The position numbers and the translations under genes are program-made. The notes under the pieces are model-generated. The model was not told where the DNA came from and did no database searches. It worked only from the letters and a program-made list of their open reading frames with translations. This document shows positions 1 to 64,000 of a stretch of DNA of 64,000 bases, piece after piece; within the stretch, counting starts at the first letter, position 1, and the number at the start of each line of letters is the position of its first letter. Origin of the DNA: Takakia lepidozioides (Eukaryota > Plantae > Bryophyta); contig CM060731.1 of assembly GCA_030704615.1 (NCBI GenBank), positions 73,966,001 through 74,030,000 of the forward strand, read 5' to 3'.

Positions 1-662
1 TCTCAATTTGTGTGGCTATCGGTTCTTCCACCACACGATAAACGAACTAAATTCGGGGCTTATATATACAGGCCATCTATTCAAGGAGATTCCTTGAGCC
101 TGGATCCTATTCATCCTCCATGAATTTTAATACACACTCCTAGAATATAAGAGGGCTTGGCTCGGAGCCCTCGGTCCCAAAACGAACAAAAATCAAGAGA
201 TGGCTTCTTTCTATGTTATCCTCTTCCTCTATAATTCTTTTGCAAGAACATAAACGTAATCAAAGCAAAATTGATAACCTGGGGAACTAGCTATGGCATG
301 GCCAAACAACTTGGTGGAACCCTACCTCTAAAAGAACACGCGGGGGCACAGCCTGCTTTGTCAGTCATTCCATTCTTCCAAATATTTATTCCTATGAGAT
401 CTGGTGTCAAGGGAGGGTGCAATGCCTTTTTATTAACACCCCGAATGATGCTGGCTCTATAGGTTTGATCAATGTTTATGCCCCCAAATTCAGGTATTGA
501 TCAAGCTCAGGTCTGGAGTTTAATCAAAGATAAAATTCTGGTCTGCCCCTTGATAGATCATTGGATTTTAGCAAGTGATTTCCGACCAATATGTGGAACA
601 TAGACTTACTTTCAACACATATTGGCCTACGCTACCTAAGGCCCCAATCTACTTCAAACGAC

Positions 663-737
663 GAGTGATGAGGTTATATATGCATGAGTTTATGCTTCAG
701 ATTTGTGAGCTCGTGCTTGTATTCTTCTTCTTTATCA
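663..737 (+). repeat. 3' tail (75 bp) of the gypsy LTR (5' LTR remnant)
   Basis: GAGTGATGAGG...CTTTATCA is identical to 16512-16586. Confidence 0.9.
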
Positions 738-1966
738 CTCAAGAAATATCAGCTCGTATCTGTAAGTGCCAGATACGAGTTAGTTGTAGCACTTGTGGTT
801 TTTGCTTGAGAATGAGAGAAACCAGGCTGTTATGCAAGGAGCACCGTGGAGCTCTTGGTTGTTAGAAGCGGAGGCGATGTGGGTTACGAGGTGGTAGACC
901 TTGGCATTCGATCTTTAGCTTCAGAGATAAAAGCACCATGCTGCAGTGTACTTTGTGGAGTATGTTGAGATTGGGTTTCAATCTCGAGCTTCAGCATTGA
1001 GAGGGCTCTTGTCATGGCAAGAGCAGGGCTGAAACAGGAGCTAAGAGGTACGGCAAGACAATGGAATGTGCACCTAGGGTTTCAGAGCTTGGAAAAAGAG
1101 CTCTTGCACCACAAGAGGAGTGTCTTGTGGCTGGAAATGTAAGCCTTAGGGTTTCAGGAGCTTGGCAAAGGCTGTGGAGTGCTTAGTCTTATCTTAGAGA
1201 GCAGCAATGAGCCAAGGAGCCAAGATAGGGGCCTGATACCTCTTGTGTGAAGAGGTTGCATGTGTGGAGCATGTATTCAGCTCATTGAAGCTTCCATCTT
1301 CAAGTTGGAGGGCAAGCAAGGAAGAGGGAAGGGCTGACTTCCCTTATGTGAGAGCAATGCATGTGTGGAGCATGCTTTCAGCCTGTTGAAGGCTTGTACT
1401 TTCAGGTTTGGGAGTGCAAGAAAGGAAGCAAAGGGGCTGATTCTCTTGTGGTGAGAGTAGGGCATGTGTGGAGCATGCCTTCAGTCCATTGGGCTTTTGT
1501 TTTCAAGCTTTAGAGAGCTAGAATGGAAGGGCTAGGGCTGGTTCCCACTTGGGTGAAAGAAAAGCACTTGTAGGGCATATGTGAGGTGGGGTTTCAACCT
1601 CAAGCCTAGATAGAGCATGGCTCTTGAAGTGGCATGTAGGGGGCTGGAATAGGCTCTAAGACAGATGCTATGGCCAAGGAAAAGGCTTGAATGAGTGCTC
1701 ACAAGGGCTGGAAACCAGCAAGGCTTGGTTGTTTGCCATTGAGTTTAGTGGCGTGTTTGGGGAGTCTAAGTGAGAAAGAAGGCTTGGTTTGTGGCAACCA
1801 TCTTCCTCATGTCTTAGGGCTACTATTGGTGGTGTGTGGGAGCCGAAAGAGCAAGAATACCTTGCTGATTTTTTCACAGCCGCCATAGCTCGGTGCAAAG
1901 AAGCCTAGAGTCCAAGAGACACAAACCCTAGCTTGGCATGGCTAAACCCCTTGGAGAAATGGCTAA

Positions 1967-2560
1967 ACTGTCATGAGTGGCCTGTGGGGCTGTGATGGGC
2001 CGTGACAGGCTGTGCCCTGTGGCCTATGGGGCTGTGACGGGCTGTGACGGGCTGTGATGGGCTGTGACAGGCTGTGGCGGGCTGTGCCCAGTGGCCTATG
2101 GGGCTGTGACGGGCTGTGACGGGCTGTTGTGAGCTGTGACAGGCTGTGCCCTCTGGCCTGTGGGGCTGTGACGGGTTGTGAGGGGCTGTGAGGGGCTGTG
2201 GCCTTTGGGGCTGTGACCCCTGTGACCTGTGTAGGGCTGTGACAGGTTGTGCCATGTGGCCTGTGGGGCTGTGACGGGCTGTGAGGGGCTGTGACAGGCT
2301 GTGCCCTGTGGCCTGTGGGGCTGTGACGGGCTGTGACAGGCTGTGCCTGTGGCCTTTGGGGTTGTGATGGGCTGTGACAGGCTGTGACCTGTGGCCTTTG
2401 GGGCTGTGACGGGCTGTGGCAGGCTGCGGCCTGTGGGGCTGTGACCCTGGGACCTGTGTAGGGCTGTGACAGGCTGAGGCCTGTGTTGGGCTGTGACAGC
2501 TGTGACCAGTGAGCTGTGTGGGCCTGTGCTGGTCTGTGGTGGCCCGTGTTGACCTGTGGA
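1967..2560 (+). repeat. Minisatellite of GGGCTGTGAC-type 10-mers with higher-order units, in the retroelement 5' leader
   Basis: Dozens of GGGCTGTGA(C/T/G) units punctuated by GTGGCCT(G/A/T)TGG. The minus-strand HSPSQP-repeat ORFs derive from it. Confidence 0.95.
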
Positions 2561-3229
2561 CGGCCTGTGCTGACTCGTGGATGCACTGGTGGACTGCCTA
2601 AGGACTGGCATGTGGTCTTGAAGGCCGAATTTTGAAGTTCGTGGAGGGCGGTTTGAGAAGTATCTTCATGATATTCCCATGGTCATGCAAGTGAGGGAAG
2701 AGAGGAGAGAAAGAGTGTTGGGATGAGGGCATGCTGGGGTTAGGCATTGCTTTAGCTTCTCTTCCTCGTAGTTTCCACCCTCTCATTAGGCCAAGACCTT
2801 TCCGTAGGTGGAGGCAAGAGTCAATCCGGGTTTGGGCTGGGGTGTCCTTGCAGGAGCAACACCGTGGAGTTGTTTTTGGTGTGGGGGAGTTGTCGTTCTG
2901 ATTTCTTGTGTTTGGATCCCCTCCATACCTGCATGCTTGACTGTGCGTCATGCTAGTTTTGTGTGGGCGCTTGTTTTTATAGGTGATTGGTCCGGATTTG
3001 ATCACCGGCCAGTCCTAGAGCATGCTGTCGATGGTGAGGCTGGGGTGATGACCAGCCAGACCATCATTGTTTCTCCTGTGGTGAGGTTGGAGGTGATGAC
3101 CAGCCAACCATAGGAGTGCTTGCGGTGGATGCAGGTACAGGTGTAGGCTATGTTAGGAACTTAGTATTCCAAACCATAAGCCGCAACAGGTTCTCTACCT
3201 GGTTACCTTGTGGAGAGGGGGTTAGAGAT

Positions 3230-4981
3230 ATGTTCATGACCGGTTGAGTGTCAACACGGAGGTGCCACTAGTTGCTGGAGACAGTGCCGGTTCGAGCACT
3301 AGCGATACTAGTGGGTACACGAGACGAGGTGTGTGGTTTAGGCCACCTTCACCTCCTGTGTCTTCTACGGAAGGTTCTGATTCGGATTGTGAATCAGGAG
3401 GACTCATACCAGCGGTGTAAGTTGTTTCCTTGCCATTGTTGTGGGACACGATGGAGGAGATGTATGGAGCTACCAACGAGCCACAAAGGTACTCTGGGGC
3501 GGTGGGCACCATTGAGTTGGATGATTTTATCCAAGAGTTTGATAGTTGGTGTGATTTGCAGCAAATGCGCAATCCACAACTATTTACGCCTTTCATGGCA
3601 TGGAAGGGGCTATTTCAGCACCTTGAGGGGCCGCCTATGGATGATTACCATGAATTCAGGCGGGGGCATGAGGTTGAGATCGAGGAGTGGAGGATGTACT
3701 GGTCACCCGATCTCCATCACTAGGGGCACTAGAGTCACGAGGGCAGTGGCTACATCTGCTGCTGCACCGGCAGCTTTAGCAAGCAGCAGTGGGACTAGTA
3801 GGACTAGTGGTACCATAGCTACGACGTCCACCCAAGCCACTACTGTACCAACACCAGTACCCGTGCCTGCCTTCAACCCTGTTGTGGAGTTCTTCGAAGA
3901 GTTGAGAGGGAACTACCAAGGGGTGAGGACAGAGAAGTTGCGAAGCTTACAAGAGTTCCAACAGAAGCCTACTAAGAGCTTGAGGGAGGCTTTCACTCGC
4001 ATGAGGCGCTTGATAAATGTAACCCAAAGGGTTACGGAAGCTCAGGCACTCCAATTCTGGTATGGGATATTGGACAAGGAGCTGAGGAGAAGGGTGCGGG
4101 ATGCAACTCTCCTACAAGCGGCCCAACCCACCTTAGCAAATGTGTTTTTGCTGGCAGAGCAGATAGAGCTCAACATGGTGGAGGAACGAGTGGTCATGGT
4201 GGGATTTGCTAAGGAGACACCACGGGGTAGTGGTGCTCCTAGCCAACCACTACCTGAACATGCTCAAGGCAATAAGGGGGCTCAGGTGAAGCTCAGGGAA
4301 GGGCAGAGAGGACCTCAGATGTAGGGGTCTCTCCCTTCATTTGCAGGCCAACAACGGGCGGATGTGGTGTGTTGGACATGTGGAGGACCCCATGTCAAGA
4401 AGGATTGTCCAGAGGGAGGCAAAGGGCCGGCACATGCACAGCCTGCACAGTTGCAGTGTGGACATTGTGGCAAGCACAGGCATGGAGAGGCCCAGTGTTA
4501 TGGTTTGCATCCCGGGCTGCGCCGAGGCCAGTTCCAAGGGAACAATGGTGGCCGGGGGCGAGGGGAGCAGCCCAAAGAGGACAAGGTGGCCAGGCACGGG
4601 GTGTAGGCCAAGGGCAAGCTCAACATAGCCAAGGACACGGAGGTCAGGGTGTTGACCAAGGCATAGCCAACCGGCTTCAGCAGCTAGAGCAAAGGCTCGT
4701 TGCCATGGCTATAGCTCAGGTGGTACGGGCTCCAAGGCCGGATGGTCCACCTCCTGCTCCTGAGGGAGAAGATATGGGAGGCATGGGATTCATGTGCGGA
4801 GCAGCACTACCACTAGTGCAGGTGGAGTCTGCTGCAGCCGTGACTTAAGGAGCAGCACGAGTTCCTGAGCCACGAGGTGCAGAGGTGGAGTTGGATCCAT
4901 AGCGTGGGGAGGCAAGCCATCAGGCTAGGCTCCCTCAGTCATTCACATTGGCGGAGACAGTGTCGACGCCATCCATGGCAC
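3230..4981 (+). pseudogene. gag: gag of the DNMT-bearing gypsy element (frameshifts and stops)
   Basis: Capsid-like segments (LDDFIQEFDSWC..., LQEFQQKPTKSLREAFTRMRRL) and Zn knuckles CWTCGGPHVKKDC and CGHCGKHRHGEAQC (~4370-4500). The frame continues across the DNA-transposon insertion (...AETVSTPSMA|PSSRPT). Start is approximate. Confidence 0.85.
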
Positions 4982-5284
4982 CCCGGGGGGTGCACTCTTT
5001 ATAAACTGTGCGTATCACGTGCGTTCGTCGCCTAATAAAAAAAACCCCTGTATACGGGTCCTTGGATAATTTATACCCCCTCTGTACATACTTTTTGAAG
5101 ATTATAAAATCCCCTCCTGTAAATATACAAAAATTTACAATTTTCGAAAAGTACCCCCTTCTGTATGTATATTCTCATTTTTCATCATTAAAAATAACCC
5201 TCCAATATGTATATGTATGTTTTTATATTATATCGAATTTATTCATTTAAAACATAATAAAATCTAACAAATTAATTTAAAAAA

Positions 5285-6097
5285 TTATTTGCCTTTGATA
5301 AAGTTGTCAAAGACTTTTCGGTCATTTGCATCAAGAACATATGTGTTTGACTTGACATTGTACTTTAAATATGCTAATGCGATAATGGAATCCAAATCAA
5401 CCATCATGTTATCCGTCAAATCGTACGTATAGACCCCTCCTCGAATTTTTTGGTACCATGCTAACCCAATCTCCATATGAGAAGGACGCTCCAATAAATC
5501 AACAGAATCCCTACATTCTACAAACCGCTTATTGATTTTCTTTCGCATTCTTTGAACCCTGCCCAAATACCAAGTGCCTTTGGTTGCTCCTCTGCATGTT
5601 TTCCCTGGTCTACCTTTCCTATTTGTAGTTTGGATCGCAGTCTCCGCATCAACAAAAAATACAGCACAATCCGAACCCAATCCCAAGCCAGCAAAGGGTG
5701 TATCAGGGTCCATCCTCATCTTGGTAGACACTGGTGCCGGGTCCTCGCCTGGTCTGTCCTCATGCAAGATCGTAGAACCACTGGAAGATAGAGGTCTTTT
5801 CAATCCTTGGTCCCCATCATTTTGGTCTGAAATCTTAATGTGTACAGTATCCCCTTTCAGAACCATCCTCTCTTATTGCTTGGCTGAAAAGACACTACCC
5901 CCCATGGAAAGGAAATGAAATTTTGCTGAGACAAGCTCATCACCTATAATTTCTGCTCGGATGCATTTGTATGTGACACCTTGCATAGTGAACACAGAAC
6001 CAAGCCTGTTTGGTGATGCATCTCCTCCAACAAGCAGGACTTTTACTTCCAACTCTTCTTCCATGATGAATTCACCTGCAAAATGCAATGAAAACAT
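5285..6097 (-). pseudogene. Unknown protein inside the DNA transposon, probably the last exon of a spliced gene, with one in-frame stop
   Basis: Two in-frame ORFs (5873-6097 and 5285-5866) separated by one stop. Acceptor-like TTTGCAG|GTGAA near 6080 on the minus strand. The stop lies just inside the subterminal region. No catalytic motif recognised. Confidence 0.5.
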
Positions 6098-6220
6098 TTC
6101 AAATCAGACCTTGATAGACCAATAACAAAGCACCCGGGTTGGAAGGTTCCAAAGTCTTGTTTTATACAACCCTATAGGCTATCCAAGTAGGAACTACGTT
6201 CATAAGAGGATGAAATGTAT

Positions 6221-6944
6221 TGTCGCACACCTCAGTTCGGTAAACTCCCCTTCAAGTCATAGTTACTCGCTTGGATGCGCGCGCCTGACTCCCAACCTGG
6301 CCGTCGGGCCAACTTGGAGTTTCGGCTGCTCACCGGGACATAACGGTCCCCTTCCGCTTCCCTCTAAACCCTCCACCTATTTGGGACTAGGAGAATTCCC
6401 TTTGGTAGATGGCAGTCCGGAACAGCTCCCCACTCTTTGGTCGCTTTCCGGCTCGCTCGCTTACTCACTAGTTTTTGGTCACCAACGGGCTTGCACCGTT
6501 CTCGGGGTTACTACTCCCTATATATACTTCTGTAGCTGTCCGCGGGGGTTTCATAACCAGCCATGCCATTTTATGGCGAACCACCACGAAAACCCTCGAC
6601 TCCCGGTGGTGAGTCGCGGTGAGTCTTGGCCCACTCACCGCGGCCCCAATGGACCGTGATGAGTCCCAAGACTCCCCACGACTCCCACCTCGAGGTCTCC
6701 ACCCCATGGTGAGTCCTATGCCACCCCCACTAAGTCCCACTAAGCTACCACCACCCCTTGTGGAGCCACCTCCACCGCAACCCGGTGTGCGGGGCTCCAC
6801 CTAGTGAGCGCCTCCGCCTCCTTGAGTGCCTTGGGCACTCAAGGGTGCTTCAGCCCCCCATACCTATCGCTGCCGCTGCCCCCACCACAGGGGCAGCCCC
6901 TCATGTGTCCCGACCCCCTGCCCTCAAGGCAAAGGGCCGCGACA
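6221..6944 (-). mobile_element. Solo LTR of the chromovirus family at 17970-23813
   Basis: Reverse complement of that LTR, with TGTCGC...GCGACA ends and a perfect TSD TGTAT (6216-6220 / 6945-6949). Confidence 0.95.
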
Positions 6945-7868
6945 TGTATACAGAAGCAAGTACCTGATTGATGAGTTTGATGTTGTTAATTTTTGCTGCT
7001 GCTATTGACCAAATGCTGCTACTTCCACTGCTGGTAGCCCTCTTGGGTGATCCTGAACCCACAGTCCATCCTTGCATCAGCGGCTAGCCCTCCCTCCACA
7101 CTAACATATTTAAATACAAAGTTCTGTCAAACTCCCTACGATGTTGCATGAAGAAAGCTCACCTTATTGACAATATTGTCCCACCGCTGTGGATCAAATT
7201 TATAGAACTCCTGCCAGCGCTGTTCCTTGCTCCAAATCTGGCCCTCTTGGATGATTTTGCACCCACGATCCTCTCCCTGCATCAACAGCTACCCCTCCCT
7301 CCACACTAACAATGCGTACATCATGCATCTGCAGCTACTACTGTGGCTTCCAGTTGACCATCTACCCATCCAGGTTTCTTGTAGCTATCATTCCACATGG
7401 AATCATAGGTAATCTGGAGCTTGGAATCCGCCATCTGGAAATCTAGGGACGACTCTGATAATAGGGAAAAACAGGCTGAAATGTGTTGAAGAAGATACCT
7501 TCATTAGCAGTCCCTTGTTCTATCTATTATCTTTTTTTAGGTACTGTCATGCTACCACCTCGGCAGCAACTTGCAAAGTCACTCCAGAGCACAGCAGATC
7601 CACCCAACGAGCTAACTTACAGAATTCAATACATATGCTTCAGGGCTGAGTCTGATGAGAGGGAAAAACGGGCTGAAACAGGTCAAACCAGAAAGTGCCC
7701 TCAGGCTGAAATACGTTGAAGAAGGTACCTTTCATCAGCAGTGCCTTGCTTTATCAATTGCACTGTTGCCGCTGCTGTTTCCAGTTGACCATCCACCCAC
7801 ATTGTCCCACCATTGACTGGGGTCAGAAAAGTGTCTCATTCCAAAGCTTCTCTTCATCTCTGTGGTGC

Positions 7869-8500
7869 TATTGTAGGGTGACTTCAATGCCCAAGTGGGC
7901 AAAGGGCTCCATCAGGACGATATCATTGGGTCTTCTGGTGAGGACGAGCTGAATTCTAATGGCAGACGGTTAATTAACTGTCTGGAAGAGCTTCAGCTTT
8001 TGACCTTGATTAACAAGACAAGAGGTGACCAAGTGCAGTGGACTCGTGAGAAATCCCAAACTGGGAACGTTCCATTGTGGACTATATCATAATGGACAAA
8101 AATTTGTTCCCCCAGTGTGCCAATGTGTTGATCGACAGAACTGATATTGGTACCTCTGACCACTTTCTGGACTGAGATCAAAAGGTGTTTTCCAAGGCCA
8201 GAGTAGAAGAGATTCTCAAGGACCTGGACCTGGATCCGCAAGTCTTGACCTTGCTGGATAAATCAGACTTAGAGGCTGTAGTGTCCAAAGCCATGTCTAT
8301 TGCCATGAGATTGTCTGATGAAAATGAAGTTAGGCATAAAACTTCCCTGAACTTGTTTCTAGTCAGTGACATGGGGGAGGACATCTTGGATGACCTCAAG
8401 GGTCCACCCACTCTCGGCACTAGACTGAAATTTAAACTCAGGGAAGGAAGCCTACCTTTGAACATGAAACAGAAGCAGAGAGGAAAGGGGGAGTGCACTC
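7869..8500 (+). mobile_element. Internally deleted LINE fragment (same family as 44570-49411)
   Basis: Matches the endonuclease region (~46290-46620) fused directly to the 3' ORF region (RVEEILKDLDLDPQV...). Confidence 0.9.
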
Positions 8501-9018
8501 TCCCAAGTGAACCTGCATCATTCAGTTGGCAAGACCGTGTCTGAAAAATTGATCCATTTGAAGACACCACGGTGCAGCTGAGCACAGCCTGACATGACAA
8601 CAATTAAACATCATACTGAGACAAGAGAAGCAGTCAAGGACACAGTCATGCATATGGCAGCAAGTGATCACCCTTCAAACATGATTGAAAACATACATGA
8701 GGTCAAAGGCAATAAGAAATCAGCAAAGGGTACTGCAGCTAACAGTTGGAGTGTCTTTAAAGACAAAGGGAAGAGAAAGAAACACTTCACTGGCAATGAG
8801 GGGAGGCTGTGGAAACGCCAAGAGGATGGCACAAATGATAGAAATAACAGGGCTGGGCAAAGGATCCTGCAGGAAGAAGAAAGGGTATGTCAGCATGGAA
8901 AGGACGTGCAGCTCATTCCAACAGAAAGGGGAACATTCGTGCAGTTAAGTACAACAACCAATTGCCCTTCAATTATGGCTGGAATTTTCCAAAAGGCGAG
9001 GGATGATAAGGATGAGAT

Positions 9019-10880
9019 TGTACTCATAAGACGTTGTTTGCCGTAGCCTTGTGGCCATTGACCCCGCGCCCAGTTTCAGTGGGAACAAAAGGAACAGGGC
9101 TGACGTTGGTAGTAAGACTTACCATCGTATAAGGAATTAATCCGGGTTTTCCAGATATCCTCTAGAAAACCCTTCACACAAGCATCAATCTGCTGTGTGT
9201 GATTTGCCCAAAAACTAGGCCTCAGGAGGGCCTGGGCTTTTGGCTCAGCCTCGAGACTTTCAAAGTTGGTAAACAGGGGTACAAGCACAATTCCCTTGAT
9301 AGAATTGAAGAGAGCCTCTCTTTGGTGAGAGAACCCGGACAACGTATCAGAAAATGAATACTGTCTTCAGATTGCCCACACAACGGACAATTGCACTCTC
9401 CCTTTCCTCTCTGCTTCTGTTTGCTGTTCAAATTGCTGACATTAGCCTCTAGCCCCCAAAGATCAAAGTATCTCTTCGCGCAATTAATCAACTCCTGAGT
9501 GTGATGCCACGGTAGTTCCCCGGTTCTTCTCTATCACCCTTCTTGTATAGACTGACAATGACCCCCTGTCGCCAGCGAAAGGGGATCATTTCAGTCTTCC
9601 AGATAAGGTTAAAGAGGAGAACTAGGGCCTCTATCATGGGATCGCCACCGTGCTTGATAAGCTCGTTGACAATACCATCAGGTCCACCAGCTTTATATCC
9701 ATTTAAATGTTCAATTGCTTCCACAATCTCAGAAGAACTAATGGGAGCGTTATAAGCCATTGAAATATACTCCAGTTCATCAGGGCTGTTTTGAATCATA
9801 GGAACAATTTTTCCAACTGTGTCCCTCCATTCAGCAGAAGACCCCTCACTGTTAGACCTAGAAGTTCTGCCAAGGATACTGTAGTGATTTTCAAAGGTTT
9901 TGACAATGTCAACCGATGAAGTCACCACTGCACCTTTAGTAGTCTTCAGCGCTTGTACTTGCTGACCATTTTTAGGCTTGTACAAACGTTGAAGGGCCAA
10001 CCATAATTTCTTGTCATTACCACCATGGTGGTTTGAGTTTATTTCACTGTATAACTTATCCCAGTATAATTTCTTCTGAGTTTAACAAGCTGATTGATAT
10101 CTTTCCGGAGCTGATAGTACCTCGCCCACAATTCTCTGTTGGTTTTCATCACCAAAAGGCCCAATGATATCATCCCGATGGAGCCCTTTGCCCACCCGGG
10201 CATTGAAGTCACCCAATAGCACTACCTGACCTTTGGCAAGGAACGAAGCACAGTCCAGCTTTACATCTTCGAAGGCTTTGTCTGCGTCAGCGGCAAGAGT
10301 ACGAAGGACCTCTTTGTGGGTTGTGTTTACATGCCCACAGAGGGGACCCTTAGTGCTGATCCAGTTTTAGCCAGATACTATGTTCGTACCTCAAACCCTT
10401 GCTGATAATTTCACAATTATCAAACAAGAAATCACGGACAAAGAATCCAACCCCTTTTTGACCGCGTTTGGCTGAGGCTGCCTTGAGAGTACACATCCTA
10501 CCTGCCCATTTATAACCATTGACATCTCCAACCAGTTTATCCGAAGTTTCCCATGTTTCTTGCCCAGCACAGATATGAATATCATTAGTCCAAAGGACTT
10601 GTCCCACTTCGAGTTGTTTCCTTTGGTTAGTAAGCCCTGAGAAGTTGAAAGTGGCCAGCCGCAAGCCAGCCCTTTGCATGTGAATTGTTTGTCGTCTAGG
10701 TAGCTTGGGATCGCTCCTGGACGCCCAACCGTTCTGCAAAGGGGGGACAGTTACCCCATGTGTAGATTTTGCTCGTCTTGTGTAAACTCTTGAGTACCAA
10801 ATCCTTCAGATTCAGGACGTTCAGGTTCTGTACACTTAGGGGCATCTTGTCCCTCTGGCTGTTTGGATTCAATAAGGATG
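9019..10880 (-). mobile_element. Multiply deleted LINE copy (same family) with a small internal inversion
   Basis: Starts with the reverse complement of the LINE 3' end (TGTACTCATAAGACG...). Pieces of Zn finger, RT, EN and 5' repeat are joined. About 10304-10358 is in the opposite orientation. Confidence 0.9.
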
Positions 10881-11549
10881 AGAATAGGCCTGATACAGTG
10901 AGTACAACCATTGTGTCACGCCAATCATTATTAGGAAAGAAAATAGGCCTAATGTGCTCATTACCTCTGATGACTGGGAATCTTGATGCCCATGTCCTCT
11001 TGTCATTGCTGCACAACAATCCGCCACCACACCCGCATATCATCACCGATCAGCCCAGGCCTGCCCCACATTCCCGCGCACTTACTTCATCCCCTTCGAT
11101 TCCTGCCCTCTACATACATCACAACCTCAAACCTTCTCCCAAGTCAGTGCCCTCACCACATTGTCCTACCATGCCCTGTGGAGAGGAGGGGAGAGGAGAG
11201 GAGGAAAAAGAGAAAGCCCGCGGAAGGGAAGGCGAACGCGGGAGAGGAGGAGAAAGAAAAGAGAAAGCCGCGGGAGGTCAGGGGAGAAAGATCGTAGAAC
11301 GAAGGAAAAAAAAAAAAAACAAACATACAAAACGACGATTCCACGATTCGATACCGGGATGCATCGCGGCGGAATCGCCATTCTTACCACTACACTATCC
11401 CTAAAAACTCAACAACCCCCTCCTGTAAAATTATATTTAAGGTGTTTTAAACCCCCCTCTGTATGTATAATGTTGTACATGGGGGGGTTTAAAATACCTC
11501 CTGTGCACGCACGTGGTTGGTACATTTAATGAGGAGTGCACCCCCCGGG

Positions 11550-12351
11550 CATGGCACCTAGTTCTCGCCCGACTGTTACCGAGGCGGAGGTTACTACGCC
11601 ATTGGGGAGAGCTACACGGGTAGCACCACTACCTAGTGTTGCCAAGGCTACGGCAGCTAGTGTACTGCTGGGAGCGGCCACATCTGTGTGTCAGGCTCCA
11701 TTGTTCTCGGCTACCATGATTGCGACATCGGGGATAAGACCAGCTGAGGTGTTCAGGCTGGTAGCTACACTCTGTGAGAGTGAGGAGGTTACTTCATCTT
11801 CTGCGGAGATAGTGGGAGGTGTAGTGCCGGAGGGATCCTCGGATTTGAGGGTCAAGACTGCCACGACGGCGCCATGGCAAGCTGCAGCTGCCAGGTTGAT
11901 GGAGCTGCCAGCTAGGCCAGCCATTGAGCGCACCATGGTGACACCTGGAGTTGTCATGTTAGACAACCAGGATGACATTTTCTGTTTGAGTGGACCAGCA
12001 GGCAAGAGGTACCGGCCACTGCGGGTCTTGTTGGACTTAGGAGCTCAGCCATTGATGCTGGGCACAGATGCTATTGCAGGCTTGGGCCTCACGGAGGCGG
12101 ATATGGAGCCTTGTCCTTTCCAGATACAGACGTCTCTGGGAGGATCGGAGCAGGCTCGGGGCATGACACGGTGTGAGTTGGCTATCAGACTGCGGCCGGA
12201 TCACCCTACAGATGGCTCAGTGATGCGAGCCAAGGCCATTGTGACAAACGCGGTCTCGTACGATGTCCTGGTTGGTGGGGCAATGTTGTACCCCATGGGC
12301 TTCACCCTGGATTTTTTGGAGGAGTCAGCTTCCTATAGGCCTGGATGGTAG
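11550..12351 (+). pseudogene. Gag-pol linker and retroviral-type aspartic protease
   Basis: RVLLDLGAQPLM (degenerate D-S/T-G active site, ~12020-12060) and the C-terminal YDVLVGGAML motif. Confidence 0.8.
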
Positions 12352-12739
12352 TCAGGGGAGGGCCGGCATGTGCAGCTCCTTGTGACGTTTATAGGAGGGG
12401 TTGCGGTTGCCCAGCGGGGCAAGATGCCGACACTAGCAGCATTCACAGCTGCAGTGACTTGGCCTGGAAAGTTGCTTGAGGGAAACGCTCATTCAGAGGA
12501 TGACATGCCTCCAGGAGAACAGGATGACATGTATGATATGGCGGAGTTGTCTGCCATGGTTGCTCAGACTCCATTGTGTGGCACGAGCAAGGATTTGCAG
12601 TAGGTTGCTGATCGACGGGTGCAACAAGCCTGGGTGGAGGCTTTTGTACCATCAGGAGAGGAGGAGAGTGCGGGGATTGCACCAGGACCACCTCAGTTGT
12701 CTCCATTGGACACCACATCTATTGTGTGGCAGTATCCGG

Positions 12740-13710
12740 ATGAAGGCATTTGTCTTCTGGACTTGTTTGGCGGGATCAGCACCAGATTGGCTGATATATT
12801 ACAGGCAGGTGTACGAGTTCAGCGTTACCTGTATGTGGAGAGGGATGAGACTGCACGACGTATTTCACTTTGTCATGTTGCTCAGTTGGTGCAGCGGTAC
12901 CCTGAGTTGTTGCCGGTGGCTACAGTTTGTGGATATCAGCAGGCCTTGCCAGCAGACATTTCGTTGCTGGGGGCGCAAGATTTGGAGCGGGTTGGCTCCA
13001 TTGATCTGGTAGTGGCAAGTTGGCCCTGCCAAGGGCATTCATCAGCCGGGCATGGCAATGGATTGTGAGACTCGAGGTCGGGTCTGTTTTGGGAGATGGT
13101 GTGGGTTTTGCGCCACTTGCAGCTTCATCAAGCTGTATCTCCAGCATACATCTTAGAGAATGTGCCACTCACAAGTTTCTCGGGCCAGGATGATGGCCAG
13201 TGTGCATCAAGTCCGGTCGTGGCTTGGGTCAGCAGTGTTGTTAGATGCAGCTACAGTGGGGTCACGGGCTCATCGTCCACGGCTATGGTGGACTAACTTG
13301 ATGCCACCCGCACTGCTCAAGCGTGCATTTGATGGGGTGCAGCGGCCAACACATCTCACAGTGGATAGCATTCTGGACACATGGAGGCAATCTCGGCGTG
13401 TGAGACACGATGACCGTTTGCCTTTGGCAGTGGTCAACAAGGTGGATCAACCACGAGCAGCATTACCTACACTGCTCAGCTTCCCAGGATCGCATGCTTT
13501 CCGGGATTGTGGACCTGGCCTCCTGTGGGATGCTCAGTTGCAGCAGTTAGTGGAGCCTAATGCTGACGAGCGTGAGCGGGCAATGGGTTTTACCACTGGT
13601 ACCACGGCGGTGCCGTCTCTTTCTAAGGCAACACATCGTCAGGTGTTGGGGCAAGCAATGGATCTCAATTGCTTGACCTGCATTATCAGCTTGGCTATGG
13701 CTAAGCAACG
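12740..13710 (+). pseudogene. C5-cytosine DNA methyltransferase domain (DNMT3-like) within pol
   Basis: Motifs in canonical order: I LLDLFGGIST, II YLYVERD, III PADI, IV DLVVASWPCQGHS (PCQ 13024-13032), VI YILENV (13156-13164), VIII DAATVGSRAHRPRLWWTNL, IX ERERAMGF, X RQVLGQAMD. One stop (13066-13068) and one frameshift (~13170). Confidence 0.92.
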
Positions 13711-14049
13711 CAGAGTGCGGAGTGCACTTCCCTCGCTGGTCTCTCTGCCTACCGAGACGGTACAAGCAGTGAGTGGGGGCGAGCATGTGAGGACCACGGG
13801 GTGTAGGCATCCATGGCACACGTGGGAGGTGCTCGAGGTTTAGAGGGAGTTGGCAGCCAAGGTGGCGGTGATGGATGAGGCTGGGGATTTTTCTCAGGTT
13901 GAGGAAGTCCTCGAGAATGAGATGATGGGGCAAGATGAGGCCTTGTCATTGACTGAGCAGGTAGGGAGTACTGCTCAAGAGGTTGCAACATAGCAACCAC
14001 TGGATGCGTCCTCTACCTCTAAGCCCACTGGACTTAAGGTTGTAGTTAC

Positions 14050-14300
14050 GGAGGACAATTGGGAGCCTGACATTGGACCCATTGTCACCGGAGGAGAGAG
14101 ACGACATATACGGCGGTTCCTGAGGGCTTACAAGAATTGTTTTGCCTTCAATTTGAAGGACTTGGGAGCACTGAAATGTCAAGAGATTCATATTGAGTTG
14201 GCCACTGACACGCCAATCTTTTGGAAACCCTATAGATACAGTGACATAAAGAGGTCTTTGATTCAGATGAGGACTCAAGATCTCTGGGAGGTCAGGTTGG
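14050..14300 (+). pseudogene. N-terminal remnant of gypsy reverse transcriptase; RT core and RNase H deleted
   Basis: FAFNLKDLGALKCQEIHIELATDTPIFWKPYRYS... is typical pre-RT sequence. It then jumps to the pre-integrase linker; no YxDD or RNase H motifs. Confidence 0.75.
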
Positions 14301-14313
14301 ACCTACAATAGGG

Positions 14314-15819
14314 ATGACTGTAGACGGAGTGTCTGAGGACCCTGAGGCTAGTGATGAGCCAGGTGGTACCAGAGATATACATGAGGATTCGGCTGTGTTG
14401 GACTACCTCCGTACTGGAGATATGGCAGCCACTGTGACTGCCAAGGAGAGGGATCGGATCCTGCAACGAGCCAAGAGGTTCAAGTGGGAGGGGATACACC
14501 TGCTCCGAGTATGGGAGGATGGTCGGGTGAGGATTGTGCCTCACCCCACACAGCGTGCACGGTTAGTGCGGCATACCCATGAGGAGTTGGGGCATTTTGG
14601 AGTGCGATGCACTCACAGTTTACTGCAGGGGCAGTATTAGTGGCGTGGTATGCATACAGAGGTGCAACAGTTCGTGGCTAGGTGCATGGTGTGTGACAGG
14701 GTGTGTGCTTCATTCAACGCCCCTACACCACAGTTGCATCTTTTACCAATCATGGGATTGGGCTACAGGTGGAGTCTTGACTTCGCAGGACCGTTGCCAC
14801 TGACTATGCGCCACCACAGATATGTGTTGGTGATGGTGGAGTACTTCTCCAAGTGGATTGAGTTGGTTCCATTGCCTGACAAGGCTAGTGAGGGGGCCGC
14901 GTATGCATTCTTGGATCGTGTGCTTAGCCGATTTGGTACTCCAGCTGAGGTACTCACGGACCAAGGGAGAGAGTTCTTGGGGGAGTTTCAGGCTTTGTGT
15001 GATAAAGCCTTGATAGACCACCGCACCACTTCTCGGGATCATCCTGAGGCCGATGGCTTGGCAGAGAGAGTTGTTCAGACGGTGAAGAGGGGTTTGCACA
15101 AGTATGGCTTGCAGAAGGGACACCTAGGAGATTGGGATCTTTAGGTTTCTTGGTTAGCCATGGGCTACAGGTTCAGCAAACAAGCATCACTTGCCTCCTT
15201 CTCACCATATTTCCTTCTCTTTGGCCGAGAGCCGGATTTGCCTGCAGCCATTCGTAGGGACACTGCTCAAGTCCTTAACCTTGACGATCCGGACGTGTGG
15301 GTACGTGCATGTGATCAGCGTGCAGAGTTGTTCAAGAAAGTCATGCCCATGGCTTTTGAGAACCTTGCCATTGCACAGCACCGTGATACGTTGAGGTATG
15401 CCACTATACGTGGTGGAGGATATCGTCCTGGGGTTCGGAGGTTTAGCCCTGGTGACTATGTTTATTTGCAGCAGACTGCTCTTACGACTCTGGATGTTAC
15501 TGCAGGGCGTGTTATTCTGAGGGTTCGAGAGGTGTTGCCCTCAGGGGTCGTGATCTTGGAGGGTCGGGATGGCATGACTTGGAAGGACCATGTGCGTAAT
15601 TGTGCGCCATGTCACCTTCCCAATGTCGATGGCAGAGTTGACCCAAACTTGGCAGTGATACCTGCAGATTTGAGGTGCATGCTCTGTGGGTCTGCCAAAG
15701 GGGCAGCCACCATGATGGTGTGTGATCGATGCTCAAGGTGTTGGCATATGGGATGCTTGACACCACCTCTTGATAAGGTTCTTGACGGAGATTGGTTGTG
15801 TCCACACTGCTTGGGATAG
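14314..15819 (+). pseudogene. Integrase with a C-terminal PHD finger
   Basis: HHCC (HEELGH...CMVC) and DDE core (WSLDFAGPL, VLTDQGREF, DGLAERVV), with in-frame stops ending at 14640 and 15144. C4HC3 PHD: CMLC...MMVCDRCSRCWHMGCLTPPL...GDWLCPHC (~15676-15810). Confidence 0.93.
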
Positions 15820-16079
15820 TGGCAGTGGACATGACTGGAGGCAGCTAACAAGACATGGGAGGCCAAGCTCATAGGAGTCAATACATGAAATCCCAAGCTC
15901 AAGTTCACATGTTGCAAGACGGCGACTAACGATGGGGCAACTCTTGCACCCGGCCTCTTGATCTATCGAGTTTGAGTGTAGTAGGGATAGTGGTGGAGGA
16001 CTTAGTGAGGCTATGGTCACTATCATATCTTGTGGCTACCTGGACTTAGAGGGACCTAAGCACCAGCTAGGGGGGCGAT

Positions 16080-16586
16080 TGTGTGGACTAGTGACTGCCA
16101 TAGTGCGCAGCATAGTGGCAGCCTAGTGACTGACTAGTTGTAGCCTAGTGGTTGGACTAGTGGTTGGACCAGTGGTGGACTAGTGATATACTAGTGTGTG
16201 GCGTGCACATGTGTTGTGTGGTTTTGGACAGCGATGTAGTTGTGTAGCGATATGTATGCGCACGACAGCTGTCAAGTTATTTTACCACTAGTGTGAAACT
16301 AGCTAGGAAATAGCTAGTTTTTACATATTGACATTTGGGATTGGCCCAAGTGTCAATCTAGGGGTCAAGGCAGATTTAGGCCTTGGAGTGGTTATCTTCA
16401 CGGCAAGCGCGGGAGGCTCATCTTTCTCGAGTTGAGCCTCACCGCACCTAGCTATGGCGCCGTAGTGTGGATTCCCCGTGGCGTGGGGTGCACTTGGGTT
16501 GACTTGTATTTGAGTGATGAGGTTATATATGCATGAGTTTATGCTTCAGATTTGTGAGCTCGTGCTTGTATTCTTCTTCTTTATCA
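16080..16586 (+). repeat. 3' LTR of the DNMT-bearing gypsy element
   Basis: Follows the PPT, begins TG and ends CA. Its tail is duplicated at 663-737 and its head at 16588-16763. Confidence 0.75.
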
Positions 16587-16587
16587 T

Positions 16588-16763
16588 TGTGTGGACTAGT
16601 GACTGCCATAGTGGGCAGCATAGTGGCAGCCTAGTGACTGACTAGTTGTAGCCTAGTGGTTGGACTAGTGATAGACTAGTGATATACTAGTGTGTGGCGT
16701 GCACATGTGTTGTGTGGTTTTGGACAGCGATGTAGTTGTGTAGCGATATGTATGCGCACGACA
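16588..16763 (+). repeat. Second copy of the LTR head, abutting the LTR end
   Basis: Repeats 16080-16267 with a few substitutions and one fewer ~12-bp GACTAG-type unit. Confidence 0.9.
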
Positions 16764-18756
16764 ATGATTATATTGACAATTCACAATATCGTGATTTCCG
16801 AGTAAATGATAAGTAAATATTCGCGTCCTACTTTGGACACAACTTACTATTTAAAATTGATTGTAAAGACCATGGAATTTCAGTCTTCTTCTGATATTCT
16901 TTTGCTTTGCATGAAAATTGTTATATTGCCAAACCATACGTAACGGTCAATGGATCCGTTGTTCCTTTATGTCCGTCGATTTTTTTTTGGAACCACGCGT
17001 GATCGCGCGTTCTTTCAACTCAAATTTATTACTTTGCTGACATATATTTCATTTGCAGGTATGCCCATATCAACATGTTTTCCATGCCACAAATGCATTT
17101 TCAATTGGCAAAACAATATCGTCTGATATTGTTGACGATGTAGAAATGATCAGGCCAGAAGCTTTCCAACGACCTGACAACTTGTTGTCTTCTCAGACAT
17201 CCATTGTTGTTATGGAGAGTGATCCCATCAGTGTTTCGGATATTGTTTCGAGGCTCAAAATGTCAAAAGGTGAATCCACTGTTAGCAGGGTCGATGATTT
17301 AACTGGGGTTGGCTGCATAGTGGAAAACGACTCTCAATATCTTGGGGAATCCTCTTTGGAGCCGTCTTTATCCCAACACTTTCCACCAGACGCCGTTACG
17401 GGGCATCTACATGAGTTTACCAAACAATTGGTTGCAACTATCGCTGAACTACCTCCTCAACATGTCGTAATTCCAAGCGGGTCACCGGATCACGAGGGCG
17501 GGACACCTCAGCTGCTGAGAAGTCAGGTGATTTAATTCTATTTCATCCATGAGTTTTATTGTTACCGTGTTTTTGTTCATCCTCTGATTTTCTCTCTTTA
17601 CTCCAGGCCATAAAATCTGTAACGTATGACCTTCCTGTGAAGCGGCAACTTATGTGGGGTTGTATTCCAAGGTAATCATTTTTTTCCGTTTGAATTCAGT
17701 TCAGGATGTGTAGAAAGAAAGAAACCGAATTCCATTGCCAACCGTCAGCGAGAAGGTTATTGAACTCACTCATTCGTCGACTGAGGTCGCCATACCAACA
17801 AGCCGGCAAATATTTCTGCACATCCCTAACCCCCCATAATTCCGGATGGTCTTGTGTCAAGGAAACGTCACAGATTACAGCAGTCAGCGGCGGTCGTGTT
17901 CAACGATGAAAAACAACATCTGGCGTTTTGTTATCCCTTCAATATTCACCTGCCTCCAGTGGTAACCCGTGTCGCGGCCCTTTGCCTTGAGGGCAGGGGG
18001 GTCGGGACACATGAGGGGCTGCCCCTGTGGTGGGGGCAGCGGCAGCGATAGGTATGGGGGGCTGAAGCACCCTTGAGTGCCCAAAGGCACTCAAGGAGGC
18101 GGAGGCGCTCACTAGGCGGAGCCCCGCACACCGGGTTGCGGTGGGGGTGGCTCCACAAGGGGTGGTGGTAGCTTAGCGGGACTTAGTGGGGGTGGCATAG
18201 GACTCACCATGGGGGGCGGAGACCTCGTGGTGGGAGTCATAGGGAGTCTTGGGACTCATCACGGTCCATAGGGGCCGTGGTGAGTGGGCCAAGACTCACC
18301 GCGACTCATCACCGGGAGTCGAGGGTTTTCGTGGTGGTTCGCCATAAAATGGCATGGCTGGTTGTGAAACCCCCGCGGACAACTACAGAAGTATATATAA
18401 GGGGAGTAGTGACCCCGAGAACGGTGCAAGACCGTTGGTGACCAAAAACTAGTGAGTAAGCGAGCGAGCCGGAAAGCGACCAAAGAGTGGGGAGCTGTTC
18501 CGGACTGCCATCTACAAAAGGGAATTTCACTAGGCCCAAATAGGTGGAGGGTTTAGTGGGAGAGCAAAGGGGGACCGTTATGTCTCGGTGAGCAGCCGAA
18601 GCTCCAAATTGGCCCGGCGGCCAGGTTTGGGAGTCAGGCGCGCGCATCAAAGCGAGTAACTATGACTTGAAGGGGAGCTTACCGAAGTGAGGTGCGCGAC
18701 ACTTGGTATCAGAGCTTAGAGTTTAGTACGTGATCATCCTTGGGATTGGCCTCATC

Positions 18757-20539
18757 ATGGGGTCGGGCAAGCCAAAGCGAAAGCGGAACGGCCCAAAAGA
18801 TGATGATCATGGTGAGCCCGATGGGGGCGACATGTCACCGAAGCGGCCGTTTGAGGAAGCGACGCAGGTTTCTGAAAACGAGGCCGCTCAAGAGCGGGAG
18901 GAATTCGAGGAGTCGGAGCCCGAGGAATCCCTGAGAGCTTCGACAGACCAACAGATGCCTCCCATGCCGGCAGCTTTTTAGGAAGGGTTGTTGGCGCAGT
19001 TTGGCGGGACGTTGAAAGACGTGTTGAAGGCGGCTAATGCCACTTCCGCTAAGGCAAAGTTTAAGGTGAAGCCTAAGGAACCCGACACCTTCGAGGGCGT
19101 CCGAAATCGGAAGGCACTCAACACCTGCCTCTTGGAGCTAGAGCAGTACTTCCGGGCGGCCAAGTTGAGTGACGAGGATCGGGTGGAAGTGGCTCCCACC
19201 TATTTGAGGGGCTATGCTCAACAATGGTGGCAGAAACGCCTTCACGACCGAGGTCCAAGTCCGGAAACCTTGAACTGGAGTGGGTTCAAGGAATTGATGA
19301 AGAGACAGTTTGTGCCCCTCAACGCATCCTGGCTTGCCCGGGACAAGATGAGGGATTTGAAGCAAACAGACGACATTCGGGGATATGTCCAGGCTTTCAA
19401 TGTGCTTTTGCTCGAAGTCGCGGACATGGCAAACCGGAAATGGTCTTCAACTTTGTGGCGGGACTGGCCCCATGGGCCAGGCGGAAGTTGGAGGAGAAGC
19501 CACCTAAGACTTTGAACGAGGCAATTGAGAGGGCTGAATGTTTCTCAGATGTCCCTAGGGGTGAAAGACAAGGCCGTACGGAGCTGAACCACAAGAAGAC
19601 CCGGCGGGAAGGTGACTCCTTCGACCGGAAAAGAAGTGGGATAGGCACGGGCGACAATGGCACATGGAAATCGAAGGGAGGGCCATCACAAGTCAAGGCG
19701 GCACCCGGTGCTTCGAAAGGAAAAGCGGGTGGAGCGGCCTATGGCGGACAGAAGGCACCTTTGATGGAGTGTGTTTCAATTGTGGGGAGCCCGGGCACAT
19801 GGCCAAGAAGTGCACGAAGCCTCGGCAATTGAACATGACTCGGGCGACCACAGAGCTGTCGGAAGATACCATCAGTCGCTTAGTGGAAGCGGTGGTCGCC
19901 AGGACTTGCAAGGTAGGCAAATATTCTTGTGAGTTGTATCAGGAAACTGGCGCATTGCGTAAAGGGAGTCACTTATTGTTCGTGGATGGGATAATATCCG
20001 GAACTAACGTGTCATTGTTGGTGGACACAGGAGCGTCGCACTCCTTCATGACACCGGCAACGGCACAAAAGCTGGGACTCCCGACAACTGACGTAGGGGC
20101 CTCTATTGAGGTGCGTTCTGCCAAAGGAGAACCGCAATTGATGACGAGGTTGGCGATCGATGTTCCTCTTCAACTGGGGAGTTGGGAGGGACGTGAGAAC
20201 TTCACCGTCTGCGAGATCGATGGAGTGGATCTCATTTTGGGGATGATCTTTTTGAGAAAATCCGGAGCGGTCATAGATGGCCGCAAGAGGGTAGTCCCGC
20301 TGCCATGTTGGAATGGTGGCGAGGTCTTACGAGTTTCGGAAACGCCCAAACTCGTGGGAGGGCAAATAAACCTTCTTTCAGCAAGGGAGTGGGCCGTGGA
20401 GGAGGCACACGATCCCCAATTTTTGCTCTACATTAGAGAAGTGAAGGGAAAGGCGATGGAGAGCCGAGCCCAGATTGGATCAAGGGGATTTTGGAGAAAT
20501 ACCATGATGTGATGCCGGAGGATTTGCCAATCGGCTTGC
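18757..20539 (+). pseudogene. gag: Chromovirus gag and protease (stops and frameshifts)
   Basis: PKEPDTFEG...YLRGYAQQWW...LKQTDDIRGYVQAF, Zn knuckle CFNCGEPGHMAKKC, protease LVDTGASHSF...DLILGM. Confidence 0.92.
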
Positions 20540-21039
20540 NNNNNNNNNNNNNNNNNNNNNNNNNNNNNNNNNNNNNNNNNNNNNNNNNNNNNNNNNNNNN
20601 NNNNNNNNNNNNNNNNNNNNNNNNNNNNNNNNNNNNNNNNNNNNNNNNNNNNNNNNNNNNNNNNNNNNNNNNNNNNNNNNNNNNNNNNNNNNNNNNNNNN
20701 NNNNNNNNNNNNNNNNNNNNNNNNNNNNNNNNNNNNNNNNNNNNNNNNNNNNNNNNNNNNNNNNNNNNNNNNNNNNNNNNNNNNNNNNNNNNNNNNNNNN
20801 NNNNNNNNNNNNNNNNNNNNNNNNNNNNNNNNNNNNNNNNNNNNNNNNNNNNNNNNNNNNNNNNNNNNNNNNNNNNNNNNNNNNNNNNNNNNNNNNNNNN
20901 NNNNNNNNNNNNNNNNNNNNNNNNNNNNNNNNNNNNNNNNNNNNNNNNNNNNNNNNNNNNNNNNNNNNNNNNNNNNNNNNNNNNNNNNNNNNNNNNNNNN
21001 NNNNNNNNNNNNNNNNNNNNNNNNNNNNNNNNNNNNNNN
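20540..21039. other. Assembly gap (500 N), probably hiding RT and RNase H
   Basis: N run between the pre-RT linker and the integrase Zn domain. The round length suggests a placeholder. Confidence 0.95.
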
Positions 21040-22178
21040 ATGTCAAGACATGAATCACATGCAAACAAAAATGTGGTGGAGCGAGAGTAACAAAAAGCAA
21101 CGGGGCTGTTACAACTTGCCGATGCAAGAGGGGACTGGGGAAAGCGTTCTAGATTGGATTCTATGATTGCTATGCGCTGTCAAAAGGATTCGATTTCATC
21201 CCCACCAAGGAGACGGCAACGGCGCAGGAGACAGGGCGACTGTACTTCGCCCACGTCTTAAAGCATCATGGAGTCCCGAAGGATATTGTCTCGGACCGCG
21301 ATCCAAAGTTTACGAGTAAATTTTGGAGGGCACTTTGGAAGAAGATAGGGACGAGGCTGAAGATGAGCACCGCCTTCCGACCTATGACCGATAGCCAAAC
21401 AGAAAGAGTGAATTCCGTAGTGAAGCAGATCTTGCGGAATTACGTGTCGGCAGACCAAACAGACTGGGTGGAACACTTAGACGCGGCAGAGTTCTGTTAT
21501 AATAACACAGAACACTCCGCAACGGGAGTTTCCCCTTTCGTATTGGTCTATGGAAAAGCACCTCTGGTGCCGACAAGTTGGGCCGCCCAGGACATTGAGG
21601 AACCGGCAGTAGCTGCGATACTGGAAGAACGCGAGCGTTTGTTGAAGCTCGCAAAGTACAACATTGCCAAAGCTAGGAAACGGTATGAAAGGCAGGCGAA
21701 TCGGAAGCGGAGGGAAGTGAAGTTTGAGGCAGACAAAGAGGTCTGGTTGAACATCAAGAATTTCCGACTACCTCCGAAAGTGAGTCCGAAGTTCGTACCT
21801 CCGTATGTGGGACCCTTTCGCATTCAGAAGGTTATGAATGAGGATGTGTATGAATTGGAGCTGCCGGCAAACAACAAGGTGCACCCAGTATTCCATGTCT
21901 CCCTTTTGAAGCCTTACTTCAAAGATGAAGCACGTCCGAATCGGCATCAAGTGTTGCGTTCGTCACCTATGCTGTTGGATCATCAAAATGAACCTGAGTA
22001 CGAGGTAGAGGCAATACTTAAGTCGAGGAGGTTCAGGAACCGAGAAACGGAGTATCTCATCAAATGGAAGGGCTATCATCATGTGGAGGCATCTTGGGTG
22101 CGTGCCTCAGAAATGAGAAACGCATCCGAGGCGGTTGCAGCTTTCGAAGGGCGACCTCAAAAGCGGAAGAAGCGTTGA
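21040..22178 (+). pseudogene. Chromovirus integrase with GPY/F motif and chromodomain
   Basis: IVSDRDPKF, TDSQTERVN, YVGPFRI...VHPVFHVSLLK, and chromodomain YEVEAILKSR...EYLIKWKGY...SW. Confidence 0.93.
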
Positions 22179-24189
22179 TGAGGACATCAACCTTGGAGCG
22201 TGGGGGAGGAAATGCATGCTTAGCCTGGCTTAGCTAGCTTAGGAATCCGATTGCAAAAACTTGTATTGTACAAAACGTGCTATAAATGAAATGGCTTCCA
22301 AATGTTGTGCGTCCTATTTTGTTTGGAATCGTGATGCATGGTATGGTTGGCTAGTGTGTAGAATGCATGCTAGCTTATAAAAGTGGGAGAGGTAAATTGG
22401 GTTAATCGTGTGTTTGCGTAGTGCCGAAATCGGGTGACCCCCATCCAAGGGGCAAGGAAACTTACGCCTTCTTTGGGAGTTCACGTGCTAGTGCGCACCT
22501 GGCGCGTGCGCGTACTATAACTGCGATACCGAGGGGGTTGCCTTGTAGTGCGGGCTAACGCGGAAGCTACGTGCTTCCGTTCACGTACTATAATCGTGTA
22601 GCCTCGGGACGAAGTCGTAGTGCGGCTTTGGCGTGTTCCCGTACCTCAGGCCAGCATTCCAAGGCGGACCCAATTGTAGTGATTGGGGCGCACGGTTGGT
22701 TCAAGGTTATCTTCCTAGTCAAAGAGGGTTCCAGGGAACCCTTGCTCAAGGTGATGCCAAAAGCGGCATCATGAGCGGTCGCAAGCAATGTTGTTGCAGT
22801 AAGGCGATTCGATGCTCGGGGAGGATCGCTCCTTGGCCTTGAAGTAGGCCAAGAAGAGTGCACTGGGAGGAGCTGGAGAGGCTCCACCCTTGGCCGGGAC
22901 TTGGAGGAAGTCGGCCGAACTAGCTAGTGGAGAGTACAGTCAAGTGTGGGGTTTGGTTCTTTGCCATGGGACGCCATGGTACGGAAACAAACTCCTTGAT
23001 GTGGGACGCCACAACTTGGATGTTCGTTTCTACAAAATGGACAAGTCGATGAGGACATCGACTCCCTGTTGGTAGGGGTGTGTGTCGCGGCCCTTTGCCT
23101 TGAGGGCAGGGGGTCGGGACACATGAGGGGCTGCCCCTGTGGTGGGGGGCAGCAGCAGCGATAGGTATGGGGGGCTGAAGCACCCTTGAGTGCCCAAAGG
23201 CACTCAAGGAGACGGAGGTGCTCACTAGGTGGAGCCCCGCACACCGGGTTGCGGTGGGGGTGGCTCCACAAGGGGTGGTGGTAGCTTAGCGGGACTTAGT
23301 GGGGGTGGCATAGGACTCACCATGGGGGCGGAGACCTCGTGGTGGGAGTCGTAGGGAGTCTTGGGACTCATCACGGTCCATAGGGGCCGTGGTGAGTGGG
23401 CCAAGACTCACCGCGACTCATCACCGGGAGTCGAGGGTTTTCGTGGTGGTTCGCCATAAAATGGCATGGCTGGTTGTGAAACCCCCGCGGACAACTACAG
23501 AAGTATATATAAGGGGAGTAGTGACCCCGAGAACGGTGCAAGCCCGTTGGTGACCAAAAACTAGTGAGTAAGCGAGCGAGCCGGAAAGCGACCAAAGAGT
23601 GGGGAGCTGTTCCGGACTGCCATCTACCAAAGGGAATTCCACTAGGCCCAAATAGGTGGAGGGTTTAGTGGGAGAGCAAAGGGGAACCGTTATGTCCCGG
23701 TGAGCAGCCGAAGCTCCAAGTTGGCCCGGCGGCCAAGTTTGGGAGTCAGGCGCGCGCATCAAAGCGAGTAAGTATGACTTGAAGGGGAGCTTACCGAAAT
23801 GAGGTGCGTGACAACCCGCCTCATAATGGAAGGGTAAATCTAGCAAAGGTAATAAGTATCTCATTCACTTGGTCATTTGTCTTATTGGTTCTGGCTTCCT
23901 AGTAATCATTACATATATCATTTTCATTGTCGACACAACTTTACACAAAGTAACCTCGCGCAATCACGCGTGGTTGCAGGAAACTCATAGACTCCCGATT
24001 GTTCTTTTTTGTCTCAAGGCTCAATTGGGTGTCGTAATGCTGAGTTAGGACCTCATTCGCAAAATATTATATCTGAAAATCAGGGTATAGAAACTAGGTA
24101 AACCACAAAACGCAAGTATGTCGTAGCATTTTTTGAGTTGCAAGATATATTAGAAATACCTAATTTTTGGGTCCGTTCCTCCAGAAATT

Positions 24190-24620
24190 ATGAAACAATT
24201 TCGTTTCATATGGTCTGTAGAGCATTGCACAGATACAGCTGGACATATTAAGCCTGGAATGAAATATCTTATTAAAGATATTAAGAGTATTCTCGTAAAA
24301 TTTAGTGGGAAAGAATTTGCTAGGCAGGGGCAAATTGTACTGGTCGACGATGACCCATCCAAGGCACTCCGAAACCCAGTGAATACTGGAGTCTTCCCCA
24401 TCACATTCAAGGAATCAAGCAATTTGGAGGATTTCACCAAAGCATTGTGGCATTTTCTCTCGGGCTTGATTGGAGCCCAGTGCATTGTTGATTATGCCGG
24501 CAAGAACTTCTGCAAATCTTCCGGCCCACCGATAGATCGAAATCACGTCTACTGGTCCTGGTTTGGAAGATTTTGGATGCTTCTGTTTGACACCTCCCTA
24601 AAAAAGATCCCGATTATCTG
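24190..24620 (+). pseudogene. Fragment resembling the C-terminal half of an FCP1-homology (NIF/HAD) phosphatase domain
   Basis: FRFIWSVEHC...LIKDIKSI...IVLVDDDPSKALRNPVNTGVFP fits the plant FCP1-homology pattern (W..C, KDL, LIDDSPxK..NP..T.IFP). The N-terminal DxDxT motif is not seen. Confidence 0.6.
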
Positions 24621-27401
24621 GGTATGTAGTTTAACATTGCCCTATTTTGTGTGTAGTCCATCAGTTTTACTTCAACCTCCATTTGTACTTATACATATGT
24701 TGACTTCACATGACTTTTGTGAGATCAATGATATTTCAATGATCTTTGTATTTTCTTTAACAATTGTTCAGAATCAAATTCGACAGGAAAAGAATGAGGA
24801 ACGGCAGTGAAAGGCTGAGCGGAGGGACCGCGAGGCTTTATGTTTGTCAAGGTCATCAAGTACAGCTACCAGTGAGGTGTCTGGTCATATCTTACATCAA
24901 TCTCACACTGTATTCATCTCCGCAGGTGCACAAAATTCCGCCATCAGTGGTAACCGACGACGAGCTCGAACATATGCGTTGAATGTGAGCCGTTTGGGAA
25001 GCAACTCTCGTGTTATTGATGAATTAAACTATAGCCAGCTTGTTCATTACACACATACATTATTTAACACTGTCAATGTTATGCCAGATTCTTTCGGCTG
25101 TAATGTTAGTCATCGAAGTTTGAGAGAAATCATGCGCGATCGCACGTGGTCTTTTCATATATCATCTTGGGAGCTGGCATGGATCAGCAGTGCCATCAGA
25201 TGTTATCAAAACAAGTTGACTTCATTGTCAGTTTAGGTAATAACAGATCAGGCTAGAGGCTGGAGGAGGCTGGAGGAGAAGAAATTTTCCGATGTTTTCA
25301 TATTACGATGGGGAACAAGTGACACGATCATCGTCTATGACTGAATTTGGGTTCCTAACTCGTAATTCAAGCTCCCACGATGGTCGTCTCATTTGTTCAT
25401 GAGCGGATTGTAAAGCTCTGTTAAAATCTATCTTCAAATGGATTTTGGTGGCTTCGAAATTTCTTCCCTGACGAACTGATGGCACCATTGTGGTTGATTG
25501 AAATCTGGATGCACTCGGCTCGTTGTGGTTCTCAATGGTGGTAGAGGCAGAGATCTGTTGGGCGATCACTCGTGGTTTGAAAAGCGGACTTCAGCATCGT
25601 TCTGGTTCTCCAGCCAACTGCCAAAGTGTTATATTACCTCAATAGTGCCACATGTGATTGGTCGGAGTGATGTTTTTTTATATGCTCACGCAATCAACAA
25701 CGAAAATACTGTCATTTGAAGCTGTGATGATTTTACAGGCATAGTGAGTTACTTCAGGTCAATTACAGCGAGGGAACTCAAGGTATTTGGATAATCCGTC
25801 CCGAAATATTTCACACCATCATCCTGGATGATTCATTGATGTGTTTCAGAACACGCACTCAAATCATCCGGGCTGACGGTGTCACTTGTTCCTTGGCGGA
25901 TTGTTCAAGTATCTTACAATCCTAGTCCTTAAGTTGTTTGAAGTCATTCTCCCTGCTTGCATAATCCGATCTCTAACAATTGACAACATCCTCGTGGTGT
26001 ATTTTTTGGTTCATATATCCTTCGTTTGGAGATCCATTATTCTTTTGAGGAACACCAACGATTAACACCGCGCGATCACGCATGTTTTTCTAAGAGCTGA
26101 CCTGTTCTGATGTCCATCATTGCACACCAAAATGGTGTTATGAGGACACATAATGTCAGCAATTGAACGTCAATCTCCAGCGTCATTCTCGTCATTTTCA
26201 TGTGGACTGGACGCCAAAAAAAGAACACCGTCGCTAACAATCTGTGCAAACAATCTCAACAATCATATGTACTTCAAGGTATTTGATACTGCGTATGTTC
26301 ATGTAGCTGATTTCTATAGGAGTCTTTTTGTTATTCTCATTCCAACAACATCAGGTCCATTGAAATTGTCATATTCCAAAATCGGAATCAGGCACCACCT
26401 ACATGAAACCATCAGCTAAGAATGAAATCTCCAGTTCATTCAATCACAGCCCGGAGAAATATCTCAAGCTGCTGGCCAACTACTTGTGGGCTAGGGTGTT
26501 TCTCTGGAGTCACATACAATGAATCGAAGATCTAGTTCTCAGCTGACATGCAGCTGATGGTTTTATATTGGTCAATGATGATGGGCCGTGGTTGATACGG
26601 GAGTCTGAATATGATAGTCTTTGGGGACTTGATAGCAAAACGACTACTATACAATTCAGCTACAAGAACAACAATAGCATCAAACACCTAGCAGTAAATA
26701 GGATTTTTGACATTGCTTGTGACAGCTCCAATGAGTTAGTTGGTGGTTAATCAGTTGAAGATTATTTAGTTGGGGAACAGTTTACGAGTGCTTTACAGTA
26801 AATCGTCAGAAGTACCACAGCTCGTTACAGATGAACCTAGACTGGTCACTCGACACTATTTCCTTGAAGATTTCGCAGAAAACGTTACTATCTCCATTAA
26901 CGTACTCGCCATCGAGCCACTCTCCAGAAGCATACGAGCAGCATACTTACTCCCCAATTGGATACTTTCAGCATCTTACTCCAGGGTCAGTTACTTGGAC
27001 ATTATGTTTTGAAGAGCATACGAGTAATTCATCATCTTCGCGATTCACTGAAAGTCCGCAAGACCACCAATTCTTCGAGAAGTACAGCTGAACTTTGGTC
27101 GCACAATACATTGTTGGTTGGCGTAATATTGGAGGATATTTTTTGTGAGGTAATCACCATATCCACGATACTCGAGGCACATTTTTGGGGCTTCTTCCAT
27201 CTTCTGTTGACAAAAACCTTCGGAACAACGGAAGAAAACAGATTTGAAAATGGTCCCTCCAACCTTGTCAAAATATCATGATTTTGGGAAATGGCTTTCC
27301 TCAAAATATTTTCATCATAAGTACGTCGGCCGACATCGTCTTGTGTTACTGGAGTTCAACCCTCATTCTAGAAGTTGATACTCTCATTGACATGGTTTAG
27401 G

Positions 27402-28292
27402 TGTCGCGGCTCTTTGCCTTGAGGGCAGGGGGGTCGGGACACAAGAGAGGTTGCCCCTGTGGTGGGGGCAGTGGCAACAATAGATACGGGGGCTGAAGCA
27501 CCCTTGAGTGCCCAAGGCACTCAAGGAGACGAAGGCGCTCACTAGGTGGAGCCCCGCACACCGGGTTGTTGTCGCGGCCCTTTGCCTTGAGGGCAGGGGG
27601 TCGGGACACATGAGGGGCTGCCCCTGTGGTGGGGGTAGTAGCAATAATAGGTATGGGGGCTGAAGCACCCTTCAGTGCCCAAGGCACTCAAGAAGGCAGA
27701 GGCACTCACTAGGTGGAGCCCTGCACACCGAGTTGCGGTGGGGGTGGTTCCACGGGTGGTGGTAGCTTAGTGCGTCTTAGTGGGGGTGGCATAGGACTCA
27801 CCATGGGGCGGAGACCTTGTGGTGGGAGTTGTGGAGAGTCTTGGGACTCATCATGGTCCATTGTGGCCGTGGTGGGTGGGCCAAGGCTCACCGCGACTCA
27901 TCACCGGGAGTCAAGGGTCTTTGTGGTGGTTCGCCATAAAATGACGGTGTTGTTTGTGAAACCGCCGCGGACAGCCACAGAAGTATATATAGGGAGTAGT
28001 AACCCCAAGAACGATGCAAACCCGTTGGTGACCAAAAACTAGTGAGTAAACGTGCAAGCCAGAAAGTGACCAAGGTGTGGGGAGCTGTTCCGGACTGCCA
28101 ACAACCAAAGGGAATTTCCACTAGGCCCAAAGTGAGCGAGGGTCTTGTGGAGGAGCAAAGGAGGACCGTTATGTCTCGGTGAGCAGCCAAAGCTCCGAGT
28201 TGGCCTGGCGGCCAGTTTGGGAGTTAGGCGCGCGCATCAAAAGCGAGTAACTATGACGTGAATGGGAGCTTACCGAAGGGAGGTGCGCGACA
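27402..28292 (+). mobile_element. Solo LTR (chromovirus family) with its first ~168 bp duplicated in tandem
   Basis: Partial LTR 27402-27568 followed by a full LTR 27570-28292. Flanks TTAGG / TTACG (4/5 TSD match). Confidence 0.9.
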
Positions 28293-28578
28293 TTACGTTA
28301 CTTGTATTGGTCCATGCTGCATGGGGCGAGATTTACTCAAATTGACATGGTTCTGAAATAAAACCTGGTTGTTTATCATCAATGTCTCCTCATTGTCTTT
28401 CATTTCATGTCATGGTATTGTGTCATTGTGCCATGTTTTGCTCAGATATTTGAATGATTTATCTTATACGTTACATAGTAACGGCCTGCACAAGCTCAGT
28501 CGCGGTTACGAATATGACTGTTGCTCCCAATCATCCATCAGGCCGCGGATCATGAAACGAGTTATCACCCGACACCCG

Positions 28579-28793
28579 TTTTTTTAAATTTATTTTTTAA
28601 TGTAATGGAAACACCTGGAAGCGACAGCTCACAAATCAGGCCTCCTTAATAGTATAACCTCTTTTACAGTAACCCCGCCATGTGGCGTTGGAATGGGACA
28701 CCACCTAGGAACATACCACACCCGTCAGTAGCAAGATTTGACCCCATAATCATTTGGGTGGCACTCAGTGCACTTCACCAACTGAGCTACTGA
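28579..28793 (-). mobile_element. tRNA-derived SINE, copy 1
   Basis: On the minus strand: A-box TAGCTCAGTTGG, B-box-like GGTCAAATCT, body shared with 63223-63484, A-rich tail. Confidence 0.85.
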
Positions 28794-29081
28794 GTGTTGG
28801 TATCTCATTCAACTCTTACTAAACGTCGAGTGAACAGTGGAACTTGTTTTATGAGTCAAATAGAAACTGTTTTTCCTCATGAAGTTTATATATAATGTTT
28901 CTTTACTGTTAATATTATATATTAATAGACAAACAATTATTTATATATTTATATTTATATTTCAAATGATCCATTTAAATTCATTTAAATGATTTAAAAA
29001 ATACATATTAAGATATTTCTCCTTATTTCTGGACCAAACTTTAATCCAGATTTACTTAAAATAAGACTAAGTATTAAAATA

Positions 29082-30070
29082 TTGAAATCCCTGGGGGCGG
29101 ATGGATTGCCGATGGAATTCTATAACGCCATCTGGTCGACAATTTCTGAGGACTTTAATGATATCATTTCTAAGAAGATTATGCCCTCTCAGGGAGATAG
29201 AGACAACATAGCTAATTACCGTCCTATAACTCTTCTAAACTCGGCGTACAAGATAATTGCCAAGGCCTTGGCTATACGTCCCCAGAGGTTTTTATCATCC
29301 CTGATTCGTCCCGCTCAGATTGGCTTTGTGAAAAACCGTCTGATTCTTGACAATATTCTACTAGCCAACGAGGCTCTTCATTTTGTTACTGATTCTGACT
29401 AGCCTCTTGCTTTATTGATGCTAGACTTTGAAAAGGCTTTTGACAAGATCAATTGGGGCTTTCTCCTTAAGGCCATTCTAGAATCTGGTATTAATGAGAG
29501 CTTCTTGGAGTGGATCAAGATACTTCTTTTTTCTGGCTCTAGCAAGGTACTTACTAATGGATGGCTGTCTTCGGCCTTTCCACTTCAGTGCTCGGTAAGA
29601 CAGGGCTGCCCTCTTTCCCCCTTCCTTTTCTTGATTTCTGCGGACTGTCTTGGTTACTTGATGGATGCTCAAGCTGACCTGACTGGACTTATTATCCCGG
29701 TTCCCTGGGTCCTCCCCTTACAATTTGAAGGTCTCCATGTACGCTGATGACTCGGTGCTATATTTGCGTAACTTAAATAAAAACAACATTGACCTGGGGC
29801 TTCAATCCTTGAGTTTTTTTGGCCTTGCTTCAGGGTTTAAAGTCAATTGGGGTAAGTCGGTGGGGATTCTTTCTTCGGACTCCGGCGGGGCAAATCATCT
29901 TCCCCCCTGGGGAATGGATCAGGGGCTTCGCTGGTTAGCAGATGGGAATCCCATACCTTGCTGGGCCACCTTATTGGCCATAACCTCAGCCCAGAGATTC
30001 GTTTGGTTAAGTTAATCAATCTTTTAAAGCAACGTCTTTGTTTTTGGAACTCGGCTCATCTCTCTCTGCA
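29082..30070 (+). mobile_element. L1/Tx1-type LINE reverse transcriptase fragment
   Basis: KSLGADGLPMEFY, NYRPITLLN, QIGFV, LDFEKAFD, VRQGCPLSP, YADD; disrupted by stops and a frameshift. Confidence 0.92.
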
Positions 30071-30071
30071 T

Positions 30072-30320
30072 GACTACAAGAGATCCTGGCTTTTTTTACA
30101 CCTGCAGGTGTAAAAAAAAACCATATGTTCACACCCCCCTGGGTATAAGGTAAACCATGTTGATTCCACCACCATGGCAAAAAAAAGCCAAGGGTGTCGA
30201 AAAAGCCATTTTACACCCGTTTACACCCAGACGTGGCGCACGTCTGGTATAAAAAAATTCACATGGTTTTTCTTACGCCCGTTTCGACTGAAGATTTTGA
30301 CAGCTTATCTTACACCCTTC
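30072..30320 (+). mobile_element. Possible CACTA (En/Spm) left end truncating the LINE fragment
   Basis: GACTACAAGA (one mismatch to CACTACAAGA) followed by TTTACACC/GGTGTAAA subterminal repeats in both orientations. No matching end with a TSD was found. Confidence 0.5.
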
Positions 30321-30328
30321 TGGCGTGT

Positions 30329-30474
30329 TATTTGGGGTGAATGACATCTACAAATTGCTCGGACCACATAACTTATGATTCGTTGTCATGTCATTCTTCC
30401 ATGTGACCAGAAATCCATGCTGGGTAAATGCTAGGTCTTTTGTTTGCAATGCAGGGGTTGGGTTCATTTGCAAA

Positions 30475-30512
<38 letters not shown>

Positions 30513-31050
30513 CCCGAATGTGCCATATATTTGGCTAGTCTTTTGGTGTGCTATTTGGGGTGAATGACATCTACAAATTGTTCGGACCATATAACTTATG
30601 ATTCATTGTCGTGCCCTTCTTCCATGTGACCAGAAATCCATGCTGGGTAAACGCCAAGTCTTTTGTTGCAAAGCAAGGGCTGGGTTCATTTGCAAGTTTT
30701 CATAAAATAATAATAATAATAATAATTATTATTATTAATTTTCCCCGAATGTGCCAGATTAAGGTGTTGTCAACGACACCTTAATCTTGCTGGTCTTGTG
30801 TTGTGCTATTTGGGGTGAATGACATCTACAAATTGCTCGGCTTACGATTCATTGTCATGTCCTTCTTCCAGGTGCCCAAAAATCCATGTTGGGTAAATGC
30901 TAGGTCTCTTGCTTGCAAAGCAGGGGTTGGGTTCATTTGCAAGTTTTTCAAAAAACAAAAAAACAAAAATATATATATATATATATATTGTTTTTTCTTC
31001 TGAATGTGCCAGATGAAGGTGGCGTTGACGCCAGATTGATCTGGCTGGTC
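30329..31050 (+). repeat. Three tandem ~225-255 bp units
   Basis: Units start TATTTGGGGTGAATGACATCTACAAATTG at 30329, 30552 and 30807, each with an AT-rich microsatellite. Confidence 0.9.
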
Positions 31051-32295
31051 TTCTGGGCCGGAATTAAGCTTCCGTTAAATTAAAATACACTTATTTAAAC
31101 TCAACAACACATAGATCCATGCGCACATGCTAATCGGTAAGGATACATGTTGTTGCAGTCATCCATGGTTCACTCATCTACGCAATTTTTACTCATCCAA
31201 TGTTCATCCATTCCTTTTAACATTCATCACAGATACATTCATCCGTCAGTTTTTCATCGCACATTCGTGCCACATTGTCGTCATGGAGCCTGTCTGTCTT
31301 CGATCCGATGGAGAGAAGATTGCGTCGTTTATCTGTTAGATTTTGTAACATAATTGGAGTAAGGGACTTGGCCCTCCCTTGCTATTATAATAAAGAATGT
31401 AATATGAGAGTTTTTTTAACATTTTTACTCATTAAACTAAATTCTATGTACTTTATCAACCTACCAATAACAACCATTTTCATAAAATCATTTACAATAT
31501 AAAAACCAAAATACCCCATGAGTTGTCTTCATTAAATACACCTATTTATTATAGATGAAGGGTAGCCCAAGGTCAAATTTTCAAAAACATGTACTTTTGT
31601 GATTATGGTCAAGTTTGGATTACGTCACCAACGACACGTGACGGCATATATCCTCCATAACATCTTTCTTTTTCCCATTTGAAATGACAGTATCCCAACA
31701 ATAGACGTTCCACATGATATAGTACAAGTGAATCCATGTTTTAGTTTTTCTTTCACGATTTTTTTTTTTAATCTTATATACTTTTATGTAGGCCACATCT
31801 TCAACTTTTTGGTCCACTCTTCGTTGCAACTACCCTGAGATTCCCTTAGACATTTTAGCAACCAGTTATCAAGCATACACGTCGTATTGAACACCTATAT
31901 TTGCATGTTTTTTAAGATCACGACTAAGTGATAAGATCTACTTCACGAGCCCAAATCACAAACCTTGATAAGAAAATCATTACCATATGAGAGAAAAAAT
32001 TGAACTTGTTTTTCGAATATTGAGAAGCGACACATTCAGTCCCATAGTAACATCCTCCTGTACATGTTTCTCGAGACATTCATACACAAGGAGTCTATCA
32101 CATCTTCCCATCAATGAAAAGAGAGTAAATTCCATTGTAGATTCCATGTTAATAACACTTACATAGGAATCACTGCCGCAGATGGAATATTGGCGCAGTT
32201 CCTTATAAGCTATGGGATAACATTTAAAACCTATGAACAACTAGTCTTATAAGGTAGACATTTCAATTTTTTGCTCACACGATACCTAGGGCAAC

Positions 32296-32470
32296 ATGTT
32301 TTAGTTTTTGTTCATGCTGGATGTAACAATGTATTTCACTTTTTGCTCATGTTGGATGTCGCAATGTGTTTCAGATTTCGCTCATGTTGGATATGGTAGT
32401 GTGTTTCAGATTTCACTCATGCTGGATGTGATACTGTGTTTTAGTTTTTGCTCATACCAAGTATGCCAAT
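32296..32470 (+). repeat. ~35-bp minisatellite, five degenerate copies
   Basis: Recurring TGTTT(T/C)AG.TTT.GCTCATG.TGGAT. Confidence 0.75.
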
Positions 32471-34857
32471 GTCTCTTAAAATCATCCTTAAGGCATTTAT
32501 CCTTGTCTGTCATTAGCAATATCTGAAACCAAGACTTGCGATGAACCCTTGAAATTGTAAAAATCATGATACTACATGGCCACTCTATTTTTTTATTGCA
32601 CCATTGGCATTTACTACATACACTCTACCCCCGACAAACAATAGATCACAGGTAGAACCACATCACAATTATATATAAATATATTTCAATGACCAGAGAG
32701 TAGTGCAACATTTACAGTACCAAGATTAATGTCAATGTTGATGGGCCCAATGATAGTCAAATGTACCAAAGAGACTTTGCAAACACATTGGATCAGCTAC
32801 AACATCAGTAACTTTCTACACTACTATTCTTACATTCTCAACAAACTGGACACCATTTATCAACTTCGGGGGATTTACGATACTAACTTTAGACACTTCT
32901 AGGGCCTATTTCACGACCAAATTTAGGTGGTCATTTTGTTGACAAGCATCAAACTCCACTATAGCCTTTCCCTTGAAAGCCTTAGGAAAAACTTTTGCAA
33001 GCAAATGCTGATATTGGTTAAAGCTCGTCGTGTTATAACTTCTCAAGACCCGTTACAATCATGGCAACTGTTTTTTTTGCTTGTTCCGACAAATTCTCCA
33101 CATTGATATGTACTCCAACATAACATGAATGAAAAATTAGGGGAGAAAAATGGATATTTGGATCATTTTGATGTTGGAATCCCATCACAATGACATTAAA
33201 TGACATCATTTACATATGGAATCGGAGCTCCCTTATGATCAATAGTCAACCATTCTTCAATTTTGGAAAGGCTAGCTCTTTTTGTCACCCCATAGAAGCT
33301 TTCTGACGACGAGTTGTCATCATTTTTAAGCACTTTTTTGTTGGAATCGCAACGATTTTTCCACTACATGTCACCACAAAACCGCCCTACATGAGTGCCC
33401 ACTTCAAATACAGAAAGGGCTGTCCAACTCATTTACACATTTAGGTGTTAATACATAATCTTTGTCCATTCAGAGGCAAAGTACTTCGTCGCTTACTTAT
33501 GCTTGAGCTGGCCACCCTAGTGGTGATGGCTCACCATCAACGGGCATGATTTCCATGGGAATCTTAGCGTTAGACCCTGATTGAGCAGTGTCAGTGTTGT
33601 TGAAAGGGGTCTTTGATATCTGAACCGATGTGTCAAAACATTGACAAAGTGCAAGAATAAAAATTTGTAGAGAACAATGTTGTTTCCAACCTCTCTATTA
33701 TGAAGTATGTCAGTTTACATATTAGAATAAATCAAGTCTTATGGAACTAAGTAGGGTTATGACCATACTATAGGAGGCTGAGTTGTCACCACGTATTTAT
33801 GGTTCTTGTAGTGTTTGTGCTCTTGTTGTAAATGTCATATTTTTTCTATCTCATGATAAATGTGCTCCCGTTTTGCAAGAAAAAGAGACCAGCTCCAACG
33901 TTGGCTCACACACATGGATAAATTTCTTGACAGTTCTAGCTTCAATGTCATGGTGTAAACTATTCTCAAAATGCTTTTGATCTCTAGATCTTGTGCATTT
34001 TGGAACCACTTTCGGACAGCCTTGACATTCTGATTATAGACCCTCCACTGACTTGGATGATACATGCGCATGTAATCTCTTCTATGACAGGCCAGGGTCA
34101 CCGGTACTTGTAACGAGCTTTCAAATCTGGTCTCGACTAACTCCCACCATGTCTTCCAGACCTGTCCCTTGAAATGTAAATCCTCCATACACCATAATTT
34201 TTGCTCTTTTCATTGCATATGTTTCATTCACTCTCAAGATTTGCTTGTATTGCATGTTTATTTTGTCTTGTCTCACATATCAAGATTTCTCTTGTCTCCA
34301 TTTCAAACAAGATTTTTCAAGCCTGTTTTGGGGTTTCATTTTGCAATGTCCCCACAAATATATGATAATCTATGTTTTCATCTAACAAATAAGGGGGGTT
34401 AACCTTATGCCGGGTGGTTACTGATACTAGTTCTTGGTAGAGGCTGGAAGGGCTGAGGGCGATTGCAAGATTACCTATACACAACCTCAACAAATTGTTG
34501 CTCAGGTTTGCCATTGTTAACTCAACGTGCTATTTTTAATGTTAGGACTGATTTCTTCTGGATAGTGCGGATTCAAGATAATTACCCTTCACTCTGTAAC
34601 CTGCCGATAGTTGCATTGATTAGAGAGAGAGGTATTGTCATGACCAATTGCTTATTCCTTTATACATATGCAATATATATGGCTTTGGCCCATTTGTCAA
34701 ACATAAATAAATGTTAGAAAGAATGCAATGAAATGAGCAAAGAATTATGAATTAAAGAAAGAATTAAGAAAGAATTAAATGAACAAGGTCTACTGAAAAT
34801 GCCAGTTACATCAAACCTCAACTAGGAATTGTTACTTTATTTGCACATTATCATAAG

Positions 34858-35567
34858 TGTCGCGACCTTTTGCCTTGAGGGCAGGGGGTCGGGACACGAG
34901 AGAGGCTGCCCTTGTGGTGGGGGCGGTGACAACAATAGATGCGGAGGCTGAAGCACCCTTGAGTGCCCAAGGCACTCAATGAGGCGGAGGCGCTCACTAG
35001 GTGGAGCCCCGCACACCGGGTTGCGGTGGGGGTGGTTCCACGAGGGGTAGTGGTAGCTTAGTGAGACTTAGTGGGGGTGACATAGGACTCACCATGGGGT
35101 GGAGACCTTGTGGTGGGAGTCGTGGGGAGTCTTGGGACTCATCACGGTCCAATGGGGCCCTGGTAGGTGGCCAAGACTCAATGGGAATCGAGGGTCTTCG
35201 TGGTGGTTTGCCATAAAAGGATGGTGTTGTTTGTGGAACCCGCGCGGACAGTCACAGAAGTATATATGGGGAGTAGTAACCCCGAGAACAGTGCAAGCCT
35301 GTTGGTGTCCAAAAACTAGTGAGTAAGTGAGCGAGCCGGAAAGCAACCAAGGAGTGGGGAGCTATTCCGGACTGCCATCTACCAAAGGGAATTTCCACTA
35401 GGCCCAAATTGGTGGAGGGTCTGTTGGGGGAAAAAGGGGGACCGTTATGTCCCGGTGAGCAGCCGAAGCTCCGAGTTGGCCCGGCGGCCAGGTTGGGAGT
35501 TAGGCGCGCGCATCAAAGCGAGTAACTATGACTTGAAGGGGAGCTTACCGAAGTGAGGTGCGCGACA
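34858..35567 (+). mobile_element. Solo LTR (chromovirus family)
   Basis: TGTCGCG...CGCGACA, homologous to 17970-18701. Flanks ATAAG / ATGAG (4/5 TSD match). Confidence 0.93.
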
Positions 35568-37536
35568 ATGAGTGTTTATGTTGAGTCAAGCCTGATTGAG
35601 TGTTTGCTTGTACCTATAGGTAGTATATGATTGGAAACTGACAACAAAGGCGAATGAGAATGAGAAAAGTTGATGGAAAACAATCTAGTTGTCATCCTGA
35701 AACATCTTTGTTTGATAACCACCCTTTACCAATCACTTATGGCCAATGTACAAATCATCTCAGATGCAGAGTTTAGGTCACTCATATGTATAGGGTGTGA
35801 TTGTGAAGATTGTGAGGCACTTAGGTAGCTTAGGAGTTGCATCATGAATGATAGGCCCGTGTATAGAAGACCAAATCTACTCTGTTTATGTAGGTTCACT
35901 ATCTACTCCTAGGCATAGGACATAGAGATGTTTGCCTACTCCGGCCCCTCTCCCCACCTTGCCTTCCTCCCCTATCTCCACCTTTCCCTTTATGCCCTTT
36001 GTCCTTGATATCTTCCCCTATCCCCGCCTTGCCCTTCCTCTCAACCTCTGCCTCCCCCTCTTATCCCCTAGCAAGTTCACACTTTGGCTGGTTTTGGTAA
36101 GGTGGTAATTCCTAGAACTTCATGAAGTCGGCAACCATCTTCATTCGGGTTTTGTGCACAGACTTATTTGACATGTAAATACCTAACCCTAAGGTAGACT
36201 TCCATCACTAAGTATTACTAGACACTTAGGCTTCAAGGGGAATTGTAGGAGGATAGTAGGCACCTCAATCCCAATGCTCGCAGAGGTCACTTAGTTTCCC
36301 AGGCACGTGAGGCAAACATGCATTTTCTATGGGGGTATTAATTTTATTTTCTGAATTTTTGGCCACCCTATTATTACATAATGTTGTAATATGGCATATT
36401 TTCTTGCAAGCTATATTATTTATATTTTATAGCAGATAACAAGAATTGGGCACCCTATATTAACCTGAATTTAAAAAAAAAAAAACATTATGGAGTTGCC
36501 ATCATTCCCCTCTCAATCTACGTTTTTTCACTAACACGCACTGCAAGCTTCAAAACCTGTGGGCCACAATGCTTGTACCACTGAGTGCACCACCATTTCT
36601 CTCTGCTTGTCTAGCACAACGCCGCCACGAATTGCAGCCGACAGGAGAGAGGGAAGCCTAGGGTTGTTGTGCATATGCATCTACGCCCTCTTCGCTGCAT
36701 GTCCCGAACTGCTTGTCACTTAACGACACGTGTCCATTTAATTTCTCTCCACCCTATATTAGTTTTAATATTTTTTAGAAATACGTCTTTATTTTGGACC
36801 CTATTTTAATTTAAATGTGATGCCACCAATATATTGGTACCCTATAGTATTTCTAAATGTATTCTAAATTTTATTTTCTCAGAATTTTCGGCACCCTATA
36901 TTTTTTTGCACATCAAGTGGTAATATTCGGAAGTGACCTCCCATTGTCCCAATGTTTTGAGTGTCGATTCTTAGGTGTGATTAGTACAAAAGTTTGGATA
37001 CCTAGTTCTATTTGCTTAGGTCTTGTTTTGCATTGTTCACGTTATGCTTCTTTTCTCTCAGACGACACCCGCTGCAAAGCTGCTGCCCCATATGATCTTT
37101 GGCAGCTCTCTTGGTGTACCAAGTGATTTGTTGGAGCTGTGTGTGTAAACTACCTTGGCTACCTAAAATTCAGCAACTTAGCTGAGAGACATCAAGCGCT
37201 AGCAGACCACAAATCTTCTCCTCACTGGCTGTTTATTCATAGGTGGCCATGGGAGAGGCTTCGTACTTACTACTTAAGAAGGATGTAGCTAAGTTCGGGC
37301 CGGAACATCTTCGAGCTGATAAGGGTCAGGTCACACCAGTGGAGAGAGAAGGAGATGGGAAGAAAATTGCCCAATAGGAAAAATTGACCTTTTGAGTTGC
37401 TAGTTGCAAATGAAGAAGAGTACAAAGAAGAGAGACAACTAGTATGTAGCCCAGTGGTAATGGGCACATACCACGTTGGATGTGGTTGTGTGTTCAAACC
37501 ACGGTCTGGTGTGTCATGAAGGTGTCCACCTTCCTA

Positions 37537-37910
37537 GGTGAAGGTAGTAGCCCTTCGGGGTGAAGTGACCCCATAAGTTACGCTTCTTTCGGGAGGCGTC
37601 ATATATATATATTTTTTTAAATTTTTAACAAAGAAGAGAAGCTGCATGCATGCGTGTATGGTGGACCAACATTGTTACATGTGTTTTATGTGAACTAAGT
37701 TCTTTTACTATCACCATTTTTGTAGGATAGGAAATAGTGAGTAGGTGAAGGCAGTAGCCCTTGGGGGTGAAGTGACTCCATAAGTTACCTTCCTTTGGGA
37801 GGCGTCGTACTTTCTTTTTTTAATTTTCTTACAAAGAAGAGAAGCTGCATGCATGCGTGTCTGGTGGACCAACATTGTTACATGTATTTTATGTGAACTA
37901 AGTTCTTTTA
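37537..37910 (+). repeat. Tandem duplication of ~170 bp
   Basis: AGGTGAAGG.AGTAGCCCTT...AAGTTCTTTTAC occurs at ~37537-37709 and ~37743-37911. Confidence 0.85.
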
Positions 37911-39931
37911 CCTAAGTAGCCTTATTTGCATCATCTCAAAGAATGTCAAACTCACTGTTTCCTATCCTACAAAAATGGTGAATGTGGATCTATAAAGCAT
38001 ATTCCTCATGCATAGCAATCGACGTTTTACGTTTCAATGCTACTTGACAGATATCCCTCAGTTCTAGATAGTTTAGGAAAAGGTTTGCTGCAAAAGACTT
38101 TAAAACCACTAATTTTTGCCTTAAAAACACTCACTCGAAAAAACTTGGGAAAAACACCAGTTTATCCAAGCTTCAAAGGTATGTAAAGAGCTTGAGTGAT
38201 GGTCCATTAACTCCCCGTGGTCCACCCAAAGTCTGCATAATTGATGTTCTACTCTCTACTCGATTCTTTCTCCACTTGCCTCCACACGTCTTTCTTATAG
38301 GTCAAGCTTATCCAACATGCTCCAATTTTTGCGTCTACTCTTGCTTCCCTCCAGCTTCTTGGTGACTTTTGCTTCAACTCACCTTGCACTTCAATCTTCC
38401 ATTCTGTTTTCTCCACTGTGCATGCAATAGGCTCATAACTTCCCTCTTCTGTTCATTCATAATGTGAAGCACCTTTTGGTTCGGCCTGCAAGGTCTAAAC
38501 GGTCGAGTTACAGTTTCATAATGTTAGCATAGTCCTCGATGTGGAGTGAAGAAACTGAAGAGTATTCCAGTTAAAGACCTAGTACTTTGTACGTGGCACT
38601 TGGCACCTCTTCAATCTTGTGCATTTTCCCTCATTGGAATGGCCCTGGGAAAAAATGGTCTTTTCTATGTTAAATCACTAAGTTTACTTGTCAGTCCTCG
38701 GTAGTTACTAGTTTCCTATAGCATTAATAGTTAAGTCTTGTAGATGTTACTCCAGCGCGCAGATGGTAGATGAGCAGCGGTGCACCGCCACAGTCAACAA
38801 TTACTCCACCATCATAGTAGGTAAATTTCATCTCTATTTCGTTGGGAGCTAATTAATTCTCTCCTTAGTTGTTGGTGCTATGTTTAGTTAAATGTGCCCC
38901 CTGCTGCTGTTTCGCATTCCGGTCTTGAGGTCCTCGAGTTGTAGGTAGTCAGCTAGTTCTTCATTCTACCTCATAGGCCTTTCAATTGTTGCATGCTTAC
39001 AATGGAAGGTGATCTCAACCACGGCCATATACCTCTCAACTCTTCTTTGGTTTGAAGGCAATATTACAAGAGAATCTATCATTCTCTTTTGCAAGTACAT
39101 ATGGACATGGAAAAATTGTAGATTCCCTTGTGCTTTCAAAGGTAATCTTCTACAAGCTCCTTGTGTGTACACGTACTGCATTCAGCACAGAAAGGCAACG
39201 ACACATTTGCAAGGTTGCTAACTACTGTCTCGTTCTCGCCTAAAATCCAAACTGATGGACGTACAAAAGTGCATGTTCAAAATGTGTCCCCAGAAGAATA
39301 GTTTGCAGAGCATGCAGGAACTATCTCGTTCAGGTAGACGCTTATGTTCAATGTGGGCTCAATCGATCTGACGATGCACATAGCATTTTAGGAAATGGAC
39401 GACATAGATAGAAAACATCTAACGGCTCAACTCATCCTAAAACCTCTAAGTTATCGATCCAACATATGACTGACGGTCCAGAGTATGTAAGATTCTTCCA
39501 TTAGTGATTCTTAGGTTTCCGTAACGACCCGGCCAGGATTTCCTTTTTAGGGAGGATGGCACGATATATGGCACCTTAATATGGGGCGGGATTTTCCCGC
39601 CAGCTGAGGATGACACCTTACCGCGTTTGCTGTTTCTTTACGCAGGGTGAGGCCCTCGGACTGGGGCCTTCCTGAAAGGAGGGGTAGCACGATTCCGCAT
39701 CGTCAGACTGGAGATCGATTCAACGAAACTAGCTAGCAGTACAGAGCGCAGTGATCGGCTACAAAACCCAGTAATCCACCGCGCAATTATCGGCCGGTTG
39801 TGCTCAAGAGAGATCTAAATAGACGGAGAGCCGCGGACTGCGCATGCAATAGTTGAAGGGAGTTCTTCAGCTGGAACTGGAGAACTTAATGCGGGCGAGG
39901 GCCGCGAGAGAGAGAGAGAGAGAGAGAGAGA

Positions 39932-41387
39932 ATGCAGCATAAGATGGTAGTAGTAATGGGTTTAACGAAGGCGCTGATGGTCGTTACAACGTTTACAATG
40001 ATTGTGTTGTATCGGGGAACCATACCCACAGTATCAGGACAGCGGTGCAATGAAGCTGGTAGTCCCGGGAGGAGAGATTTCCCCCAAGGCTTTGGATTTG
40101 GGACTGCCTCTGCTGCTTATCAGGTGCGGATCCTGCAGAGCTCTCAGTATACTTTAAAGTTTTGACCTGTTCTGTCCTTGTTTGATCACGTTTTTTCCTC
40201 TAGCTCTGTCTTCGTTAGATTTTACATTCATGGATCTAGCTAACACCAGTTTTGCACTAAGCGAAGAGCTTTTCCCCTGAGAAAACTGTCCACAAACTCT
40301 CCAAGAGAATGATTGACACACAACATGATCGACACCTGCAGACAGTTCAAGCATAAATTTCTCGTGTTCATTTTCTGGGGCATACGAATCGTTCCTTTCC
40401 AACGACATCTCTTTAGCCGTCGACTGTAGGCTACTTAAAGCTCTAGAGATCAATGAAGAACTAGCTAAGAACAACTTTTGACCTGCATGTTCATAATATC
40501 CGAATTCGTCCGGACTAAAATTATAATCCGGCTGGGCTAGTATATAAGTGGAACAGCTCCTGCCTTAGGTGAAATTCTCATGGTTGTGACTCGGTTGTGA
40601 TGTCCTACAGTTGAACAGTATGCTGTTTGATAAGCAAAATTTTCTGTGTCCATGACGTATGTCATTACTGTATTTAAGTATTGCAGCATACATGGGAGCT
40701 GACTTCTCTGGATTTACTATACATATGGTTTGACGCCAGTCCCAAAATTTATGGAGGGTTCTGTTATAGGTTCACGGATCCCATTTTCTTTGGTGATTAC
40801 CCGGCCAGTATGCGGCAGTATGTCGGCTCCCGCTTGCCGAACTTCACTTAGAACCAGTCAGCTGTGCTGAAAGGCTCGGTCGATTTTTTTTGGTCTCAAC
40901 CAATACCTCTCGATGTATGCAACTGAAGACAACTGCAGCTTGTATTGTGAAGCTGACAGATGACTAAAAGTTAAAGTATTTATTGACGATATTGGCCTTT
41001 CTGACCCATGACTCCCACTCATAGATCAATGGTTCCTTGTGCAGGAGTTCGTGACGGAGTCCCAATTGGAGAAGTGGTACTTTTGCAAATTCTCTCTTCC
41101 GGCCACACTTGATGCATGCTAACTTTAGTAGTTCCTCGTTTTTTCTGCCTTGTCCCATGGCCCTCATGCTCGTGGTCCTCTGTGGCCGTTGTTCCATCTT
41201 TCCGTCTAGGTCTCTGTCTATGTCAGATAACCTCTACGCCAATTTTTACTGCTCATTTGGTAGTTCTACTGATATAAGTCGTGGTGTCTATATGACTTCG
41301 TTGCATTTGATGCTCGTTCCGTGCTTTACACTGCAATGCAGAGACAATGCAGTTCCTTTAAGGTATGATCTAAGCTCAATACCCTCC
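39932..41387 (+). pseudogene. GH1 beta-glucosidase pseudogene, paralogue of 53150-59038
   Basis: Exon 1 (39932-40123, ...FPQGFGFGTASAAYQ|GT) and intron 1 align to the intact gene. The copy then jumps to exon 9 (40770, stop at ~40850) and exon 10. The 3' end is replaced by the LINE array. Confidence 0.9.
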
Positions 41388-44300
41388 ACATCTTGGAAGC
41401 AGGATCGCCCTATCAAACAGGCCAAGTCCTGGCGGAGGAGGGTAGAATAGATTTTCAAGAGTCTGAATCGAAGTCCGCAAGCCTTAACCTGCTGGATAAA
41501 TCTGACTTAGAGGCTGAAGTGTCCAAAGCCATGTCTGTTGTCAGGAAATTATCTGTGAAGTTAGGCAGAAAACTTCCCCGAACTTGTTTCCAGTATGTGA
41601 CATGGATGAGGCCATCATGGATGACCTCAAGGGTTTACCCACTCTTGGCACTAGACTGAAATTCAAACTCAGGGCGGGTAGCCTACCTTTGAACAGCAAA
41701 CAGACGCAAAAAGGAAAGGGGATTGTATTGCCCGTTGTGTGGGCAACCTGAGGACAATATCCACTTTCTGATTCATTGTCCAGGGTACTCTCACCAGAGA
41801 GACACCCTCTTCAAATCCATCAAGGGAATTGTGCCTGTACCTCTGTTTACCAACTTTGAAATTCTCGTTGCTGAGCCAAAAGCCCAGGCCCTTTTGGGGG
41901 CTAGTTATTGGGCAAATCACACACAACAGACTGATGTCTGTGAAGGGATTTCTAGAGGATATCTGGAAATCTCGGATCAATTGTATGTTTCAAGGTAAGT
42001 CATACTACCGGCTTCAGCCCCTGACAAAGATAGTTTCTGACCCTTTGTGTTCCGCTCAAACTGGGTGCGGGGTCAATGGCCACAATATGAGTACATTCTC
42101 TCTCTCTCTCTCTCTCTCTCTCTGTGGTCCTTGGAGTACGGATCTGCTATATGGGTTGATAACTCCAACCAGGCTAAGTCTCTAGAATCCATTCAAGTGG
42201 GGGTGCTTAAGGAGTGTATGTCAGCATGCTCCAAAACAGCCAATGTGGCTGTTCGGGGTGAGTTTGGCATTCCGTCCTTAAGCTCCCGACGAGATGAATT
42301 CAAGGTCAGATGGTGGGGTCAGCTGCAACATATGCCCAACACCAGATATCCTAAATTAATCGACTCTATATCTTGGAAACAGGACCGCCCTGTCAAACAG
42401 GCTAAGTCCTGGCAGAAGAGAGTAGAAGAGATCCTCAAGGACCTGGACCTGGATCCGCAAGTCTTGACCCTGCTGGATAAATCTGACTTAGAGGCTGTAG
42501 TGTCCGAAGCCATGTCTGTTGCCATGAGATTGTCTGATGAAAATGAAGTTCGGCAGAAAACTTCCCTGAACTTGTTTCAAGTCTGTGACATGGGGGAGGA
42601 CATCTTGGATGACCTCAAGGGTCTACCCACTCTCGGCACTAGACTGAAATTTAAACTCAGGGCAGGAAGCCTACCTTTGAACAGCAAACAGAAGCAGAGA
42701 GGAAAGGGAGAGTGCAATTGCCCATTGTGTGGGCAATCTGAAGACAGTATTCATTTTCTGATACACTGTCCGGGGTTCTCTCACCAAAGAGACGCTCTCT
42801 TCAAATCTATTAAGGGAATTGTGCCTGTACCCCTGTTTACCAACTTTGAAAGTCTCGAGGCTGAGCCAAAAGCCCAGGCCCTCCTGAGGCCTAGTTTTTG
42901 GGCAAATCACACACAGCAGATTGATGCTTGTGTGAAGGGATTTCTAGAGGATATCTGGAAAACCCGGATTAATTCTTTATATGGAGGTAAGTCTTACTAC
43001 CAACGTCAGCCCCTGACAGAGGTAGGTTCTGTCCCTTTTGTTCCCGCTCAAACTGGGCGCGGGGTCAATGGCCACAAGGCTACGGCAAACAACGTCTTAT
43101 GAGTACAATATCTCTGTGGTCCTCCCTTCCTACACTTACCTGGGCGTTGGGTTTTCCTCCAATTGTAATTGGGATGCACATATCCGGAAAGTTGTTCAAA
43201 CTGGAGGGCAAAGCTCTTGGGCTCACTAAATTTTTCCACTGCAGAGGGGTCAACTCTGAGGTTAAGAAAACCATGCTTTGTCGCATTATTAGACCTGCCT
43301 TGGAGTACGGATCTGCAATATGGGTTGATAACTCCAACCAGGCTAAGTCTCTAGAATCCATTCAAGTGGGGGTGCTTAAGGAGTGTATGTCAGCATGCTC
43401 CAAAACAGCCAATGTGGCTGTTCGAGGTGAGTTTGGCATTCCGTCCTTCAGCTCCTGACGAGATGAATTCAAGGTCAGATGGTGGGGTCAGCTGCAACAT
43501 ATGCCCAACGCCAGATATCCTAAGTTAATCGACTCTATATCTTGGAAACAGGACCGCCCTGTCAAACAGGCTAAGTCCTGGCAGAAGAGAGTAGAAGAGA
43601 TTCTCAAGGACCTGGACCTGGATCCGCAAGTCTTGACCCTGCTGGATAAATCTGACTTAGAGGCTGTAGTGTCCAAACCCATGTCTGTTGCCATGAGATT
43701 GTCTGATGAAAATGAAGTTAGGCAGAAAACTTCCCTGAACTTGTTTCCAGTCAGTGACATGGAGGACATCTTGGATGACCTCAAGGGTCTTTCCACTCTC
43801 GGCGCTAGACTGAAATTTAAACCCAGGGCAGGAAGCCTACCTTTGAACAGCAAACAGAAGCAGAGAGGAAAGGGAGAGTGCAATTGCCCATTGTGTGGGC
43901 CACCTGAAGACAGTATTCATTTTCTGATACACTGTCCGGGGTTCTCTCACCAAAGAGACGCTCTCTTCAAATCTATCAAGGGAATTGTGCCTGTACCTCT
44001 GTTTACCAACTTTGAAAGTCTCGAGGCTGAGCCAAAAGCCCAGGCCCTCCTGAGGCCTAGTTTTTGGGCAAATCACACACAGCAGATTGATACTTGTGTG
44101 AAGGGATTTCTAGAGGATATCTGGAAAACCCGGATTAATTCTATATATGAAGGTTAGTCTTACTACCGATGTCAGCCCCTGACAGAGGTAGGTTCTGTCC
44201 CTTTTGTTTCCCCTCAAACTGGGCGTGGGGTCAATGACCACAAGGCTATGGCAAACAACGTCTTATGAGTACAATCTCGCTGTGGGCGCGGGGTCACTCA

Positions 44301-44569
44301 CCCCACGGCTACGGCAAATGGGGCCAGTTATTGGGCAAATCACACACAGCAGATTGATGCTTGTGTGAAGGGATTTCTAGAGGATATTTGGAAAACCCGG
44401 CCTCGGTACATTACACCAAGGCAAGTCTTACTACCAACGTCAGCCCCTGACAGAGGTAGGTTCTGTCCCTTTGTGTTCTGCTCAAACTGGGGCGGGGTCA
44501 ATGGCCACAAGGCTACGGCAAACAATGTCTTATGAGTACATTCTCTCTCTCTCTCTCTCTCTCTGTGCT
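41385..44569 (+). mobile_element. Four 5'-truncated LINE copies in head-to-tail tandem
   Basis: Copies at ~41385-42096, 42127-43107, 43119-44273 and a composite at 44283-44540. Each ends ...ATGAGTACA plus a (CT)n-like tract and GTG. Confidence 0.92.
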
Positions 44570-45353
44570 CCTCCCTGTCCTCTAGGAAGCCTATTGCCAT
44601 TGGGTGGACTTGATACGGGAGTACATTAATGTCTCTGTGACTAAATGCCGGCCTTGTGACCTCGTGTCCTTGTTTGTTTCGACCTGAAGCGCTTTGCTCC
44701 AGGTAAGGTAGTGCATTGGATTTTGTTGGAAAGCTTGGGGCCTTTCCCTCTTTAGAATATGCCTACACGGGCCATTCCCTGCAACTCCCTGGAGTGTGAT
44801 CTCTGAATGGTAACAAGCGGACCCCTACCGCTTGGGGGCAGCCCCTCCGCCCAAATTGGGCAGTCGTATGCTCTGTATATCATACTTGGCACTTAGGCTC
44901 GGGTTGGTTCCTGTGCTTAAACTTATAGCCTGCGAGATCAATCAAAACTTTAGCTCCTATCAACATCAACACTCCCCAGGGTGATTCCTGGGAATTGGTT
45001 ACTTATGCCAAATCTAGGGCTTCATGTGTAGTTTTTGGGGTGAATCCCAGGATGGACGATGTGTCCTTTAAAACTACATGCTCTAGCTTAGGCTTGGATT
45101 TCATGGCTAATGGTTCCATCCCGAGACTTGATAACAGGGGTACGTTGAAGGTTGCAATGACCAAAAGTGCTTCTAATAGAGTCCCACATCAATTCAATCT
45201 CAAAGAAGTTCGTCCCTTGACTGGCTGGAGAGCAGTCTTAGACATTGGTGATTCAATGGGGCGCCTAGGAAGACAACCAAGGGCAAGGACTTCAACTTGA
45301 GAGTTTCTAATCGGTTTGATGCTCTGGATGAGGTTGAATCCAAACAGCCAGAA

Positions 45354-45765
45354 GGACAAGATGTCCTAAGTGTACAGAACCTGAATGTCCTGAATCTGAA
45401 GGATTTGGTACTCTGAATGGTTTACCAATCCTCAAGGTTTACACAAGACGAACAAATTCTATACACGGGGTAATTGCCCCCAAGCCGTCAGATGGACAAT
45501 CTGTCCCTAAGTGTGCAGAGCCTGAACGTCGTGTAACTGAAGGACTTGGTACTCTAAATGGTTTACCAATCCTCAAAGTCTACACAAGACGAGCAAAATC
45601 TATACACAGGGTAATTGTCCCCAAGCAGTCTGACGGACAATATGCCCCTAAGTGTGCGGAGCCTGTGCGTCGTGTAACTGAAGGATTTGGTACCCTGAAT
45701 GGTTTACCAATTCTCAAAGTTTACACAAGACGAGCAAAATCTACACATGGGGTAACTGTCCCCCC
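45354..45765 (+). repeat. Three ~140-bp tandem repeats at the LINE 5' region / ORF2 start
   Basis: Units start GGACAA at 45354, 45495 and 45634 and share AATGGTTTACCAAT.CTCAA.GT.TACACAAGACGA. Confidence 0.9.
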
Positions 45766-48700
45766 TTTGCAGAACGGTTGGCCGTCCAGGAGCAATCACA
45801 AGCTACCTAGACGACAAACAATTCACATGCAAAGGGCTGGCTTGCGGCTGGCCACTTTCAACTTCTCAGGGCTTACTAACCACAGGAAACAACTCGAAGT
45901 GGGACAAGTCCTTCGAACTAATGATATTCATATCTGTGCTGGGCAAGAAACATGGGAAACGACGGATAAACTGGTTGGAGATGTCAATGGTTATAAATGG
46001 GCAGGTAGGATGTGTACTCTCAAGGCAGCCTCTGCCAAACGCGGTCAAAAAGGGGTTGGATTCTTTGTCCGTGATTTCTTGTTTGATAATTGTGAAATTA
46101 TCAACAAGGGTTTGAGGTACGAGCATAGTATCTGGCTGAAACTGAATCTGAAGGGCGGCATGAGTACAAAGGACCTCTTTGTGGGTTGTGTTTACATGCC
46201 CGCAGAGGGGACCCTTAGTGCTGACGCAGACAAAGCCTTCGAAGATGTAAAGCTGGACTGTGCTTCGTTTCTTACCAAAGGTCAGGTAGTGCTATTGGGT
46301 GACTTCAATGCCCGGGTGGGCAAAGGGCTCCATCAGGACGACATCATTGGGCCTTTTGGTGAGGACGAGCTGAATTCTAATGGCAGACGGTTAATTAACT
46401 GTCTGGAAGAGCTTCAGCTTTTGACCTTGAATAACAGGACAAGAGGTGACCAAGTGCAGTGGACTCGTGAGAAATCCCAAACTGGGGAACGTTCCATTGT
46501 GGACTATATCATAATGGACAAAAATTTGTTTCCCCAGTGTGCCAATGTGTTGATCGACAGAACTGATATTGGTACCTCTGACCACTTCCTGGTTTGGACT
46601 GAGATCAAACGGTGTTTTCCCAACACCAAGAGATCTGTGAAACGTTCGATTCGGAAGTGGCGTATAGAAAAATTCCATAATGAGGAGGTCAAGGCTGAGT
46701 ACGTCCAGGCCTTGCGAGAGGCTCTCCCTCATTTTGTCCAATCGCTCCAAGAACTTCGGTCTCGCTCTGACAACGCAAGAAATGAAGTCGAAAGAGCAGT
46801 GGACTCTTGGGAGAGTTTCGTTTCCTCCGTGGCTGACAAGATCATTGGGAGGAAACTAATTGTCTGCGGTAGAGCTGTTAATTGGTGGACCAATGAGATC
46901 AAACTCAAGATAGCTGAGAGACGAGCCCTTTATAAAGAGTGCTGCAATTTGAAAACCAACAGAGAATTGTGGGCGAGGTACTACCAGCTCTGTAAAGATA
47001 TCAATCAGCTTGTTAGGTCTCAGAAGAAATTATACTGGGACAAGTTATACAGTGAAATAAACTCAAACCACCATGGTGGTAATGACAAGAAATTCTGGTT
47101 GGCCCTTCAACGTTTGTACAAGCCTAAAAACAGTCAGCAAGTACAAGCGCTGAAGACTACTAAAGGTGCAGTGGTGACTTCATCGGTTGACATTGTCAAA
47201 ACCTTTGAAAATCACTACAGTATCCTTGGCAGAACTTCTAGGTCTAACAGTGAGGGGTCTTCAGCTGAATGGAGGGACACAGTTGGAAAAACTGTTACTA
47301 TGATTCAAAACAGCCCTGATGAACTGGAGTATATTTCAATGGCTTATAACGCTCCCATTAGTTCTTCTGAGATTGTGGAAGCAATTGAACATTTAAATGG
47401 ATATAAAGCTGGTGGACCTGATGGTATTGTCAACGAGCTTATCAAGCACGGTGGTGATCCCATGATAGAGGCCCTAGTTCTCCTCTTTAACCTTATCTGG
47501 AAGACTGAAATGATCCCCTTTTGCTGGCGACAGGGGGTTATTGTCAATCTATACAAGAAGGGTGACAGAGAAGAACCGGGGAACTACCGTGGCATCACGC
47601 TCCTCAATGCTGTTGGCAAGACATTCTGCAGAGTTATAAGTACTCGTCTCGAGGTTGATCTGGAGTCTAGAGGTTGTTTCCACGAAGGCCAAGCTGGCTT
47701 TCGGCGAAACAGGGGCTGTGTGGATCATATCTTCACTCTAAGCCAGATTATCCAGGGAAGGAAAAAAGAAGGGAAACCCACTTACGTTTTTTTCCTGGAT
47801 GTCAAAAAGGCTTATGACACAGTGTGGAGAGATGGCCTATGATTCCGCCTCTGGTCTTGTGGGATCAAGGGAAAGATGTGGAGAGTTGTCCACAACTTGT
47901 ATGCTCACACCAAAAGCTGTGTCACTGTTAACGGACAGAAGTCCAACTTCTTTGACATAGACCAAGGTGTAGCTCAAGGACGTACTCTCTCCCCTCTGCT
48001 CTTCAATGTTTTTATCAATCAACTCCTCGAGGATGTGGAAAGTGAGGGATTTGGGTTAAGGGTGGGTGATACCACCATACCAGCCCTTATGTTTGCGGAT
48101 GACTTCGCAGGCATAGGGGAGACTCCAACCAATCTCCAGGAGTTGATTGATTGCGCGAAGAGATACTTTGATCTTTGGGGGCTAGAGGCTAATGTCAGCA
48201 AATGTGCAGTGGTAGCATTCAACGACAGAGGAGAGGGAGGAAGTGATCTTAAGTGGCAGTGGGGTAGCCAAGAGATCCCGGTCCTCCCTTCCTACACTTA
48301 CCTGGGCGTTGAGTTTTCCTCCAATTGTAATTGGGATGCACATATCCGGAAAGTTGTTCAAACTGGCAAGGGCAAAGCTCTGGGGCTCACTAAATTTTTC
48401 CACTGCAGAGGGGTCAACTCTGAGGTTAAGAAAACCATGCTTTGTCGCGTTATTAGACCTGCCTTGGAGTACGGATCTGCTATATGGGTTGATAACTCCA
48501 ACCAGGCTAAGTCTCTAGAATCCATTCAAGTGGGGGTGCTTAAGGAGTGTATGTCAGCATGCTCCAAAACAGCCGATGTGGCTGTTCGGGGTGAGTTTGG
48601 CATTCCGTCCTTAAGCTCCCGACGAGATGAATTCAAGGTCAGATGGTGGACACCAGATATCCTAAGTTAATCGACTCTGGAAACAGGACCGCCCTGTCAA

Positions 48701-49406
48701 ACAGGCTAAGTCCTGGCAGAAGAGAGTAGAAGAGATTCTCAAGGACCTGGACCTGGATCCGCAAGTCTTGACCCTGCTGGATAAATCTGACTTAGAGGCT
48801 GTAGTGTCCAAAGCCATGTCTGTTGCCATGAGATTGTCTGATGAAAATGAAGTTCGGCAGAAAACTTCCCTGAACTTGTTTCCAGTCAGTGACATGGGGG
48901 AGGACATCTTGGATGACCTCAAGGGTCTACCCACTCTCGGCACTAGACTGAGATTTAAACTCAGGGCAGGAAGCCTACCTTTGAACAGCAAACAGAAGCA
49001 GAGAGGAAAGGGAGAGTGCAATTGCCCGTTGTGTGGGCAATCTGAAGACAGTATTCATTTTCTGATGCACTGTCCGGGGTTCTCTCACCAAAGAGACGCT
49101 CTCTTCAATTCTATCAAGGGAATTGTGCCTGTACCCCTGTTTACCAACTTTGAAAGTCTCGAGGCTGAGCCAAAAGCCCAGGCCCTCCTGAGGCCTAGTT
49201 TTTGGGCAAATCACACACAGCAGATTGATGCTTGTGTGAAGGGATTTCTAGAGGATACCTGGAAAACCCGGATTAATTCTTTATATGAAGGTAAGTCTTA
49301 CTACCAATGTCAGCCCCTGACAGAGGTAGGTTCTGTCCCTTTTGTTCCCGCTCAACCTGGGCGCGGGGTCAATGGCCACAAGGCTACGGCAAACAACGTC
49401 TTATGA
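45665..49406 (+). pseudogene. LINE ORF2: AP endonuclease, RT and C-terminal Zn finger
   Basis: EN: LATFN, GQETW, LLGDFNARVG, VDYII, SDH. RT: KAGGPDGI, NYRGITLL, QAGFR, LDVKKAYD, QG..LSPLLF, MFADD, YLG. Zn finger: CPLC...HFL..C. One TGA at 47840-47842 and small deletions near 48650-48680. Confidence 0.95.
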
Positions 49407-49442
49407 GTACATCTCTCTCTCTGTGCTTGTTCCATAAGCTAT

Positions 49443-50820
49443 TTGAGTGTTCCTGGACCAACGCAATCAGTACTCCTCTATGCTGATGATTTTGCCCTCT
49501 TGGAAATTCTCCCGTCTTCCTACAACGCCATCTTTGCATCTTGGAAGAGTTCTCCAAAGATTATGGGTTGCAGGTCAATCTTAGCAAAACTAAGATCATG
49601 GTTTTCAAAGGCCAGGCGGACCGCAGATTCATCTTCAACCAACAGGAGATTGAGATTGTCAAATCATACCAATACCTGGGTCTGGTTATCCACTCTCTCA
49701 AATTCCAGTTTGCATCGACTGCCCTGGAGATTGACAAAGGGCAAGGCTGCCTCCATCCGCCTTCAGGCCAAATGCAAACATATACATATGCACTACCCCC
49801 CAACCAAAAAGTGGCTAATTGACCCCGTTGTCACCCCGGCCGCCACTTATGGCTGTGAGTTCTGGGTACCTGGTGTCCCAGTTTCCTGGTGGGAAAAAAA
49901 TCTGGAACCGTTGCAGTCATCTTTTCTCCAAGCATTGCTTGGCGCCAGAGGCCCAACTCCATCTCACATCCTATGTGCAGAGTTTGCTCGTGTCCCACTT
50001 CAAACCGAGGCCCTCTTCCGGCTTACTGCAATCTTTCTTAAGAGGTTACAAGCCCTTCTTCCACCCAAGGGGCTCGTGGCAAGAGCCCTCGCAACATCTA
50101 TTAGGCTCCAAAACAGCAGGTTTCAAGCACTCCTGGTATTCTCGAATGTGAAACTTGTTTTTTTTTAGCACAATGGACTCTGAATTGCTTCGCTATTGCC
50201 ACAAAATCCAGAAAGGGTGGAAATTACATCCAAACAGGATCGCAAGAGACTCATTAGAAGAGAACTTATGGAACTACATGTCAGGAGAACTTGGAAGCTA
50301 CCCAATCTCACATCAAAACTCCATTGCTATCGAGAGACATTCTTGGTTCTCCGTGATGATAGAATCTTGCGGCCGGATTACCTTTCGGCGCCTTTATCTC
50401 CTGCCCTCCTGAGGGCATTAGGGTATTAGGACATTAGGGCAGTTCAGGGTGGGCTCCCAAAATCTACAGATGGGGAAACCTGCAATGGGAGGACGCCCAT
50501 GCCCAGCTTGCACCAGGCGCAACCAGGAAATGAACACTTTTATTGCCCTCTGTATTATGAGACCCGTGGGAGATCCCATATTCTATTCCGTGGGACTCAA
50601 TCTCTCACTGAAGTCTTCCATTATGTGGATCAGAAATACTTGGCAGCTTACCTGCACGAGGCCTTGACCCTTAGGCAATTGAGCAGTAGTTGCTTTTGGG
50701 CTACTTTTTGGGTGTGGTTTTGTCTCCTCTCTTGTTTTTTTCCATTTTGTCCCAAAGCTCTTTGAGCTTTCCGCGGATGTTATAAAGTACCATTTCATCT
50801 CATTTCATTTCATTTCATTT
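49443..50820 (+). mobile_element. 5'-truncated LINE of a second family with a (CATTT)n tail
   Basis: LLYADD, LQVNLSKTKIMVF, YQYLGL, TYGCEFW, EHF.CPLY; tail CATTTCATCTCATTTCATTTCATTTCATTT at 50791-50820. Confidence 0.88.
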
Positions 50821-53149
50821 CTTTCTGCACTCTTGTCCCATAAGCTCCTTTAGACAGAGCTGCATTTAGCCCCAGACTAGCATTTATTGAGAGGGTTCTT
50901 CCCCCTGCATCCTGGGACAGTCGACAAGCTTGGTTCTAGAAATGACCAGCATAGAAGTATGGGTGGAAGATGAAGAGGGGAGGTACTTGTTCATATTGTG
51001 ATGCCGCAGCGAGACCCAGGTGATCATCGATCAAAGTTGAAGGCCACCCTACGATTTATCTCTTCTTATAGTTTTCAGGTTGAGAGGGTATACTCCTCTG
51101 TCCAGCTGAATTGGATGTGACATCAAATAGAGAGCTGGAGATGTGTAAAGGATTTACAGCATGCAACCCCAAACAACGAAGAACCTGGCTGCAATGCCCG
51201 AACATCTGGGTCACCAGCTTTTAGCCGTGAACCGTTTACTGGTGATGACCATTAAGCTTTGAATTTTCTAGTATAACTAATTCTGGTCTGTTTTCAGACA
51301 TTTTAACAGTTGGGGTGGCTTAAAGCACATGAGCTGAGAAGCATAGATTCCTTTAGTACCGCTCGTGCCCAGATGCAGGGGATCACTCCCGGCATGACAA
51401 TGCCATACCAGCAAAGCGTCCATGCATCAGCAGACCACATATTTCTGGTCCTTAACATATCATGTCATAATTACAAGACCGAGGACTTTTCTATGGCATC
51501 ACTATTCCAGGAGATAGCATACTTGTATGAACATACACACCTCGGTCATGGGCGACATCCCTGGAACTCCAGAACCCCGATCCCCCCCGGAAGAAGTTGG
51601 TGGTGCATATGAGCATCATTGAGGTGGTCACCATCATCGAGTCTTCCTTGCATGTTATGCTGGCCAACATAACAATGAGTCGGAAATTGTCATTGAAGGC
51701 AGGAACAAGAGTGAAAGGTGACAGAAAGGTGAACAAGAGTGGAAGGTGATAGGCATCCTGTAGAGGTGAAAATGCACAATGTTCTACGGAGCACTGTAGT
51801 GAGTCTGCATATTTTTCGGGTCACACAGGCCTTTCCACCTTGATACACAATAACCCCTCTCTTTAAACCGCTGTAGCTTTCCATGACCTGGCGTAAGGGC
51901 TTTCCAATGGCACCAACCGCAAAATTATTGGTGTAGATGGCGATTCTCAAGGCCAAAGTTCTAGCATAGGGCCCTGCATATGCCTTGCCAGGGTGCTGGC
52001 GGGTACCTGTTGGGGGTCCCGCCCTCTGCACAGCCTACAATAAATGCGGTCCCACTGCCCCCGGGGATTGACCCCACCTTCAGGGCTGGCCCATGCTGAT
52101 AAGCCCTGAGAAACAAAGGGGCAGTGCAGAATTAGTGGGGAACTCCTTCCATGGAATGGTTTTCAATACAAAAATTGAGGAGGACCTTCCCAACTTCATT
52201 GACAACGTTGGGACCCCCGTCAGTTTTCCAAACAACCCACCAAATTATTAGCCATGATACACAGAAAGGTGTGAAGTGTAGGAAATGCAGTTCTGGACCC
52301 CCCTTCAGATCCTTACAAAGGTGATACACCAAAATCTTGTCCAAAAACTCTGAAAAAGTAGGAGAAGGTTGCCAATATCATGAGACATCCTGTACAATTT
52401 GGTTTCAATTGGCTTGGCTTTCTGTTTGAGTTTCAAAGAGATTGTTTTTCTTACTCTGCAGATGTTGCATAAACTGCTCATGCTCACAAAAATATCTTAA
52501 GATTTCAATTCCGATGGGAAAATGAATGAGAGCTTAGGTGAAGGAAGGGATGTAGATAGGATTGATTCGATGGTTAAGTTTTGTAAATGCTGAGCGGGTG
52601 TTTAGTTGTGAATGAGAAGGTGGCCAGAGGTGAAGATTTTGCAGTCAGAGGTGAAAAACGCTGTAGGCCTCTTTAGAGGGCTTTTCTGCTCTAGTTTTCT
52701 GCCGGTCCCTCTCTCAAAGCAACGGTGTGTACTAGGGTGAGCATGCAATGAGCGCAGTAGCTGAATTGCGGGATGATGGGCTGTGGTAGGTAGGAGCCAT
52801 CCTGCCGGATTCGTGCAGATAATCTTGCTGAACATAATTGTTGATTGTGAATGTGGACGGGCAAAAGAACGTTGTACAATGACAGCATACATATGTGGGG
52901 GATGGAGGCCGACATGATCATCGAGTACTTCCGCAGACAGCTTTAGACCAAGTCTCTGTCGACGGAAGAGTCTCCTTCAGCTGGAGAGCCGTGTTGAGTT
53001 CACACATCCAGCATGTTGCAGGCTTGCGTGTAGACGTGCTCAAGAGAGAGATAAAGAGGGAGAAAGATACAACAGAGTGGGCCGACTGATCATGCAAGAT
53101 TTGAGCTGGAGCTGGAGAACCTAATTCAAGGCGAGGACCGCGCGACAAG

Positions 53150-59038
<5,889 letters not shown>

Positions 59039-60220
59039 GAGACCCATACATGACAAATCGCATGCCTGGCGCAACGCAAAGAGTAGGCAGTGTCAAAACA
59101 TATGTGACAGACTATGCAAACAAAAGTGTGATATCCGCACTGTAAGGAAAGCAGCACCTTGGATTCTCAATTTTAGAGACCCACAAGGGCTTCGCATCAT
59201 TATATATTTCAGGGCTTCTGTCCCACTTAATATAGAATGTGGATAGGCGACCCCACCTCGTTCTTGGGCTTTGCGCTTTTCATCCATGTCTGACCTCTTA
59301 TCATTTGTCCCTTTGATTTCCCTCCCCACCTCCCACATTCCTCGCTGTGTTTCTCTCCTTCGTATTTCCCGTGTCGTTTTACGACGTCTCTATCTCTTAT
59401 TTGCGTCTCCATCTCCCTCAACCTCTTTCCAACTTGACTCTCAAGTCTTTCAAGCAAATTTTTTGAGAGATCTCATGTATCTCAGTTGACAGCTGGTCCA
59501 AGAGGAATTTTATAGGCGCGGCTGGTATGAGAGTCTGGCCTCTTGTCTTCCTCCCGTTTGGACTGCACTCTGGTTTGGAGCACTAGGGCTTCGCAGCTGC
59601 ATCCCGCTCCTCACCACAGCCTCCATGCCCGCCATAAATCCAAGTCCTGAGGCTGAGTTCTGGTGCAGCTAACTTGAGTTCCACTGATGCTCTTATCTTC
59701 TGTTGTAAGTCTGACCGAACTCTAGATCTTCAAGTTGGTTGAGAGAGGGAAGAGGAAGATTTGATGTTGGCCTGGCAATTCTTAAGAACGATAAAAGCTG
59801 TGCTGCAATGGACTAACTTATGCTTTCAATTGTTCTAGCGATTACAATTACAGCACCTGAGCACTTTGTAGTAATCCTACTGGGCTTTGAAGTCGCGCCC
59901 GGCTCTTCTAAGATCGTCGGTGCCCAAGACTTCCTGAGGGGTCCAGTCGTCATGATTAATGGCGAAGCTTGTGGGAGAAATTCATGCTCTGAATGTACCG
60001 GAGCTGTAACCACAAGTGCAACCAAATATTAACACGTCGGATATACACCAGTCTCTTTTTCTGGGAATTTGGCAGGGCGGCATGCGTTATGGCTGAACCG
60101 CACAAACAGCTCCAGTGTTAATGTTTCAGGAACCTGCCCCGATTGAGAACTCACAGAGTGACATTTGTGCGGCGTTGCAGAATTGGTCTGTGTGACTGGA
60201 ATCAGTGAAGGGGAGAAGCT

Positions 60221-61579
60221 ATGCAGTCCATGACAGTATGTCAGGGGAGCTTGGCCTCCAAGGTTGCTATTTTGCACGATGCAAGGTTTGTGTCTTCACA
60301 AGCCAGCAACCTGTCGGTGTCATTGTATGCTCAGGCAGGTTGTGGGCGCTTTCAGAGGGGCCGAGTTACATGTTTGTACGCCGACGAATTCCCAGTGGTA
60401 GATGAGAAGGTGAAATCACTGCAACCTTCGGAGTTGAATCTGCCTGTGCAATCTTTGGATATGCTGAGTGCCAAGGAGATTTCTGTGGATAAAGATGGAA
60501 ACGAAGCTTTAGCTTCGACAGTTCAGACCTTTGAAGATGTTAGCCCTGCCGAGGCAAAGGAGGCTTTAAAAGCAGCTAAGGAAAAATTTGGGCGAACGAC
60601 GGTTTCAAAGGCTTTGCAGGCCTCAAAGAAGAGGTTCGGGAAGGACGGTGTTGGAAAGCTTGCTTTGTATGGAGGGATAGCGACCTTAGGCCTGGTTCTC
60701 TCTGGCGCTGTTTTGACTTCTTTGGAGGTTCTCCCACTGGTTCCCGAGGCTATGCAGACAGTTGGAGTGGCCTACTCTGTTCTTGTCGCCAGTCGCATGT
60801 TGCAAGGAAAGCCTGTGAGTTTGACCCCAGAATCACCACTGAAGGCTGTCATTGAGCTGGTGGACAGTGGCAAACCGAACAAGGTTCAACGGACCAGCCT
60901 TGTGCTGCCTCAGGACTTGGACGAGGGGGTTGTGGCGGCTATGGAGAAACTGGCGAAGGAGCGGGATGCCGCTGTTAATCAGATGGAGGAGATGAGGAGG
61001 ACAACAGCAGAGTATGCACGCGTAGTGGCAGAGAAGGAGGCCCTGGAAGCTGTAGCCCTGCAGCTTGCGGAAGAGCGGGATGTCGCCATGACCGAAGTGA
61101 CAGCACTGAAGTCCGCCGTGGAGATGATGACCGACAGGATGAAGTCAATAGAGCAGATGCTGGAGAGGGAGGTAGGGCAGCTCAAATACCAAAACGAGGC
61201 CCTTGAGACGGTGGCCTTGCAGCTGGCCAAAGAAAGGGACTCTGCCATGGAGGAGATAGTAAACCTGCAGCAGGTGGTGGCATCAAAGGCCCGGTCAGAC
61301 AATGAAAAGCAGGCACTCGAGGAGGTGGCTGTTCAACTGGCACAGGAAAGAGACACGGCCCTCTCGGAGCTCGAGAAGCTGAAGCGGGTGCTGGGGAGTA
61401 TGAGGGCCGCAGGTGCCACAGCAGCAGGGTTAACACCAGAACAGGATCTCCTCATTGAGGCTAGGGTTCGGGACATTCGATCTCAGCTCCTTGATGGGCA
61501 AAGCCAGAAGGAGGAAGTAGACAAGTTGATTGCCCACCTTGTCGAGGAGTTTGTCGTACGCCGTCCAATTGGACCTTGA
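60221..61579 (+). CDS. CURT1/CAAD-domain protein with a long C-terminal coiled coil, probably plastid-targeted
   Basis: 452-aa uninterrupted ORF with a Ser/Ala-rich N-terminus. GGIATLGLVLSGAVLTSLEVLPLVPEAMQTVGVAYSVLVASRML fits the CAAD two-TM hairpin. Repeats of (E/Q)ALExVAxQLAxERDxA. Confidence 0.72.
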   Translation: MQSMTVCQGSLASKVAILHDARFVSSQASNLSVSLYAQAGCGRFQRGRVTCLYADEFPVVDEKVKSLQPSELNLPVQSLDMLSAKEISVDKDGNEALASTVQTFEDVSPAEAKEALKAAKEKFGRTTVSKALQASKKRFGKDGVGKLALYGGIATLGLVLSGAVLTSLEVLPLVPEAMQTVGVAYSVLVASRMLQGKPVSLTPESPLKAVIELVDSGKPNKVQRTSLVLPQDLDEGVVAAMEKLAKERDAAVNQMEEMRRTTAEYARVVAEKEALEAVALQLAEERDVAMTEVTALKSAVEMMTDRMKSIEQMLEREVGQLKYQNEALETVALQLAKERDSAMEEIVNLQQVVASKARSDNEKQALEEVAVQLAQERDTALSELEKLKRVLGSMRAAGATAAGLTPEQDLLIEARVRDIRSQLLDGQSQKEEVDKLIAHLVEEFVVRRPIGP

Positions 61580-63222
61580 ATTGCAAGAGAATGCCGGGTG
61601 CACATGTTTGCCACTTTTAAACACACTAGCGCACGCACAAATTCCTTTCAGATTGAAACTGGTCCCAGGTACTTACGGCTCAGAGATTTTCCCACACCTG
61701 GACCACACAAAAACCAGTGAGCTTTCTAGAACCTTAAATTGTACAGGTGATCATCCATACACATTCCAGGGCTATCTCTACAACACGTGCTTCCTAAAGA
61801 GTTTGTTTTCTGTTTTCATGTTCAAAGTATACCCATGACGGTGGATCATGTAATCTAGCAGCGTAGGTCTGGAAACCCAATTTCCCATTCCCCTGTTTAC
61901 TCATTATGTCCAAGATTCAGATCTCTATAAATGCTGGGCTGCCAAGGGGGCGTCGAGTATTCCATTTGCAGGGATGGAGGAAGTCGGGAATTGAATTCCT
62001 CAGTGGAGAAGTGAGCCTTGACGGCTCCGCCCTTGTCTGGCGGGTGTGCCCGAGTGTGATGTGCAAAATTGTGTAAGTTTATTTTTGAGTACCTCCTCCA
62101 AGAAGCTATAAGAAGATGAAACCTCTCTCTACTTTTCTCTGATGACCTGAATGAAAGGCCTTTTTGAATCTTGAACATTGTTTGTCTGCCATGTTTGGAT
62201 CCTCCCCTCATCTCTCATGTTTAATGCAAAGCTCTGCTGCATCAATCCATAGATCCTTTGATCAAGCTCTACCTCTCCTGGCTGCACTTCCAAAGAGTGA
62301 AATGTGAATCCAAGTGGCGGGGTCTCGTCCTTTCAATGGATCATCACCGTGTTACTGGCCCCCACCTCTGAGATTGTTGAAGCTTTTCTCAGCAATCCAG
62401 CGATCTACTGGGGACGTGATAATAGAGAGGGCCGGCGTGGGCTCAGCGACACAGCCGCCGACACACCCACATAGTCCAACGTATTATACCAGGTATTTTA
62501 AATACGTATACATAAATGGTATTTACTCTGTATTATACTAAAACATAAATAAGAATACATTGAGTATGTGTACGGGTAAGTAGTTACTGAATGTCGTTAG
62601 ACTTTTACTACTGGGAAAAGTAATAACTTGAGCACGGACCGCGCGTACAATGGAGCACCAAGTCGCGCAGATACATCACGTGACCGCACGGTGACCGCAC
62701 GGCAGCTGCTGCTGCACTTTATACCGCGCGTGCGGCAGCTTTAAAGATAGAGCACATGAATGTATGAATGAAATTTATTTCATCCATTCTTCCGTTCATT
62801 TATGCGACGTTTGATCCAATAATAATCAGTTTTAAATGAAGAAATAATTTGTGGGTATTTCTAGCCTGCCACTTTGGGCCTCAGAAAATTAAATTAAAAC
62901 AAATAAAAATAGAAACCCACAGGATTCACTGTTAAGGATGTATATAGGAAACATGACATGATTGTGACGACTAACTTTTAGCAGCTTTATGAGAAATGTG
63001 CCCAGGTATGTTACTTACAATCACTCACTTATTATACTCCAGTTTGTACAGGTGCAAAATTAACCATTTTGTTTAAAAGAAAGAAAAAAGAAAAAGGGAC
63101 CCTAGAAAAATAACTAAATTAAATTAAATTAAATCATGAGGTATGAAATTATTCAAAAAACAAAACAAAACAAAACAAAACATGTTGAAAATGAGAAAAC
63201 AAATGAGAAGAAAGGGAAAATT

Positions 63223-63484
63223 TCAGTAGCTCAGTTGGTTAGTGCACTGAGTGCCACCCAGATGATTCTGGGGTCAAATCCTGCTACTTGACGAGTGTGG
63301 TATACTCTCCCTGGGCGGTATCCCATTTCGGAGCCTTCACGGCACGGTTACTGTGAAAGAGGTTATTCCTCTCACTATCAAGGGGCCTGATTTGTAAGCT
63401 GTCGCGCCCCTTGAAATTCCAAATCTGCCACGTGAAGGGCCAGGTGTTTCCCTTTTGTTTTCAAAAAACAAAAACAAAAAAAAA
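63223..63484 (+). mobile_element. tRNA-derived SINE, copy 2
   Basis: A-box TAGCTCAGTTGG, B-box-like GGTCAAATCC, body homologous to 28579-28793, A-rich tail. Confidence 0.85.
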
Positions 63485-64000
63485 GCAGGATTTATTATGT
63501 GGGCAGGACGAAATCTGAGGGGGGGGCAGGTTTTAAATAACGGGGTCAGGGCAGTCCCTGCGCGCCAGGCTCATTTAAGATCGTCACCTTTCCTCACTCG
63601 TCTTCCTACATCTGGTTCGAACGTCTTGAGAGCTCGACGCTGCTACTATTCTTAGATTGTTGTCATATGCTCGAGTTTAAGGGCTTGTTGTCGAAACTGT
63701 TGACATGCCATGTCTTTCTCTTCAAGCAACTGATGCTGAGTGACGTCCGGGTATATCTTTGATGGTCGATGTCTGTCTGTCTGTCTCTCCCTTCACTTTC
63801 CGAGGTCTATTCGGCTTTCCCCCACAGCCGTGTCACTTTGTTGTCTCTGTAGAATCCCTCCATACTTACACTGAAGCTGGAAGCTTATCCATCTTGAAAA
63901 AAAACATACAGTACATGCTCTAATATATGTGCTAGAATCTGCTCAGCTGTCCTGCGTATCGTCTTATCCTCTTCGTTTTCAGTCTTGGAAGTCTCGATTT

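Follow-up and report, generated by a model that had tools for sequence, protein, structure and literature searches.

It has been an open question since 2018 why retrotransposons carry an enzyme of the silencing class, and the carriers known so far do not lend themselves readily to manipulation. The window analysed here, a stretch of 64,000 nucleotides from Takakia lepidozioides (contig CM060731.1), poses this question for a land plant, since a decayed Gypsy-type element within it bears a cytosine methyltransferase (DNMT) domain. Statements on the papers cited below refer to those parts of each source that were available. The best explanation, considered probable, is that the moss element is a dead member of a Gypsy-type family of bryophytes in which the DNMT closes a Gag-protease-DNMT reading frame, RT-integrase is likely made by readthrough only, and each particle would hold many DNMTs that likely methylate the new cDNA.

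The domain is DNMT3-type by sequence and, as modelled on a relative, by fold. Its C5-methyltransferase motifs I–X stand in linear, non-permuted order without an intron, and every motif cited in the original prediction was found (LDLFGG at the start, WPCQ, ENV, DAATVGSRAHRPRLWWTNL, ERERAMGF and RQVLGQA); the N-terminal half lies in the protease frame, as had also been proposed, again without an intron. The suggested check against PF00145 after bridging the stop at 13066 and the frameshift near 13171 gave E 2e-10 and 41.1 bits against a cut-off of 22, with a query of 327 aa (P0002) carrying X at both breaks; the separate, unjoined pieces score under the cut-off. Both breaks are private to the window copy and absent from sister copies in a contig comparison. 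A phmmer search of the PDB supports the predicted likeness to DNMT3: DNMT3A is the best match (E 3e-6), DNMT3B and 3C come next, and HhaI (0.03) and DNMT2 (0.11) are far behind. The predicted structure of an unbroken relative 66% identical to the window DNMT (P0107; mean pLDDT 75) retrieves DNMT3A/B/C at every rank listed by Foldseek, with a best E of 2.5e-18. The SAM-binding motif, the catalytic PC and ENV are retained from Marchantia to Scenedesmus, with EC instead of PC in two deeper members.

The element proved larger than first described, at about 663–16763 (Table 1), and the claim that this copy is dead holds: it carries nine stops and several frameshifts, not counting the junction stop or the ORF end. 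The window copy and its relatives show the Gag-PR-RT-RH-INT order with a DDE integrase that defines Ty3/Gypsy elements, and no tyrosine recombinase, the hallmark of DIRS/PAT/Ngaro, occurs in the scanned frames of the element, where an rve integrase is found instead. The predicted order PR-DNMT-RT-RH-INT-PHD is confirmed by relatives; the window copy keeps about 100 codons of RT and has lost RNase H. Placement of the DNMT "inside pol" was imprecise: the domain lies between protease and RT, but it closes the Gag-PR-DNMT ORF and a conserved stop separates it from RT. A 5' truncation of this copy near 11550 was ruled out, as gag and the A1 repeat lie upstream of a nested insertion. Sister contigs run on at 11550 from sequence matching the window directly upstream of that insertion. 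From its inverted ends and 8-bp duplication we take the insertion (4982–11549, 6.6 kb) to be hAT-like; it contains a solo LTR (~6214–6944, minus strand) and LINE pieces.

Table 1. Features of the decayed element in the window (positions are those of the window).
Feature	Position	Strand	Evidence and remarks
5' repeat A1, remnant (5' part gone)	663..737	+	75/75 nt identical to 16512–16586 (end of A2)
Long 5' leader with degenerate tandem array (~1970–2485)	738..3450	+	Between A1 and first ORF1 codon; putatively part of the element
gag portion of ORF1, disrupted by stops and frameshifts	3451..4973	+	tblastn to Marchantia ORF1, 44–76% identical; Retrotrans_gag E 6e-5
Nested insertion region, foreign to the element	4974..11557	.	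Insertion 4982–11549; 16-bp inverted ends; 8-bp duplication (4974–4981, 11550–11557)
ORF1 linker, aspartic protease (~11995–12300) and spacer	11558..12729	+	58% identical to Marchantia ORF1 protease region; Pfam E 0.1; stops 12349, 12601
DNMT3-like C5 cytosine methyltransferase domain	12730..13713	+	PF00145 match, PDB sequence search; stop 13066, frameshift near 13171
Conserved in-frame stop ending ORF1, TAG CAA CCA (UAG-CAR-YYA readthrough context)	13991..13999	+	No alternative letter at a share of at least 30% in four runs
N-terminal RT remnant	14000..14291	+	Remaining RT and RNase H deleted; loose sister-contig ends at 14286–14324
Integrase (H2C2, rve core) and C-terminal PHD finger (15676–15810)	14329..15819	+	rve 1.6e-14, PHD 8e-10; stops 14638, 15142; ORF end 15817
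Purine-rich tract CTAGGGGGGC, candidate plus-strand primer	16067..16076	+	Just before B1; putative function
Repeat B1, ending ..GACA	16078..16267	+	Repeat comparison with relatives
2-bp spacer, then repeat A2 (16270–16585) starting TGTCA	16268..16585	+	B1|A2 = element end joined to element start
Repeat B2, 3' end of element (..GACA)	16586..16763	+	92% identical to B1; past B2 depth drops several hundredfold (run X1)

A search of longer proteins returned 56 long homologues of the window DNMT, with Calypogeia fissa, Marchantia polymorpha and Sphagnum as top matches (46–70% for these genera). One Marchantia cluster has 18 members, and five Marchantia ORFs of 1278–1281 aa retain all DNMT motifs, motif X being altered in one. 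Among these five full-length ORFs the DNMT is the least variable part, at 98.4–99.1% identity vs 91–95% for the gag-PR linker. Between families, DNMT dN/dS is 0.10–0.19 (5 pairs), less constrained than RT (0.03–0.05) or integrase (0.03–0.09); these estimates are restricted to stop-free single-frame DNMTs (7 of 40; 6 pairs), and many deeper pairs are saturated. The close Sphagnum-type copies L002 and L022 are near neutrality (w 0.93), as expected from decay after insertion. By these comparisons the DNMT is a family trait under purifying selection, in line with what the original prediction had proposed to check in relatives and with its view of an element domain rather than a captured host exon. 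The rival idea that the window copy alone captured a piece of a host DNMT3 is refuted and has a negligible probability: the domain is intronless, recurs at an unchanged position in the elements of liverworts, Sphagnum, Klebsormidium and Closterium, and is under purifying selection. In runs of the host, contig depth, which is not the copy number of the element, is about equal over DNMT and integrase and several hundredfold above the 3' flank (run X1).

Some observations on these relatives stand apart. The window DNMT is 69% and the integrase-PHD region 75% identical to Marchantia copies, and the host gene at 60209–61576 is 47% identical; strong constraint, paralogy and horizontal transfer among bryophytes are candidate readings of the high identity of the element compared with the host gene. 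Marchantia copies group with Sphagnum, apart from Calypogeia, with weak support. Four of the 15 Marchantia cluster members listed (P0434, P0435, P0436, P0439) have Mp_Vg/MARPO_Y gene names, a naming that presumably denotes the male sex chromosome of Marchantia. One member of the retroelement DNMT family, P0332, is labelled as a Candidatus Obscuribacterales protein from a metagenome-assembled genome, probably reflecting plant or algal contamination.

The way in which the domain is expressed depends on the stop at 13991. In this lineage ORF1 comprises Gag-protease-DNMT and is separated from the downstream RT-RH-INT-PHD part by a conserved in-frame stop. Unlike the TAG at 13991, the stop at 13841 has a common alternative among sister contigs. 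A TMV-type readthrough context is also used by the SIRE1 retroelement. The exact CAR-YYA hexamer that follows UAG in the TMV readthrough signal (PMC2754532) follows the stop in the window and in L001, L037, L038 and L041, where it divides Gag-PR-DNMT from RT. Among 80 metagenome loci surveyed, 59 have a DNMT followed by RT; the first stop in frame ahead of RT has the form TAR-CAR-YY in 51 of these 59, which represent about five lineages rather than independent cases, vs 11 of 614 decay stops inside domains. The Sphagnum-like form TAR CAA CCC, which departs from YYA, is shared by 44 of the 59, in 13 of which the stop is TAA. The eight loci without the motif comprise four with a nearer decay stop, two with an insertion, one with another context (L051) and one with no stop (L057); the junction stop is visible in five of the six with a nearer decay stop or an insertion. 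The pyrimidine pair of the context is kept though the encoded residue varies (P, L, S).

These patterns make it very probable that RT-integrase is made by readthrough of the junction stop. The stop could instead be a true terminator, and RT-integrase could be translated after reinitiation or from another RNA, spliced or separate. The Sphagnum-like clade, with its ATG at codon +3 and its imperfect context, would suit this alternative, which is nevertheless quite unlikely given that frame and CAR-YY context are conserved over about five lineages. Moreover, gag through PHD form one frame in L037, interrupted internally by the junction stop alone, and its first downstream Met comes 117 codons later; an ATG close downstream is missing from the window family and L001. 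The five full-length Marchantia ORFs end 98 aa past motif X and three other relatives end 94–116 aa past it; the deeper members P0118, P0119 and P0126 are continuous ORFs without a junction stop. No RNA structure 3' of the stop was evidently common among the relatives compared (without a shuffle control). Codon differences between L037 and L038 near the junction are mostly non-synonymous and so do not strengthen the case that the linker is translated.

Under readthrough, Gag-PR-DNMT would be made with every Gag and RT-integrase only rarely, and a leaky stop in this position would therefore pack many DNMT copies into each particle. By analogy with general retroelement biology, the protease would quite probably free the DNMT inside the particle. 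The enzyme may, with similar likelihood, be catalytically active on DNA, and there is about an even chance that its main substrate would be the element's new cDNA, probably at CG. If the cDNA is methylated in the particle, new insertions would arrive marked like host DNA.

An active DNMT might alternatively be guided by the PHD finger of the integrase to the chromatin of the host where the element inserts or nearby, or to old copies, rather than acting on free cDNA. This is unlikely, since in the bryophyte group the DNMT would mostly be made without RT-integrase and would therefore not be tethered to the PHD finger, although that finger follows the integrase in both architectural groups of these elements, and in the larger one (RH-DNMT-INT, see below) the DNMT sits directly upstream of the integrase.

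In the window, CpG observed/expected is 0.50 in the element, 0.55–0.67 in host genes and 0.47 in the LINE; no element-specific CpG depletion as a trace of self-methylation appears relative to host genes or LINE, and CpG and CHG depletion were set aside as uninformative in this comparison. The lack of element-specific CpG loss would also fit retention of the domain for nucleic-acid binding or RNA methylation in the particle instead of DNA 5mC, and expression at Gag level would fit such a structural role. The only activity assay published for this clade, run in yeast on the K. nitens domain, detected no methylation, a result that its authors call inconclusive (PMC5890265). Binding or RNA methylation is nonetheless very unlikely, since the SAM-binding, catalytic and ENV motifs are kept as described above, the fold is nearest DNMT3 in the P0107 model, and retroelement DNMT3s of Symbiodinium methylate CG, as reported for SymbioDIRS-Dnmt3 in yeast (PMC5890265). 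Methylation of new cDNA by an abundant enzyme remains the preferred reading.

The ends of the element depart from those of ordinary LTR retrotransposons. PAT/Ngaro-type DIRS elements have split direct repeats in the arrangement A1-ORFs-B1-A2-B2, and the window family shares this layout but differs by its DDE integrase, its TG..CA termini and target duplications of 4 bp. The repeat layout is complete in L059 and L035 and partial in L011, L070, L079, L022 and L043. Ends of TG..CA type with 4-bp target duplications were seen in both relatives that have both ends (L059, L035); the 5' end of A1 is lost in the window. Because of the split direct repeats the element is not of ordinary LTR type, and the two ordinary LTRs and tRNA primer site of Ty3/Gypsy elements were not found: by eye no tRNA primer site is apparent after A1, where the sequence starts CTCAA and not TGG. 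The same CTCAA.. sequence follows A1 in L059, L035 and L022. The tract CTAGGGGGGC is the same or near-identical in L059, L035, L011, L070, L079, L037 and L041. A GACA-nn-TGTCA junction (B1|A2) occurs in the window and, with the full motif, in eight other loci, including the distant L037 and L041. Going by this arrangement, the internal B1-A2 copy would probably be the template for both ends in reverse transcription; that the integrase might cut the B1|A2 end-to-end junction directly is speculation. The combination of split repeats and a DDE integrase hints at a mode of replication that has yet to be studied, and LTR finders would probably miss or mislabel such elements. Troyka elements, considered as a precedent for split repeats, were not borne out as one in the available text of PMC12440569.

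The closest published system is KnitGypsy-Dnmt3 of the alga Klebsormidium nitens (de Mendoza et al. 2018, PMC5890265). Both it and the window family carry, within a Gypsy polyprotein, a Dnmt3-type domain that lacks introns, is not permuted and evolves under purifying selection. According to a figure legend, the KnitGypsy-Dnmt3 repeats are arranged as in DIRS (PMC5890265), and the split repeats of the window family agree with this. In a FastTree DNMT tree of 126 rows, all retroelement sequences, the PR-DNMT-RT type forms one clade of 42 rows (support 97) that contains the window, the bryophytes, Closterium GJP34393.1 and the K. nitens CCHC-PR-DNMT protein GAQ93235.1 (P0216), which is only 34% identical to the window DNMT and which we infer to be KnitGypsy-Dnmt3. 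Since Klebsormidium and Closterium proteins share this clade, the window family is kin of KnitGypsy-Dnmt3 and not a separate land-plant invention. The original prediction of an undescribed land-plant lineage therefore stands only in part: no land-plant report was found, but the kind itself is published. The hosts differ, being a moss with relatives in liverworts and Sphagnum here and an alga there. PMC5890265 places the KnitGypsy-Dnmt3 DNMT in the Pol ORF and its acquisition in the K. nitens lineage, whereas in the window family it ends ORF1; neither a readthrough stop nor a PHD finger, a target duplication or an end-to-end junction appears in the available text.

REM1 is a PHD-bearing Gypsy element of Chlamydomonas. 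Gypsy-7a_cRei of the same green alga also bears a PHD finger, with no methyltransferase among its listed domains (PMC9940879). SymbioDIRS-Dnmt3 and SymbioLINE-Dnmt are retroelement-borne DNMTs too, but belong to tyrosine recombinase and LINE classes (PMC5890265). The EpiLTRs of Cymbomonas and Euglena have a DNMT of another clade, sister to DNMT4, with DAM and chromodomain (bioRxiv 10.64898/2026.05.21.726589). Later papers, in the parts available, cite KnitGypsy-Dnmt3 as "streptophyte" without naming land plants, and a 2019 review describes such elements as absent from "land plants, such as tracheophytes" (PMC6338049). No bryophyte or other land-plant DNMT retrotransposon was found in the literature searched (Repbase, REXdb, subscription papers, figures and preprint supplements lay outside its scope), including the available parts of PMC12344493, 10.1101/363937, PMC6453930, PMC11982613, 10.1101/2021.11.30.470311, 10.64898/2026.09.17.752431 and PMC3350952; the same search returned no paper on a readthrough junction, target duplications or end junction of DNMT elements, nor a description of the RH-DNMT-INT group.

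That second group emerged from a profile search for DNMT kin, which gave 400 clusters at E up to 1e-30; among the best 150 of these, 60 have the DNMT after RNase H, 13 have it after protease, and 53 show no second domain. RH-DNMT-INT members are RT-RH-DNMT-INT-PHD polyproteins (e.g. P0146, P0038, P0043, P0045 and L075); the single named one is a protein of the chlorophyte Scenedesmus, and several fall short of PF00145 at E 1e-5. An integrase tree, limited to elements with a DNMT plus a single chromovirus piece, unites the PR-DNMT type in one clade (98) amid the others; the backbone of this tree is poorly resolved and its root is not reliable. One gain of the DNMT followed by relocation would be the simplest reading of these sequences; two gains, or transfer, are possible. 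A broader proposal, tentative and rather doubtful as a whole, would unite a DNMT3 and PHD integrase group across the green lineage: without a tRNA primer, its ends would be rebuilt from an internal CA-nn-TG junction that the integrase may cut directly, a Gag-level enzyme would methylate cDNA in the particle, and the DNMT would have entered a single time, early in green plants, and later have changed place between the RNase H-integrase and the protease-RT position; the family would survive in bryophytes, with recent copies in Marchantia. Separately, P0057 and P0058, from metagenomes, are distant DNMT-RT proteins with a DIRS-like layout.

Marchantia polymorpha is a model plant for which methylation mutants exist, and its full-length ORFs of the family, 91–99% identical to one another, make the question of why such elements carry the enzyme testable by observation; the putatively leaky stop narrows the mechanism by predicting enzyme abundance in particles. 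In annotations these Marchantia DNMT-element ORFs figure as hypothetical host genes, and in methylomes of bryophytes they could contribute methylation of non-host origin.

The land-plant host first proposed agrees with the neighbour gene at 60209–61576: a quick tree of this single gene (30 rows) puts it among mosses (support 100) and outside a group of Sphagnum plus the remaining mosses sampled (93). The neighbour is a single-exon CAAD-domain coiled-coil gene with homologues in streptophyte algae, bryophytes, a lycophyte and ferns, and no named seed plant among 42 matches. Elsewhere in the window, an ordinary chromodomain Gypsy element with two near-identical LTRs spans 17970–23814 across a 500-N gap (20540–21039), with further LTR copies near 27570–28299 and 34858–35569. 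Several 90–98% identical pieces of one LINE family lie at 41400–49400 and 8150–10870, and a LINE ORF at 45338–47839 encodes endonuclease and RT. A multi-exon glycoside hydrolase family 1 gene occupies 53100–59040.

Follow-up and report, generated by a model that had tools for sequence, protein, structure and literature searches.

A PHD finger at the integrase C-terminus of a DNMT3-bearing Gypsy family, found in a dead copy from Takakia lepidozioides

Can a retrotransposon carry both a reader of chromatin and a writer of DNA methylation, and if so, would the two act as one? The question is raised by a stretch of 64,000 nucleotides from the moss Takakia lepidozioides (contig CM060731.1, positions 73,966,001 to 74,030,000; hereafter the window), whose initial annotation proposed that an integrase-borne PHD finger and a DNA methyltransferase (DNMT) form a self-contained read/write module, picking insertion sites by H3K4 state and marking them by methylation. 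The finger sits in a dead copy (663-16763) of a Gypsy family with the order gag-protease (PR)-DNMT3-reverse transcriptase (RT)-RNase H (RH)-integrase (INT)-PHD (Table 1). This copy is broken and the proposed activities are absent from it, so they are discussed here for the family.

The PHD finger and the element around it

The finger lies at the end of the integrase frame 15145-15819 (stop codon 15817-15819), with the ligands C178, C181, C193, C196, H201, C204, C219 and C222 (ligand codons 15676-15810) and the conserved Trp two residues ahead of the seventh ligand. Pfam PHD (PF00628) matches the frame at E 8.1e-10 and 39 bits (cut-off 24) over profile positions 1-47 of 47, and the C4HC3 pattern with Trp occurs once in the real window and in none of 60 codon shuffles. 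A complete finger closing the integrase frame, as first described, is thus borne out by profile, ligand pattern and shuffles, the PF00628 search having been suggested from the outset as a check. Confidence in the predicted structure of the window protein is low as a whole (pLDDT 59) and higher over the PHD (~80), and the beta-strands at model residues 105-155 form the SH3-like C-terminal domain of the integrase. Fold matches of the PHD are the DPF, ATXR5, BAZ2A and BHC80 PHDs at 0.5-1.5 A.

The finger had also been said to stand in place of a chromodomain. The positional analogy holds, because the ORF of a neighbouring chromovirus (21153-22178) encodes rve, then SH3, then Chromo (E 7e-12), parallel to rve-SH3-PHD, and the Pfam domain search met no chromodomain at the integrase C-terminus of the PHD element. 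It is an analogy only: chromoviruses, the neighbour included, likewise place a histone reader after the SH3-like domain (as described in PMC6317226 and PMC6673714), but the reader is of another type, the neighbour's integrase is 24-30% identical, the LTRs are normal and no DNMT is seen.

Table 1. Features of the PHD-bearing element in the window (positions of the window; A and B are the two repeats)
Feature	Position	Strand	Remarks
5' copy of repeat A, truncated to last 75 bp	663-737	+	75/75 identical to 16512-16586
Tandem array of ~10-bp units, 5' untranslated part	1970-2570	+	
gag with zinc knuckles, broken by stops and frameshift	3421-4981	+	Retrotrans_gag E 2e-4, below cut-off; matches region upstream of PR in related loci
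Nested foreign insertion	4982-11549		16-bp terminal inverted repeats, 8-bp target duplication; probably hAT-like
gag end and aspartic protease (D-L-G-A motif ~12034)	11550-12390	+	collinear with PR of related loci
DNMT3-like C5 cytosine methyltransferase (motifs I, IV PC, VI ENV, VIII RxR)	12742-13702	+	HMM built in this analysis
Conserved in-frame TAG then CAR-YYA, likely programmed readthrough	13991-13999	+	between gag-PR-DNMT and RT-RH-INT-PHD
Reverse transcriptase stub	14000-14291	+	tblastn gap; other copies continue at 14291
Integrase: H2C2 zinc domain, rve core, SH3-like C-terminal domain	14329-15660	+	rve E 1.6e-14; stops at 14638, 15142
PHD finger (C4HC3, conserved Trp) and terminal stop	15676-15819	+	Pfam, PDB sequence and fold matches
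Putative polypurine tract just before repeat B	16068-16076	+	G-run at equivalent place in L021, L038, L053, L054, L064
Internal copy of repeat B, ends GACA	16078-16267	+	3 mismatches and one 12-bp gap vs 16586-16763
Palindromic B-A junction GACA-NN-TGTC	16263-16274		
Internal full copy of repeat A, starts TGTC	16270-16586	+	
Terminal copy of repeat B, element ends in CA	16586-16763	+	

Damage to the window copy is extensive. Its gag is split by the 6.6-kb insertion, for which an empty-site joint skipping 6576 bases was seen in contigs of runs X1, X3 and X12 (X12 may be RNA, and its PHD-covering contigs are not counted as expression). The DNMT of this copy is disrupted twice, by a stop at 13066 and by a frameshift at about 13175-13205, and a deletion at 14291 has removed RNase H entirely and RT for the most part. 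The usual Gypsy order PR-RT-RH-INT is found in the family, the loss at 14291 being the window copy's own deletion; the protease counterpart in locus L008 matches Asp_protease_2 at E 2e-4, below the cut-off. RT/RNase H is missing from L002 and L003 too; these two loci retain gag-PR-DNMT and PHD, and their breakpoints differ from that of the window copy.

The window holds further features of separate interest. Within the insertion in gag lie LINE fragments and, on the minus strand at about 6214-6944, the solo LTR of a chromovirus. The neighbouring chromovirus (about 17969-23814) is young, its LTRs being identical at 716 of 731 positions, and has a 500-N gap (20540-21039) where RT/RNase H would be. 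A LINE with endonuclease and RT (45338-50168) has a 141-bp triple repeat at its 5' end, and several repeated 3' pieces lie at 41500-44500. Frames include one of 164 aa without a Pfam match just downstream of the PHD element (17041-17535) and one of 456 aa (60209-61579) with a weak CAAD (CURT1-like) match (E 4e-5, below the cut-off) and a long coiled-coil-like tail.

Range of the family and conservation of the two domains

A search with the integrase tail plus PHD found 129 proteins, of which 120 were listed; the protein and locus sets lean toward PHD presence, because the query contained the PHD. Relatives occur in bryophytes as well as in charophytes and chlorophytes, with Marchantia, Calypogeia, Klebsormidium, Coleochaete and Tetradesmus named among the listed proteins and Closterium added by DNMT-led matches. 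A search of viral contigs found no relatives there. The Klebsormidium nitens integrase P0079 falls in the window's integrase clade with support 88, in a quick tree that does not include the published KnitGypsy sequences.

With HMMs built in this analysis, a PHD follows the integrase in 113 of the 120 listed homologues, found as they were with a PHD-containing query, and 43 of the 120 carry DNMT and PHD in one ORF. The place of the DNMT in these 43 varies: before RT in 4, between RNase H and integrase in 27, with 12 partial. Among 80 loci, a collinear DNMT is found in 29 (26 distinct), 38 are too short, and 13 long ones are without it, those inspected being deletions or inversions. All 28 DNMT-bearing loci with DNA at the relevant place have the PHD (26 by HMM and 2 frameshifted; the contig of the 29th ends there), so the expectation that the two co-occur stands within sets drawn by a PHD-containing query, and in those sets PHD is not absent from most DNMT copies. 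DNMT-led searches yielded 3 and 46 proteins; P0113, P0117 and P0121 alone among them reach past the integrase, and all three have a divergent PHD. The PHD is also kept without a DNMT, in P0078 (PR-RT-RH-INT-PHD) and probably in P0081 and P0063.

Both domains are under purifying selection in the family. Between window and loci, pN/pS is 0.25/0.66 for the PHD, 0.17/0.73 for the integrase core, 0.27/0.73 and 0.26/0.76 for the DNMT halves and 0.34/0.55 for the DNMT-RT linker; dN/dS, for which dS is near saturation and the window-locus pairs are not independent, falls from 0.47 for the linker and 0.20 for the PHD to about 0.12 for the DNMT N-half and 0.07 for the integrase core. These values bear on one alternative, namely that the PHD is a captured host fragment carried as a functionless passenger. 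Although the window copy and 46 of 73 locus PHDs fail the complete pattern, such damage is that of dead copies decaying, while a dN/dS of about 0.2 and retention from chlorophytes to bryophytes speak for function; the passenger idea appears already largely refuted by conservation, and we regard it as very improbable.

What the finger would read and where the methyltransferase would be made

The best PDB sequence matches of the PHD are CHD4, KDM5B PHD1 (E 4e-11), KDM5A PHD1, PHF12, WSTF, BHC80, ATXR5 and UHRF1, with ING, BPTF and TAF3 absent from the best 60 of 83 matches. Residues were tallied in 97 proteins with a complete PHD pattern, of 121. Two residues before the His, at what we take to be the position of the cage Trp in H3K4me3-reading PHDs, an aromatic is found in 0 of 97, Gly in 89 and Cys in the window copy, which sets the family apart from the H3K4me3-reading class (ING/BPTF/TAF3). 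A bulky residue stands ahead of Cys3 in all 97.

The residues through which KDM5A PHD1 holds the H3 terminus (10.1101/715474) are largely retained: the Asp matching D312, which binds H3R2, in 86 of 97, and the Pro and Gly matching P331 and G333, which bind the H3A1 amine, in 83 and 76, with the Trp kept as well. The window copy keeps Asp, Gly and Trp, has lost the Pro and departs from the family at two conserved positions. The KDM5A/B PHD1, BHC80, ATXR5 and BAZ2 PHDs share with the family the C4HC3 fold, the R2-binding Asp, the A1 pocket P-x-G-x-W and the lack of an aromatic cage. Unlike in these, the K4-contacting acids (D292 and E305 in KDM5A; 10.1101/715474) are not conserved in position in the family: Asp stands at C1-4 in 9 of 97 and at C1-3 in 40, and backbone contacts cannot be read from sequence.

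Because it resembles KDM5 PHD1 and lacks the K4me3 cage, the family PHD likely reads the unmodified H3 tail. Binding to the H3 tail is surer than selectivity for K4, since the K4-contacting acids are not conserved in position. Of the original suggestion that the finger reads the K4 state of H3, the class assignment agrees with unmodified-H3 readers, while the acids leave the K4 part less secure. This leaves room for the PHD as a general nucleosome anchor (an H3 A1/R2 reader tolerant of K4 methylation) or a binder of something other than histones, which would raise the efficiency of integration and choose no chromatin state. The conserved A1/R2 pocket beside unconserved K4 acids would suit such a role, as would the UHRF1 PHD, a fold match solved with an H3K4me3 peptide (3sow), and the absence of a common sequence among target duplications (see below). 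Nevertheless, the missing cage aromatic and the bulky residue ahead of Cys3, present in all 97 proteins, fit K4me0 readers, and the closest single-PHD structures are those of KDM5 PHD1, whose affinity falls with K4 methylation (10.1101/715474, PMC4225485); we consider an indifferent anchor rather improbable.

The methyltransferase is a non-permuted DNMT3-like domain with catalytic motifs (motif IV GWPCQ in 34 of 47, GWECQ in 9 of 47), and the best PDB matches of its family profile are DNMT3A/3C/3B (E 7e-17 to 3e-12, versus 2.5e-7 for DRM and 4e-6 for M.HhaI). Its arrangement relative to Pol differs between two subfamilies. In the window the DNMT and RT regions are separated by an in-frame TAG-CAA-CCA at 13991, and TAG/TAA-CAR-YYN is found at the equivalent site in 12 of the 28 region-covering loci (10 distinct), besides the window; the other 16 mostly belong to a second subfamily without the stop or are decayed. 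DNMT and Pol thus share a frame divided by the conserved stop in the window's subfamily, whereas the frame is continuous in the second (DNMT-RT open in L061, L064 and L076). Members of this second subfamily (L044, L054, L058, L076; P0122, P0123) also have Glu for Pro before the catalytic Cys.

Decay as the origin of the stop was rejected, as the site is common to 12 loci and invariant in contigs: no variant at 2% or above was found at the nine bases 13991-13999 among 769 contigs (576, 188, 4 and 1). Locus L008 has just two long frames, with TAG-CAG-TTA dividing them. Among 47 proteins (46 DNMT-led and P0121), 37 are (gag-)PR-DNMT without RT, most ending 59-170 aa past the DNMT. In the family, 16 RT-RH-INT-PHD proteins begin just ahead of RT. 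CAR-YYA is the readthrough signal of tobacco mosaic virus (TMV), with 6-10% readthrough in stable Arabidopsis lines (PMC2754532). Programmed readthrough is likely at 13991, and given the conserved stop, the PR-DNMT proteins, the proteins starting at RT and the TMV-type signal, the DNMT would be made at the Gag level and IN-PHD only on readthrough.

The reading that we favour, at a probability of about 0.6, is that IN-PHD tethers integration to K4-unmethylated nucleosomes while, inside the particle, cDNA of the element is methylated by its own DNMT. What has been observed in favour of this reading is the order of the domains, their conservation and purifying selection across the family, the stop separating DNMT from Pol, and the integrase-type ends described below. 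More specifically, readthrough of TAG-CAR-YYA at about 6-10%, as in tobacco mosaic virus, would put the DNMT in roughly tenfold excess over IN-PHD; the protease would free IN-PHD from RT-RH; the PHD would bind H3 A1 and R2 and disfavour K4me3, biasing insertions away from active promoters; and the DNMT, made separately with Gag-protease, would act in the particle before integration. A PHD-bearing Gypsy of Chlamydomonas is reported to insert between genes 2.6 times above chance, which may be selection and not targeting (10.1101/2022.06.16.496473).

The module first proposed holds in part: PHD and DNMT3 do occur in the same element family-wide, each with pN far below pS, but a self-contained module acting at the insertion site fares less well. 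In that version IN-PHD would locate chromatin lacking K4 methylation, and a DNMT carried along in one complex with it would methylate both the new copy and the flanking DNA, as in animal ADD-DNMT3. The ADD domain of DNMT3 has the K4 preference predicted for the family PHD. PHD and DNMT co-occur almost universally (in the sets from a PHD-containing query), DNMT and RT are read without an intervening stop in the second subfamily, a separately made DNMT could still ride in the pre-integration complex, and the DNMT lies directly before the integrase in 27 listed proteins, Tetradesmus P0061 included, so that a DNMT-IN-PHD product could exist there, which counts against separation. The coupling is weakened because the conserved stop and RT-RH separate DNMT from PHD in the window's subfamily, and because the PHD persists where the DNMT is missing (the DNMT-less relatives above) or moved. 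We consider coupling unlikely, if possible and most plausible in the relatives whose DNMT abuts the integrase.

Self-methylation of cDNA by retrotransposon DNMT3s has been hypothesised, and the KnitGypsy DNMT gave no methylation in yeast, which its authors call inconclusive (PMC5890265). CpG depletion was rejected as a mark of it: the window element (0.19-0.39) is low beside the chromovirus (0.83-0.89), but values just as low come from the LINE (0.42) and from other Gypsy pieces (0.36). Self-methylation has left no specific trace, since CpG observed/expected is no lower in the family (0.38) than it is for the remaining Gypsy pieces in its loci (0.36).

A second methyltransferase was met in distant homologues. 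Of those with a tail of at least 240 aa after the PHD, 36 carry an amino-type methyltransferase (DPxxGxG, SPW/SPPF motifs), among them P0092, P0094, P0051, P0093, P0076, P0097, P0120 and P0056; it mostly follows a Tudor/SH3-like block, and 16 of the 36 carry the DNMT3 within that ORF too. For the P0120 model, structural matches are METTL5 (Z 13.7, rmsd 3.1, 153 aligned) together with M.TaqI (Z 13.2, rmsd 3.0, 160 aligned), and the nearest Atlas clusters are mostly phage proteins.

Element ends, known relatives and implications

The window element has split direct repeats in the order A-coding-B-A-B, a DIRS-like layout also met in the 8 loci with both ends; full repeat A in relatives is about 280-340 bp and starts TGTC. 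The 8 two-ended loci start with TGTC or near it and mostly end GACA (TG...CA ends), and 6 of them, two probably representing one insertion, have an exact 4-bp target duplication; one has a single mismatch and one has none. No duplication is seen at the window copy, whose 5' A is truncated, downstream of the 5' A no tRNA primer site is apparent, and the duplications have no common sequence. From these duplications and the TGTC...GACA ends it follows that a DDE integrase inserts an element of DIRS-like layout. Membership of DIRS/Ngaro (tyrosine recombinase, no integrase-type duplication) is ruled out by the rve integrase and the exact 4-bp duplications. Phygy elements, described with a 4-bp duplication and an NCGN preference (PMC6317226), do not match either: 0 of 7 readable duplications are NCGN, although two could be decayed NCGN. 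The internal junction GACA-NN-TGTC resembles an LTR-LTR circle junction (in the window and in L006, L021, L038, L052, L053, L054, L064 and L069).

In domain order, DNMT type and repeat layout the window element is of the KnitGypsy-Dnmt3 kind, described from Klebsormidium nitens (de Mendoza et al. 2018, PMC5890265), with which it shares an intronless DNMT3-like domain in a Gypsy polyprotein, DIRS-like repeats and purifying selection. The DNMT of KnitGypsy-Dnmt3 lies in the RT-INT ORF, whereas that of the window element lies on the gag-PR side of the conserved stop; the text and the supplements consulted of that paper mention no PHD, and its Fig. 4c could still show one. The guess that PHD-bearing gypsy integrases may already be known proved right: Gypsy-7a_cRei of Chlamydomonas reinhardtii (10.1101/2022.06.16.496473) has a PHD in its Gag-Pol, a proposed role in gene avoidance and an intergenic bias, and PHD fingers in retrotransposons have been described as widespread (PMC6673714; 10.1101/2021.11.30.470311). 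Gypsy-7a_cRei, which has ordinary paired LTRs and no reported DNMT, resembles the present family by description. EpiLTRs of Cymbomonas and Euglena (10.64898/2026.05.21.726589) also combine chromatin reading with DNA methyltransferases within a single LTR element, but the reader is a chromodomain, one methyltransferase is a Dam-type adenine methylase, and the DNMT is sister to DNMT4 and stated to be distinct from the streptophyte Gypsy-DNMT3. The accessible text of PMC6317226 mentions neither PHD nor methyltransferase, and that of PMC12344493 has nothing on PHD. Gypsy elements with a PHD, Gypsy elements with a DNMT and LTR elements with reader plus writer have therefore each been published separately; the PHD-DNMT3 pairing, the bryophyte range, the readthrough and the second methyltransferase behind the PHD were not found in the literature searched, and bioRxiv supplements, Repbase, subscription journals or Fig. 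4c of the 2018 paper may already show the PHD.

A broader and quite tentative picture, which we think unlikely in full, would be an old green-lineage Gypsy clade with permuted LTRs in which a K4me0-reading integrase is coupled to the element's own DNA writers. The algal-type DNMT3-IN-PHD-Tudor-like-amino-methyltransferase would be one chromatin-targeted protein that chooses and methylates its site, and bryophyte members would have re-dosed the DNMT by placing it before the readthrough stop.

Integrase-type ends combined with a DIRS-like layout point to an unusual replication route, and LTR-finding programs would miss such elements. The readthrough site predicts where a transposon-encoded DNMT3 acts, abundant and in the particle, a question open since 2018. 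Finally, with the family abundant in bryophytes and with tractable relatives such as Marchantia, these elements offer a natural test of whether a PHD can do for an integrase what chromodomains do.
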